Shown piece by piece: positions 1 through 64,000 of a stretch of DNA of 64,000 bases. A program made the position numbers and the translations under genes. The DNA is taken from contig OZ038378.1 of assembly GCA_964036045.1 (NCBI GenBank), positions 175,646,001 through 175,710,000 on the forward strand. The letters run 5' to 3'. Each line of letters begins with the position of its first letter. The stretch's first letter is position 1. Below the pieces are notes generated by a model. The model saw only the letters and a program-made list of their open reading frames with translations. It had not been told where the DNA came from and made no database searches. The DNA comes from Eutreptiella sp. 'Long Island Sound 2002'. Taxonomy: Eukaryota; Protista; Euglenida.

Positions 1-278
1 ACAGGACAAAGATATCATATCAATCGAAAAAGTGAAGCAAGGAGGGCAACCAAGAAACGGGATGCACCATGCAGTACAAGTGTGTTCAAGTCAGAAGGGG
101 GGGCGAGGGCAAAAAGGATTATTTCAATTTTTTGCAGGTCTCATTTTTGTGAAGGGCACGCAGCTGAAAATTAATAGTTTTGCCTTTTTTTTCCGGTAAA
201 ACGACAGCCTATGCCGATGAATTAATGGTTTTTTTTGCAAATAATTCATATTGGCACAGTATGTACAACGTCGACGTT

Positions 279-402
279 TGAGTGAGTGAGTCAGTGCATG
301 AGTGACTGACTCAGTGAGTGACTGAATGACTGAATGACTGAATGAGTGACTGACTGACCGACTGACTAACGGACTAAATGACTGAGTGAGTGAGTGAGTG
401 AG
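279..402. repeat. GAGT/GACT/GAAT tetranucleotide microsatellite
   Basis: Tandem (gagt)n(gact)n(gaat)n units read directly; a similar gtca/gaca tract lies at about 42810-42870. Confidence 0.9.
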
Positions 403-2681
403 AGAATGGGGTCCGAAAATCACCTTCATGATGCGGCTTGTAAGCCAAGTCTCAATGATATCTTCGCTCCTTGTATGTGCACGTGCTGCTTCTATGTCAA
501 TGTTTGCTCACAAGGAAATTTCGGCAATGTACATTAATGGGGCCGCAGGCATCACCTTATGCCGGAATCTGTCATTTCCGCATAAAGTCTGTGTAATCGT
601 AATTTCAAAGAAAGCTGGTCCGCGTTTGTGGCTCAACAAACAGGCAGTATCATCATAAGGATCAAAGGCGGCGTCAAAGGAGAGGAACGATCCAAGAATC
701 ATTGAGAAAGCAATTTTCAACGCAATAGGGGATTGAAATGAGGGAATCTTTCCAATGAAGACAGGGAATATAGTCCGCCACACAATCATACAGGTGTGTC
801 TGCCACAGCCAAAGGCCATGCCACACAATGACATCAGACAAAGACTCAGATTTGTGGACACCACCTACCTCCCCCTCACCCTGGACCCTAACCCAATATA
901 GAAAGGACTCCAAATGCTGTAACAGCATGCATGCAAAGACATCGCACTACTGGATTCCACTAGATGCTTGCACAACATTCCACCAGATGCTTGAACGGCA
1001 TTCCACCAGATGCTTGGAGTCTTTTCACGTTGATCATGATCGCAACAGAGGAATGAACAAGTTGGGGGTTGCTTCAATTGTTTCAATTTTGGTTGACCGC
1101 AGGCTCAGCACAAGGTGCTGGCCTTGCAGCAGGCGTAGCAGTTCGTTGACTTCCATTCTCAATGCCTTCAAACCATCAAGACCATCGCGAATGACATCAA
1201 CCCCAAAATTCCAGTCATCACAAAATGAATCAACCTCATCACCACTGGACAAATGCTTTTCATCAATGGAATCATGCAAAATAACACTAAATTGTTCAGG
1301 TTCCATCCACGCCAACTGGACACAAAGCACAACAATGAAGGGGGCGGCATTTGGGGAAGTTACCGCGCAACACACGCACAGCACATGCACAACGCTTTGT
1401 GACCATGGTGGCTAGAGCTCACAGCCCATTGGAGAGGGTATAGGAAACTCTATCCCCACTAAATGCACGTGATAAGAGGGTCCAACAATGGAGAGACAAA
1501 GAGCACAAAGCAAAAGGGCCCCCGAAACACCGCAAAAACACTTCCATGCCATGCAACAACACACACCTATTGCAAAAAGAGGGAGCTCGATGCACCAAAG
1601 TGCACCTCCAGTGGCCTATGCTCCATTCCTCTGCATTCAATTCTGGCGGGGGGGGTCCGAAGCAGCCGAATGCGCACCGCATGGTGCACCCCCATTGACT
1701 TTGTGATCCAAATACATCAGACCCGGACATTTGGTGTAAAATGGTGGATATTTGGTGTACAATGGGGCGGGGGATTAAGATGAACACGACATGCTTGACA
1801 CAGCTATGCTTGGCAGTCACAGTCAGGGCGAATGTGTTGGTGACACAGCCACACAACTTTGAATTCATAGTTTGAGAAAGCTCTGCATATGTATCCCATG
1901 GAAGCACCGTGCTCCAATTCAGTGCAGCCGGACCGTCTTTCAGGATTTGTTGGTTTCTGTGGGGATTCTTTTACAATTTGTACAGCCACATCGGTGGGCC
2001 CGGAGCTGTGGGCACCATCACCAGAATTATAGTGGCACATGCGCAGGTATGGACAACACACAGGGGGTATGGGGACACAACACGACACCAGCCACAGCGG
2101 TAGCAGCGATGGTGACCCTTTGAGCCAGTAATGGCGACAATATGCAGCGTAATGCAGTGTCTTTCCAGCACAAGCAGCAGGGGTCCTGAATGCGTCGGCA
2201 ATTCGTGGCAGTCTGGGTCAGGTATGAACGCGGAACGTCGCATACAGCCACACTCGAGGTGTGCTCTGCAGACGGCTCAGAGACAGGGGATGGCGGGCTG
2301 ATGGCCTGTCAATACCGCCTTCCACCCCCCGCCCCCCGAGATGTCACCAGCAGACGCATTTGTGTCTGTTGGTGCGCCTGGCCACCAGCTCCTGATGCGC
2401 CGACGAACGGTGCGGCGGGTAGCCGTCCGTGCCAGACACACGCAGGCGTACAGCTCACATCCGCACACAAACACGCACGCGCGCGCGCAACGCGGACAAA
2501 CAGGACAACAAACCGGTTGTCTGAGTGCGGGTAGACTCGTCGGGCCGCAAACAACAACAGTTGCGCGACCAGGCGCCTTTCTGTGACGGGCGAAGCAAGG
2601 CGATGGTGCGCAAACTTCGGAGTGGCCTTCCCCAGGACTCCTTTAAAAAAGGGGGGGGGGGGGAATCCGCCCCCGCCCCCC

Positions 2682-2881
2682 AGTGGTGCTGAGTTTGTAG
2701 AGGCATCAAAGAACTAAACTGACTGGCGCCAAAGGTGCCAGGGAAAATTTTTGATTGCCCGAGGGCCCAGAGAAAAATTTAGCCCAACCACTTAAGGAGC
2801 CTGGGGAGGGGGGGTCCAGGAGTGGGTGGGTGGGTGGTGTGGGACCCCGCCCCGTCCCCCACTCTCGAGTGGTGCTGAGTT
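2682..2881. repeat. ~190-bp repeat segment bracketed by a 14-bp direct repeat
   Basis: agtggtgctgagtt at 2682-2695 and 2868-2881. The interior motif ggcgccaaaggtgcc resembles the ggcgcctttggcgcc / ggcgccttcggcg motifs at about 42260 and 50405. Confidence 0.5.
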
Positions 2882-3993
2882 GTAAAAAGGAGCCCTGGCC
2901 CTCCCTTCCAGTTTGGCAGTACGTGGATATGTGCAGACACACACACACACACACACGACGCCGAATCATTCGATAGGCTCGGGCATGCGACCTTGAGGCC
3001 CAAGGCAAAAAGGCGCATGTCGGCGGAAACAGGCGTGTCCAGCCCGCCGGAGAAGGTCGGTGGATGGCGTCAACGACATCGGCCCAGGCACCATTCTGGA
3101 CACGCAATTCCGTGTGTACTGACGCTGAAGAGCCCGTCCTCTTCGCGTCGCGTCGATTGCACAAACAACAGGGCCACACGCAGCAGCGCGAGGACCTTCG
3201 CGGAGGAAGGAAGGTCAGCGTCACACGCCCCTGACGCCCCGGCCAGGCCGAGAGCGCGTGCAGCGAATCACGCAGAGTTGTCGTTTGTCTCATGTGCCAC
3301 GGGTCGCTCGGACCCGCAAAGAGTTGCGGTACGGAGATCCGTGAGACTCCTGCTGCAGAACACATGGAAGCGAGAGACTATGGTACAACGGGTGTGCAGC
3401 GTACATTGTACGCTGCCCCGCGGGGCTGGAACACGGTGAGCGATGTGGTCACACCCCGACCCTCTGCCGTCCTCACTTCTTTCTGTTTGTATCGTCTCAT
3501 TGTCATGGCGGTCACGTTCAGCGAAGGTCCAAAATCTGGGGACATCAGAGAGTCTGTCTCCGAATGGCCTGACAGTGCCCTGAGACCCTCAAGCCTTCCC
3601 AGCCGCTTCATGGCCCTGCGGGACACAGCCCGGCAGTCTGTTTGACGTGAATCGAAGTGTGGGAGACAAGAACAGGCCAGTCGGTGCCCCGTGTGCGATG
3701 CCGAGGGGCACCATGGCAATGACTGGCCTCAAGAAGCCGAGGAGAAACCGCTGTTGGATGCCGTCGGGTGACCATCAACATGTGCCATCTGCCGTCGATT
3801 CATTACACACCCGGCATCTGACACCTCAGCCCGTCCTTAGTGAACCAAGGAACCCCGTCGAGTCCCTCAAAGCAGCCCTGATCATGGGGGACCGCCGCCT
3901 GTTGGACAGACCCGACAGGACAGGGTTGTGGTGGCCGGAGGCGGACGGGGGGGGGGGGGGGGGAGTCCAGCCGGCGGCCGGGGGGGGGGGGGT

Positions 3994-4062
3994 ACCCCAA
4001 TATGTATACTTCAAAATGATCGCCACGTCGCGCTGATCATTTTGAGGTATGCATGTTGGGGT
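3994..4062. repeat. MITE-like palindromic hairpin (family B)
   Basis: accccaa..tacttcaaaatgatc-13 nt-gatcattttgaggta..ttggggt. Related copies at 41989-42057 (full) and 6135-6183 (one arm only). Confidence 0.8.
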
Positions 4063-4847
4063 CAAGATTGTTTTGTTCAAAAGATTTACCCCTCCGAGGG
4101 TGGGTGCCAGCAGCGAGGGTGGGTAGGGGGGGGGGGGGTCAAGATTTTTTTTTAATGTTTTGCCATCATTTTTGAATTCTCCATTCAATACTGAGCATTT
4201 TGAGTATACATTCATGTAGACTCAGCATTCGACAAAATTCTGGCCAACAATGGCTGTCAGGGTCGGGTATCTGATGAGGCGGCACTCCCATGGCCCTGAT
4301 TTCCTTCGAGCGATCGCGCAGACGCCACACACCCCCCGGCGGTGCACGGCTGCAGTGCCTGCCACAACATGCGTTCCCCAACGCTTCGGTGTCCACTCTT
4401 CAGTGCGGGGCGTGGCCAGTGCTACGACTATCACCGGATTTGACTTCAGAAAAAGTGGTGCATTTTTTTGCAAATTTTGCGAAGGCACAGCCACTTCGGT
4501 GGGAGTTGGCGGGAGAGGGAGGGTGCAAATGGCGGGAGACCGCAGGGCAGTGAATGGACAGTTGCTGGGGACCGCGCAGCACCTTCGGCTCGTCGCAAAT
4601 CACACATTTCCAGCGGCACGCCGTCGAAAGCCCCCGCAGGATGCGGCTCCGGACCGCAACGGCTGAAGGTCGCCGTCCAGCCCCAGGCCCAGTCCGCGGC
4701 GATACCTGACGCCGACCTCGCAGGCCACGCCCTCATGCCATCGTGGCATTGCGGGCCGGGCCTCCCTGTCTGCGGCGCCACGGGGCGTGTCGCGTGGCTG
4801 CGTTCTCCCGGCCATCAGCCCCCCTCGCGTGCTCCTCGCCCGGTTCG

Positions 4848-5420
4848 TCACGGAAGCGGACGTTGGGGGGCGCTCACTGGAGCCGCCACGTCTTGGGGGT
4901 CCTCGACCATCACATCGTCCAACACCAACGGCCCCACGGCGCTGTCGTCCTCGTCGTGCGAGGCCCGGCTGACCACCACCGTGGCCGTCATCATGATGAT
5001 GCACCCGCCGATCGTGAGCCGGTCCGGGAACGCCTCCACGCCCATGAGCACCCCAAGCCCCACGGCCACCGCCGGCTCGAGCGCGAGGAAAGAAGCGACC
5101 ACCACCGGGGCGACGTACTTGGTGACGCAGATGCCCCCGAGCCAACCGAAGAGCATCAACGCTCCCCCGCAGATCACTGTGACCGCCCATTCTCGGTGCA
5201 CAAACCCAAAGAGCCCGTCCCAGACGGCCGTACTCAGTCGGGCGTACAGAACCACGCGTGCCATTGTGAGTGTGATGCACGACGCCAGCGCCATTTCGAT
5301 CGTGACGAACAGCAGCAGAGGGATGCGGTTGCGGAGGCGCTTGACCGCCGTGAGGTGCATGCAGACGGCGATGGAGCCCAGGAGCGCCGCGACGTCGCCA
5401 AACACCATGTTCCCCCAGCC
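4848..5420 (-). CDS. EamA/DMT-family transporter, last exon (second EamA repeat)
   Basis: ccccag|GGC acceptor in phase 0; GDVAALLGS...VVASFLALEPAVAVGLG..GEAF-like...GGCIIMM pattern of a C-terminal EamA repeat; TGA at 4850-4848. Confidence 0.85.
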   Translation of the reverse strand, partial: GWGNMVFGDVAALLGSIAVCMHLTAVKRLRNRIPLLLFVTIEMALASCITLTMARVVLYARLSTAVWDGLFGFVHREWAVTVICGGALMLFGWLGGICVTKYVAPVVVASFLALEPAVAVGLGVLMGVEAFPDRLTIGGCIIMMTATVVVSRASHDEDDSAVGPLVLDDVMVEDPQDVAAPVSAPQRPLP

Positions 5421-6833
5421 CTGGGGACCAAATGGGGTGCGGCAACAAGGCCATCCCACGGCGTTGGGGGGCAAGCAAGGCGGCAGGGCCCAGCGTCGCA
5501 ACCGCATCGCAACCGCTTGCTTGGTTCAGTGGCTCGCAGTGCAATTACAGTGCCTCGGTCGCAAGAGACTGTGTCGACTTTTCGTTGTTACTCCTGTTTC
5601 CAATGTCGGATGTGGGCAGTCCGGGGGCAATGTCTACGCCCCTCCGTTCCTTCTGCACTTCTCACACGCACCTGTCAAACAGTTATTATTAATTGTTGTT
5701 GTTGTTGTTATTGGTCAACCCGCTTTCCTCCCCTTCACTCCAGGAGACCCCTCGACTGCCGCACAGCCGTCGCATGCCTCTTCCTCGGACGCGATTCCCT
5801 CCGGCGGTGACATCTTCCGAAGGGCGAGCGTTTCGCTGTGAGATGGGACCGCTCCACCGAATCCTCCTTTTGTCAGGGGGACTTTGGTGACGCGAGCCCT
5901 GCGGTCCGGCAGCAGAAGGTGCGCATGCCATGAGCAACACAATCGAAGTCCTGTTTCAGTCGCTTTGGCCTGACTCCATCAGTTCCACAGGCCTTTTCTC
6001 TTTGGGAGGGATGGCGTGTGGGCAGGGCTGGGGGGGAAATTGGCTTGTGCGAAAGGGGGGGGGGGGGGGTCGCTCCCGTGACGGGGACCCCCGACGGGCT
6101 GACGGGGGAGGCTGGGGGGGGGGGGTCCAGAGATACCCCAATATACGATGCGCTGATCATTTTGAGGCACGTATCATGGGGGACCTTTTTTTTTGGAAAA
6201 AAATATTTCAGGCCGCGTCGCGGCGCAATGGGTGAGTCATCATCAGAGTTTTCAGACCAGCCTCTTGGGACTGGCCTGTCACGAGAGCCCCTTTCCCAGA
6301 CCTCCCCCCCCCCCCCGCCCCGCGCAAACCAAAGGAACACGCAGAGTGTGCCTCGCGTTCGTGGCAGTACAGCCCCCGGGACTTGGCAGTCGGCGCGTGG
6401 CACTGCCCCCTACCGTCGTCCACGTGCCTTTGGGTGCACTGTGCTCGAGGGGCCCTGTCCCTGTCAGGGCCGGGCCCGTGCATCACGCCCTCAGTCCCAC
6501 GTGGGGGAGTAAGAACCGCGGGACCATTCCCGCTCCTGCGGGTGTTGTGTGCAAGTGCTCAGGCAGAATTCTTCAAAACAGGGGAGACATGCACAAACGG
6601 CGTGGGTGGAGCCTCCGGGAGACTCACCGTTGTTGAAGGGCGAATCGTTGCACCGCGTGCTACTGTTCGGACGCACTCGCAAAGAGGCCCCCAAACTGCC
6701 CCCCCCCCCCCCCAAAACGGCCGCCCGCCAGGACTTCAAACGACCCAAATGTGCAAGTCGTTCCCCACAAGGCCACGGCTTACTGTTCCCGTTGGGGGGG
6801 GGGGGGGGATGGCCGCCTGGGCTCCTCCGCCTG

Positions 6834-6907
6834 ACCCACCCACCCACCCACCCACCCACCCACCCACCCACCCACCCACCCACCCACCCACCCACCCACC
6901 CACCCAC
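6834..6907. repeat. (CACC)n microsatellite
   Basis: Perfect tandem cacc run. Confidence 0.95.
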
Positions 6908-7447
6908 ATCAGAAAAGTTTTCCTTGGGAAAAAAATTAAATGTATCGAAGGGGCCCGAAATTGGTGGCCGACTTTAGGTACACAAACTTTTTTTTTTGTC
7001 GGAGGAGGTCACGGTCTCCACTGAGCCGTGGCCTGTTCCCCACCTTCCCTTTGGCCTGCAAAAGAGACCACAAAAGACACATCGCGTGCACTTCTTGTGC
7101 TGCATCGTACATCGGGTGCTCGGTCCGCCCCAACTGCCGAACGGCTGCAATGCGCCCTAACAAAGCCGCCCATCACGAGACCCGGGGGTGGTTTGGTTTC
7201 TGGTTTCCCGGGCGCCCCGGCGCGTGCCGTCGGGAAAGTTGCCGACACGCTCTCCCTGAGAAGGGCGCAAGGGAGGAGCGCACGCGAGACCGGGGGGTTA
7301 GGGAGGGTCATCGATCAGGAGGCACTCTCCACCGCCGTCCTCCACATCCACATCACAAATGGAGTCAAGGCCTGCGGTCATGCCCAGCACCGCACGACCG
7401 TAACACTGTCGAGTCAAGTCGGGGACGCGGAGGGGGCGGGAGGACAC

Positions 7448-7847
7448 CGGTTGTGCATCGGCGGTGCTGAAGCGCGAGCGCGTCCCATGCGCCCCATTCA
7501 CCACCACCGTCATCCCCGCGGCGCCGAGCAGCGTCCCGACCCCCTCCCCGCGGGAGACGGGCCGCGCCATGAGCAGGCGCCATCCGATGATGAGCAGCGG
7601 CTGCAAGTTGGTGAACATCACCGCCTGGGCGATGGTGGTGTACGCGATGGCGGCGTTGTACCCGCAGCCGCCGCACGACAGGTAGGCCCCGCACTTCACG
7701 ATGTCCGCCCACATCCGCGGGTCCCGCAGGAAAGGCCTCTGCTGGGGCTCAACACCGATGAGAGTGAGCCAGCAGAGGGTCACGGGGATCAGCGCCAGAG
7801 AGATGAGGGACGTCCGCCACCCCGCGACGAGGACCGCTGCCAGCAGC
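7448..7847 (-). CDS. EamA/DMT transporter internal exon (first EamA repeat)
   Basis: tacag|G acceptor in phase 2. AGWRTS..LALIP, YTTIAQAVMFTNLQPLLI and EGVGTLLGAAG are typical first-repeat motifs. The 3' donor is uncertain (7448 or 7502, both phase 0). Confidence 0.8.
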
Positions 7848-8073
7848 CTGTACATGCGCCAGTGACCGGAGCTTCCCAACCGCAGCAGCGGTACACAGCC
7901 CGAGGGAAAGGGGGTGGAGGGAGCAGCAGGTAGGGATCTAGTTGGGGGGGGGGGGGGGCTCCCCCCCCCCGATGACGAAATGACGGTCACTTATACCCTT
8001 CCCTGCAACCACCTCTACAAAGCAACCAGCTCCATGGATGTGTGTGTGTCATTTCAAAGAAGCATAGCGTTCA

Positions 8074-8085
8074 TGTGTGTGTGTG

Positions 8086-8133
<48 letters not shown>

Positions 8134-8176
8134 TGGGTGGGTGGGTGGGTGGGTGTGTGTGTGTGTGTGTGTGTGT
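8074..8176. repeat. Compound (GT)n(GTGC)n(GTGG)n(GT)n microsatellite in an intron
   Basis: Read directly. Confidence 0.95.
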
Positions 8177-8660
8177 TCAGGGCCGTGCTGCGGGACATAG
8201 CCTCAGGACCGGAAACGCAGGCACACGGTGGTGTGGCGCACGAGCGCAACAGGGGTCACGGACGCACACAACCGCACACGCCTCGATGCACAGGGCGCAC
8301 CGCGCGGGCGGCAATGCCACTGACAAGCCCCTCTCCTCCTTCCCCGCCCCCACCGGGTGTTGCGGTGGCTGAGGCTCTGGTGCTCTGGCCGCAGGACTCT
8401 ACCGGATTAGGCGTACAAACTGGTCGGGGGTCATCCTCATCCCTGTGCATGTGTGCGGAAACTTGACGGGGAGGTGGGGTATTGAGGGGGGAAACGGGGG
8501 AATACGCAGGGCAAATGGAAAACAGGGGCCGCAAAGATGCCGAGGGAGGGGTAGTGGAGGGGGCGGGGGGGAGGGGGGCACGTACCCTGCTCAACCAACA
8601 CCGCGCGTGTGCAGCCCCTCTGGCAAGCCCATGGGCCCATCCCGCACGGCCTGCACATAC

Positions 8661-8975
8661 TTATGGTCCGCTGGCACCGCCACCAAGTGTCCCACAGGGG
8701 CCATCAGGGCGAAGGCCGTGACCGTCAGACACAGAATCACCCCCGCAATGAAGGGCCGTGCATAATGCACCAGCGCATGATGCACCGTCGGCGTGTCTCC
8801 GCATTCCGCACTCTGGGACACAATGGACAAGGTCTTGACACGGGACGGGGGCACGGACGTCGTGCGCAAGGGGGCCGGTGCCTCCAGCGCAGGGGGCGGA
8901 TGCAGAAAGTTGCATGAATCGCTGTTGTCGATGAGGTACGCTTGCACCCCCATCTCGTGGCTGCAGGTGGCCGCA
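8661..8975 (-). CDS. EamA/DMT transporter exon (N-terminal region and TM1)
   Basis: Hydrophobic PFIAGVILCLTVTAFALMAPV. The AA|gtatgt donor (phase 2) joins the 7847 acceptor in frame to give ADHK-LLAAVLVAGWR. accag|T acceptor is phase 2. Confidence 0.65.
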   Translation of the reverse strand, partial: CGHLQPRDGGASVPHRQQRFMQLSASAPCAGGTGPLAHDVRAPVPCQDLVHCVPECGMRRHADGASCAGALCTALHCGGDSVSDGHGLRPDGPCGTLGGGASGP

Positions 8976-9479
8976 CTGGTTGGCACATGGCGCGTCAGGA
9001 AGTCTGAGACCGTCTCCGTGCACAGGGCAGCATCTTCCTGTGGGAAGCAGAGGGCGATGGGACTTTCAAGAACGAGCGCAGAGAACAGGCAATCGGTGAG
9101 CGAATATTGAAGGAAAAAAGGTACTGAGACGTCAGTGGCCAAGTGACGATTCACTGATGACAAGGGATCCAACAAAGACGAGCATGGGCAGGCGGTCTCG
9201 GACCACAGGTGGGGGATGACCCTGAGGCATGGTGTGACAGAGGGGCAGGAGGGAATTGTGGGGCATAAAGACAGTGGCGGTGTGACACTGGGTGAAAGTA
9301 GCATGGGAAGGGACGGGATTGCGTCCAGCACCAGTATTGACATTACTGGCAGCACTCTTGATCCCCTGCCGCACTCACCTCGACCGAGGAGATGACCAGT
9401 CAGGGCGTCGCATGCACCCCCGCACTGGACTCGGGGCTGCACACCACCACTGATCCTATCTCAGACAAATGCAGTGAAG

Positions 9480-10640
9480 CTGTTCCACCTCCCTCCCACC
9501 CATCCACCACACACATACACACATACATACGCCCCAAAAGAAAATCTGAGCAGTTTGACCCAAATACAGCCCTTTTTTGCCAAAATCAGCCCTAGAACCC
9601 CCCCAAAACCGCGAAATGAAGGAAACAGATGACATACGCCGCAGCCAGCTTGCTTTTCCCTTGTCAAAGAGCCCATCGGTGGCCTCTAAGTCCACAAGAA
9701 GCCCAAGAAACACCCCAAATATGGCCCACAATGGCCCAAAATCTGCGCAGTCTGGCTGCAAACAGCCCCAAACCCAGAAAGGGTCCCGGGGGGTGTAAGC
9801 CACAAAAAGTGCGTGATGCGACTGGATGAGGTGCTCTCGGGATAGGATTTCAACCCACGTAGCCCAAGATATCCTGCACCCCAGTACCAGTGCCCACTTG
9901 GCTCTGGCAAGCAGCGAGCTTGAGAGCCAACTGGTTGGGGTCAAAATGGGTCATCCTGGTCCACCAGGGGCAAAAAAAATGACTCTTGTCCACAAATGAT
10001 TCTGGACCACTTGGGATGCCAAAACAGGTGGTTTGATCCCGTTTTGAGCCAATTTGGGCTTGCTATGACCCTCCAAAGGTGCGAAAGAGCGTTGAAAATG
10101 GGCCAATTTGGGTCAAAAAACACGTAGTTCCAAAAATGATTATGGACCACTTGGAATGCTCCAAGAAGACAATTGAGCCCGTTTAGACCCTTTTTGACCC
10201 ATCTTAGCCTACCAAAAGTCCCAAAAAAGCCTTGAGCATGGGCCACTTCAGGACCAAAATGGTCCACAAATTGGTCAAAAACGCGTTTTTGCAAGAATCT
10301 TTCTTGACCACTTGGGATGCTCAACCAAGTGAAATGAATGCATTTTCAGCCCGTTTTGACCTATTTCGGCCCACCAAACCCACGTCGTGTCTCCTCAAAC
10401 GTCCTGCAAGGGCGTTTCTGGCTTGTACAGTTGCGACGTGCCCTGAAGCCACGCTCGGGAGCCATCTAGACTAGGGGAGAGGGACACCCCTCTCCCAAAC
10501 TCGAGATGGCTCCCCAGCGCGGCTCTAGGGTAGCCCACAAGCCTACACGCCGGGAATGGCCTCAAAGGATAGGGCTTGGCTTCGATGGGCTAAAATGGGT
10601 CGAAATGAGCCCAAAATGGCTCATATGATTTGCTTGAGCA
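9480..10640. repeat. Large modular dispersed repeat (family A) inside a transporter intron
   Basis: Shares aaaatgatcctggacca, gggtcaaaaa and ttttgacccattttt modules with 21.7-24.7 kb, 27.4-27.8 kb and 60.5-64 kb. Confidence 0.8.
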
Positions 10641-11034
10641 TCCCGCGCGGTCCAAGATCATGCCAGCCAAGGCACTCACCCACTAGACAGAGCGCCCGAC
10701 CCACGACACTCCCTCAGCCCACCAAGTCCCCAGCTACAGTACATTCCTCTGCCAATCCCCCAAGGGAAGCTGTTCCGGCCCCTTACACCCCCTCTAGGCT
10801 CATCATAGGCCCTCGGAAGTCTATGCCCCCATCCATCCCTTTGAGACACATGGGACGGCCAGTGGGGAACGGACTTGGCTCATCTCTAGTCCTTTGGCGC
10901 ACTCTTCGAACGGGTGACGGGGTTGGGGCAATTCAGGAGCACTGCACACGTGAACTTGAAGGCGCTGCTCATGCAATCCTGAGACCAAGGTATTCGTGCC
11001 GAGAAGAAAGGGTGTAGAGGAGGCCGGCAAGGAC

Positions 11035-11252
11035 TTGGAGGCGGACATGTTGGGCACGGAGAGCACGAAGTCCCGCTTGTGCGCATATGTTATCGACGCC
11101 ATCCGCGGGCCCATGGTGCTGGCGTCCCCCTTGGTGAGTGTAACAGCGCGCCGAGTCGAAGCTGCAGCTGCAGCACTGAGTAGAGGAGTGGTCTCCGATG
11201 GGGCTTCGTCATTCTTGGACACTACAATGCTCTTGGTACTGGCGGCAACCTC
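11035..11252 (-). CDS. Probable upstream exon of the EamA transporter (cytosolic N-tail)
   Basis: Ser/Ala-rich frame containing SETTPLL. AA|gtcctt donor in phase 2 is compatible with the 8975 acceptor. The 5' boundary is approximate. Confidence 0.45.
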
Positions 11253-11768
11253 CAGTGGACAGGACAGGCATGTGAGCGTCATGGGCACTGGAGCCCACAG
11301 CAGGCAACTTTGCATTGCATGCAAATTCTAGTGCCTTCAGCAAGGCACCTCAAAGAGGTGCACCCCTTGCATCCCAAAACACCTTTCTACCCTGTTGGGA
11401 ATGGTCTGATGCACAGCCAGCCCTGGTTTTTTTTTGGGCGCAAAAACAGCTTCCGCATAATACCACGCATGTAATATGTGGTGACACCACACATGCAATC
11501 AACGCCAAATGTCACCACATGTGCAATCAATGCCATATGTATTTGCAAGGCAACACTACAAGCGACAAAATTCCGAGCAAGCCAAATAGGAAGCAAAACC
11601 CCCTTGGACATATGCAAGCAACGCCGAAAGATGCTTGACGAGCGAACCCCTTGTGGTGCGCATTTGGGCATTGGAAAGCGTGATATATGTTTTGACATAC
11701 CCTTTTGTGTGTTGTACTACAGGGGTGAGCATACACTAGACAAAGAGGCAAACTGCAATTGACCTCTC

Positions 11769-11771
<3 letters not shown>

Positions 11772-11815
<44 letters not shown>
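11772..11815. repeat. (GA)n microsatellite
   Basis: Read directly. Confidence 0.95.
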
Positions 11816-11816
<1 letters not shown>

Positions 11817-12754
11817 AATGGTCGGTTCTGATCGACTGAGAGCACCCACCATAGACACTTGCAGGCATTAGTTCAATAGGTTCTGTGAGACTTTCCGATA
11901 CGCTTTCCACTATGTACAGTGGTTGACTGCTCGTATGCACCACACATTGAACCCGTAGGGCCATTCGAGGCCTCACTGCTTGTCTCGACACTCCTTTGGT
12001 CTTCGAGACATGCAGTTGGAATCGTTTTGGCCATGGGAATGGTGATTGCAGAGCAGTGTAGACCTGTACCCTAGATTGAATCGCAAATGCTAGTTCCGCT
12101 GTGTGTCATTAACATCGGTGCTGAAACCATCAGAACTGGCCATCCAGAAAATGGTGGAAGCCGTGTCGACACTTCCCACATCATGGTCAGAGGAGCTAGT
12201 AGCGGAGTTAAAAAATTTTCAGTAGACTCCCGGGTCAACCAATGGTGCATTCCCCACACCCCATAAAACCCCCCCCCACCCTCCCGGCAGTCCATGGGCA
12301 AACCCCACGGAAAAAAAACCCTGGCCGCCGGTATATAATAAGTATGTATACACACATTCTTTCTAATCCAAACACCAAACCAGTCATTGAAACGGTGGGA
12401 AAACGCCACTTCGGGTCACAAGGCCCAAGCGACCAATCTTCAAAACACTGAATTCTGGTGTTTTGAGTTTTTGAGATCGGTTGAGCTGCTGAGTGACACC
12501 GTCCTTCCTGTGAAGTTACACCATTTCTGCGGAATTTACGCCACTTTTCTTGGGAATTTACGCCGTTTTAGGGGAAAATTTACACCTATTTACACTACCT
12601 GGGGTCGGGGGGCCCAAAAGCCTGTAAACCCCCGTAAATAATCGGCTTGAGCAGGTTGCTACCTCTTTGCTTCGGCTTCACTCATATGCGCACTCATACC
12701 TCCCCACGTTGTCCTTACATGTGCAGTTGTGTGCAGTCTATACCCGGCAGGTAC

Positions 12755-12990
12755 AGACTATCGGGGGGGCCATCCTCCACCATCTGGCGACGGCCCATCA
12801 ACGGTACATCAATTGGGCGACCATGGTGGTGTACTCTATGCGAGCCCACAACCAGTGGCTGCACATGGCGTGTCAAGGGGTGGAACAGGTGTACTTTGCG
12901 TCTTTCCAAAAGGTCTCTCGGGGACTATGGGGGGTATACGAGGCCAAGCTGCGCGAATTCTGCTATCACCACTATGACAGGGCGCGAAGG
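12755..12990 (+). CDS. Possible exon of an unidentified gene
   Basis: Protein-like helical stretch (GAILHHLATAHQRYINW...VYEAKLREFCYHHYDRARRE) following cag acceptors; no family recognised. Confidence 0.3.
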
Positions 12991-14066
12991 GAAAAGTTTA
13001 CCCTCTTCTCTCACGCTGCATCCCATAGCACTCAGCAGCACCTGGCAGCAGAAGCCACTCGGTGGACTGAGACCGGAGACCACTGGTTGACCAACGCCCC
13101 GGGCTCAGAAAGAGCGCCATTTGGCTGCGGAGGCCAACTATGTCCGCCGCCTCCTTCTCAAGGGGAAACACGCCCATTCCCCCGACGGTATGACTGCGAG
13201 CGGGCGTGCTCCCATGATAGGCGGGATTCGTGTGTGGTACAGCTCACTGGGTCTCCACTGCGACAAGCCCACCATACAGACGCCATACAACTTATGGGAT
13301 CTCATGTTCGCTGGAATGCTGCATTCACAGACGACGGCTCATTCTCCCCCTGCACATTGGCCCAGGGCGTGTTTTTCGGCGCGTCCCACATCTGCCCTCT
13401 CTTCTCCTTGTTACACAACACCTTACCTTCACAGTCCTTGACAGGTGGGCTCCTCGGAGCCGTGGCAGATCACACCTCTGCATAATGTGTACAGTAGCAG
13501 GGAGTCCCTCCCCCCAATGGCGTCCCTACATGGGGACATGCCTCGCACGCATGAAGCTGAAAGTTTACCAATTCTTGCTGTACATATGATCTGGGCCTGG
13601 GCGCCCATTCCAGCAAAAATACAGTATTTCGACCAGGCCAGAAAGAAAGAAAAATGTTGAGGCACATTTTTGCCTCATAAGATGATGGTTTTCATGGGTT
13701 ATGGGCAGATGTGGATGCCTTTGAAGAAGATAATGACAAAGCATCAAGAAGTGCACCAGAACACAATTCATCATTGTCACTATCTTCTCCAGAGGCACCC
13801 TCATCTGTCCATAACCCATGATACTCGCTTTACCCAGAGCAGAGCAAGGCTTGAAATAGCATTCCAGCATTTTTTTTTTGCGGTGGAAACTTCACACTGC
13901 GTGCAAGGCTGCTTGCATAGGCGTTCCCTTGGACACCCACGCATCAGCATGGGCTTGTCTGGGGGGCTCTTAACATGGGCACCCCATTGGAACACGTGTT
14001 TTCTGCAGCCCACATTTGGACAACGGGGCGGTATGGAGGCTTCCTAGAAAACCATCCCCAGCATCC

Positions 14067-14330
14067 TTACCGTACCTGCATGCTTTCAAACAATGCCGAC
14101 CTCATCTCATCAATGGTGACGTTGAGCCGCAAAGCCATGGGCATTAGGTGCAACCGGGTGGTTAGAGCTGCCGGGAAGTGCTGCCGGGTCAGATGCTGGA
14201 AGTCTTGCCAACTCCAAGGGGCACTCGGCACAATGGCTGATTCGCTAGGCTCGCATTTCATGGAGGACATGTGGTGGAGGACCCTTCCTCCCAGGGACTC
14301 TGAACAAGAAAATGCTGTGAAAATAAAGAA
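14067..14330 (-). pseudogene. Possible decayed non-LTR RT N-terminal fragment
   Basis: VTIDEMRSALFESM resembles the it.eEv..al..m motif that precedes LINE RT cores; stops follow. Confidence 0.25.
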
Positions 14331-16139
14331 AGGAATAGATACGAGGAAACGGGCAAAAATCAAAACAGTTCGAGCAGAAAGGACACCATTTGGGACTTTG
14401 GGGGGGGGGGGGGCATGCTGAGACTGCGGTGTTGGCTGGCTGCAAACATCAGCAATAATCATGTCCATCTCTTGTGCAAGCATAGCAGGATGGGGCAATG
14501 AAGGCATCGAAGCATGACGTAATTGATTGGCTGACAAGTTCCAATCTCTTGCGAAAAGTGTGGGAGCCGTTGATACCAATCCTAAACTGCAACCAACAGG
14601 AGGCTAACACTGAATTTTCCCTACATTGGCCAAGTTGTTGCACTAAGTGGGCACTGCGTGGGCACTGCGTGCACCTGCCAACAAACTCACCCAAGATCGC
14701 CTGCCACCTGTCTGCTAGCACAGCAAATGGTCAAAGCCCACAGGATAACAACCAACACACACGTTCATGCCAGTGTACACATGATTCGGCGCATGCACTA
14801 TAGACGCTGTGATTTCATTACCACCCCTGCGTTCCTGGTCTGAGAGCCCCAGAGCACACTTTGGTTGTCCAAGAACAACAACAGCCGGGGCGGATCTTGG
14901 GCAACCCCTCGCTTCACCACTGCTGCCAACTCCAAGACCTGCTGGGTCACCCACCACTGGAACCTTCAAGGAGGACCAACCCTGTAAACAACACAGCAGC
15001 CCCAATCTTACTGGTGAGCCAGCATGCACAGCCTCAAAACAGTGTGTGGCGGGGCTCATAAAACAATCCAGCAAAGGGTTTTTGAGATGAATTGGTGGTT
15101 GGCTCGTGCAATGCGGACCTCAGAGCACGTGTGCTACAGGGCTGGCTAGAAAACGATGTGCCTAAATGTGCCTCAATGCGCCCCAATTTGGAGTGCTTCT
15201 GTCACATGCCAGCTTCCAGACCAACTAAAAGCACAGGGTACCCCAAAACGGTTATGCCAAAATTACAACAATGGGACAGCAAAAGCACAAACGTGCTGAA
15301 TTTGATGTGCCAACATATTGTCATTTTACACAAGATGGTTTCTTACTGTTGTAGTACAGCATTAGTATAGCTTGGTCCCTATGAGTAACTTACTGGAACC
15401 TACAACATCCAACTTTGTACAAACATCCATTACTTTGGCCCAAATGGTCTGGAGTTTGCTAATTGGGATGCCATATAGAGAACTGTCTATTCTCAACTTC
15501 TGTCAATGTCAATCTATGACAGTTTGGCAAAATTGGGAGCAAATCGAAGGAGATAGTATCAAGTGGAAGCAAGTAGGACCAACAAGGAGCAAATAAGTGA
15601 TTGGGAGCCATTGGAACCAAGCAGAAGCTAGTTGAAGTAGACCCGCCATGTCAATGGCCCAGGCCATGTTTCTTCTTTCGAAGGGGGGGGGGGGGCATTG
15701 ACAAGGGGGGCAATGTTTCTTCTTTCGAGAGCAGGGGTCCATTGACATGCGCATGGGGGGTCCATTGACTCGAATTCTCGTCAAAAGTCTAGAAGAATTC
15801 TTTGTACCCTGTGCAATCGCTTCAAATGTGGTTTGGAGATATGCTTTGGACCTCTTGCATCTTCACGATGGCTGTAGAGCTCATGTTAGCACTTTTTTTT
15901 TTGTTTACACTGTTTTGACCTTTTGTCGTCTTGCATATTTGTGGGTGCAGTGGTTGCATATAGGTGCATGTCACCGCAACCCCGGACAACCACACCATTC
16001 CTTGACAGCTGCAACTGGGGATGAAATGCTTTGAGACAACTCTAGACCTCAAGACATACCTTCAAATGAACACAAAAATGTTGTGTGCCCATCACATGCC
16101 ACAGTAGAGGCCAATGGACACCCACACTTCGGTGTGGCC

Positions 16140-16350
16140 CATTGAGGGGTGGTTATGGACGTGCTTGCTTCAGTTTGCCCCCTCCAGTTGGGGTGATGGG
16201 GTCCCAACCTTTAGTGTTCTCCCTCAAATTGGGGTGATGGACTCCCACACGTCAATGTGGCCCCGCAACTTCAGGTGATGAACTCCCACAGTTGGGTGTG
16301 GCCCCATGGGTTGGGGTGATGGACTTCCACACTACAATGTGTCCACAAAG
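16140..16350. repeat. Degenerate tandem repeat (ggggtgatggactcccaca..gtgtggcccc units)
   Basis: ggtgatg recurs about five times at 30-45 bp spacing. Confidence 0.65.
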
Positions 16351-17789
16351 AAACCGGCAAAAATAAGGGAACTTTTTGTGTTATTTGGTGGAAAATTGTT
16401 GGGGGGGGAGGGGGCATGATTTTTTTTCGAAGGGGGGGGGGGATCCATTGACTAGGGGACCATGTTTCTTATTTTGAAGAGGGGCCTCCATTGGCATGGG
16501 GGGTCCATCAACATGAGGAGGGGGTGGTAAGTGGGAGCAAGTAGGAGCAAGAAGCAGCCCACAAAATTTTTAAGGTGGCCTTGAGGAGGCAAGGGACGAG
16601 AAAGGCGTTGAGGACCAAGGATTGAGACAGAATACACTGTGAAAATGAGATGACATGACTGGATTGCCTGTGGCATGGGGGCATTCGGTAGCCCAGTATC
16701 CATTGCTTCATCACCATGGGGGATTTTGGCCGCTTTTAGTTTGGGGAAGAGTCCGTGTCATAGACCCAGCAGGCGGCTTGCCTGTGCTATGCACCCAGTT
16801 GTCCCAAGTACACCCCTTTGAAAGCTATAGATGGGTTTCACGTAGCCTTTGTTGGTGCGTTTCGCCACACATAAGCAGTGGGGACAAAAAAGGAGGAGGT
16901 TGTTGGAGGTAGTGAGATATGCATGTACAATGCTTTAAACAACCTACGGGGACCTAATTGGAGGAAGAGGTAGACAAGAAGATGGTGGTACTAAAAGACT
17001 ATTTTCATGCCCAGGGATATAATGCACACAGTGTTCAGTTGGTGCAGAGGGTATTGTATGTCAGTGAATGGTGGGGGGCACTGTGTTGTTAATAATTAGA
17101 TAAGGGCAGCGGTGGTTGTCACAAAAGTTGAGATACTCCATGTGGATACCTGTTGAGCATTGGTAAACCAAAAAGTTATCATGGCTATAGCTAGAAATTG
17201 AGTTCTGGTTAAGGCAGAGTTCATTAGTGGAAAGCATTTGGATGGGTGGTGACACGTTTAACTATCACGCATATCGGATGTGTATGTTGATCTATTGCCA
17301 CCATCGCTCTCTACAAAGGAGAGAATACAACCTCAGCTCAATGTGCAAAGCAAGGTCGGAAACCGTTCTAATGTGGTTTTGTTTGGGGTACATTAAGCGA
17401 AAAGCAGCTGAGCCCCAATGCCCACACGTCCATCAAGTGACACAGATAATGGATGCATGTATCAATTTCCACACTGCGTCCAATGCTCCTGCTTATCCTG
17501 AAGGTGCGCTGCAGGGCGCATGCACCACCCACCCACTCTTCTACTACAAGCACATGTGGCTTCCCACTGAAGACAAACTCCTATTCCCATCTTCCAAAGC
17601 ACCCCTTCCAACAATGCCAAACGGAGCTGTTTGAGTCCAATGTTGGACAACAACTAGGCTATGTGGTTTGGTGGGCGTTTCAGTAGAATGGAGGTGTTTG
17701 TTGGCATCTATGCCATGCCCGCACAAGCCTGGTATCTACTCAATCAGAGAGCCTTTTGTTGTGATTGTTTGTACACATGTGGACCCAAG

Positions 17790-18103
17790 ACAATTACCTG
17801 CGGTGTGACATATGCCACACATACATTTACATGGATCAACACCCGGACCACCGCCGGGCGTGTGGCCGCATCGAGCCTAAAGTGGATGAGGGGCTCAAGA
17901 AAATTGTGAAGGACCAGCTCGATGGAGGAGTGGAACAGAAGGAGCGCCAGATGCAACGTGCGCTGCGTGCGGAGCAGCGGTCGGGGTACGATGCGCGGCA
18001 GCGCATTGAGGCACGGGCTGACGAGCTGCTGGCGAAACGTGCGATGGAATCTGGACCAATGGCACCGGCCCGGGCAGAGTCGCACAAGGCACACCCAAAT
18101 TAA
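17790..18103 (+). CDS. Exon-like ORF with a C2HC zinc-finger-like motif and coiled coil; stop codon at the retroelement junction
   Basis: CDIC..x11..H...C (CDICHTYIYMDQHPDHRRAC) followed by an E/R/Q-rich helix; cccaag| acceptor; TAA at 18101-18103. Confidence 0.55.
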
Positions 18104-18800
18104 CGTATTTACCCAAGAAAAAAATCTCAGTAACTAGCTCCAGGGTGTTTTTGGCTGACACGAGGAATCCCGCCCCGCACCACACGCGCCGTGGTAGCTC
18201 GCAACCGCACCGGGTCCGGTCCCAAGATCAAGAAGTCATCCAGGTAGTGAAGCACATAACCGTCCGGTATGAGGGGCCGCACTATACGGCCCATGGCTGT
18301 CTGGCAAAACACTGGGGAGTGTTTCCACCCGAAAGGCCGCCGGGACATACAAAAAATCCTATCCTCACCCTCCCACCGCAAACGGAAACGAAAAGCCCTC
18401 GCATATTGTCGCGGCAATGTAAAACTGCAAAAGGCATTTTTCAAATCAACATGCGTACAAAACAATGGTCTATCCGCCGGCCATTCCGCCACCTTGTGCA
18501 AAATTTGCTCCCACCCATACAAAGAAAACGATGCCGGCTTCTGCAAACCCTCATTCAAAAATTAGCGACACTTTCTCGGTGGTTTTGGGCATTATGAAAG
18601 GCTAACATGTTGCCCTCGGAGGGCAGCCCCTATCCATAATGCTCACCACCCCCGCATTGAGAAGCCAACGAACCATGGGTAAAACCATGTCCTCCCGAGT
18701 CGAGGAGTAAACATTGCGAGGCAAGGAAAACTCCGCAACAGAGGCCTCAAAATCCACAGGGGCTAGCCCACGCCACAACTCATCACGTATCTCATAAGTA
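18095..18800 (-). pseudogene. DIRS/VIPER-type reverse transcriptase (disrupted)
   Basis: PFIMPK, HVDLKNAF, PFGWKHSP, HYLDDFLILG and GFLVSAKNTLE...FLGKYVN motifs. In-frame TAG at 18604-18602; frameshifts near 18560 and 18185. Confidence 0.88.
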
Positions 18801-19796
18801 CCTACGGTACCCAGCCCTTGCCCAACCAACTGAGGATCCACCTTACCCAATTGGGGTACGGGGGATGTGGACAGGTACAACAGCGCATCCCAGAAGTCCG
18901 AAGCAAAATCCTTCAAGACATCAAAAATGATATCCGGCGCAGACGTGAGTTGAAAATCTTCACATGTGACGAACATCCGCAGGACAAACACATGCAAGCG
19001 CCGCATACGCAACAACACACTCCAAGACAACGCCCCGCGAAGCCAGGGCAGGAAAGAAAAGAACAAACTCAAAAAACTAAAAAATTGGGGCACTGGTTCA
19101 GACCTAACATACAACGGGTCGCACCGACACAATGGCCGAAGACCCTGATCCGACGGGGCAAGCACTTGCAAGGACCCCCGCGCCGATCTTAGCACTGGGT
19201 CACAGGCAGATGGGATTCCGCGAATCACTCCCCGAGGGGGACGAACTTCTAAGAGACCCCTCCATCTCCCTCACTGGACCCCGCTCCTGTGCCCTTGCCT
19301 TGACGCTTACTTTCGGGATGCGAAGCCGCTTTGCTAGCAGGTCCGCCTGAAAGCGCTTGGGGGTAGGTCGACGGGTCCTTGCAGAACGCAAGCCCACCGC
19401 CGCGCTCGCCGCATGATGCCGTCAGGCAAGTAGGGAATGGCCCAGACCAACGACCCTCCTCTTGACTCTCGGCGCGCCGGTGTCAGCTCCTCCCGCTATA
19501 CCGACTCCCGGTGCTTGGACAGTCGCCCTGGCACGTCTCGCACGCTTTCCTCCCACCCCGGTCGGAGGCTGAGATCCTGGTGTGAACTTTGCGGAGACGG
19601 TCTCTGGCGCTGTGGTCGTGGCAGGGGCGGCTGGTGCAATCCTGGCAGACGTCGGTGACTGTCTAGACTCTGACGACGTGGACAAAGCAGCCGTTGAATC
19701 GGAATGAGACCCAGCGTCATCCATCTCCTTCTGAGCTTCCGCCACATCCATATCAGCAAGAGATACAGTAGGCCCCGCATGGACAAGTACAGGTAT

Positions 19797-20804
19797 CTAC
19801 GACCCAGCACTTTTGGCCGACCTCCCGAATTTGGCATACATGGCGTCGCCCCACAGGTCCACCAAGAGCACAACCAACCCGCCATCAGCAGCTTGGACGC
19901 CAACGGGCCACGGCAGCTCCAATTCCCCAACGACCGCACGGTCGGAGCACCCCACACCGTACTCCAAAGCCGTGGCCAGCCGGCGCCACCGCCCCCACCA
20001 AACAAAATAGGGGACTTTGGGGGAGCGGTGGAAGGTAGCCCCCCCCCCCCCCCCCGCCGCAGGCTGTGCCATCGGTGACCCGCGTACGGGGAGTCGCAGA
20101 GGAGGTCCGCGAAGGTCTTCTCCACTGCCTCAACTCCTCCCCGAACCAATGGCTGACCTTCAGGGATGCAACAAGCCTGGGCATAGGCCCTGAGGAAACG
20201 GATCCAAGACCGTCCCCACCCATAGAGCGGCTTCCGCACCTCTTGATGACCACCAACTTTGGTTGTGACGAACAGGACCACGGAGTCGCTCGCCAAGCCT
20301 GCTGGTGTGATGGACATCGTTTCACCAACTCTGAGGAAAAGCAACCAATTGAGGCAAGCAAGGGCTGCCACAGCTTGTTCTTTCAGCGACGATGCTCTGG
20401 ACCAGAGGAGACGGAGCTCGCATGGTCCCATGTACGGCTGCCCAGGCGTGGGCTTACCCGACTTCGCAAGCCTCACTATTTGCCCCGGCACACACCGGAA
20501 GCAGTCTGACATCCTCAACAGCCCGCACGGCTGAGACGTATCCTCGGATGGTTGACCTGGCCTGCCCCATACTGACCCGCCACGCCAAGAACGCAGACAG
20601 CGTGTCGGTAAGCGACGACTGCAGTGCCCTTATCCCCTCGAAGCCTGCCAAAGTGGACAACGCGGATCGGTACCTCATCTGGGTCTTGGGTGCCCATCCC
20701 CGCACGCCCACGGCTGCCACCCGATACGAGCCCTCGGCCGCCATCGCCATGGCCCAGCAGGCCGCCACCGCCCGGAAGGTCGGTCCTGGTGCATGGGAGG
20801 GCAC
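19797..20804 (-). pseudogene. Tyrosine recombinase (frameshifted)
   Basis: SAM-like N-domain (APKTQMRYRSAL...STIRGYVSAV), then LRVGE, TTKV, HSLRRGG, WGRW and ALEY catalytic motifs across three frames. Shifts near 20490 and in the poly-C run at about 20040-20056. Confidence 0.88.
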
Positions 20805-20891
20805 TGGCGCGTGGTTCCCAGCGACCGATCGTGAATCCGAACACCAGCAGGGCCATCCCCACCCGGTCCGGCTGCAAAGGCCACAAGCCCG

Positions 20892-21596
20892 TCAGGACCA
20901 GTGGGGGCATTGGAAATGCCAATGCCTCAATTGCTCTTGTGGGACATTTTCTCGTGCACATATTTGACAGTCACCCGATGACCTGGCTGATACCGGTATC
21001 CACCTCCCCTTCTTCGGCATCCAGTGAAGGACGCCCTGCCGCATGGTGAAATCAATGCCCTTGTACTTGAAGGACGAAACGCCCCTCTGGACGGCCTCGG
21101 ACTAGCTCAATGCATCCAGTGGGTTTGCTGAGTCCGCTCGGCTGCTGTCATCCGACACATAACGTTGGGCGTACGCGTGCTGCGAGTCCAGGATGATTCC
21201 CCATAGCATGTATGCCAGGCGGTCTCCTCGTGGACATTCCATGGCGTTGCCCATGACGTCCGACAGCCGAATAGGTGCAGCATCAGACGAGTGCACGTAA
21301 TCACGGAGGGCTTCGCCCGATTGCTGCATCCAACTTGCCACCCTGTCGCCTCCCAAAAATTGCTCCACCACCGCCACATTCAGGTCCGGTACAGCGTTGC
21401 GCTCAACGACCGCCAAACCCTCCAAGCGTGCCTGCACATGTCCAATAACTTCTTGTTGAGATTGCATGAGAGCTCTCAGCTCATCCGTAGACATCTGGCT
21501 GGTGTCGGGCAATGCTGAGCTGCTCCCAACGCCCAGTGGGCCGTGATTTGGGCCCTTAGATGATGAGCTTTTGAATGGAGATTTAAAAGCTTGCAT
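20892..21596 (-). pseudogene. Gag-like ORF with a C-terminal CCHC-like knuckle and one in-frame TAG
   Basis: ATG at 21596. Translating through the TAG at 21104-21102 gives SEAVQRG...CQICARENVPQEQLRHWHFQCPHWS, ending at TGA 20894-20892. Confidence 0.7.
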
Positions 21597-21689
21597 GCTG
21601 TGTCAACAACGACAGAATAAATTTTCAACAAATCTGTACACAACAGTACATGTGATCTCCTATTCAGAAAAACAAGTAGGCAAGTAAAA

Positions 21690-24600
21690 TAGGGGTTTCC
21701 ACCCCCTCAAAATTGCCCTAACCGACGCCTAGACCCCCGTGTCTAGGCCCTGTGGGCTGCGGCAAGCTGCAGCAGGTAGCCCATAGAGGTGGATGCCAAA
21801 ATGGGTCAACAAGGTCCACCGGGTTCAAAAAAAAGGCCTTTTTTCAAAAATGATCCTGGACCACATGGAATGCGAAAACAAGTGTTTTTGGTGCGTTTAG
21901 AGCTCGTGGTGGCCCATTTTGGCCCTCCTAAAATCCCCAAATGCCCTGAAAATGGGTTGTTTTGGGACAAAAAAATGGCTCAACATCGGCTCAAAGTTGG
22001 CCCATTCCACTTGTTCTTGCACTCCAAATAGTCCAAAAGTATCTTTGGAAAACCACATTTTTGATCCATTTTTGACCCACTTTTTGTCCCAAAACGGCCC
22101 ATTTTCAAGGCATTCTATGACTACAATCGCCAAAATGGCTTGCAATGGGCTCAAAAAGGGCTCATTTCACTTGTTTGTGCACCCCAAATGGTCTAGGATC
22201 ATTTTTGGAAAAACACTTTTTTGACCCATTTTTGACCCATTTTTTGGTCGCAAAACAACCCATTTTCAAGGCATTTTGTGACTTTGAAGGGGCCAAAATG
22301 GGTTGCATGGGCCCAAAATGGGCTCATTTCACTTGTTTAGTCATCCCAAATGGTCTAGGATCGTTTTTGAAAAAGCACATTTTTGACAAAAGGGCCTTGA
22401 AAATGGGCCAATTTGGGACCACAAATGGCTCAAAAATGGGTCAAAACCATGGTTTTCGCAAAAATGATTTAGGGGGAAACCTTGCACTGCGCGCACACTG
22501 CGTGCTACTTTTAGACTATGTTCCCCCCGAAGAGCCCCTAGGCACGCCCCTTGGAAACACCCTTAGAACTAGGAGACCCAAATTGGACTGGAGGGGACCT
22601 TGAGGGGGGCCTTCCCGGTCCTTGTGGCAGTGGTGAAGGACCAGGGGCCTTTGGGGGGGAACTTGACTGTGTGTTGGGCGGCGGAGATGGAGGGTAGTCA
22701 AGTGGCGAGTCTCAACTTGGGATGGCAAAGGAGATGGACTCCTTCTTGCATTGCCGATTCACCACTCTCAACCCATCTTGGTAGTATTCCAAGCGAAGGA
22801 GTCCATCTTCAGCCGTCCCAACCACCGTGGCAGGTCGCAGGCCATTGGAGCAGGTGTAGAACAACCTATCCCCAATACTACTGAGATTCATGGAGAAAGT
22901 GGGCCTGAGAAATGAGGAGGAAAGTATGATGTTTTGTAGCAGGCACCCTCAAACTGTATCACCATATCAATCAACCGTCAAAAAGAGTAGATGCGGTGGA
23001 AAAAATGTGTGGAAAAAAGTAGAAATGGGTGAACAGGGTGAACATCCAAAAATGCCAGATCCCCAATTCGTCAAAACCTACCACCAAACAACAATGATGC
23101 CCAAAGTACCACAAAGTATGGGTTTCTACTACAACCGGGCGCCCAAATAGTTGCACTGCGCACACAGTGCGCTTAAGGCGCCCCCCTAGTCTAGTTGAGG
23201 TGCCCAAACGGATGAATATAGCTCATTTTGAGCCCGTTTTTGGGCCTCTCTCATCCACTGTCTCGTGTGTGCCTCCTTTGTCGTTGAAGTCTCCTGGATC
23301 ATGTTCCTTCCCCCACCAGCTGGGTCCCAATATTCAGTCCTGGTCAGGTCTAGGGTATGGGCCAGGGCCCAGGTCGGGATTAGGGTCAGATTCACCTATT
23401 TTGGCACCCACCTCTTTCGGCTGCCTCTTGTAGCTTGCCGCGGCTTTTGGGGGCGTTTCGAGGAACATATTGTGCTGTTTGAGGACCCTAGAGGGCCCTT
23501 CAGCATGGAGAAGTCTAGATGCATTTGTAGAGTAGCCACTATTTCCCTTCTTTTGGCCATTTTCAACAGTTCTAGGGCGGCTTTGGGCAAAAAAAGACTG
23601 GTTTTGGCCCTAAATTGCAGATTTCGAATTGGAGGTCCGGTACTTGCGACGCCCGTTCCCGGCCGCCACCGTTCAGTTTCTGCCTCATACTTTGTGTGGT
23701 TGTCCCTCACGCCCATAGGTAGCATCCACCAAAATTTTGGCCAAATTCGAAGCACCATGATGGAGCTATGATTTTTGCCCATTTCGAGCGTGCTTGCTGC
23801 TTGCTTGCTTGCTTGCTGCTTGCTGCTTGTTGCTTGCTAAACCTGTTAGGTCCACCCTAGACACTAAAGAGGGTTATAAAACCAAGACTGGTTCCATAGC
23901 TCGGTGAATAGACCATATCTTGGGCTATGTTGCTCAAAACACGATTTCGAGTGCACCAAATCCACCCACAACCACCCCTCAAAATTGCCCTAACAGACGC
24001 CTAGACCCCCGTATCTAGGCCCAGTGGGGGCCCCCAAAAGCCCCAAAATTTGTGTTCATTGGCCGCTGACACCCCCAAACCAAAATAGACCATAGCCCAT
24101 CTTGGGCTACGTCGCTCAAAACACGATTTCGAGTGCACCTAATCCACCCGCAACCACCCACTTTTGGTGGTTTCCACCCCGCAAAATTGCCCCAACCGAT
24201 GCCTAGACCCCCGTATCTAGGCCTTGTGGGCTGCGGCAAGCTGCAACAGGAAGCCCAAAGAGGTGGGTGCCAAAATGGGTCAACAAGGTCCACCGGGTGC
24301 AAAAAAAAAATGACCTTTTTCAAAAATGATCCTGGACCACATGGAATGCCAAAACAAGTGCTTTTTGGCGCGTTTAGAGCTTGTGGTGGCCCGTTTTGGC
24401 CATCCTAAAAACCCAAAATGCCTTGAAAATGGGCTGTTTTGCGACCAAAAATGGGTCAAAAATGGGTCAAAAATGTGTTTCTCCATTTGGGGTGCACAAA
24501 CAAGTGAAATGAGCGCTTCGTGAGCCCATGGCAAGCCATTTTGGCCACTCCAAAATCACAAATTGCCTTGAAAATGGGCTATTTTTGGACCAAAAATCAG

Positions 24601-24740
24601 TCAAAAATGGATGAAAAATGTGTTACTTTTGGATTATTTGGGGTGCACAAACAAGTGGAATGAGCCCGTTTTGAGCCCATGTTGAGCAATTTTGGCGCCC
24701 CTCAAGGCCGAAAGGGCCTTGAAAATTCGGCAATTGGTCG
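21690..24740. repeat. Family A dispersed repeat, modules in both orientations
   Basis: About 23400-23900 is the reverse complement of about 62890-63360; about 23900-24450 matches 62230-62620 directly; caaaaatgggtcaaaaa subrepeats. Confidence 0.85.
22985..23188 (+). repeat. ~200-bp repeat ending in a GC hairpin plus CTAG (Helitron-like 3' end); second copy at 32410-32632
   Basis: Both copies share aacaacaat.atgccca.agta.cacaaagtatggg...ccaaatagttgcactgcgc; gcactg/cagtgc hairpin followed by cccctag|t. Confidence 0.6.
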
Positions 24741-24749
24741 CAGCATGTG

Positions 24750-27420
24750 GAGCACCCGTGGGGGATGGGTGCCCCCCAAAGGGTGCGGGATCACAAGCTT
24801 CGTAAAGGAAGAATCCCGCCGTGGTGGTGCCTGCGGAGGATGATTGCCCGCCAAAGGGCGTGGATTGATGGGCCGGGGGGAAGACCTGTCCCACGGTGTC
24901 TCACTGCCGGTGGTCACACGCTGTGGGGCGCCTAAGGGGGATGGCTATCCCCTGAATGGCGCAAGACCACGGGCCGGCGAGGACAAATGTCCTGCCGTGC
25001 TAGTGGTGGCACCGTGTGGAGCTTCGGTGGTGGATGGTTGTCCCCCAAAACGCACGGGATCACGGACAAGCAAGAAGAAGTGTCACGCTTTGCCGATGGA
25101 CGCACCCTGTGGGACTCCTAGAGGGGATGGATGTCCCCCAAGTGACACGGTATCATGGGACAGCCGGAAGAAGTATCCCGTTGTGCCAGTGGTTGAACAT
25201 TATGGCATGCTTGCGGGGGTTGGCTATCCCCCAAAAGGAGAGGATCACTAGCTAGTGAGAGGATGGTCGCATCGTGCCGGCGGGTGCGCCCTTCGGGTCG
25301 ATGCGGGCTTTGGGCTTTGGGCTTGTCTTCCCGATCTGAAGAGGGCCTTAGGAGCCCACGGAGTGCCTCGCTTTGGGGAAGTTAGGCTCAGGCGCACCGC
25401 ACTCACCCTCGAACCATGCGGTGCGAGAGCGGGGTATACACCTCCTAGTGCGGACGTGCTTGTGCTGGCAAGGTGCATGGGGCATGGGGCACGGGACATG
25501 CTAGGTACAGAAAGCGGGTCGAGATGTTTTACTGGAAGCGTTCTTGAGTCGGTAGCGTGTGAACCACAGCCGCGTCCCACAGGAGCACGTGATGCCGGAT
25601 GGCCAGAGTGTTCATGGGTTCAGGTAGCATGAGGAGCAAGGGTTGTAAGGCGGATGCAATGGTGAGGACCATTAGGGGCCCCGGGTGAACCTGCACAAGG
25701 TGCGCAATGGACGGGTCTTGCAGATTGGGGTGGACCAGAAGTGTCACTGTGGGGGCCCGCCGCGCAGTGGGGGGGGGGGGGGGGCATTCGCATGGGCAGT
25801 CGACCCCCCGCCAGCATTCGCCAGTGCCGTAGGTGGCACGTGGTCCATCGGGCGAGGAACGCCACCGACAGTGGTAGGACATGGGCACGGAGCTCCGACA
25901 CATGTGGATTGAGGGTTGAGTTGGGCCGAGTGGGCCACTCCAGGGTATCCAGGACTATCAGTAGGTCCGTGAGTGAGGGGGAGCCGTCAGCCATCGCCTC
26001 CAGGACTACACGAACACGGTCGCTTGTGCCGTCCTGAGCTGCTGAGGAGGGGTGTGCGGACCTGACTAGGCCAGAGGGGGAAAAGACGGTCCACCTGTGG
26101 GGTGGTAGGGGGGATGGCGTGTGTAGGTCCGTTTCAAGCGCTACCGTGATGGAGGTGTCGCCGGCGGGTTGCACGACGGTCGTGCCGTCAGGCAGGTATG
26201 ACCCTGCCATCTTGGGCACTGTGGTGAGGAGGCGCACAAATGCCCACTGGCTGCGTACGAGAAACGTTGGGCAGGAGCGGGCCACGTGGGACCAGGGGTG
26301 GTTCACGTGTGCATCGCAGTAATCGCATGTGTAGTAATGCACGGAGGTGGGGGGGGGACGAAACAGTAGCGCCCGCAAGCGTAAGGCGAGCACTAGGGGT
26401 GCCCTGGGGAGGGAGGAGTTCAGGAGGAGGGTCGAGAACGCTGTGGCGTTCCAGGCAGCAGTATCCCACTCGGGTCGATGCGGGGGGGGGGGGTGTCGCC
26501 CAAAGGGCGCAGTATGAGAAGATTGAATGACAAAGTGTCCCGATGTGCCGGTGTTCTCACCTTTCGTGGGGTGCGAATTTGGGATTGCAGGGGATTGCGG
26601 TACCCCAAAGGGCCCGGAACAACGGCGACCCGCCATGCCGCTGGTGGCACCATGTGGGACACCTCCGGGTGATAGGTATTCGCCCAAAAAGGGCGGGATC
26701 ATGGGCTCGGGGGACGAAGTGTAACGCAGTGCTTGTGGTCACACAATTCATGGGGCACCTGCGTGGAATGGGTGTCACCCAAAAAGGCGCACGATCACGG
26801 GCTCGGGGGACTAAGTATCCCACCATGCCGGTGGTCCCACCATGTGGGGCACCGGCACGGGATGGGTGTGCCCGAAAAGGGGCGGAATGACAGGCTAAGG
26901 GGAAGAAGTGTCCAACAAGGGCCGGCCGAAACAAGTGTCCCGCCGTGCCGCAATATGGGGGGCCCATGGCAGATGAATGTGCCCTGAAAGGCGCAGTATC
27001 ACGGGCTCGGGGGAAGAAGTGGCCCACCGTATTGGTGGTCACACCTTTGTGGGGTACTTGAGGGGGATGGCTGTCCCACAATAGGTGCGGGTTCAGGAGC
27101 TTGGGGGACGAAGTGTCCCGCCATGCCGGTGGTCAGAGCCATCCTCCGCACTACGTCCGACACAGTGCGACCACGTCCACGGCGCCACACTTCTGCTGGC
27201 CGGGCCGTGAATCCGCGCCTTTCGTGGTACAGCCGTCCCGTGTGGGGGCCACCACGGCGGGAGTCTTCCTCCCCCAAGCCCGTGATCTCGCACCTCTTGC
27301 GTGATAGCACCACGGGGTGCGACCAGCGGCACGGGGGAACATTGCATCCTTCCAGCCGGTGATACCGCATCTTTTGGGGGATAGCCATCCATGGCAGGTG
27401 CCGCACACGCAAGATACTTT
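24750..27420. repeat. Degenerate ~92-bp tandem satellite, interrupted by a LINE fragment
   Basis: Recurring ggggatgg.tgtcccccaaaa..cacgggctcggggga.gaagtgtccc.ccatgccggtggtcacacc units at 24750-25290 and 26485-27420. Confidence 0.8.
25293..26484 (-). mobile_element. 5'-truncated non-LTR retrotransposon 3' end with 15-bp TSD
   Basis: tcgggtcgatgcggg at 25293-25307 and 26470-26484; CDYCDAHVNHPWSHVARSC is a C-terminal LINE-type CCHC finger; tail reads (cccaaag)2-3. Confidence 0.7.
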
Positions 27421-27830
27421 TGGATTATTTGGCTTGCACAAACAAGTGGAATGAGTCCATTTTGTGCCCATTGTGAGCAATTTTGGCCCCTCTCAAGGCT
27501 GAAAGGGCCTTGAAAATGGGCCACTTGGGACCACAAATGGCTCCAAAACGGGTCAAAACCATAGTTTTCCAAACATGATCCCAGTCCAATTGTGCTGCCC
27601 AAACGGATGAATATAGCTCATTTTGGGCCCCTTTTGAGCCGCTCTCATCCACTTTTGAGTGCGTACCTCATTTGTCGTTAAAGTCTCCTAGACAGTGTTC
27701 CTTCCCCCACCAGCTCGGTCCCAATATTCAATCCTGGTTATGGTTAGGGTTGGGGTGGGGTGAGGGCCTAGAGTAGGGGTAGGGTTGCGGTTAGCGTCAG
27801 GGTTAGTCCTAAGGGAGAGTCTTAAAGGAC
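27420..27830. repeat. Family A fragment ending in a degenerate TAGGG-like tract
   Basis: ccaccagctcggtcccaatattca followed by ggttagggttggggtggggtgagggcctagagtaggggtagggtt. Confidence 0.75.
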
Positions 27831-30777
27831 CTCCCTGTGCCCCACTTTGCACGTGCCCTGATTGTAGTAGGAGTTCATGCCACGTCATCAACCCCTGTCA
27901 AAATGATCTACGGAATCATTACTGTGAGGGCAGGGCAGGGACATGCGTACTGCAATGGGATGCTGGTGCATGAAATCGCTGGGTAAAATTGGATCCTGCA
28001 CAATGAGTGTGTGGCATGTGCAATGTTCCCTCAGAATGGCCCCCGTACCAAAGCACACAAACCACAAGAAATCAAGAAATAGCACCTGTGATCCAAAAGG
28101 GAGGTACACCTACTGTAACCATGAACTCAATACTAATATTGGACAGCGGTATGATCTGGAGTTCCCATGTCCGCGAAAGAGAAATGAATACCATGACATC
28201 TTTCAAGACCATATTACAAGGAGGTGAGGTGCTTAATAAGATCGTCCTGTTCACTTGATGGCCAGCAACGAATTATGGACCCTCCATGGTAGCGTCAAGC
28301 TGAAACTTTGTGTTTTGTCCCCAAACCACAACCCGATGAAACCGTCCGTGACCGTCAACACCTGCAACCTTCATCCACCTCCGACACATAACAATCTTCT
28401 GCAACTCCCCGCGGCCCTCCACAACTCTTCTGCTCCCACCCTCTGCAACCCCGCAGTGTACCATTGAGAGTCCATGCAACTACTCAGACATGCTCAACAG
28501 AGGGACAGCACCAGCAACCAGAATCGCCGTGCACATGCTTTGGTGGGTATCCCTGTCAAGTGGCACAGTTTATATGTGAATGTGACGTGTGAATGTCAGG
28601 CATCACAGAATGTTGAATGCAGCAGTGCACAAGTGCTGGCATACCATATGTGTGTGTGTGGACGTGCGGTTATTGCGTGTGAATAGGGCAGTGGATCGTT
28701 GGAACAGGCGAGGGGAGGGGCGGACGCGGGCAAGGGTCTGGCTGGACCGGCCCTCCTTCTGTGCGCTTGGGCCTGAAGGGCAGCCGCAAGCGTGTCCCGA
28801 AAAAACTGCTGATGAATTGCAAATTGCCAAACTCAGAAGAGGCATTGGGAAGAGGCGGGGTGGTCCAGGGGAACGGTGACTCCCGCCTCCTGCGGCCCAC
28901 AGCCGTTCGGAAGATTGATTTGCCGTTGCATGAGGGACCGGAGCTGTACTCAACAAGTGCCTGCTTTTACGGTCTGACGCCCACGGATGTGAATGGTGTA
29001 AAATGGCCTTTTCAAAGGGCGGTATTCCGCATGGACGCACCCACCCCTCTGCCTCATCCAAGCGACAGCAAGAGGCATCACGCATTGAGGACCACGACCC
29101 GGCGCTGCGCGTGCGACACCACTGCTTCTGCACCGCCTGAGATGCACAAGAGCATCACGTTCCTCGCCACCCAATCATCAGCACGGGACGCATGGGCCTA
29201 ACCTTTGACCGAACCAAAACATGCACCAAAGTGGGTGTGGGTGTTGACATATGCGAATGGCTCGCTTATCGTTAGGGGCAGGGATATGGCAGCTGCAGGG
29301 TTAGAGAGGGACCTGAGCCAGTACCCTCTGGGCTTTTCCGGCTTTTCCGGAGAACACGGCGCGGCAGAGGGACGAATCATATGAAGAAGGGCAGGAGGCT
29401 CTTTGGCTTAGAGGTCGCACGGTTGTGCTACCCTCACATGCCCTCTTGGTCCAGCACCCGTTGCCCTCGGAGCGAGCTCCTCGGTTCGCCTTGACCTGTA
29501 TGTGGACTGGCGGACCACCCCACCCTACTGCCAGTCGCTAACCCACTGGTACAGGTGCACCTCAGGACTCCTTGGGGACTCCGTGGGCAGCGGTAAATTG
29601 TACCACAGCCCACTGCAGGGGCATAAGTTGAAGAGTTATGCCAATGAATGCTTTGTGCTTGCATTCAGAGGAGGGGCCTCTGCACACATGCGTGCAGAGG
29701 TTGTGAAAATGGCCAGAAGAATGCCTTCCATTGCTCTCCGAACTTTCAGGTCCGGACGTGGGCAAAGAACCCGCGGTGATGGTCAGCTCTGTCAGCACAA
29801 TGCCGGGCACAGCAACACCTGGTACCCCCCTACCCCTCTTCGCAGCACGCAACTCAAGGCGTTTCTCCCAGACAATGAAGCACAATCCGGGGTAGGAATG
29901 GACCACGCCATCTGCCCTGGCACGTCTGCCCCTTGGCCCTCAACCACCCATTTCGCCCCCGCCCGAGGCCACATCCATTTTCGGGGTGAATCCGCTCTTC
30001 GCAAACAGAACGCGGGCGCGGTGCCCAGCACAACCCGCGCAGGTGTGTATGGCTTTCAATCCGGTCCCCCGAACCCACGCCGTCATGGTGGCAGCGACCT
30101 GTTGGGCGCAACTTGTGGATTTTGATGGAGGAGGCACTGTGTTGCATACCACACCTGAGTTGCCCCTTTGGCAGTCGGTGATGTGGTGGCTGCTTTGCGT
30201 TCAGTGCTGCAAGATTCCACACCAGTGTTACCCCCGCTGGTGCTTTATAGTACTCCAGGCGACTGAATCGTGGCCCCTCATCGGCCTCTCTACGTAGAAC
30301 CACTAGAAATCGACGGGTCCGGGGGCAGGGGGGATGGCCCTCTGCTACGCTTCAGCAGACAGCGCGGTACTGAACGGCAATTTACCGACGGTAGTAACGG
30401 CGGTTGGCTACGAGCGCCAGCAGTGCGCCGCCCATCCTCCAACCACCAACTGCCAAACGGCGCCTTTTGTTCTTGGTGCCACGCGCCCACCCTGTCATCC
30501 GCAAACAAACGCCACGGATTTCGTTCCCACGCAGCAGGTGATGCTGGCCTTACCCCGCACCCGTACCCGACCCGGGTGGTCACTCTACGCTCGACCCGAG
30601 TGGTCGCCCAAATCTCAGCGCGACCAAACCCTCTTTGTTTTCGATTGAAACTTCGTTCAAACCAGGAATAAACCCATTTCACGATCCTTTGGAATTCTGC
30701 AGGAGTACGCAGGGCTGCCTCCGGCGTAGCACCGGCACCCGGAGTCAGCAGCACATGACTTGCAATTGTAAGGAACA

Positions 30778-31398
30778 CTAATACGGACGGTATCGCATGG
30801 CGCCAGCCCCATAAGATGCATCCTGTGCGCCGTAGGACGCATCCTGCTGGTAACCCTGCTGCTGTTGATACAGATCAGCCACCTGGGCCTGCTGCATCGC
30901 CGCCATTCCCCCCATGCCCATGCCTCCCACGCCCATTCCCGGCATCCCCATGCCGCCCATCCCCATCGCCCCGGCCGCCATTCCCCCCATCCCTCCCATC
31001 CCCATCCCCCCTGCGCCCATGCCCATGCCCCCCATGCCCATGCCCCCCATGCCCATGCCACCCATCCCCATGCCGCCCATCCCCATGCCGCCCATCCCCA
31101 TGCCCCCCATCCCCATGCCCATACCCCCCATGCCCATCGGCCCCATTCCCATGCCCCCCATCCCCATGCCGCCCATCGCCTTGTTGCCCATGGACTCCTT
31201 CGGATGACAGGTCTTCACCTCCACCAGCTTCCCATCGATCATATGCTGAGGGTTGGCGAGTATGGCAGCCGCCTCATCTTCCGTCGAGAACAGCACAAAT
31301 GCAAAGCCTCGCGAAACCCCGTCACGGCGCATGACCTCGCAGCCGTTGATGGTGCCGTACTTGCCGAAGTGGTTGATGAGGGTTTCCTCATTGGTGTC
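30778..31398 (-). CDS. Triple-RRM hnRNP A/Musashi/DAZAP1-like protein, exon 3 (most of RRM3, GM-rich tail, RYRPY end)
   Basis: ttttag|GAC acceptor; RNP1 RGFAFVLF; TAG at 30780-30778. Confidence 0.93.
   Translation of the reverse strand, partial: DTNEETLINHFGKYGTINGCEVMRRDGVSRGFAFVLFSTEDEAAAILANPQHMIDGKLVEVKTCHPKESMGNKAMGGMGMGGMGMGPMGMGGMGMGMGGMGMGGMGMGGMGMGGMGMGGMGMGGMGMGAGGMGMGGMGGMAAGAMGMGGMGMPGMGVGGMGMGGMAAMQQAQVADLYQQQQGYQQDASYGAQDASYGAGAMRYRPY
30914..31207 (-). repeat. Coding 15-bp repeat encoding (GGMGM)n
   Basis: Tandem ggcatggggggcatg-type units within exon 3. Confidence 0.9.
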
Positions 31399-32880
31399 CT
31401 AAAAGTGCGTGCGGCGAGACCACCTTGGCAGATAGCACGGACGACAGAGCCACGAGACCGCACGTTCCGCGTACCTGCAGGCACTCGCATATGCATGTGC
31501 GGGAGGGAGCAGTGCCTGCGCTGCGGGTACCTGCCCTTGCATCTGTGCCAGCAGTTCCATCAGGCGGAAAACAGCACTTTGCCCCTGCCTAACAGGCCCT
31601 GAATCTGAATCGATTCCGTGGTTTCTGTGTGCACCTTCATGACCCGGGGCCCTCCCTATCGATGTCCCAATGCCTTGTTCTGATCCCACCTCAAAGCCCA
31701 CGCCTCCCACGCATACCACACACCACGCCGCACCACGGGAGTCCGGTCTGGAGGTTTACACCCTACCCCTGTCCCCCGCCCCCGTTGCTGACAGGCCTAA
31801 CCGCTGCTGAACGGGGCAGAGGTGGGCTCTCAAGGCGAGGACCAGCAGTGGGGCATGGCATCACTCAACAACTCAACAACAATGATGGGGGCTGCCAAAG
31901 TCTTGTGGCCCTAGCCCCGAAACACACACACACACACACACACACTAGATGGAGAGCAACAAGCAGCAGCAATGCACAAAGGGGAAATGTTTGCCCGGCG
32001 CGCGCCCAGCGCGCTACCTTTCTATTCACTATCCCGACTTCAGCCCGAGATTTACCCTCTGATGGAGAAGGCCCCCCAAATAGAGCATGATGGACTGTGC
32101 ACCTTCCCTACAAAGCACGTTGCATAATTATTAGACAATAGCTGTGAATTCAACAACTCCAAATGTCATTTGCGTTGTACTTAACAAACGGTACTTTGCC
32201 TTTACCTTTCCCATAGATTTCGCTATGGTAATGAGTCCCCAAGCCGCAAGCGGTTTGGACGGCGCTTCTGCCTCACGTCACAAGAACGAAGCGCAAACTC
32301 AGTATTCGCTACATCACCCTTGCCTTCTCGGGCTCCCCATGGTGGAGAGAAATCAATAGGGCTACATTACCCCTGCTTTCTTGGGGTCCCCATGGTGGAG
32401 AAAAATCAACCTAGTAAGGAGTGGATGTGGTGGAAACGAGCAAAAAATGGAAGAAAATTGGTAAAACTGGGTGAGAATCCAAATATACCATATCCCGAAT
32501 GTGAAAGAAGCATCAAAATACCCGTTGTCAAACAACAATAATGCCCATAGTATCACAAAGTATGGGGTTCTAGGACGGCTAGACGTCCAAATAGTTGCAC
32601 TGCGCGCGCACTGCGCTTAGTGCACCCCCTAAAAGGTCACCGGTGGGGCACAGGTGAAAAAAAGATGCCCGGCACGCACCCGGCGCGCTAACGCTCCCCC
32701 AAAGAGTGCAGGTCTTCGTTGAACAGTGAATTCGTCAAGCCGATCAGATCGCCAAAGAAGAAGGTGTCGGCGTGTGACGCTGTGACCATGACCACGTGAC
32801 GCGCGCGCGCGCACACACACATAACCCTCCTGACACCATCCCCCCTGGGCAAGCAGGAGCACACACGCACGTCTACTCAC

Positions 32881-33372
32881 CTTCGCGAGGCCCCCAACGA
32901 AAACCTTCGCGTCCTTCGCATGGGGCTGCTCGGTGCTGCGGTACGCAAGCCGTTGCGGGTTGGCATTGGGCGGGGCCTGCCCCCCTGCCATGCGGCCCTG
33001 CGAGCGCATGGGACCCGGCGCCTGATGCATGCCCATGCCCGGATAGAACCCCTGCCCCATCATCGAGGAATTCAGGTGAGGTGACCCGCGGGGCTCTGCC
33101 TTTTTCACGTCGACAATCTTGTTGTCCAACATGTGCGGCGAGTACTGGCACGCGGCGTTGGCCATTTCCGCGGTTTCGAAACTCACGAACCCGAACCCCC
33201 GGGGGACGCCATTTGTCTCCATGACCACCGAGTCCGTGATCGTGCCAAACTGCCCAAAATGGGCCTCCAGCATCTCCTTCGTGGTGTTGTTGCTAAGGCC
33301 CCCAAGGAACAGCTTCGTGGAACCTGCGCTGGTGCGATACTCTGCCGATGGCACAGCAGACTTGATCTCGAC
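32881..33372 (-). CDS. Triple-RRM protein, exon 2 (end of RRM1, RRM2, linker, RNP2 of RRM3)
   Basis: ttgccag|GTC acceptor and AAG|gtgagt donor, both phase 0; KLFLGGL, RGFGFVSF and KVFVGGL motifs. Confidence 0.93.
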
Positions 33373-34419
33373 CTGGCAAGCGTGAGGGACGGAGAGAAGC
33401 TGTCGTTCACTTGTGGTGTGAGTACGAGGGAGGGCAGAGCTCTCACTTTTGATGTGATTGAGGGGAAATCCACATCCTTGCAAGAGGATGGCGACCATGG
33501 TCAGTCTTATGGCCCAGCATTGGATGATGATCAGAATTGAGTAAGTGTCGTGGGGTCAGGGGATTTCCAGAAAGGCTGGGGTCCCGGGAGCACCACCAGT
33601 GGCCAGGTGTGACCTGCTTGTCATTTATGCTTTGTGAGGCAGCAGGTCACATGCATGTGTGTGCGCACACTCTGCCAGACCCTTGAAATGTCTGTCCAAT
33701 GTGCTGAGACACAGCCACGGCGATCTCTTGCCACGCATCTTTTTGTTTCATGGGACTGAGAGGTACTAACTTAGCCAAGACGGATGGGGCAGGGGCTTGT
33801 CAGCACCAGGACGCCGCCCAACTGGAAATAACAGACATTGTTTGGCCCATGACATTTGTTACGCCTTTGGGGCCGTTGCAATGTGTGCCAAATTGGGTGA
33901 CCAGACATCTGAATCAAATGAAGAAAAAGTTGGGATACACATGGGTTACGCACTTCTGGAGCTTGGGATACAGTTGGATACAGTAATTGCAATCTTTGGG
34001 ATGCACTCTATCTCCACCACTGGACTGCTCAAAACAGTCCATGCGTAAAAGTGAAGACAAAACCCTTCCCATGCTACATGTGTGCCAATTTTGTAGTGAC
34101 TTCGTGTTGCTGAAGCATTCATTGGTAAAGGTACTTCATCCTGAGACTGTGTCCTGTATGGTCTGGTCCCCAGTGGAAATGTGTGGGGTCCAATACCTCC
34201 GCCTTCTACCGCCGCCATCACACCATTGGGCACCACAATATTTTCACCGTACACAAACGGGTCCCTGGTCCTTGAGTACGGGTGTCCGTTGTTTTGTTCC
34301 GGCCCCGTGGGTGGAGAACAGTTTGCCGAGTGGTCTTCGCAAACGGCCCAACGGTCGCACTACACACAAGACGCCGCCCCCTCAAAAAGAATGCCGGTTC
34401 GGAGTTTTCAAAAACAAAT

Positions 34420-34760
34420 TGGCTTAGCAGCGAGGCCGGCAGGTGCCAAGACAAGTTGTCCGGCATCCGGGCTGGCAAATGCCTATGCAAACTGGCCGTT
34501 GTCTGGGCTGGCAAATGCCCATACAAATTGACAGACATCCGGGACAGCAGTTGCCCATGCAAATGGCCAACATCCAGGTCGGCAGGTACCCATCCAAATG
34601 GACCTGCGTCCAACTGGTGAGTGCCCATACACATTTAGCCAGGGTCTGGGCAGGCAAAAAAATGGGTGTGCGCATGCTGGGTGGTGCCAAGACAGATTGA
34701 CCAACGTCCCCACTAGAAGTTGGTGGGTGTCCATGCAGCAGCAGGTGCCCATACAAATTG
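34420..34760. repeat. ~35-bp tandem array in RRM intron 1, with an inverted copy at 35160-35280
   Basis: catcc.gg..ggca..tgcccata/gcaaat.g units; the reverse complement atttgtatgggcaactgccggcctggac begins near 35165. Confidence 0.75.
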
Positions 34761-35337
34761 GGTTGTTGAACAGCTGCCAAGGGGCGATGGCGCTCGTGGG
34801 AGGATGGTGTCGGTGCCGAGGTGCGGGTGTGAAAATGGCAGAAATGGCAAGCGCGAAATGTGTAGCTGTGTCCCTCATCAGCATGTTTCCCGCTGCACTT
34901 TGCATGCAGCTCAATGCCCCAATACTTCCGCACGTGTAACATGTATGCCTTCTATCACCTGAGCCTGTGAGCCTCAGAATCGATCTCCAAGGACTGCCTG
35001 CCAGTTGCATACCTGTACCTGCAACAAGAAGCCACGGTCCACATGTGCCTAGATACCGAAGGAAGGCAGGGCACTTTTGCCAATCACGTTGAAGGCAGCG
35101 TTGGCAAGCAAGCTTACAAATTTGCCACAAGTACTGCCGGGTGCCCCAAGGTACCACTACGCTGATTTGTATGGGCAACTGCCGGCCTGGACACCATCCA
35201 TTTGTATAGCTATTGGTATGGACGCCTGCTAGCTCAAACTATTTGTATAAGGCACCTGCCAGCCCAGGCACCGCCCGTAAACGAGCATTGCACATTCCCT
35301 CCACAGCCCCTCCACAGCCCTGCTGCTGGGCATTGAC

Positions 35338-35550
35338 CTGTTTGCCATCGATGGTGTGTGTGGAGCCGGTCAAAGATGGCGGAATGGCGTCAGGGTTTTT
35401 GAAGGTGACGAATCCAAACCCACGGGGGCGGCCATCCCGCATCATGACGACGCTGTCCTCAATCTCGCCATACTGCGAAAAGTAGGCCCGAAGGGTCTCG
35501 GCCGTAGTCTGTCCTGCAACTCCTCCGACGAAATATTTGCCCGGAGTCAT
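35338..35550 (-). CDS. Triple-RRM protein, exon 1 (RRM1)
   Basis: ATG at 35550; KYFVGGV and RGFGFVTF. CAG|gt donor joins to give IDGKQ-VEIKSAVP. The spliced CDS is 1326 nt (441 aa). Confidence 0.92.
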
Positions 35551-36479
35551 TGACGTTGGATTGCGGACAAAAGCAAAAGCCTCTTAGAAAGCAATTCGTG
35601 GGTCCAGGTCAGATTCAACGTCAAACAAAAAGGGCAGGAAGAGATGTGCACGCATGCCATGACCACGGCCGTCTGGGATTTCAAAACGTGATAACATTGC
35701 TGCAATCTGTTATACCAAGGCCTGTGCTTGAAGAAGAGCGGTTGTGGTGGTTGTGGCAGGCGTGGTTGAAGCCAGTTGTAGGCAATTAGACTTGACCCTT
35801 TGTGGCCTTTCGGGACTGAGGGTCCATTCCGGCCCAATCGCTTTCCAACCACTTTGTAATCGTCGGCTTTTGTCCCTAACCGATTCCCTGATCGCTGGTC
35901 ACCGCTTTCCCCACTGTGCTTGAGTTCTCTTAGTCTCACGGCCTTCGTTGCCCAATGTCCATTGTGACATCACCTGCGATCCTGCGTTCCATGAGCAATT
36001 CCTGCAGTTGAACTGGCTGGGGTTCAAATCAATTTACCTGCCTCTTCCCCTGGCCTGTGCCTTGTCTGCTGTTGCTTGCTGGGCCTGCGTGTTGCAAACA
36101 TTTGTGATGGTTGACCGCCATTTCTGCCATCATGATCGGCTTTAGCGAGCCATACCTCCACTGGTTAGGGGCGGCAATACTGGTCTGGGGTCATCAGAGG
36201 GTCAGCACTTGCATAAGCTGGCCTCAATTGGCCATGTTGACGTCTGAATGCATGTTGGTCCTTGGGCCTATAGGCCTAGTGGGTGCAGGCGTGTGGGGGG
36301 GGGGGGGGGCAATGTTCCATACAACATACAAGTCCATGGGCCGGTCCCAGTAGGGGCTTAGTCAAAGAGACCCCGTTCCAGAGTGGCGATCACGAACCCT
36401 CGGTGCTACAAGTTGACACAGTGTCTCTGGCTGATGAGCCAGGAGAGCGAAACACAATATGCATTGCAGTGGGGAATCG

Positions 36480-37300
36480 TGTGTTAGCTGGCGTGATTGC
36501 ACTTGTGAGCGCCATCTGGAGGCGGGGCGGGGGTGCATTCTTCAATATCCACGAGGGGAGTGGCGCCATGTGCCATTTGCGGAGTACGTCGACTGTTTCC
36601 GATGCATTGTCGTTTGGGGAGTTGGTTACAGTTCTTAGCGTCGGGCAGGGGAGTGGCGATTTTTTCTTGGTTTGGCAGTGCGTGTGAAGCTAGAGCTGCT
36701 GGGCCGAGGTGCAAGTAACACAGCCGGTGCCAAAATGTCTTGTAGGGACTAGCATGCAGTTGAGCTTGGACCAATTCCGCATAGGCCATCATCTTGGACT
36801 ACAACAACAAGGACGTTCCTAAGACCCCAAGTTGTTCCGCCAAACACGAGTGGGGGCAGTGGAGGGTTTGGCACCGCACACTATTGTAGCAGGTGCTAGC
36901 TGCTGACATCATAGAACCCCTCCACACATTATCTTGCCGCAAAGTAGCTTGTAGCACCCGCTCCCCTGGAAAAGTGAATTCTGCACATACATTTACAAGA
37001 AGAGCAACTTGCACCACCTCAATTGCATGACATGCAAGAGTGCTATGCCAAACCTACGAGTATGAACCACTTCAAACTTGGCTTTGAGGGAAGTAGCTTG
37101 TACAAGCTACTTTGCAGCGAGTCAAGGTGTGGAGGTGTTCTTTCCAGTTAGCACCTAGCACCCTATGCAGGAGTGTACCAAGTGTAAACACCACGAGTGC
37201 CCCATCTTGTACCTGGTGGAGGCCCAATGCCTCCATTTTGTTGGGCTTGTTGTGTGTTTGTTGGTGAGGGTAGCCGGTCCCGGCTGCTATCATGCAGATT
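36480..37300 (-). pseudogene. Heavily decayed LINE-like RT relic
   Basis: MAYAELV (YADD-like) followed by YLHLG, with an upstream RVLQ..RG..S B'-like stretch; many stops. Confidence 0.35.
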
Positions 37301-39185
37301 CTCGATTTTCAGATTTGTTTTTGAAGATTTTGAAGAAAGCAGCTAGCCCAGCTGCTTACAACAAAATGTAGTTCGGCGCTATTTTCTTCGACGCATCCCT
37401 ATGCATACTTGTTCCCACCAGTCTATGTTAGGGGACGCATTGCTGGACTGCCTCAAACAAATGGCAACCAAACCAAAAATGAACTTAAGATGAAAGTGGA
37501 CTTCCACTTTGTGTTGTACAACACAATTGGGATCAATTTGCCTTGAATTGGACCGTGTGCATGACTTACGTTGCTTCCGTACGTCAATTTCATATGGTTT
37601 CATCAACAATCATCATCTCTTGGTTCCAGTTTGACAAATCAACGAACGCCAGGAGGGCCCACGAAGAAAAGTTGGCCCACTCCTCCATCACTTGTGCCCA
37701 TTCGGACAGGAACACCTCCCATATGGGCTTCCCCCCTCGAAACTTAACCAAAGAGCACAGTTTCCAGGAGCTCCCAATTGCAGCTCACCTAGCCGGGCCG
37801 GGCAGGGAGAGAAAGGACTGGCTGATCCCAAAGGAAGACCTTTGGGCCCAAGATTGCTGGTCCCAAGCATTGCTGCATGATATGGAACACTGTTCGCAAC
37901 AGTTTGCAGCACACAGTATTTACCATCCATGTTTAACATCCTCATGTCGCGTCACCAGGGCAGGTTGTAGCCTAGGGAAGCCATGTTTTCACGCGGTCTC
38001 CCACGGGTAACTATCGTTTTCTTCCTGCAAATCTTCGTTTCGCCCTGTGGTTGTCAGGTATCTCAGTCCGTGATTTCTGTGTTTTGGATCAGATTGTTTT
38101 TTGTATTTGAGGGGCTCGCAGGTTCACCCACGTGTAACTTCTTCCACAATGTAAGCTGGCTAAAGATCAAATTCTCCTCAGTCACCTCTGCTGCAAGGAA
38201 TGGTGGTCGTGGCATGTGTAGTGGAGCAAGACAACAAATCAGCAGCAGGGTCTGACTTGGAGGATCCCCCTGTGGACTGTCCAAGAGGGGTTGCAAGCAA
38301 CATGATAAGGACAGCTGTCAGGTCCCGCCAGTCAGTCCACGAAATGTCCATTTGTCACCCAGACCAGAAACCCACCTAACACCGCAGTGATCACCCCTTT
38401 TCCTCGTCAGCCACGCCCCCTCCCCTCCCGAACTGGCAGCCCCCCCCCCCCCCGCAATTAAGGCGGTTACAACCCAGCACCAATAAATGTTTATGGGCAG
38501 TATCCTCCAACCCCTGGTCACCCTATGTGCCCTACCTGGCGCCAATTCATGTTTATGGGCAGTATCCCCCCACACACACCACACAGCATGCTGATGCGTG
38601 CAGTGGGAGCTCAGTCCGTAGCACAAGGAGGGCAACCCCCCTCCCCTGATTGGGGGACACTAGCCCCCTCCCAACCACAGGCATCTTCCTCTCGCACCAG
38701 TGCGACCTGAGTCCTCCCGCTGTGTGAGGATAGGGATGGCCCATGGAAATAGGCGGGGGGGATATGACATGGCATTCCAGCTGTCCCCCTCCCTTCCCCT
38801 TCCTGACACCACAGCGAGCTGGGCTGGGCTGTGGGGGCGAAACAGGCTTCTCTAGGGGTGGGGAGGTTTCAGCTTCCAGGCCCCCGCTGCCCAAGTGAGG
38901 TAGTGGAAAGGGGCATTGTGCGCCGCTGTGTGGTGCCCCCTTGGTGCGGTGTTTGGCATCGAAAGGACACATACACCCAACACCGTTGGTCCTCCGCCTT
39001 GCACTGTGTCCAGGTCCAGGCTCCGCACCCGGCACCTGACCAGAGCAACCCTCCTCTATTCACATGCTCTAGTCTCGGTCGCACATGCATGTCTAGACAA
39101 GAGCCCCGAATCCAGACCCCACAAACCACAGTATATGGTTACCAGAAACAGTGTACGAAGCATCCGGCAAAGTTCAATTGCGCGT

Positions 39186-39253
39186 GCACACACACACACA
39201 CACACACACACACAATATGTTTGGCACTGGTACACACACAAACACACACACAC
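39186..39253. repeat. (CA)n microsatellites
   Basis: Read directly. Confidence 0.9.
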
Positions 39254-41988
39254 AAACGTAGGACGTGACAAACAGGCACAGAGAAGGCACTGAGTGCAAA
39301 GATTCTCGTCAGGCCGACCAGACAGTCAAAAAGCAGGCATGACCATCGGCGGCTAGGCGCCTTTCTATAGGTGGAAGAGGATGAAATTCACCAGCAGCTC
39401 ACCCCGTAGTGATGGCTGTGAACACACATACACACGCGCGCGCGCACGTGCGCGCGCGCGCACTTAGCTCTTTGGTTGTTGCCACACAGTGTTTGTCTGT
39501 GCATCTGCTCGTGCTGATACACATACTTGGGCACAACTCTGTGACAGCACAAAGCACAAAAATGGGCTGTGCAGTTCTAATCTTCTCTTGTTGATGTGTT
39601 CAATGCTGGAGGTGTGTGTTGGTTACGTACAATGCTGGAGACTGCCCCCCAAGCAGTGATCAGGTGTGACCTTGCAGTACACACACTAGTCCAAAAACCT
39701 TGGCAGGCATTACCACACCCAACCTGAACATGCCCCTTTCGATGTGTGCGGAAGCGACACCTTGCTTCAGCTAAAGACACAAGGGGGCGTTTTTCCTTTT
39801 TGGACCAAGTGGTATGTATTGGCGAGACACCAAATGCGCCTGCAGAAAAGATTTTTCAGCGCCACAATGTCTGCCTCAAAACCAGCATGTGCAGGGAATG
39901 CAACATCCACCCCTCCCTCCCCCTCCTGATCCCCTACCAAGGGCTCAGCCGGAAACAGTCCCTCACGTACCCCCAGCCCCTCCCTAGACCCCTGCACCAT
40001 TCAGGCGGTTGTTGTCAGGCAGTCGAACAGAGAGCCCCCCAGGCCTGGCCAACCTCCTTGACCAATGAACAACTGAAGAAACCGGCGGTGAGCTGCCTCA
40101 CGGGGATGTTTTCTTGGTTTTGTTGAGCGGCCGCTCTTTTCGGAACTCACGGAGCTTTCTGTTGGCCCCAAGCACTGGCTGCCCCGTTGCACCAGGGATG
40201 CTTTGTGCTGAGTCCGGCCAGGCCCAGTGGCAGTGACTGGTGGTGAATCAGACGTTGGTATCTCACAGTTGCACGGTCATGGATGCCTGTGGGTCGATGT
40301 ATTATGGCAGCCATCTGTTGACAAAAGCCTTTTGGGTATCCAATTGAAGTTTCCAATTGAAATTGATGAATACCGCATGTCCCTATTTGCGACCCTAACA
40401 ATCGGAAACAGTCCACGAAAAAAAGCACCCTAAAATGGGTGCCAAATAATTTCGGTTCCAGAACAAACAGGGTCTCAACGGAGCGGTGGAGCTTGTACAA
40501 AGCGTAGCTTGCAGGCAGCTTAGGCCCATCACAATAACCTGTCAAGGGGGCAGTCATCCCAGCAGGCTAGTCCCCAAGCCCAAACAAAACATCTCTAACT
40601 TGACTTGAAATGTGCTGAAAGGCGTATGGGTTGCCTTTTGCGATCAGAAACTGGTTATGAACGATTTTCTTTGCCGCTAGATCAAGAATTGGAGGATCAA
40701 AATCAAATACACAAAACTTTGACATGCGTAGCACCGAAGCCCAAGGCCACTGTTTCGGCTCACCCTGTCTATTTCTCCGTTGGCCAGGGACTACAACGGC
40801 ACAGCGGCCGGTGGGAACAGACACACAGAGGGAAGTCGTAGCTCCGTTGAAACCACGTGGCGTTGGGGAGGGGTGTGTGGATGAGGGTGTATATATCCTG
40901 TACAATATATGCATAAAAAAGTGCCCATTTATCTACACACCCCTTCCCAACGCCACATGGCTCCAACACATGGTCCCAAAGTGGCCACCAGATGACATGG
41001 CTCAAGACAAAAGCGAAGACATAGGAAAGTGGCACAGGTAATGGCAGACTACGCCAAACGGGAATTCTAGAGGCCATGGTGGGTGGCATTTGGCTGGGTC
41101 AAGCAGGTCATCTGGCCATGGCAAGGGTAAAGGGCACAGGTTGGGTCGTAAGAGTACAGTGGCTGAGATATGGATGGGGCATCGTGCTCTTAACACGGTG
41201 GAGGCTGGCCCCCAGACGGACCTCAAAGAGATCCCAGACCAAGCAACCAGGAGCCTCTAGTTCGGGAACCGGTTCAGGGTTCCAGGGAATTGTTCACATT
41301 GTTTGTCCACAGACGGTGAGGAAACGCATGTTTAGTGGATCAGAGTGGGACTGTAGTCCCTCTACTTACAGATGCTGCTCCAAGCCCCTTGGCGTCCCTC
41401 CCATGCTGGTGCAGGCATGCTTCACACGACGTCTTTTGCGAGAGCATGAAGATTGGCGGGCGCTCACCAGCAAAGATGGTGTGGGAAATGTAACACAGGG
41501 CCAGGGGGCTCGGGATCACGCAGTGTTTCCCACAAGGGGGGCGGCCTGTTCAAATTCTACACCCCAACCAGGTGCGAAAACTTTTGGGGGTCTGGAGGGG
41601 GGGAGGTTTGGCACAAGGTCTCGGTATCTGATTGTTTGCCTTTGGTGGCGCCTATTGGCCTTTCGCCACTGCTCATTCTGACCCTCTGTTGGCCCGAACG
41701 TGTTTTGGTTGTGTCAACGGAGCCCCTGGATGACTTGTCCTGTTTGACTACTCCATGGTCCGCTGTCCCGGAGACGGGCTGTTGCCCGTGCCGTTGACCA
41801 GGTGCATCCAGGTGCACACTCCGAGTCCATGCTGGGTTTGCCGACTCCAGCACTGACTTGAGCGTGCTGGGGTGTGCATCTGCAGGATAATTTTCCTGAC
41901 AGGGGCTTCTAACCCCTGTCAGGAGTGGGGGGGGAGGGGAGGTGGGTCGGCCGGTCAGCCGCTGGGGTCCCTAGAGGGGTCAGTGGGT

Positions 41989-42057
41989 ACCCCAACATAC
42001 ATACCTCAAAATGATCCGCATGACGCATTGATCATTTTGAACACACACAAATGGGGT
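41989..42057. repeat. MITE-like palindromic hairpin (family B)
   Basis: tacctcaaaatgatc-cgcatgacgcatt-gatcattttga, matching 3994-4062. Confidence 0.8.
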
Positions 42058-45000
42058 AAAAAAGTTTTTGGGAAAAAAAATTGCCCATTAGCTCAGGCTC
42101 CCATCAGCCAAGGTCAGACCCGGAGGTCAGGTCAGGGGTAAAAAATTTTCTGTGTTTTTCAAACATTTTTGATTGCTCCACAAAATTCTGAGTATTTTGA
42201 GTATAGACACATAGGGTGGAAAAAAAAAATACCCCCTCAGGAAGTGCAAAAAAAAAAATTCGGCGCCTTTGGCGCCGACCCTTTCCCCTAAAATCTCAAA
42301 TTGGAGAGAAACGGGTTCGAAAGCTTTGGGGGGGTCCGGAGGGGGGGGGGGGGGTCTAGAATTCGAACAGGCCGCCCCCCTTGGTCCCCATCAGTGGTGC
42401 GCAGCGCAGTGCAATTGGCGGCGTAGGAAACACCTGGGGCTGAACAACGGACCGTTCTGAGCCCCACCCAAAATGAAGCATTTCAGGGCCGATTCTCTTG
42501 TGGTCGCAGGAGCCCTTTCTCAAACTCCCTCCCCCTCATTTTCGGGGGCCGTGCCCCGCCCCATTGCCCCGACAACAGCCTTGTCTTGTGCCTGCATGCG
42601 CTGCCGTGGGGCCGACAGACAGGGAACAGGCCTCATGACCGGACTTCAGGCACAGCAGTTCCAGTCGCATTGGGCAGGCGCTGGAGCTTCGACCGTGGGG
42701 AAGTTGACTCACAGAGTCACAATGCTGTACCCCCCCCCCCCCCTCCAACATACACCACCCTAGTCCCACCGAAAATTCTATTGCCTTCGGCAGTGCACCT
42801 CGAAGAGAGGCTGACAGTCAGCCCATCAGTCAGTTAGTCAGGCGAGCAGTCAGTCAGACAGTCAGTCGGGCAAGCAGGCAGGCAGACAGAAACACACAGT
42901 TTGGGTTTTTTCAGTGGCAGACTTGGCTTCAAGCTGTGGGGTGCATAGATTCCGCCAGAACAAGCAACGGTTGAACGGTAATGCACCCGACCGCAGATGT
43001 GTAGGTCGGCGGTTCAAATTCGGTCGGCCGACCGTCGGCGGCGCCGGCCGACCGATCATCGCTGCCCAATCTGACCCACGTTCAAACCCCACTGAGCACA
43101 AACTTCTGAGCACAAACTTTTCACCCCCCCCACAAAAAAAGTGATATCCAGTTTCAGGGGATAGAGGCCTCAGAATCAAAAAATCCATTGGGGGATTGTC
43201 TTACTGGGCAAAATAATGATTTTGCAAGGGAGTGTATATCAAATACCATGCCTTGGGGTATGCTACGCGAATGACCCCCAAAAAGGGGGGGTATACGACA
43301 CCCGCGCCTGCACTTGATCTAACAACCTCTCTTCGAGGTGATTTGATCCCGGACATTCTTGGACATCAGTCAAAGATGGAACATGGGGCGGGGTATGACA
43401 CCATGGAGCAGGGGGAGAGGTTGTCTGAGACCCAAATGTTTGTCTATCAAAAATAGCCCATAAATTTTCCAGCACCAAACGATTTTTCCCCGGAGGCTTT
43501 TTCTGTCAGACCCTGGGGATCGGAGGTTGAACCTGGGGGGGGGGGGGGTGAAGATTTTCATCCCAAAGCATCACTGCCTCTGGCCATCGGATCCAGCAGG
43601 CCATGTGTGACGCACACATATGCAAACATCATGAGGCTGATATTGCATAGTCCCTGGGCTCGCTTTGACTTCACAGCGGACAGCACTGGCGAGTTGGTCA
43701 GTTGAGGTTCCTCCACCGATCCTTGCAACCCACGGCACCTCTTTTTTCAAGCAGCTCATGGGTCTTGCATATGTCTGTCCATTTGCCAACCCCATGCCTG
43801 AGCAGAGCCGATGCAGAGAACCAGGGATGAAAGGAAAACAGCACACATCACACTCAACAGCCTTACCATCACCCTTACCATCACACTCACTCACACCCAC
43901 CGCCACAGCCACACCAACAACCAACACTCACATTTACACTCCTTCTCATACTCATGACCAATACACACAATCACAATCACACACTCAAGACTCGCTATTA
44001 CCCCCAGATGGACACTCACATTGACTTTTTCACCACTCAGCACTCATACCCCCACATTCACACACTCACACACGCACACACTCAGAAGAGTTTCAGCACA
44101 GCATGCACACAGTGCCTGCTGTTGGCGTCCCTGTACCAACCGTCAACCTCAGAACCAGCCATCGACTACAACTTATAGAATGTCCAGGTCAAAAATGTAG
44201 CTGAACATCACACAACCCCACGTCTACAAACTTGATATAGATCCGCATCATCGACCTCCTCAGCAACGGAGCAGGTTGTTCCTCACCGCAAACAGAGAAA
44301 GAAATAGGTTGTCAAAATCTTGCAGCCACAACACATGGCATTCTACCTACTGCTGAGGAGGTCCCAAAAGATTTTGGCTGTGGAGACTCCAAACAGCATG
44401 ACAAGTATGCCAAAAGAGGTAGATTCCATACAGCACCACCAATTCACCGTCTTCACCCCATCTTGGCAATACTCCAACTTGAAGTAGCCGCTGCTCTGTG
44501 CACTTGTGCACTTTGCAACCACCGTGGCTAGAACTCAGAGCCAGTTGCAGGAGCTGCAGAAACCACCATCCCTCATAAATCCGTAATGTGTATGAGAAGC
44601 GGGCCTAGGAATGGAGATACAATAAATCTGAGGCAAAGTGGCCCCAAAAACACCTCAAGAAACATTGCCATCAGATGGGGCAGCACTCAACAGCAATTGT
44701 GTCCATTTTACTCCAAAGGTTACAGAGCACAGCTTTTGGTAGCACCTTTGCACAGAAATATGATAAATATGGTGGCAGCAATACACAGTCATGCAGCAAA
44801 AGCCCCCCACCCCACCCGCAAGACAAGGGTTGCTCCAGCAATCTTCTATTGCCTGTCCTGGAAATCAATTCCAGAAAGGGGGTGGCAGGTTTAAGGTCAA
44901 GGATTTTGGAAAATAATTCACCCATGTTCAGGGGGCAGGTAACAAGTAAAAAAGCCAATAATCAATTATTGGCTTAGGGGGGGAGCAGGTTGGGGAAAAT

Positions 45001-45152
45001 ACCCAAAAAAAAATCTTCTGCGCTTCGCGCAAACATCACACTACTTCTTTTTTTTACCAACATAAGGCAGCCGCAGCTGCGGCCACAACGTCCAAGGGGG
45101 CAGTGTATACTATTATGAGTCTGGGTGAAAGGCAGGCAGGTAATTCAATTAA

Positions 45153-45357
45153 TCAATTCCTGCAGGGGGGCAGGTAATACAAGATTGCTGCAGTAAAGAC
45201 CGCCATCTGGGTGGCATGTTCAGAATCTGATTTGGTGTATTGTCTTTTTGTTGCAACTAGAGCAAGCAATTGCGCAGAGTGAGCCTTGTGTAATTCAGGA
45301 CCTGAGGCAAACTCTTCAGTCAACTTCTTCCAGTCACAGTGTGCACCATTGGTGAAT
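45153..45357 (-). CDS. Probable continuation exon of a Myb-like domain
   Basis: FTNGAHCDWKKLTEEF supplies the second conserved Trp expected after helix 1; the acceptor would be non-canonical (tgg|). Confidence 0.4.
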
Positions 45358-45648
45358 CCAATTGAGCAATGGAAAATACATTTAATCTCTTGGTGTGCTG
45401 GCCACAACACGGTGACCGACTCATGTGCAAATTTGCTATCTTTTGTAGGCCTACTTACACTTGGTATTGGTCACATTGGTTGCACAAGCAGGTCTGCATG
45501 CCATTTCCTGCCAAAAATTAGAACAGAAAGAAAGAAAAGAAAGTTGCATGGGATACTCAGCAAATGGCATGCAAATTGCAATGGCAAAGGCAGGAGGGCA
45601 GTTTGGGGGGGGGGGGGGGAGAAGAGAAGGGGGTTCAGACATGCAGAC

Positions 45649-45783
45649 CGTTTGGCACCAATTTTCAGTAATCTGTCCTCTTCTTCCGTCCACGGCCTTC
45701 GTTTCTGCTTTGAAGGTGGGGCCGCTACATTCTTTGCCCTCGCTTTCTTGGCCCTGCGGTGTTGGGGTGCAAGATGTGCACCT
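45649..45783 (-). CDS. Exon with a basic region and the first helix of a Myb/SANT (TRF-like) domain
   Basis: Pyrimidine tract plus tttgcag| acceptor; KQKRRPWTEEEDRLLKIGAKR; CG|gt donor; 135 nt, phase 2-2. Confidence 0.6.
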
Positions 45784-47559
45784 CTGCAAAGCATTGAAAA
45801 CAGGAAGCGGAAATCAGGAAAGCACCGCCGCATGTTCCAGCGTTTGCCTATTTTGAGGTGTTGGCACCCCCATGAACATTCACCAACAACTCGAAGTGTG
45901 GTGCACAGTATTATCATGACCCATGAGTTTGCCCTTTGCTTATTGGGCTGTGGCATTCTTGGGTCAAGGCTACATCAACTCCTTGTTCGTGCAGAGCGGG
46001 CTTGGGCAGCAAAAGAGGCTCTGGTGTACGGTGCACCCAGCCCAGCAGTTGGAGGGTAGCACACAGCGGTTGGAAGGTAGGCAACGGTTGGAGGGCAACC
46101 AAGGCAGATGAAGGACAACCGATGCCAGTTGGAGAGCAACCGTGCGCGAAAATAGTTGCTGGGTTGGGTGTCGTGCCAGGAACCAAGAGCAATTCCTGTT
46201 GATCTGAAAATGCTGACGAGGAGGAGGAGTATTCAAATGGATGCAGACGGGGATCACAATAATGGTGTCGCACAACCTGCATACGATGATGGCAATAGCC
46301 GTGTCTACTGCTGACCATGCTACTTTCTGCTGCTCCATGGTCCCCTGCTTGGGCAGTGGATTTGGCGCTGGGCAAGCAATGCACCGTTCCCACTCTGCGT
46401 GAGGGGAGGCCAGCACAACCCAAAAGGAACCAGGAGATGACCAGGACTATTGCAGATTGTTTACAACAGGCAGCAGGCGGCAGACTTGGTGTGCAAGAAC
46501 TTGACAAGAAGAAAATCGAAACCAGGCAAAACGCAAAATCCCATGGAAAGCTTCAAAACTGAGCTACTACAAACACCCGATGCCTCAGACAGTAACACCA
46601 CTCGTCAGTAGGTTCTGCAACTGACATCAGAAGGCAAAAGGGTCAGAAAAACCCTGCCAAATGGTGAGGAGTACCAACTGGCTATCCATCAATACAAAAG
46701 CACCAACATAGTGACATCACCATGCATAGTGGCAAATCTAGGGTGCTGCAGCATGCTGCGGCATGTTCAAAATCCCCACCAGCGGGCAAAAATCGAGTGA
46801 TGCGGCATGCTGTGGCGTGCTTCAACTGTTGGTGCTGGTGCGCAAGACACAGATGTGCAAGACAGTAGCAAACCTGCTGTCGCTGTCAGAGACCCCCGCC
46901 TGATAAGATGTCCGCTTATGGCATTCTCTGCCATGTCTGGATGTGCAGTAAGTGTCATCATTCTCGGCCTCATCGCCAGTATCCTCGACCTATGCACCAG
47001 TGATCGATGATGAGTGAATGCTTTCAGAGAGCAGCTTTGGCACCAGCACTCACCTGGGACCATTGGAGCGCATAATTGTGCACAAGTCTGAACAACTTTC
47101 TACAACCCTCTACAATCCTCTCTACAACCCCATGCTGTAATATTGTGGGCTTCGGCATTATCCTCTGCTATCACCGAAGTCACCATACGTCACACCAATT
47201 CCACCACAGCGAATCCAGAAGGTTCAAGTGACTGCACCTCCCTACGGCACAGGCAACACATACAAGAAGAACATGACAAGAACAATGTAGTGCAAAGCCA
47301 AGTCGTGTGCGCACATGAAGTGATCCAACGTCACATCCACAACCAAATGGAAAGTAATGAGAGAAATCACATCACAGACAGTGCTGCCTCGATAAGGGAG
47401 AGCAGCAGTCTTTCACGATCATCATTAGTTATTACTACTTGCTACTCCTGATTGCAAGTTTCCCGTTCGTGACTTTTTGTGACGTTTTTCGTTTTTTGAC
47501 TACTTGCGCAACGATGAAAGATTTGCCTACTCTACATGTTCCTTTCAGGTGTTTCACGC

Positions 47560-48453
47560 CTTAGGCCTCAGCCAGATGGCGTATGGACTGCCACTATTCT
47601 TGTCCTCCAGTGCAAGAGTGAAGAAGGTCACAGATATTGTTTTCGCTACAAAATGCCTGCAATCTCGAGAATACAATTCTAATTTCCAAGGCTTTTTCAA
47701 CGAATACAATCACAATCTCCTCCTTTTGCACATTGATTGAATATTTCGCAGAGTGCTTTGCACGGACCGGAGTTATTTTTGTCCTACCTTGCTGGCCCTG
47801 GCGCCTAGCAAGCTTTCAAAGGACAATGAAGAAGAACAAGTGTAGGTATGATTTGACACAGTGGTCCTTCGAGTCATGTTACCAAGAGCACACTGTTCAG
47901 GGCATTGTGTCCAATGCCATGTTTTGCACGCAGTATCCCCCACGACATAGGCTATCTTCTAAGATTGAATGGGGCGTTTGAGAACAGTGCGGGTGCACAC
48001 TATATGAAGCTTGTGGTGTTTGGTGCGTCGTTTTATTTTGACCAACCCCAGAAGTACTTCATTAAGGTGATGCCGTGCAGCTTGAATCCTTCCTGTTGCA
48101 GTGAAATATGACAGACAACGTCGAAGCTGGGGTTGATTTTTTTTTGGATGTTGATGACGCACAGCAAAATGATGAATTTGTTGTGGATGACTTCTGGGAA
48201 CGAGACACAGATGGGGAAGAGGAGGTTTGCAGCTTCAGTTAAGCCTCAAGTGGTGAGGATGACAGTGAGGACAACAATATACAGGCCTTGGGCCAAAAAT
48301 CTGAAGTCGCAGGTGATGTTACGAGATGTTGCTTCCACCCAAGTTGCTGGTGCCGATGTTGCTGCTGGCGAGGCTGGTGGTGGGGATGCTGCTGCTGAGG
48401 TTTCTGGTGATGCTACAGGTGCTGTTGCATTTGATGAAAATGACGCTGCTTGA
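47560..48453 (+). pseudogene. Disrupted ORF relic with an acidic C-terminal part; possible retroelement methyltransferase-like piece
   Basis: TDIVFAT and GVIFVLPCWPW followed by a D/E-rich stretch; multiple stops and frameshifts. Confidence 0.3.
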
Positions 48454-51400
48454 GAGCCAGAAGGTGCTGATATACGGCTTCAAGAAACGATGTGGTTGTT
48501 CAACACAGTGACACAATGAAAACAACGTGGGTGCACAGCACCTTCATACATCAAAAAACGCATTTTGACCATGCACAGCAAAACACTTCAACGGTTGAGA
48601 GACATGTTATTTCTAAGCGATTGAATGGCGCTGGAAGCCTGTGCGTCTTGTGACTTGGAACTCCAAACTAAGAAGATGCATTCTGTTGTTTTATTGTGGT
48701 CACGTCTTGTTTTAAGGGGGAGGGAGGGCGGGAGCCAATGCCGTCGCTGGGCCTGTCCGTGGTGCGAGGTTCCAGCCATGACAGCCTGACGCCAGAGACT
48801 GGTCCCACGCATCCTGATGTTGCTGTGTATGCGAAGTCTCCGTTGTTTTTTGGCTGTGTCTCTTTTGAATATCTGCTGTGTCAGGCCGACTGGCGCCAGG
48901 TCTCCCGCTGCCTGGCACACAGATGTTGCCCCCGCCTGGATCGATTAGATGACCCTCAACCGCTCTGCAGATGCAGAGAGGAAAACCCACATCCTCCCAT
49001 CCGGAGCGGGGCTTTGGTGCTGCCGCAAGTGAACACTGGGGGCAGCAAGAGCTCAACCTCGATTTCTTTGCTCGCATGGCTTGCAGCAGGGGGCCTCTTT
49101 GGAGGCTGGTCGGTGTTTTCTGCGGAACAAAATGCATAAACGAAAGGTAACAGCTCAATCCATTTCCGGGGGTTCCATCCGGCGACGTGAGGCAGACACA
49201 GCGACGTCAGGCAAACGGAGGGCTACGGCGCACCGTAACAACCGGTTTGGATGACGGTTCGTAAGTCTTCTCGTTTCCGATGAAAAACTTGAGAAGGATG
49301 TATTATGAGATGACCTGAACCTTTGCTGTGTCGCTGGATGCTGGAGAGCCATGGCAACTCTGACCATGTGTCATCGCAGTCTTACGGCCCATGCTTGTCA
49401 CGTGTTGCTCATGTGATGGACGTCGTCGTCCATACACCCAACCTGCGGTGCACCTGACAGTCCCCGCCTCATGCAATTCCCCTCTGGCCTCCACATCCCC
49501 TTCATATACACCTTCCCTCACCTCCGCCGCATGCACCTGCCACCTCCCTAACCCCGCCGGATGCCCCTCCAGCGATCTCGAGTGGGTCCAGATCACATTC
49601 CCGATCCGGCGTCTTCAGGCCTTTTGATGGTCCTTGGGAAGGCCATCTGTGAGCTGCCATCCAGCCCGAGCATGAGACCCCGAACAAAACCTAATATGGA
49701 ACGATCTTCGCGATCCACACCGGGAAATTCCCGTGGTACAAGGGGGGGGGGGGGGATGCGCCCGGGGATAAGTCGCCAGGGAGGGATTTCACCGCCCCTT
49801 AGAATCCCCGGAACGAAAAATGCCATACGCCCCAATAGGGGAACCCCCAGTCCCTTCACCCACAAGATATCGGCAGGGGAGGGGCCGCACGAGGGGCAAA
49901 GAGTGGCAAAAGAGCACAGGCGAAAGGCAGGGAAACAGAGGCACAGTCATTGAGATAAGTGGGGCACAGCACAGGAGAAGAGACGCAACTGATGAGACAC
50001 AGAACCAAGTGGTCACACAGGAGGGCAGAGGGCAGAGGAGACGAGATTCCCAATTTCTCGGAGGAGGAGGAGGGGGTGGGGCAGGGGTCTGTGGGGTCCG
50101 GCCGACGGGCGGGCAGTAGGGCAATTTTCTTCCTTGTGTTGTTGATGCATTTTTGAAATCTCTGCCGCAGTGTGAGCATTCTGATCAGACAATAGTGCGG
50201 GAAATAACAATTTTATAATATTTGTACATATTTTGTCAGTCGATCGTGCAGTTGTGCGTGGTCCAGGCAGCCTCAGGCAGGTTCGAGGGGTGGGGGTGTC
50301 AAAATTTTTTGGATGCGTGCTTTGGTTCGCCATGAAGTTCCAGGCATTTTGAGTATACAGAAGCGGGGTTTTGAGCACCTTCCACAGGCGGAAAAACAAA
50401 ATTCCGGCGCCTTCGGCGTCAAAGTTTGCCAAATCGCAACAAGATCCCAAAGGGGTTGGCGTACAGGACCTGGGACCAACGCTCTTGGAGCATAAAAGTG
50501 GTCATCGGTAGATGGCAAATGCCGGTTTGTTGTCCCAGGGGTGGCCATCCTACGCATGCCTTTGAGAATTCCCACTCACGTCCCCCATCCCCGGAACACC
50601 CCCATCCGCCAAAGAACCGGACCCAGCGACATCCAGAGGACGAGGGTTGAAGCGTTGGGGGTTGGGAGGATGGCAAGATCAGACATACCACGGAGGCATC
50701 CTGAAAGCAGTGCGACTAGTGGCTTGTGGCATTGCCGTGCACAACACGAGTCACAGAGAACAGGCATACGCTTTCACACACCCCCCCCCCGCCCTCCACA
50801 TGCACTGAATTTTAAATGGCCCCAACAACAACCTTGACAACCCCCACAGCGCGAGTGTGTACCTCTCCGATTGTGTGCGGCGTTCGTGTTTCCCCTTTGC
50901 TCTTCCGCCATTGCTGATTGCAGTGGGCCCTCGCCAACCGCGGCCACTCCCCCCTCCTGCCGTGCCACGGCTGGCAATCGCACTGCAGGGACACGTTTGC
51001 ATACCGAAAATTGGCGTCAAATCTCCTGGATGGAGGACCTTGCGTCGGCTGCTGCTGGCGCTGTCTGTGGAGAGACGCGTGCACGGGAGTTTGCTGTGGC
51101 ACATTGCATGAAATCGCCAGGCTATGGCCCCCTTGCAGAGACTGTATTTCACGAGGGGTCACCTTTCATGACACCACTCTCCCGCTGACGACCCAGAGAT
51201 GCATCTCGTTTGTGCAGAGGATAAACCATAACGGCATACCCTTCGCACCCCTCCGTCTCCATTCCTCCCTTTGCTCCTGCGCCCACTTCTGTCTGCCTCC
51301 TCTTTGCCGCACCTTCTCGCCTTGTCGATTGTGTCGGTTGTGGACCCACCCCCCCTTTTGTCCAAACAAGGGCCCTGTCCAAACAAGAAACGCGTTCTTC

Positions 51401-52729
51401 TCGGCCATCTTGTAGCACGGCCTGTGGCGATGCCGTGTTCCAGCAATGAGAGATTTTGCTTCCCGCGCTGTTGTGGGGCCGTGTGCTTGACTTGCAGAAT
51501 GGCCAGAGTTTGTGGCTCACTTGGGCATTATGGCGACTGCAGCGCACAGACAACACCCTTGTCCAAACCAGCTTCGGTGCGTTTCTGGCCTGCGGTCGCT
51601 GCTTCGCAGGATTCAGAACGCCAAAGTTGTGCGTTTTGTGGGGCCCACACCCACAACGGAAGATGTCCCAGTGGAACGGGCGTTATGGCTGACAAGGCCG
51701 GGCAACAACCACCACGGCAACGGGTGGGTCGCTCTTTGACCCTTTGCCCGAACAAGTGTCTTGAATCCACTTTTCGGCCGCTTGGGCGGTGCCAAAATGC
51801 CAAATCCTTCGGCAAATCCAAAACTGGCCTGCAGCCCAGCGGAGGGTGTAGATCTGCCATGGAATGTGCGCACTTTGGCAGGAAAGCAGCGAAAACTTTG
51901 GCAGGAAAGAGAGCCATATCTCGGGACATTGCTCAGAATCCAATTCCCGGGTGCAGTTCAAAAATGATGTTCTGCCCCGCCGGCATGTGCGAACAAGTGG
52001 TTTGAGCCGATTTTCAGCCGATGTTGAACCGCTGGGGCCCTGCAAAAGTGCCAAACCCTTTGAAACGAGGGTGAAGTCTAGGTCATCTTTGGGCACTTTG
52101 GGGGCATTGCAGCCACATAATCAGATCCACGTCTGGTGGGGGGACTGAAGGCTGCCCAGTAGTCTTTGGTCCTGACCCAGCCCCCTCACCCTTGCTCCCT
52201 TCGGTGTAAGGGTTCTTCATTCGGTTCATCCTGCACAAATGATCCAACGCACAACCGCAGCAGGAGCAGGCACGACACAATGCAAACACCTGCTGCATGC
52301 TGCGTGGAAGCCGCCACGGGGAAACCGTCCCCTTCATCTTCCATCTTAAGCCCACCCTCTGAATCACTAAAAACAGTGCAATGAAAACGCTGAGGACGGG
52401 GCTGAGCCATCTCAGCGTGAAGATGACCCGGAAGACAACCTGGTACACAGCCTAACGTAGCATGGACGAGGGACGGACAGACGGAAAAGGGGGTTAGAGG
52501 GGGGACGGGGGTGAGGTATGCAGAAAGACAGGACACTGTCGACAGGGGGGCTGTGCGCAGGAGGGCCGTACACTGGGAAACTGTCCGCTTGCATACAGTT
52601 CCCACTGTACAAATCCACGAAGACATGTACAGAAAGTCCTGCAATACAGTCCCCAAGGCCAAGCCAGGCCTATATGGCCACCACACGTTTGCCAACCTCT
52701 AATTGCTTTTACCCGCCCCCACGCCCCCG

Positions 52730-53230
52730 GCTTTCTGTTGTCGTCGCAGGCAGAAAGGCCAGAAGCCGCTGGAAGCCGTTCCTCTAGTCGCAATACAAGG
52801 CCTTCCAGCTCAGAGCCATCCATCAACAGCGAACTGAATTGCGAATTTAGGATGCCTGTCATGTCTCGGTGGCTGAGGCTTGGGTGGTGTACTTATCTCA
52901 ATTCTCCTGGTCACTCATGGGTACTCAGATGGGTACAACAGCCTTCTTTCTTGCTACTGTACCCCCTGCCTGCCACACCCACCTGGTGCAGCTGTCAAAA
53001 ACTCCCATGCCACGACCAAGACCTTGACACTTTGCTCGGGACTTACCCGGTCTGTGGCGCATGCCTTTTGGCCACTTCTGCATGGACTACCTGGTCCCAC
53101 CGATCGGGGGAAAGGCACGACCCAGTCAGCCACAGCGCCAAGGTCGGTGGCTTTGAGGGCTATAATGGCGTTTTTCAATGTCCAATCACTGTCCCCCCCC
53201 TGAACATCGCATCGCAGTGCGCTTACGAAC
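52730..53230 (-). CDS. Possible exons of an unidentified gene
   Basis: Protein-like stretches (GDSDWTLKNAIIALKATDLGAVADWVVPF; LMDGSELEGLVLRLEERL) after ttcag acceptors; phases not reconciled. Confidence 0.25.
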
Positions 53231-53989
53231 AGCGAAACAAGCACAACCATGTGCAGGCGCAAACGGATTCGTGTACAAAATTCCACAAAACATTTCACCA
53301 GAAGCGCAGCACAACATACGCATCGGTCCACAGTTTATCTGCAGCGCTCAACCGGGCGATCTGCGCAGTACAAGACAGCGGAATAAAGTGTGTGCAGGGC
53401 GCTGCGCAATCACGGCTGTTCCCATCTCCCATTCCCGGGGGCACGAGCCATTACAGTCCCGATCACCCGGGCCGAAGGGGAAGTTTCCGCACAGCACGCA
53501 CATACAGTGCACTGGCTGGGACAAGACCAGAAAAAATGGGAGAAGCAGGGGTTTTGACACACGTTCTTGCCCTACCCATGGAATAATGCACCCCAAAAGT
53601 GGTAGAAAACCCACGGATGGTATGAGGTGCAACTTGTCTGGTGTTGGTTTTACGATGGGAGAAGGAAGATGCGATGGGGAAGAACATCGTGAAGAAATTG
53701 ATGGAGAAACCAAATGAGGGGGATGGTCAAGAAAGGGGTTGGCCTGGGCAGTAAGGGATGTAAAGTCTCTACACCAGGGTACCCGTAGCCACTGTATGTT
53801 GTGTGTGCCTGGCATGAAAAATATTCTCTATGTTAAACAGCTGTATTTGCCGCCGAAATGGGACAATCATGCGGAAAATCTTGGAAAGGAGGCGATCGCA
53901 CAAACTTGTACGAAAATAGGAGGGAAAAAACACAATCCGCAATGCAGTTGGCAGACCCAGACAAATTTGGTCTGATCACGGGGGGACGT

Positions 53990-54190
53990 CTCCTCGCTTT
54001 TATGCGCGACTCCCCCCCCCAAGTAGAAGTGGGCCGAAGGCCCCCGGGGGGGGGGGGCATTGGAGGGGGGGGGTTGAGGGAGGGGAGAGGGGGGGGGGGG
54101 GGCGGTTGGGAGGGTCGGTTGGGGGGGGGTCCACGTGGGGCGATTTGGGGTGGTGAGGGGGGGGGGCGGGGGGGGGGGGGGCGGGGGTGG
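53990..54190 (+). repeat. Very G-rich low-complexity tract (G-quadruplex potential)
   Basis: More than 12 runs of at least 3 G within 200 bp. Confidence 0.85.
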
Positions 54191-54417
54191 CACAGGCTCC
54201 CCTTGCCTCCCCTTGCCCTCAATCGAACCATACCATCACCATAAACCTAACCCTAACCTTTGCAGCCAGTTGGTTTGGCCATGCCAGCCATGTGAATTGG
54301 GCTGCACAAGATGCCCCAAATTTCGTTCATGGCTGCTTTTGCCACATCATTGCTCTCCATTTTGGACCCCAACACTCATTCTAACCCGAGCCTAGGGTGA
54401 GAGCTAGGGCTAGGGGC

Positions 54418-54652
54418 ATGGTTGGCACGGCAAACGAGGCAATAGAAGACTTATCAAAGAAACATCGTGAAACCAAGCTGAAAATGCGGGTGTAGATGGT
54501 GCTTTCGTCTTCCTATTGCATGAATCTCGTGCATGTGCATGTGTATGTGCATAACTTCGTCATAACACTTCATGGCAAATATATGCATTCTGTTATGTGG
54601 TCATCAACATGTGTGTTGCACTCCCATATGTTGTATTTGCACCATGCAGGGC
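54418..54652 (-). repeat. 3' pseudo-LTR (235 bp)
   Basis: Base-by-base identical to 60302-60536 on my reading. Confidence 0.95.
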
Positions 54653-54680
54653 CCCCAGTGTGTGTCTGGGCGCCCTGCTG

Positions 54681-57077
54681 TTACTCCTGTGTTCTCCTGC
54701 CGCGATTCTGTACCCATGTGTTCAGCTGGTGTCTGCACTGTTCTGGAAAACCAAATCTGGCGAGGCTCGTCTTGAAAGAGCCCTCCCACCATCGCCCTGG
54801 GTACCCTTTGGTGTGTAGCTCCTGAATTGTCTGCAAACAATTCTGACGCAGGCTCTGCCAGTCTGTCTGGTAGTATGTACACTTCAGTGCTAAGGCTGGC
54901 ACAAGGGAACGGAGGATGCTTCGAGCGTTCGGGGAGTATACATCGGGATAGCGTACATACCTTCTGGTGGGCTCTGGGTTATGATGGTATGACACTTTAT
55001 CCTTGAGTGCTACCGTGATGGTGCCTGTGTGTTGGTCGATTGTGAGGTGTGATTCAAGTGTCTGCAGTGTCAGGCCCTGTCCCTCCACCTGTAGCTTGAG
55101 GCCATATATGTGTTCAAACAGGGCTTGCACTTTGGGTAGTTTCAGGCGGCCCCGTGCCACACCCACCAGGTTATCACGAAATCTGAACGGGCGGTGTGGG
55201 AGAAGGGACGGTGTGATGTATTTGGTCACCTGGGAGCGCATCTGGTTCACTGTCTGGCTGTAAAACGCATGCTCCTTGTCGACACAGTACAGGCATGACA
55301 GCTGGGCAGACAGGGCACCCCCTATGGCGACTCCCCTGATTTGTTTGTATATTCGATTGCTCACAGTGAAAAGGCAGTTCTCCTCCAGTTCCCACTTCAC
55401 ATACTCGTATACCTGTTCAAAAGAGAAGTTTTCAAACTGGTCTCTGGACCCGGTACCTATTCTGTCCATCTTGTGTTCGCTGCGATGGATGGCAAACCAG
55501 ATGCCACCAGAGGCATCTGTTCGCTTTCCCCTGATGTCTACCAACAGATCATGGACGGTGCGGACAGCCTTCAAGGTGTCGGGTCGGCTCATGGACGGGA
55601 AAAAATCCCTAATGTCCAGCTCCCAGAGTGAATATGTGTCTGGCCTCCTGCGTGTTTTCTGTCTGGATGCATGGGCACTGACTGAGGCGGCCCATTGCTT
55701 GACGTCTGTGATCCTGTCCATATCCAGCGATTGGAGTTTCTGTGAGGCTTCTCTCAGCAACAGTGTTAAACAACGCCCCATTTTTCTGGAAAACCTTTTG
55801 AGGGGGTGTGCATAGTACGAAAAAACAATCCTGTGCTTCCATTCAGCAGTCGATTCTTCTTGGATTTTGTTTTTTGGTAGCTGGAATGCATGGGGAGGGC
55901 CCTTCCCCTTCCCTCCTTCCCAGAGTTTGGTCATTCCGTGTGCATCAGCGGAGCTCCGCAGCAGGTGCATGCAGTGCTCGCGGGCAGTTCGTTTGTTCTC
56001 GCACTCCTCTACGAGTTCAAACTGTGATTCATCTCCAAAGGCTGTGATCATGGTTTGGTAATACAGCCTGCGGCAAACGCAAACTGTCTTGCCTGTGTTC
56101 TTATCCAGTTGGAGGAAGACCAGGCCTGGATGTTGTTCTTTCGGGGCCTTCGAGCGGGACTTATGGAGGATACTTGGGATGGATGATCGGGCTGTTTCCC
56201 ATACTTCCTTGATGGCTGGGCGCAACAGTGCGTCCACCAACCACCCTTTATCCTTACCCAGCCGTCTGTGTATGCGGCATATCTGTGCACTGACTGAGGT
56301 TAGCGCAGATTCCAGTTCGTCCCAGGACGCCAACGTCGCATTGTTGCAGTTTTGCCTGAGGCATGCTGCGTCTGCATGGAATAGGCTACCCAGATCGCGT
56401 CCTTTACGTGCAAAAACGCATCCTTGGATGCGTGGGATGTCGGATGGCAGGGAGTGGCATGAGCATGGCTGTCTGGCTATACGGTGCATCTGTTGCCAGG
56501 TATGTTGTGGCCGTTTGGTGCAGAGAATTTCCGCAACCGTGGGGCCACGTTTGGCTGTGTAGCGCGTGACTTGCGTGATGTACTGGACAACGGCCCTAGG
56601 GAGACCCAGGGTGTGTAGTGCGCGTTTCACGCGTTGCTGTAGCATACTCAGATCTGGGTAATTGCATGTGGGGTATGGAATGGCAATCTGGGCTGGGATA
56701 GAGATCCCTGTGCGTCGTGCCACTATAGATCTCACCTTATGAAACAAAAGGTTATAGGTCTCACGCTCAAATCCTTTCTGTAGCCGGGTGCGGGCATGCA
56801 GGATGATCTCCAGCAACGTGTGTGCTGGTGTGTGGCATCGATGCGTGTGTATGATTTTGTGTGCTACCGCGCGCAATTCACGTGTGCTCCATGACTCCGC
56901 ATGTTGTTTGAGGTTCTGGGCCACCATTCGCCAGCGCTGTCCTCGCCACACACGTCGTTCTTTATTGAACACTCGGCCCATCGTGCGCATCCACTGTTGT
57001 TCCAACCGCCATACTGTCGCTTCGGTACAAACCTGTAAGGGTATCATAACCCATTCTGAGCTGCCTGTGTGTCGCAT
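54681..57077 (-). CDS. PLE reverse transcriptase plus the C-terminal half of GIY-YIG (continues ORF2 in frame past a TAG)
   Basis: LDKNTG, LPKNK, RIVFS, ELDIRDFFPSM, YKQIRGVAIGGALSAQL, FRDN and thumb ELHTKGYP motifs; begins with GIY-YIG end motifs (W..IPL, E..W, FN). Confidence 0.92.
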   Translation of the reverse strand: MRHTGSSEWVMIPLQVCTEATVWRLEQQWMRTMGRVFNKERRVWRGQRWRMVAQNLKQHAESWSTRELRAVAHKIIHTHRCHTPAHTLLEIILHARTRLQKGFERETYNLLFHKVRSIVARRTGISIPAQIAIPYPTCNYPDLSMLQQRVKRALHTLGLPRAVVQYITQVTRYTAKRGPTVAEILCTKRPQHTWQQMHRIARQPCSCHSLPSDIPRIQGCVFARKGRDLGSLFHADAACLRQNCNNATLASWDELESALTSVSAQICRIHRRLGKDKGWLVDALLRPAIKEVWETARSSIPSILHKSRSKAPKEQHPGLVFLQLDKNTGKTVCVCRRLYYQTMITAFGDESQFELVEECENKRTAREHCMHLLRSSADAHGMTKLWEGGKGKGPPHAFQLPKNKIQEESTAEWKHRIVFSYYAHPLKRFSRKMGRCLTLLLREASQKLQSLDMDRITDVKQWAASVSAHASRQKTRRRPDTYSLWELDIRDFFPSMSRPDTLKAVRTVHDLLVDIRGKRTDASGGIWFAIHRSEHKMDRIGTGSRDQFENFSFEQVYEYVKWELEENCLFTVSNRIYKQIRGVAIGGALSAQLSCLYCVDKEHAFYSQTVNQMRSQVTKYITPSLLPHRPFRFRDNLVGVARGRLKLPKVQALFEHIYGLKLQVEGQGLTLQTLESHLTIDQHTGTITVALKDKVSYHHNPEPTRRYVRYPDVYSPNARSILRSLVPALALKCTYYQTDWQSLRQNCLQTIQELHTKGYPGRWWEGSFKTSLARFGFPEQCRHQLNTWVQNRGRRTQE

Positions 57078-57089
57078 CGCCTCGTACAG

Positions 57090-58835
57090 CTAGTGCTGTT
57101 TAAGGCGCTTACCATATACTCGTTGAAACGCCCTACCCTCACGCTCATGTTCGTAATACCGCAAAATCAATTTACGGGGACCGTCTTTGCCGACCATGCC
57201 AATATACACTGTACCATACCTGCGGCTTACCATGGCATACACTATGTAGCATGCCACTGTCAGTGGGGTGAAGGGAGCTTGGCCCAAGCCAACAATCTTG
57301 CGGGCCCAACGCCATGGTGCATAGGGGAGGAGATCACGTGCTTTTTCCATGTTCTGGGCCAGCGCTTGCTCACTGCCTTCAACAGCAGTGTGTAGCAAGT
57401 GCTGTCGTTCCGCAGTCAAGTGATCCCACAGTTTGACACAGGCTTCTGTTTTCAATCGTTTCGCCATACATTGCAGGGGGGGCATATACCATGTTCCTTT
57501 GGACGTGGTTGTCACTGTGCTGAGAGCAGCCGCGTAGCGGTCCACAGGGAAACGGGATAGCACGTCCTGCAGTTCACTGGTGGTGGGAATAACATAGAAC
57601 CAGTCCATCTGTAGCATCATTTTCCTTTTCGTGTGTGTGCGTGCTGTGGTACGTGTGTGTGTGTGTGTCCACCGGTTTATGGGGAGTGCAGGCACTGTTC
57701 CTGTCCACATTCGAAAACCTTGCTTCTGGCCTGTCAGTGATTGCATCTGTGATTTCCAGTCATCCAAGTCACGTGGCACTGCAACAATGAATGTTGCGTC
57801 CGGGTAGGCTGTACGTAGCTGTGACAAAATAGACAAAGGCATCATGGGCTGTACTATCAGCAGTGCATGCTGTGCTGCAAGGGGTAGGCATGTGATCTCG
57901 TCGTCAAATGAGGGCATACCAAAGGGGCTGTCAGTTAGGAGGGGACTAAGTCCACGTTGGGATAATCCATCAATGACGGGAATGCCTATTGTATATTCCA
58001 AATGGAATAAATTATTCCACAAGCGGTACCATGTTTTTGGCAGTGACCACATACATGGGTTAAGGGCCGTTGTCGCCTGCAACTCAGTTTGCAGGGACTG
58101 CACGGCATCCACAAACTGTGTATGGATCATAGGGGTGAGTTCATCCCAGCCCAGGACATGGTGTCTTTGTGCAAAGCCTTGCCACAGTCGGCGAAGGCGG
58201 GCGCATCCTCGGATACGCTGTTTCAGTTTCAACGCTTCAGGAGTGGGGGGATCCTCTTTACCATCGATGTCGAACATTCGTAAGTCACGTGCATATGACA
58301 CAGAATTGTATTTTGTACACTCCTGCAAAGAAATCATTTGTTCAATTAATTTTTCCTGATGGGAGGTAGCGTGTGACATGCCCATGGCTAGCGTGTGCAA
58401 ACGGTGTGCCGGTTCGTGCGCTTCCGTTGTGTGTTGAAGAACACTCGGGGGAAGTGGAGAGGACAAGAAATTCGCGTGTGGCTCACCTTCATCCTGCGAT
58501 GAGGTTTCGGTAGTGGAGGTATCCGACACGGGTGCTTGTTTTTTCACCCATCCATTTTTTCGCACTCGTTTGTGGTGGCGCCGTGTGCGTTGCATTGACC
58601 GTTGTTGACGTCTGTCGTGTGTCGTGTGTGCCGTGTATCGTGTCGGTGTTGTGTGCACGCGTGTGCTTTTCTGTTGTGCTCGTTTGCGTGCGCGTGTCCA
58701 TCGTTGTTTGTGTTGGCTGTTTGCATGTGTGGTGTGTGGTGTGTATGGTGCTTGGTACCTTGTGCATGGGATGATTGTCCGGCTCCTGTGGGACCGGAGG
58801 ACGATGACTTCGTCATTGTCACTGGACGACATCAT
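57090..58835 (-). CDS. ORF2 N-terminal part: basic region, possible MTase-like segment, GIY-YIG N-half
   Basis: CYIVYAMVS..YGTVYIG......R..EH. Ends at a TAG followed in frame by LYEA and then the Met of the RT ORF. Confidence 0.85.
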   Translation of the reverse strand: MMSSSDNDEVIVLRSHRSRTIIPCTRYQAPYTPHTTHANSQHKQRWTRARKRAQQKSTRVHTTPTRYTAHTTHDRRQQRSMQRTRRHHKRVRKNGWVKKQAPVSDTSTTETSSQDEGEPHANFLSSPLPPSVLQHTTEAHEPAHRLHTLAMGMSHATSHQEKLIEQMISLQECTKYNSVSYARDLRMFDIDGKEDPPTPEALKLKQRIRGCARLRRLWQGFAQRHHVLGWDELTPMIHTQFVDAVQSLQTELQATTALNPCMWSLPKTWYRLWNNLFHLEYTIGIPVIDGLSQRGLSPLLTDSPFGMPSFDDEITCLPLAAQHALLIVQPMMPLSILSQLRTAYPDATFIVAVPRDLDDWKSQMQSLTGQKQGFRMWTGTVPALPINRWTHTHTRTTARTHTKRKMMLQMDWFYVIPTTSELQDVLSRFPVDRYAAALSTVTTTSKGTWYMPPLQCMAKRLKTEACVKLWDHLTAERQHLLHTAVEGSEQALAQNMEKARDLLPYAPWRWARKIVGLGQAPFTPLTVACYIVYAMVSRRYGTVYIGMVGKDGPRKLILRYYEHEREGRAFQRVYGKRLKQH

Positions 58836-60181
58836 CCTGTCATGGCTTGGGCCTGGGTAGGGTCCGTGCGGAACCGCTTGTCGCGCTTAGCAGCATCGCC
58901 CGCATCATCCTGGGAGTCGAAAATGCAGCTCTCCGGCACGCTTGTTTGATGGCCCGCAGTGTCTTGCACGGTGTACACCTTCTCGCCTTCAATCGTACGC
59001 ACGGATGACATATCAACTTGCACTTGGTACGTGTTTGTCTTGTTTTGCACGCGTATGTTCGCCCATTTCGTGGGGTGTTGTGTCCCCTTGTCAACCTCCT
59101 CGGCTCCCGCATTGTTTATTTCGGCCGGCGGAGTAGCAGGTGGCGCTTGCGGTGTGGAGAGACCCCAATGCTTGAGCAACTCATTGATGCCACTTTGCAT
59201 GTGTGCCTGTGCCGTTTTGCTTTCATTGAATTCGCCCCGGAGTTCGTTGACCGAATTGTTTATGTTGCTTGTGAGAGACTCAAGGTTGGTTACTCTTTCT
59301 TCAACATTGTCCAAACGCTTAGAATCACGAGAGGGCAACAATGGAGCGGGTGGACGCATAGAGGAGTTCAATGAGTTCACCGGGCGCTTTTTCAACGGGA
59401 GTGTCTTGTTCTTGTCGGCGGTGTCATTCTCATGAACCCGTTTGACCTCAATGGTGTCATCATCGTCGGTTTTGGTGTTGTGAAGGCGCTGGGTTGCTTG
59501 TTGTGCATCTTCTTCATTGTTAAACCGAAGAATCACGAAATCTTTAGATCTCTCAACGACCGGTGATTCCGCCGTGTCCGCACGTGTTAGCAAGAGCGTC
59601 ATGAGTGCATCATCAAATTCGGCGGTGATGCCCGTAGAGTCATGGAGTGAGATTTTGATAGCATGAGCAGCCGTAGGCGTTGCCTCGTCACATTCCATAC
59701 CGTCATCAATTGGCGCGTCTCCAAGAATGCCACTTGCTCCTTTCTCTACACCTGGTGCACGCATAGCAATATCGGCGAAGTCCAAGCCTTCATCACGCGC
59801 TTTCCTGAACAATGATCTGTTGGTGAGTGTTCGGCGCACGTTCAACGGTCTTCCCGTAATTTCTTCGCATTTGCCACCATTGTGTCCTGTACCGCCACAA
59901 TTCCAACACACTTCAAGTCGGATAATGTCTCCATTTTCATCGGTATCTTCGGCGTGTAGTTTCCGTGGACAATTTCTCGCCAAGTGTCCACTCTTCATAC
60001 AGAAAAAGCACAACATTTTGTCTCGGTCCTTCTTCTCACTCGGGTTGGATGACGGGCGTGGTTTTGGTTTTTTCGTATGTATGTGTCCTTTTGTGTCATG
60101 ATCGGTCAATGCTTTGCAATGGTTGCAATATTGGCGCGCGGGTGTGCACGTCTTCGTGGCGGCATGTTTCTTCGGGGCCAT
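58832..60181 (-). CDS. ORF1 nucleic-acid chaperone/gag-like protein (2 CCHC knuckles, RRM-like segment, coiled coil)
   Basis: CFFCMKSGHLARNC and CWNCGGTGHNGGKC; DFVILRFNNEEDAQQATQRLH....TIEVKR; heptad stretch LDNVEERVTNLESLTSNINNSVNELRGEF. Confidence 0.88.
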   Translation of the reverse strand: MAPKKHAATKTCTPARQYCNHCKALTDHDTKGHIHTKKPKPRPSSNPSEKKDRDKMLCFFCMKSGHLARNCPRKLHAEDTDENGDIIRLEVCWNCGGTGHNGGKCEEITGRPLNVRRTLTNRSLFRKARDEGLDFADIAMRAPGVEKGASGILGDAPIDDGMECDEATPTAAHAIKISLHDSTGITAEFDDALMTLLLTRADTAESPVVERSKDFVILRFNNEEDAQQATQRLHNTKTDDDDTIEVKRVHENDTADKNKTLPLKKRPVNSLNSSMRPPAPLLPSRDSKRLDNVEERVTNLESLTSNINNSVNELRGEFNESKTAQAHMQSGINELLKHWGLSTPQAPPATPPAEINNAGAEEVDKGTQHPTKWANIRVQNKTNTYQVQVDMSSVRTIEGEKVYTVQDTAGHQTSVPESCIFDSQDDAGDAAKRDKRFRTDPTQAQAMTG

Positions 60182-60301
60182 TGATGAATGTTCTCAAAGT
60201 ACGATGGTGTAGTAGATAAAGAGGCCAAACGCATTGGTGAATATTTGGTGTTCTTGAACTTTTACAATTGCGGTTTTTCGGGTCGCCGCAAAGGTTGTTG
60301 A

Positions 60302-60536
60302 ATGGTTGGCACGGCAAACGAGGCAATAGAAGACTTATCAAAGAAACATCGTGAAACCAAGCTGAAAATGCGGGTGTAGATGGTGCTTTCGTCTTCCTAT
60401 TGCATGAATCTCGTGCATGTGCATGTGTATGTGCATAACTTCGTCATAACACTTCATGGCAAATATATGCATTCTGTTATGTGGTCATCAACATGTGTGT
60501 TGCACTCCCATATGTTGTATTTGCACCATGCAGGGC
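60302..60536 (-). repeat. 5' pseudo-LTR (235 bp)
   Basis: Identical to 54418-54652. Confidence 0.95.
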
Positions 60537-62958
60537 TAGGGTTAGGGTCACCGAGCTGGTGGAACCAGTCTTGGTTTTATAACCCTTTTTAGGGTCTAGG
60601 GTGGACCTACCAGGTTTAGGAGCAGCAAGCAAGCAAGCAGCAGCACGTGCGAAATGGGGAAAAATCAGAATTCCGTCGTGGTGCTTCGGATTTGGGTGAA
60701 ATTTTGGTGGATGATACCTATGGGTGTGAAGTACAATCACACAAAGTTTGAGCAAGAAACTCAACGGTGGCGGCCGGATACAGTTGTCGCAAGTGGCGGA
60801 CCTCAGGTTCAAAAACTGCAATTTAGGGCCAAAAACAGCCATTTTTGGGCCAAAACAGCCCTAGAACACATTCAAAACGGCCAAACGAAGGGAAAGGGTG
60901 GGTACACTCTATGTGCGGCTTGACTTTCCCGTGTCAATGAGCCCTTTGCGGCCCTCTAACTCCACCATATGTCCCGGAAACGGCCCAAAAAGGCCCCCAG
61001 AAGCCCCAAATTCTATTGCCTTCGGCAAGGCACCTCGAACAGGGGAGAGGGACAACCTTTTCTGAGCCCCCCCCCAACACCCAAATAGGGTGAAAAACAC
61101 ATAAAGATGGGCTAAAACATGCTTTACATAGGATATTTGATCATTTTGGATGGTCAAAGTATCAAAAAAATCAGTTTTGGAAAATTCCATTTTTGAGCTG
61201 CCGAGGCTGGAAAACTGCATTAGCAGGTTGTGCCCTAGACCCCTTGGGAGCCCCCCCCCCCCAACACCCAAATAGGGTGAAAAACACATAAAGAGGGGCT
61301 AAAACATGCTTTACATAGGATATTTGATCATTTTGGATGGTCAAAGTATCAAAAAAATCAGTTTCGGAAAATTCCATTTTTGAGCTGCCGAGGCTGGAAA
61401 ACTGCATAAGCAGGTTGTGCCCTAGACCCCTTGGGAGACCCCCCCCCCCCAACACCCAAATAGGGTGAAAAACACATAAAAGGGGGCTAAAACATGCTTT
61501 AAATCGCATATTTCATCATTGTAAGTGGTCACAATGTCAAAAAAATGCTTTGCAAAATTTTCCATTTTTGACCTATAGAGGGTTGAACCACCTACAAACA
61601 GCAATTTTGAAGCTTTTGGGGGGCCCATGGCTCGGGCTATATGGGCTTGGCAGCCACTACGTGGGTCCCCGTGGGTGCTCAAGTACCCGTATTGTCATTA
61701 AATCATCACCCAAACCCATCCAAGGGGCGACAGAAGGGTTTCCGAAAAAGTCGAATTTCGGAAATCTTGCAGGTGTCACTGAACAGCCTTATCCAGCGTG
61801 AAAACGGCTCACTAGCAAGTCCTCACTAGCAAGGGCCCATAGAGGGGGGCGACCAGGGGTACCCGGAGTTCGGACCCGGGTCCCCCGCCATGGGTTAGGG
61901 GGTCCATGTACAAGAAAAAAGTTGCCCGGGACCTGGGTCCAAATCCACACACAGCACCTAGAATATGCAAAGAAGTTTTGACCCCCCCCCCCGACACCCC
62001 CCCCCACCCCCCCAAAAAGGGGTACCCGGGTACGGGGGGGTATAGGGGATCATTTTCTCTCCTAAAATGATGATTTTACAAGGGGTTGGACATCCGGTAC
62101 CATACCTTGGGGTATGGTACGCGAATGACCCCAAAAAAGGGGGGTATATGGCGTACGCACCTGCGCTTGATCTAACAACCCTCTTTGAGGTGATTTTGTG
62201 TAGACTAGCTGCCAACAGCCACAAACCAAGAATAGGCCATATCTTTGGCTACATGGCTCAAAACGCGATTCCGAGGGCACCTAATCCACTTGCAACCCCC
62301 CACTTTTTGTGGTTTCCACCCCTCAGAATTGCCTAAACGGACGCCGAGAACCCCGTACCTAGGCCCGGTAGGCTGCGGCAAGCTGCAAGCTCAAGCCCAA
62401 ACAGGTGGGTGCCCAAATGGGTCAATAGGGTCCCGTAGGGCCAAAAAGATGACTTTTCTCAAAAATGATCCTAGACCATGTGTGATGCTAAAACAAGTGT
62501 TTTTGGACTGTTTTGAGCTTGGGGTGGCCCATTTTGGCCCTCCGAAAATCCCAAAATGCCTTGAAGATGCGCTGTTTTGGGACCAAAAATGGGTCAAAAA
62601 TGGGTCAAAAACGCATTTTTCCAAACCTCATCCTAGACCATTTGGGGTGCACCAACGGGTGAAATGAGCCCATTTTGAGCCCATTTTGGGGGCATTTTGG
62701 CCCCTCAGAAGTCCAAAAAAGCCTTGAAAGTGGGCCTTGTGGTGAACGGGATCACTTGCAAGCTGATTCCACCCTGTCAACGGACTTCAATGTGTGACTC
62801 ATTGGTGTCCCTCACCATTCATAGCTGATGTTCCCTCCCCCACCAGCTCGGTCCCAATATTCAGTCTTGATTAGGGTTAGGGTCACCGAGCTGGTGGAAC
62901 CAGTCTTGGTTTTATAACCCTCTTTAGGGTCTAGGGTGGACCTAACAGGTTTAGCAGC

Positions 62959-62989
<31 letters not shown>

Positions 62990-64000
62990 GCACGCGCGAA
63001 ATGGCTAAAAATCAGAATTCCGTCGTGGTGCTTCGGATTCGGGTGAAATTTTGGTGGATGATACCTATGGGTGTGAAGTACAATCACACAAAGTTTGAGC
63101 AAGAAACTCAACGGTGGCGGCCGGGAACGGGATTCGCAAGTGGCGGACCTCAGTTTCAAAAACTGCATTTTACGGCCAAAAACAGCCATTTTTGGGCCAA
63201 AAAAGCCCTGGAACACATTCAAAACGGCCAAACGAAGGGAAACGGTGGGTACACTCCACATGCAGCTTGACTTCCCCGTGTCAACGAGCTCTTTGCGGCC
63301 CTCTAACTCCATGATATGTCCCAGAAACGGCCCAAAAAGGCCCCCAGAAGCTCCAAATGCCGACAGCCACAAACCAAGAATAGGCCATATCTTTGGCTAC
63401 ATGGCTCAAAATGCGATTCCGAGGGCACCTACTCCACCCGCAACCCCCCACTTTTTGTGGTTTCCACCCCTCAGAATTGCCCAAACGGACGCCTAGACCC
63501 AAATACCTAGGCCCACTAGGCTGCGGCAAGCTGCAAGCTCAAGCCCAAACAGGTGGGTGCCCAAATGGGTCAACAAGGTCCAGTAGGGGCAAAAAGATGA
63601 CTTTTCTCAAAAATGATCCTAGACCATGTCCGACGCTAAAACAAGTGTTTTTGGACCGTTTTGAGCTTGTGGTGGCGCATTTCGGTCCTCCGAAAATCCC
63701 AAAATGCCCTGAAAATGGGCTGTTTTGGGACCAAAAATGGGTCAAAAATGGGTCAAAAACGCATTTTTCCAAACCTCATCCCAAACCATTTGGGTTGCAC
63801 AAACGGGTGAAATGAGCCCATTTTGAGCCCATTTTGGAGCATGTTGGCCCCTCAGAAGTCCAAAAAGCCTTGAAAGTGGGCCTCGTGGTGATGGGGTTCA
63901 CATGCAAGCTGATTTCACTTTGTCAAGAGCCATCAATGTGTGAATCATTATTGATGTCCCTCACCACTCATAGCTGATGTTCCCTCCCCCACCAGCTCGG
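60537..64000. repeat. Family A repeat cluster, including ~1.15-kb tandem units
   Basis: gccacaaaccaagaataggccatatctttggc at about 62219 and 63368; 60537-61020 matches about 62872-63360. Confidence 0.9.
61066..61520. repeat. ~185-bp tandem repeat, about 2.5 copies
   Basis: ccaacacccaaatagggtgaaaaacacataaa at about 61075, 61261 and 61449. Confidence 0.9.

Follow-up and report, generated by a model that had tools for sequence, protein, structure and literature searches.

A two-gene Penelope-like element of probable Chlamys type in the genome of the euglenid Eutreptiella

Introduction

The window analysed here, a stretch of 64,000 nucleotides from contig OZ038378.1 of Eutreptiella sp. 'Long Island Sound 2002', contains a pair of identical repeats enclosing two reading frames, which raises the question of what kind of retroelement this is and whether the first of the two frames belongs to it at all. 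An earlier note, made from the sequence, had proposed an undescribed lineage of Penelope-like elements (PLEs) with a dedicated RNA chaperone. The closest published counterparts are the Chlamys elements, the N-terminal-endonuclease PLEs of green algae, streptophytes and Physarum (Craig, Yushenova, Rodriguez and Arkhipova 2021, PMC8557442). Our analysis indicates that the window probably holds a single insertion of a Chlamys-type PLE with two ORFs, a member of the N-terminal-endonuclease clade, for which we propose a life cycle of bicistronic expression and target-primed reverse transcription.

Results

The direct repeats at 54418-54652 and 60302-60536 match at 235 of 235 positions, as had been claimed, with a start-to-start distance of 5884 bp, and the whole coding content between them lies on the minus strand, with ORF1 (449 aa) followed by ORF2 (about 1384 codons). 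The element consists of a 5884 bp unit preceded by a pseudo-LTR in which the 3′-terminal 235 bp of the unit are repeated. Read on the minus strand, the 5′ pseudo-LTR (60302..60536), a partial upstream copy of the last 235 bp of the element and 100% identical to 54418-54652, is followed by a 5′ untranslated leader (60182..60301), delimited from the sequence as what remains between this repeat and the start codon of ORF1. The element has its true 3′ end in the 3′ pseudo-LTR (54418..54652, minus strand; ...GCCGTGCCAACCAT), where there is no poly(A). This terminus is identical in seven copies, each of which then runs into unrelated flank, while the 5′ repeat of two other copies (L004 and L009) starts about 10 nt or less from the same point. 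The 3′ flanks vary between copies and give no evident sign of the microsatellite target bias that has been reported for Chlamys; among the copies compared, CCCTAA/CCCTAG-like repeats surround only the one in the window. No hammerhead ribozyme was found in the window element.

The identity of its repeats marks the window copy as young, and recent activity is further indicated by three full-length copies that are 99-100% identical and by family B, many copies of which are intact at 1411 aa. Judged from its reading frame, this copy is unable to make ORF2p, its ORF2 being cut short within the nuclease domain where CAG has become TAG. The TAG (57090..57092, minus strand) is private to the window copy: the codon is CAG in the sister copy L003 (also C6), which has an intact ORF2 open frame of 1401 aa, and in contigs of runs X2, X5 and X6 (57092 A>G).

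The ORF2 frame (54681..58835, minus strand) thus has the length of some 1380 codons ascribed to it by the earlier note and is interrupted in the window copy by this one TAG, of which that note made no mention; its two pieces, 57090-58835 (581 aa) and 54681-57077 (798 aa), are in the same frame and separated by the TAG and four codons. Residues 1-145 (58401..58835, minus strand) are, by composition count, basic, of low complexity and rich in R, H and T, and are possibly a nuclear localisation signal. Between this region and the nuclease, residues ∼146-520 (57276..58400, minus strand) form a conserved domain of unknown fold, which is 28% identical to its family B counterpart (E 2e-49) and found no match in Pfam, PDB or Atlas. 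The GIY-YIG endonuclease (56958..57257, minus strand; YIVY..x10..YIG, R-x3-H, E, N), inside which the stop falls, has no cysteine pair (the CCHH cysteines) in its core, and its motif columns align with those of relatives whose N-termini match Pfam PF01541 above the cut-off. Its motif, at residues 530-549 of the first ORF2 piece, lies upstream of the RT motifs as the earlier note had it, but the nuclease is not at the very N-terminus, with ∼520 residues before the motif.

Downstream, also on the minus strand, follow a CxC motif (PCSCH, 56454..56468), a DK motif (LDKNTGK, 56088..56108) that is the counterpart of the PLE DKG motif, and the RT core and thumb (54780..55877), with motifs A (ELDIRDFFPS, 55590-55628), B (QIRGVAIGG, 55287-55349) and C (FRFRDN, 55158-55187). 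Motif C reads RDN where DD is usual, and the insertion between motifs A and B is 91 aa, an IFD-sized length. The element has no CX2-5CxxC linker. Neither RVT_1 nor GIY-YIG reached its Pfam threshold in the window ORF2, and a sequence search of the PDB was likewise without match; the domain assignments rest on motifs, relatives and predicted structure.

The predicted structure points clearly to telomerase. An AF2 model of 898 aa of ORF2 (pLDDT 93.4, also the value for the RT core) had TERTs as its top 17 Foldseek matches in the PDB (E 8e-10 to 2e-6), and VIA aligned model residues 278-898 to TERTs over 360-477 residues with Z of 19.7-13.5, against 13.5 for R2 (289 aligned) and 13.4 for LINE-1 (312 aligned). 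A profile search of 1.84 billion proteins yielded 37 RT relatives, a graded series in which some members bear DD and some the Naiad-like Cys pair. Of the 32 with sequence at the CxC column, 31 have this motif; DK or DR is present in 34, the distance between motifs A and B is 84-109 aa in all 37, and Pfam GIY-YIG is found at the N-terminus of five of the eight full-length relatives (three above cut-off). Neighbours in the ESM Atlas bear GIY-YIG and RVT_1 domains as well as HTH_animal and DUF8422, two families associated with PLEs. The TERT-like RT, the CxC, DK and IFD markers and the pseudo-LTRs bear out the identification of a PLE with GIY-YIG upstream of the RT; its position within Naiad/Chlamys is a putative one, assigned by diagnostic characters and not by phylogeny.

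ORF1 (58832..60181, minus strand) encodes a 449-aa accessory protein of predicted RNA-binding function in which the earlier note had recognised two CCHC knuckles, an RRM-like fold and a coiled coil, and Pfam, structural comparison (AF2, Foldseek, VIA) and self-association prediction agree with that description. Zinc knuckle 1 (CFFCMKSGHLARNC, residues 58-71, 59969..60010) and zinc knuckle 2 (CWNCGGTGHNGGKC, residues 92-105, 59867..59908) are both canonical CX2CX4HX4C; Pfam zf-CCHC matches two stretches of ORF1 (E 0.002) and family B ORF1 above the curated cut-off, and the Cys and His residues of knuckle 1 are invariant. A degenerate N-terminal knuckle (residues 19-33, 60083..60127) ends in His in place of Cys, and the sister family carries a Cys-ended variant (YCRSC...INC) at this position. 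The RRM-fold domain (residues 166-257, 59411..59686) shows beta-alpha-beta-beta-alpha-beta topology at residues 173-249 of an AF2 model that is poor overall (mean pLDDT 47.8 from a four-sequence alignment, 62-69 in the RRM part). Its best 35 Foldseek matches are all RRMs (E 5e-3, prob 0.99), with VIA Z of 8.8-7.4 and rmsd of 2-3.5 Å over 70-86 residues; Pfam RRM_1 stayed under its cut-off (E 0.004).

The coiled-coil helix (residues 282-341, 59159..59338), modelled as a single 54-residue helix at 285-338, bears a conserved RVTNLES motif of which R-x-TNLE is invariant across three families. Its three-copy self-association prediction scored 0.70 (best of three controls 0.00). This mark was attained by 21 of 30 proteins solved as same-chain pairs and by none of 23 solved as single chains; the calibration used two copies and the prediction three, and a coiled coil can score high when the predictor has memorised such structures. 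The predicted trimer contacts are parallel, in-register heptads, with contact agreement of at least 32% and partner pLDDT of at least 51 across runs. The C-terminal beta-barrel domain (residues 371-435, 58877..59071; like the other ORF1 features on the minus strand) has five strands and a helix at pLDDT ∼80, and shares KWAN..VD.SS...VPE with family B; its fold is not securely named, with one chromo-barrel row in Foldseek (E 0.02).

ORF1 truly belongs to the element, is conserved with it and does not represent a nested insertion. Its stop codon (TGA) overlaps the ORF2 start codon (ATG) in an ATGA (58832..58835, minus strand) that sets ORF2 in the -1 frame, and no slippery heptamer occurs in the last 120 nt of ORF1. 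In the host genome, at least 24 copies, drawn from six or more divergent families with RTs only 33-40% identical, have ORF1 and ORF2 together with a constant interval between them. From ORF1 start to RT-match start the distance is 3104 bp in family A (3112 in C24), 3266 bp in 13 copies of family B, and 3104-3105, 3111, 3123 and 3089 bp in families C, D, E and F, respectively. L031, L032 and L035 are arranged likewise; in L035, which comes from an unrelated SRA run, an RRM-like and coiled-coil region is followed by a TGATG overlap, ORF2 and the knuckles of the next unit (hhalign 90%, E 1.4e-6).

Discussion

The window element shares a set of features with Chlamys: GIY-YIG upstream of the RT in one ORF, no CCHH pair or CX2-5CxxC linker (PMC8557442), CxC and DK motifs with a variable third residue after DK, a long A-B insertion, pseudo-LTRs, no canonical hammerhead, and a unit of 5.9 kb within the published range of 3.3-8.2 kb (PMC8557442). 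It differs in its euglenid host, a group not listed in PMC8557442, in the additional conserved N-terminal domain of ∼370 aa in ORF2, in its separate four-module ORF1, and in showing no clear preference for (CA)n or (C)n targets. The Naiads of animals share the domain order, CxC motif, IFD and pseudo-LTRs, but have a CCHH pair in the GIY-YIG, a CX2-5CxxC linker and a DKA motif, all lacking here, and a single ORF of ∼1,000 aa in place of two (PMC8557442).

Upstream frames have precedents among PLEs. Chlamys-2_cBra of Chara braunii has a gag-like zf-CCHC ORF before its EN-RT ORF, and the Fig. 1 legend of Craig et al. 2021 gives a coiled-coil ORF1 as optional in some PLEs (PMC8557442). Compared by description, the ORF1 of Chlamys-2_cBra is not credited in PMC8557442 with an RRM, a coiled coil or a C-terminal domain, and Chlamys-2_cBra has a canonical 3′ hammerhead that the window element lacks. 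We found no description in the literature of a two-gene PLE like this one, or of PLEs from its host group. The element class is known, and the earlier proposal, a lineage not yet described that has its own chaperone, is not fully supported and, given these precedents, only partly new.

The RRM, CCHC knuckles and predicted oligomerising coiled coil of ORF1, its position upstream of the RT frame and the stop/start codon overlap, found in some LINEs, all recall LINEs. Mammalian L1 ORF1p comprises a coiled coil, an RRM and a CTD, and RRM-plus-knuckle types are also known among LINEs. The window ORF1 differs in its order (knuckles, RRM, coiled coil, beta-barrel), no sequence similarity to LINE ORF1 proteins was found, and its partner RT is TERT-like and joined to a GIY-YIG nuclease, unlike that of APE or RLE LINEs. 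Capture of ORF1 from a co-resident host LINE, in place of inheritance from the PLE ancestor, is compatible with our reading and is a possible though doubtful origin. It would account for the typical LINE set of knuckles, RRM and coiled coil in a genome full of retroelements (61,141 RVT_1 candidates), where ORF1-like ORFs of 600-670 aa do not adjoin any listed PLE RT. Against it, no sequence link to any LINE ORF1 was found, Atlas scores reach only 0.77, the ORF is already present in the deeper relative L035, and the domain order is unlike that of the LINE ORF1p types. That ORF1 is merely a neighbouring or nested gene caught between the repeats, a thought suggested by the mostly single-ORF makeup of endonuclease-bearing PLEs (PMC8557442), has next to no probability: it is refuted by the constant spacing across families with such divergent RTs, and the codon overlap and the shared layout of L031, L032 and L035 also oppose it.

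An origin outside PLEs, as a separate class or a LINE-like element in which GIY-YIG, a TERT-like RT and ORF1 were joined independently, is improbable. The failure to match Pfam RVT_1, the DN of motif C, the LINE-like ORF1, the extra 370-aa domain and a PLE assignment made by diagnostic characters all leave it some room, but CxC, DK, the IFD-sized insertion and pseudo-LTRs are the published Naiad/Chlamys diagnostic set, the relatives grade into DD-bearing and Naiad-like Cys-pair members, and PLE-type clusters are among the Atlas neighbours. TERT is moreover clearly the best structural match, above R2 and L1, over ∼450-475 residues that include the region N-terminal to the fingers, and has an IFD-like insertion; unlike TERT, to which it is ∼10% identical, the window RT is fused to a nuclease, occurs as many dispersed copies and has flanking pseudo-LTRs. 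It is more improbable still that the repeats are true LTRs of an element replicating as LTR retrotransposons do, with ORF1 as Gag in a particle and no target-primed reverse transcription. Identical repeats, a 5′ repeat start nearly constant in three independent copies and a Gag-like ORF1 with knuckles would fit, but ORF2 shows neither protease nor RNase H nor integrase by Pfam or in the structural model, the repeat termini are not TG...CA, the nuclease is a nicking-type GIY-YIG, and the RT resembles TERT and not Ty3 or Ty1; PLEs normally show partial tandems, and L035 has a tandem next unit.

For a two-ORF PLE of Chlamys type, we propose that a bicistronic RNA would start in the upstream pseudo-LTR, with ORF1 translated first and ORF2 by termination-reinitiation at the ATGA overlap. 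ORF1p would oligomerise through its parallel coiled coil, and its knuckles and RRM might coat the element's own RNA, akin to LINE ORF1 proteins; ORF1 may package the RNA. The GIY-YIG nuclease of ORF2p would nick chromosomal DNA, and ORF2p would copy the RNA by target-primed reverse transcription; RT activity is suggested by the young copies only. RNA evidence is weak, comprising a few small contigs from one estuary metatranscriptome, in which DNA carry-over is possible. In keeping with a euglenid host, the spliced-leader 24-mer of Euglena gracilis gave 5,458 matches in the genome, against 0 for a control.

Organisation of the element and its copies

The minus-strand Penelope-like element (PLE) at window positions 54418-60536 is bounded by direct repeats at 54418-54652 and 60302-60536, each of 235 bp, 100% identical and with starts 5884 bp apart. 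Between them lies ORF1 (58832-60181, minus strand, 449 aa), followed by a long ORF2 in two pieces of the same frame, the first at 57090-58835 (minus strand, 581 aa) and the second at 54681-57077 (minus strand, 798 aa). The repeats, ORF1 and long frame claimed by the earlier note are all present in the window; missing from its description was the single in-frame TAG at 57090-57092 which, with four further codons, splits the two pieces of ORF2. The stop codon of ORF1 and the start codon of ORF2 share bases (ATGA) inside the string GGATGATG.

A search of the organism's own 2.28-Gb assembly with the RT piece gave 57 scored matches among 6,187 first-look candidates. Full-length copies of the window's own family (family A) were found on contigs C6 and C24 at 99% identity, together with deleted and truncated copies, and several other families, 32-43% identical to the window RT, possess intact open frames of 1353-1435 aa. 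The sister copy on C6 has an uninterrupted open frame of 1401 aa with Gln at the stop-codon position, and window position 57092, an A on the plus strand, is G in contigs of three other runs, giving the codon CAG there. Because other copies carry CAG or Gln at this position, the TAG is a private nonsense mutation of an insertion that is otherwise young.

ORF2 encodes a GIY-YIG nuclease upstream of a telomerase-like reverse transcriptase

No family was recognised by a Pfam scan of the window ORF2, in which GIY-YIG fell below the reporting level, and nothing significant was returned from the PDB by sequence, using either the single sequence or a profile. A search of 1.84 billion representative proteins with a profile built from four families of this genome gave 1,500 matches at E ≤1e-3 and 109 at E ≤1e-30, and identified full-length ORF2 relatives of 830-1170 aa that can be aligned end to end. 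Pfam GIY-YIG was detected at the N-terminus in five of eight full-length relatives, in three of them above the curated cut-off, and the window sequence carries YIVY-x10-YIG followed by R-x3-H, E and N in columns that match the relatives with Pfam PF01541. The window core, YIVYAMVSRRYGTVYIG, contains zero Cys, and the window ORF2 has no CxxC upstream of it. The nuclease had been described as N-terminal; it does lie upstream of the RT, but at a position ∼520 residues into ORF2, and so not at the extreme N-terminus.

A CxC motif (PCSCH) stands between the nuclease and the DK motif (LDKNTGK, reading DKN), and the RT itself is represented by RT1-2 (KNK...WKHRIVFS..HPLK), motif A (ELDIRDFFPS), motif B (QIRGVAIGGxxSAQL), motif C (FRFRDN) and the thumb (RYPD..SPNA). 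Of the 32 relatives whose sequence extends over the CxC position, 31 have the motif, and DK or DR occurs in 34 of the full set of 37 RT-core relatives. The distance from the motif A Asp to the motif B Gln is 91 aa in the window and 84-109 aa in 37/37 relatives, a spacing compared within the relatives only, and the extra helices and strands of this A-B insertion are visible in the AlphaFold2 model.

That model, of 898 aa of the intact sister copy with a 94-sequence alignment, reached a pLDDT of 93.4 and a pTM of 0.82. Its best 17 Foldseek matches in the PDB were all telomerase RTs (E 8e-10 to 2e-6). In the VIA structure search, TERTs scored Z 19.7-13.5, with 360-477 residues aligned over model residues 278-898, compared with Z 13.5 for R2 (289 aligned) and Z 13.4 for LINE-1 ORF2p (312 aligned). 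On these structural grounds the RT would belong to the PLE/TERT lineage. The ESM Atlas neighbours of ORF2 by features and shape bear PLE-type Pfam families, being clusters of ∼850-1050 aa with GIY-YIG, RVT_1, HTH_animal and DUF8422, the last two of which are families of animal PLEs; one neighbour is a streptophyte RT-fragment cluster. A word-indexed protein search with the RT and ORF1 gave matches from ENA records only, those checked coming from assembly ERZ25074135.

ORF2 also contains a conserved ∼370-aa domain ahead of the GIY-YIG nuclease, at window 57276-58400 (minus strand) and at 6950-8150 of the external contig L031, which carries a family B element. Families A and B share 28% identity in this domain (E 2e-49), which found no match in Pfam, in the PDB by sequence or in the Atlas.

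Placement among Penelope-like elements

Flanking repeats alone could suggest an LTR retrotransposon, a reading made unlikely by the missing pol domains, since neither Pfam nor the model revealed a protease, RNase H or integrase in ORF2, and by termini of GCCCTG...AACCAT as opposed to the TG..CA of LTR retrotransposons. The element instead has the GIY-YIG endonuclease within the RT ORF and the pseudo-LTRs, formed by partial tandem insertion, that are expected of a PLE. Within the PLEs, the diagnostic characters of the N-terminal-endonuclease clade (Naiad and Chlamys) are a GIY-YIG domain preceding the RT, CxC as the linker, a DKG motif in altered form, an A-B insertion (IFD), pseudo-LTRs and, in most members, the lack of a hammerhead (Craig et al. 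2021, PMC8557442). The endonuclease N-terminal to the RT, the linking CxC and an IFD-like insertion are all found in the element, and hammerheads are absent: Rfam at E ≤1 gave 0 matches to the element, for the hammerhead or any other RNA family, and the CTGANGA core does not occur in it. Two Naiad features are missing from Chlamys, the CCHH pair of the GIY-YIG core and the CX2-5CxxC linker (PMC8557442). The element resembles Chlamys in lacking both, in a DK motif whose third residue is not fixed (DKN) and in a unit of 5.9 kb, which is inside the published length range; the placement is made through such diagnostic characters of sequence and length.

A tree of 37 RT cores (423 columns, quick IQ-TREE search), with rows drawn from the profile-search relatives and not from the named PLE clades, united four families of this genome in one clade (SH-aLRT 99), sister to the metagenomic proteins P0004, P0007 and P0009 (98) and then to P0008 and P0014 (92). 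Motif C reads R-F-R-D-N (window 55158-55187, minus strand) in three of the four aligned families of this genome and H-N in the fourth. Across the tree it departs from DD in 25 of the 37 rows, 24 with DN and one, a family of this genome, with HN, while the 12 DD rows form a clade with support of 97. The non-DD rows take in nucleases with a Naiad-like Cys pair as well as all of this genome's families. Since so many rows are non-DD, RDN is a trait of much of this PLE clade and not of the window copy, and the young intact copies suggest that the D-N enzyme works.

ORF1 travels with the reverse transcriptase

The linkage of ORF1 to the RT was assessed from coordinates in this genome and from three external contigs. 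Homologues of ORF1 in the same genome are 27-36% identical, occupy ORFs of 435-577 aa and lie on the same strand upstream of RT matches, and among the matches listed each family shows one fixed spacing between the ORF1 start and the start of the RT match. In family A (open frame 1401 aa, at least three copies) it is 3104 bp, or 3112 in C24; in family B (1411 aa, at least 13 copies) 3266 bp; in family C (1393 aa, at least three copies) 3104-3105 bp; in family D (1434 aa, at least two copies) 3111 bp; in family E (1423-1435 aa, at least two copies) 3123 bp; and in family F (1365 aa, at least one copy) 3089 bp. Deleted copies (C15 and C3; L004 and L009) fuse ORF1 straight to the RT. Families ∼32% identical to the window RT, with ORFs of 1353-1357 aa, had no nearby ORF1 among the matches listed. 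An own-genome RVT_1 search was dominated by one high-copy family and showed zero overlap with unlinked ORF1-like ORFs.

Beyond this genome, L031 carries an ORF1 with three knuckles, an RRM region, an RVTNLES coiled coil and a KWAN...VPE C-terminal domain, with ORF2 next, and a second external contig, L032, follows the same plan at 20% identity. In L035, from a different and unrelated public run, an ORF1 is present as its C-terminal half, which contains a coiled coil and an RRM-like beta3-alpha2 motif and closes with TGATG, where ORF2 begins. Past ORF2 a further tandem unit sets in, and its start bears the knuckles (hhalign probability 90%, E 1.4e-6). Profiles gave no significant match to ORF1 for the RRM part of L035 or for a 74-aa ORF fragment upstream in the external contig L034. 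The constant spacing in families A-F, together with the layout of L031, L032 and L035, indicates that the two-ORF design is ancestral to a sizeable subclade rather than an accident of this locus. ORF1 is part of the element, and the suggestion that genomic copies be checked for whether it accompanies the RT has been answered in its favour for families A-F.

Modules of ORF1

ORF1 contains two canonical CCHC knuckles, CFFCMKSGHLARNC and CWNCGGTGHNGGKC, and a degenerate third at residues 19-33; Pfam zf-CCHC scores slightly below cut-off in the window ORF1 and above it in family B. A shallow AlphaFold2 model from four sequences (mean pLDDT 47.8) defined three further parts, namely a beta-alpha-beta-beta-alpha-beta fold at residues 173-249 (pLDDT 62-69), a single long helix at 285-338 and a five-stranded beta domain plus helix at 371-435 (pLDDT ∼80). 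The top 35 Foldseek rows against the PDB were RRMs (E 5e-3 to 2e-2, prob 0.99), and VIA, searched independently over 48,161 chains, also returned RRMs for residues 166-257 (Z 8.8-7.4, rmsd 2-3.5 Å). The C-terminal domain drew a single chromo-barrel row (Foldseek E 0.02).

For three copies of residues 275-449 the predicted association scored 0.70, the best of three controls reaching 0.00; in calibration, which used two copies and not three, 0.70 was reached by 21 of 30 proteins with structures solved as same-chain pairs and by 0 of 23 solved as single chains. Contact agreement between runs was at least 32% and partner pLDDT at least 51, and the predicted contacts, at residues 282-341, are parallel, in register and heptad-spaced. 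This prediction supports self-association of ORF1 through its coiled coil. The knuckles, RRM-like fold and coiled coil recognised earlier from the sequence are thus borne out by Pfam (near its cut-off), AlphaFold2, Foldseek, VIA and the association prediction.

ORF1 appears to act like a LINE ORF1p, but homology combined with the same domain order was not found: no Pfam LINE ORF1 family matched it, its best Atlas score (0.77) was to generic CCHC and RRM clusters, and its module order is unlike that of the described LINE ORF1p types.

A possible undescribed lineage and its proposed mechanism

The PLE class, the permuted Naiad/Chlamys clade and an upstream zf-CCHC ORF, in Chlamys-2_cBra, are already published (PMC8557442), and the legend of Fig. 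1 in the same work notes an optional coiled-coil ORF1 in some PLEs (Craig et al., PMC8557442). We found no published description of an ORF1 that combines knuckles, RRM, coiled coil and beta-barrel, of ORF1 conservation across a radiation of families, of a euglenid host for PLEs of this kind or of the extra ORF2 domain. The proposal in the earlier note of an undescribed lineage with a dedicated chaperone is new only in part. Hosts given for the N-terminal-endonuclease clade are green algae, streptophytes, Physarum and animals, euglenids being absent (PMC8557442), and the papers searched for a link of Euglena or Euglenozoa with PLEs yielded nothing past generic mention. The element extends the range of these PLEs to Euglenozoa, a supergroup missing from the founding description.

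Taken together, the results may describe an undescribed euglenid radiation of N-terminal-endonuclease PLEs in which a four-module ORF1 (knuckles, RRM, oligomerising coiled coil and beta-barrel) is an obligatory, anciently retained partner of the TERT-like RT, and which adds a 370-aa ORF2 domain and works with RDN in place of DD; we put this forward tentatively, at slightly less than an even chance. If true, PLEs would have reached a LINE-style two-protein RNP strategy independently or through capture of a LINE ORF1.

On the observed domain content of both proteins, their cross-family linkage, the stop-start overlap, the young insertion and its nonsense mutation, a mechanism can be proposed in which both proteins would be made from one bicistronic RNA. 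ORF2 would be translated through termination-reinitiation, which we infer from the lack of a slippery site and the recurrence of the overlap in L035; a -1 frameshift between the two ORFs was set aside because the slippery heptamer is absent. Oligomers of ORF1p may then coat the RNA in cis, and the GIY-YIG nuclease would nick the target before the TERT-like RT carries out target-primed reverse transcription.

PLEs are the retroelements nearest telomerase. Of the major retrotransposon classes they are the one whose way of transposing is least well understood, and they lack an in vitro system (PMC8557442). A radiation of young PLEs in several families, with a well-modelled ORF2 (pLDDT 93), a predicted dedicated RNA-binding ORF1 and a culturable host, would be useful for asking whether PLEs form ORF1p-coated RNPs like LINEs, whether reverse transcription can proceed with RDN at motif C, and by what route a trans-splicing organism makes the ORF2 protein from a bicistronic RNA.

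Insertion sites, neighbouring sequence and expression

The 235-bp repeat is identical to the 3′ end of the element, and that end, ...GCCGTGCCAACCAT, lacks poly(A) and is shared by seven copies that continue into unrelated flanks. The 5′ repeat starts within ∼10 nt of one point in three independent copies, which would fit RNA from the upstream pseudo-LTR better than random 5′ truncation. The window copy is flanked on both sides by CCCTAA/CCCTAG-like repeats; the 3′ flanks of six other copies are unrelated and are not microsatellites, and no fixed target was seen among the copies compared. Chlamys elements tend to insert at (CA)n or (C)n microsatellites (PMC8557442). A 160-bp G-rich tract with runs of 8-14 G lies at window 54036-54195 (plus strand), ∼220 bp past the 3′ end of the element; it is C-rich on the element strand, (C)n being a reported Chlamys target, and is away from the junction. 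Just upstream of the element, at 61067-61628, a 187-bp unit occurs in three tandem copies (98% and 68% identical to the first).

On the ENA contig L031, the family B element is accompanied on both sides by a perfect inverted repeat of 4,836 nt (1-4836 and 10486-15321), which begins 258 nt ahead of the ORF2 stop and extends into the flank. Either the assembly has folded back here or the repeat is an inverted 5′-truncated copy, as is typical where PLEs insert. In L032, which represents another PLE family, TTGGCGCGCCAA palindromes recur over ∼450 bp of the ORF1-ORF2 spacer (3240-3700), where a small insertion is probably nested. Beside this copy lie a Ty3-like pol with RVT_1, RNase H and rve (8580-11180, minus strand) and a DDE_Tnp_4 transposase gene (11976-12455, minus strand), which mark the region as transposon-dense.

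Expression evidence comes from contigs only. In one estuary metatranscriptome, ORF2 and the 3′ end are represented by eight small contigs with 97-99% identity, and the element also occurs in four runs of unknown kind with two organism labels; these contigs are weak evidence for element RNA. In the genome, the 24-nt spliced-leader core of Euglena gracilis occurs 5,458 times with ≤1 mismatch (reversed control 0), which marks the host as a euglenid. The occurrences lie on both strands and are dispersed along the chromosomes, beyond tandem SL-RNA gene arrays, which suggests many retroposed leader-bearing copies.
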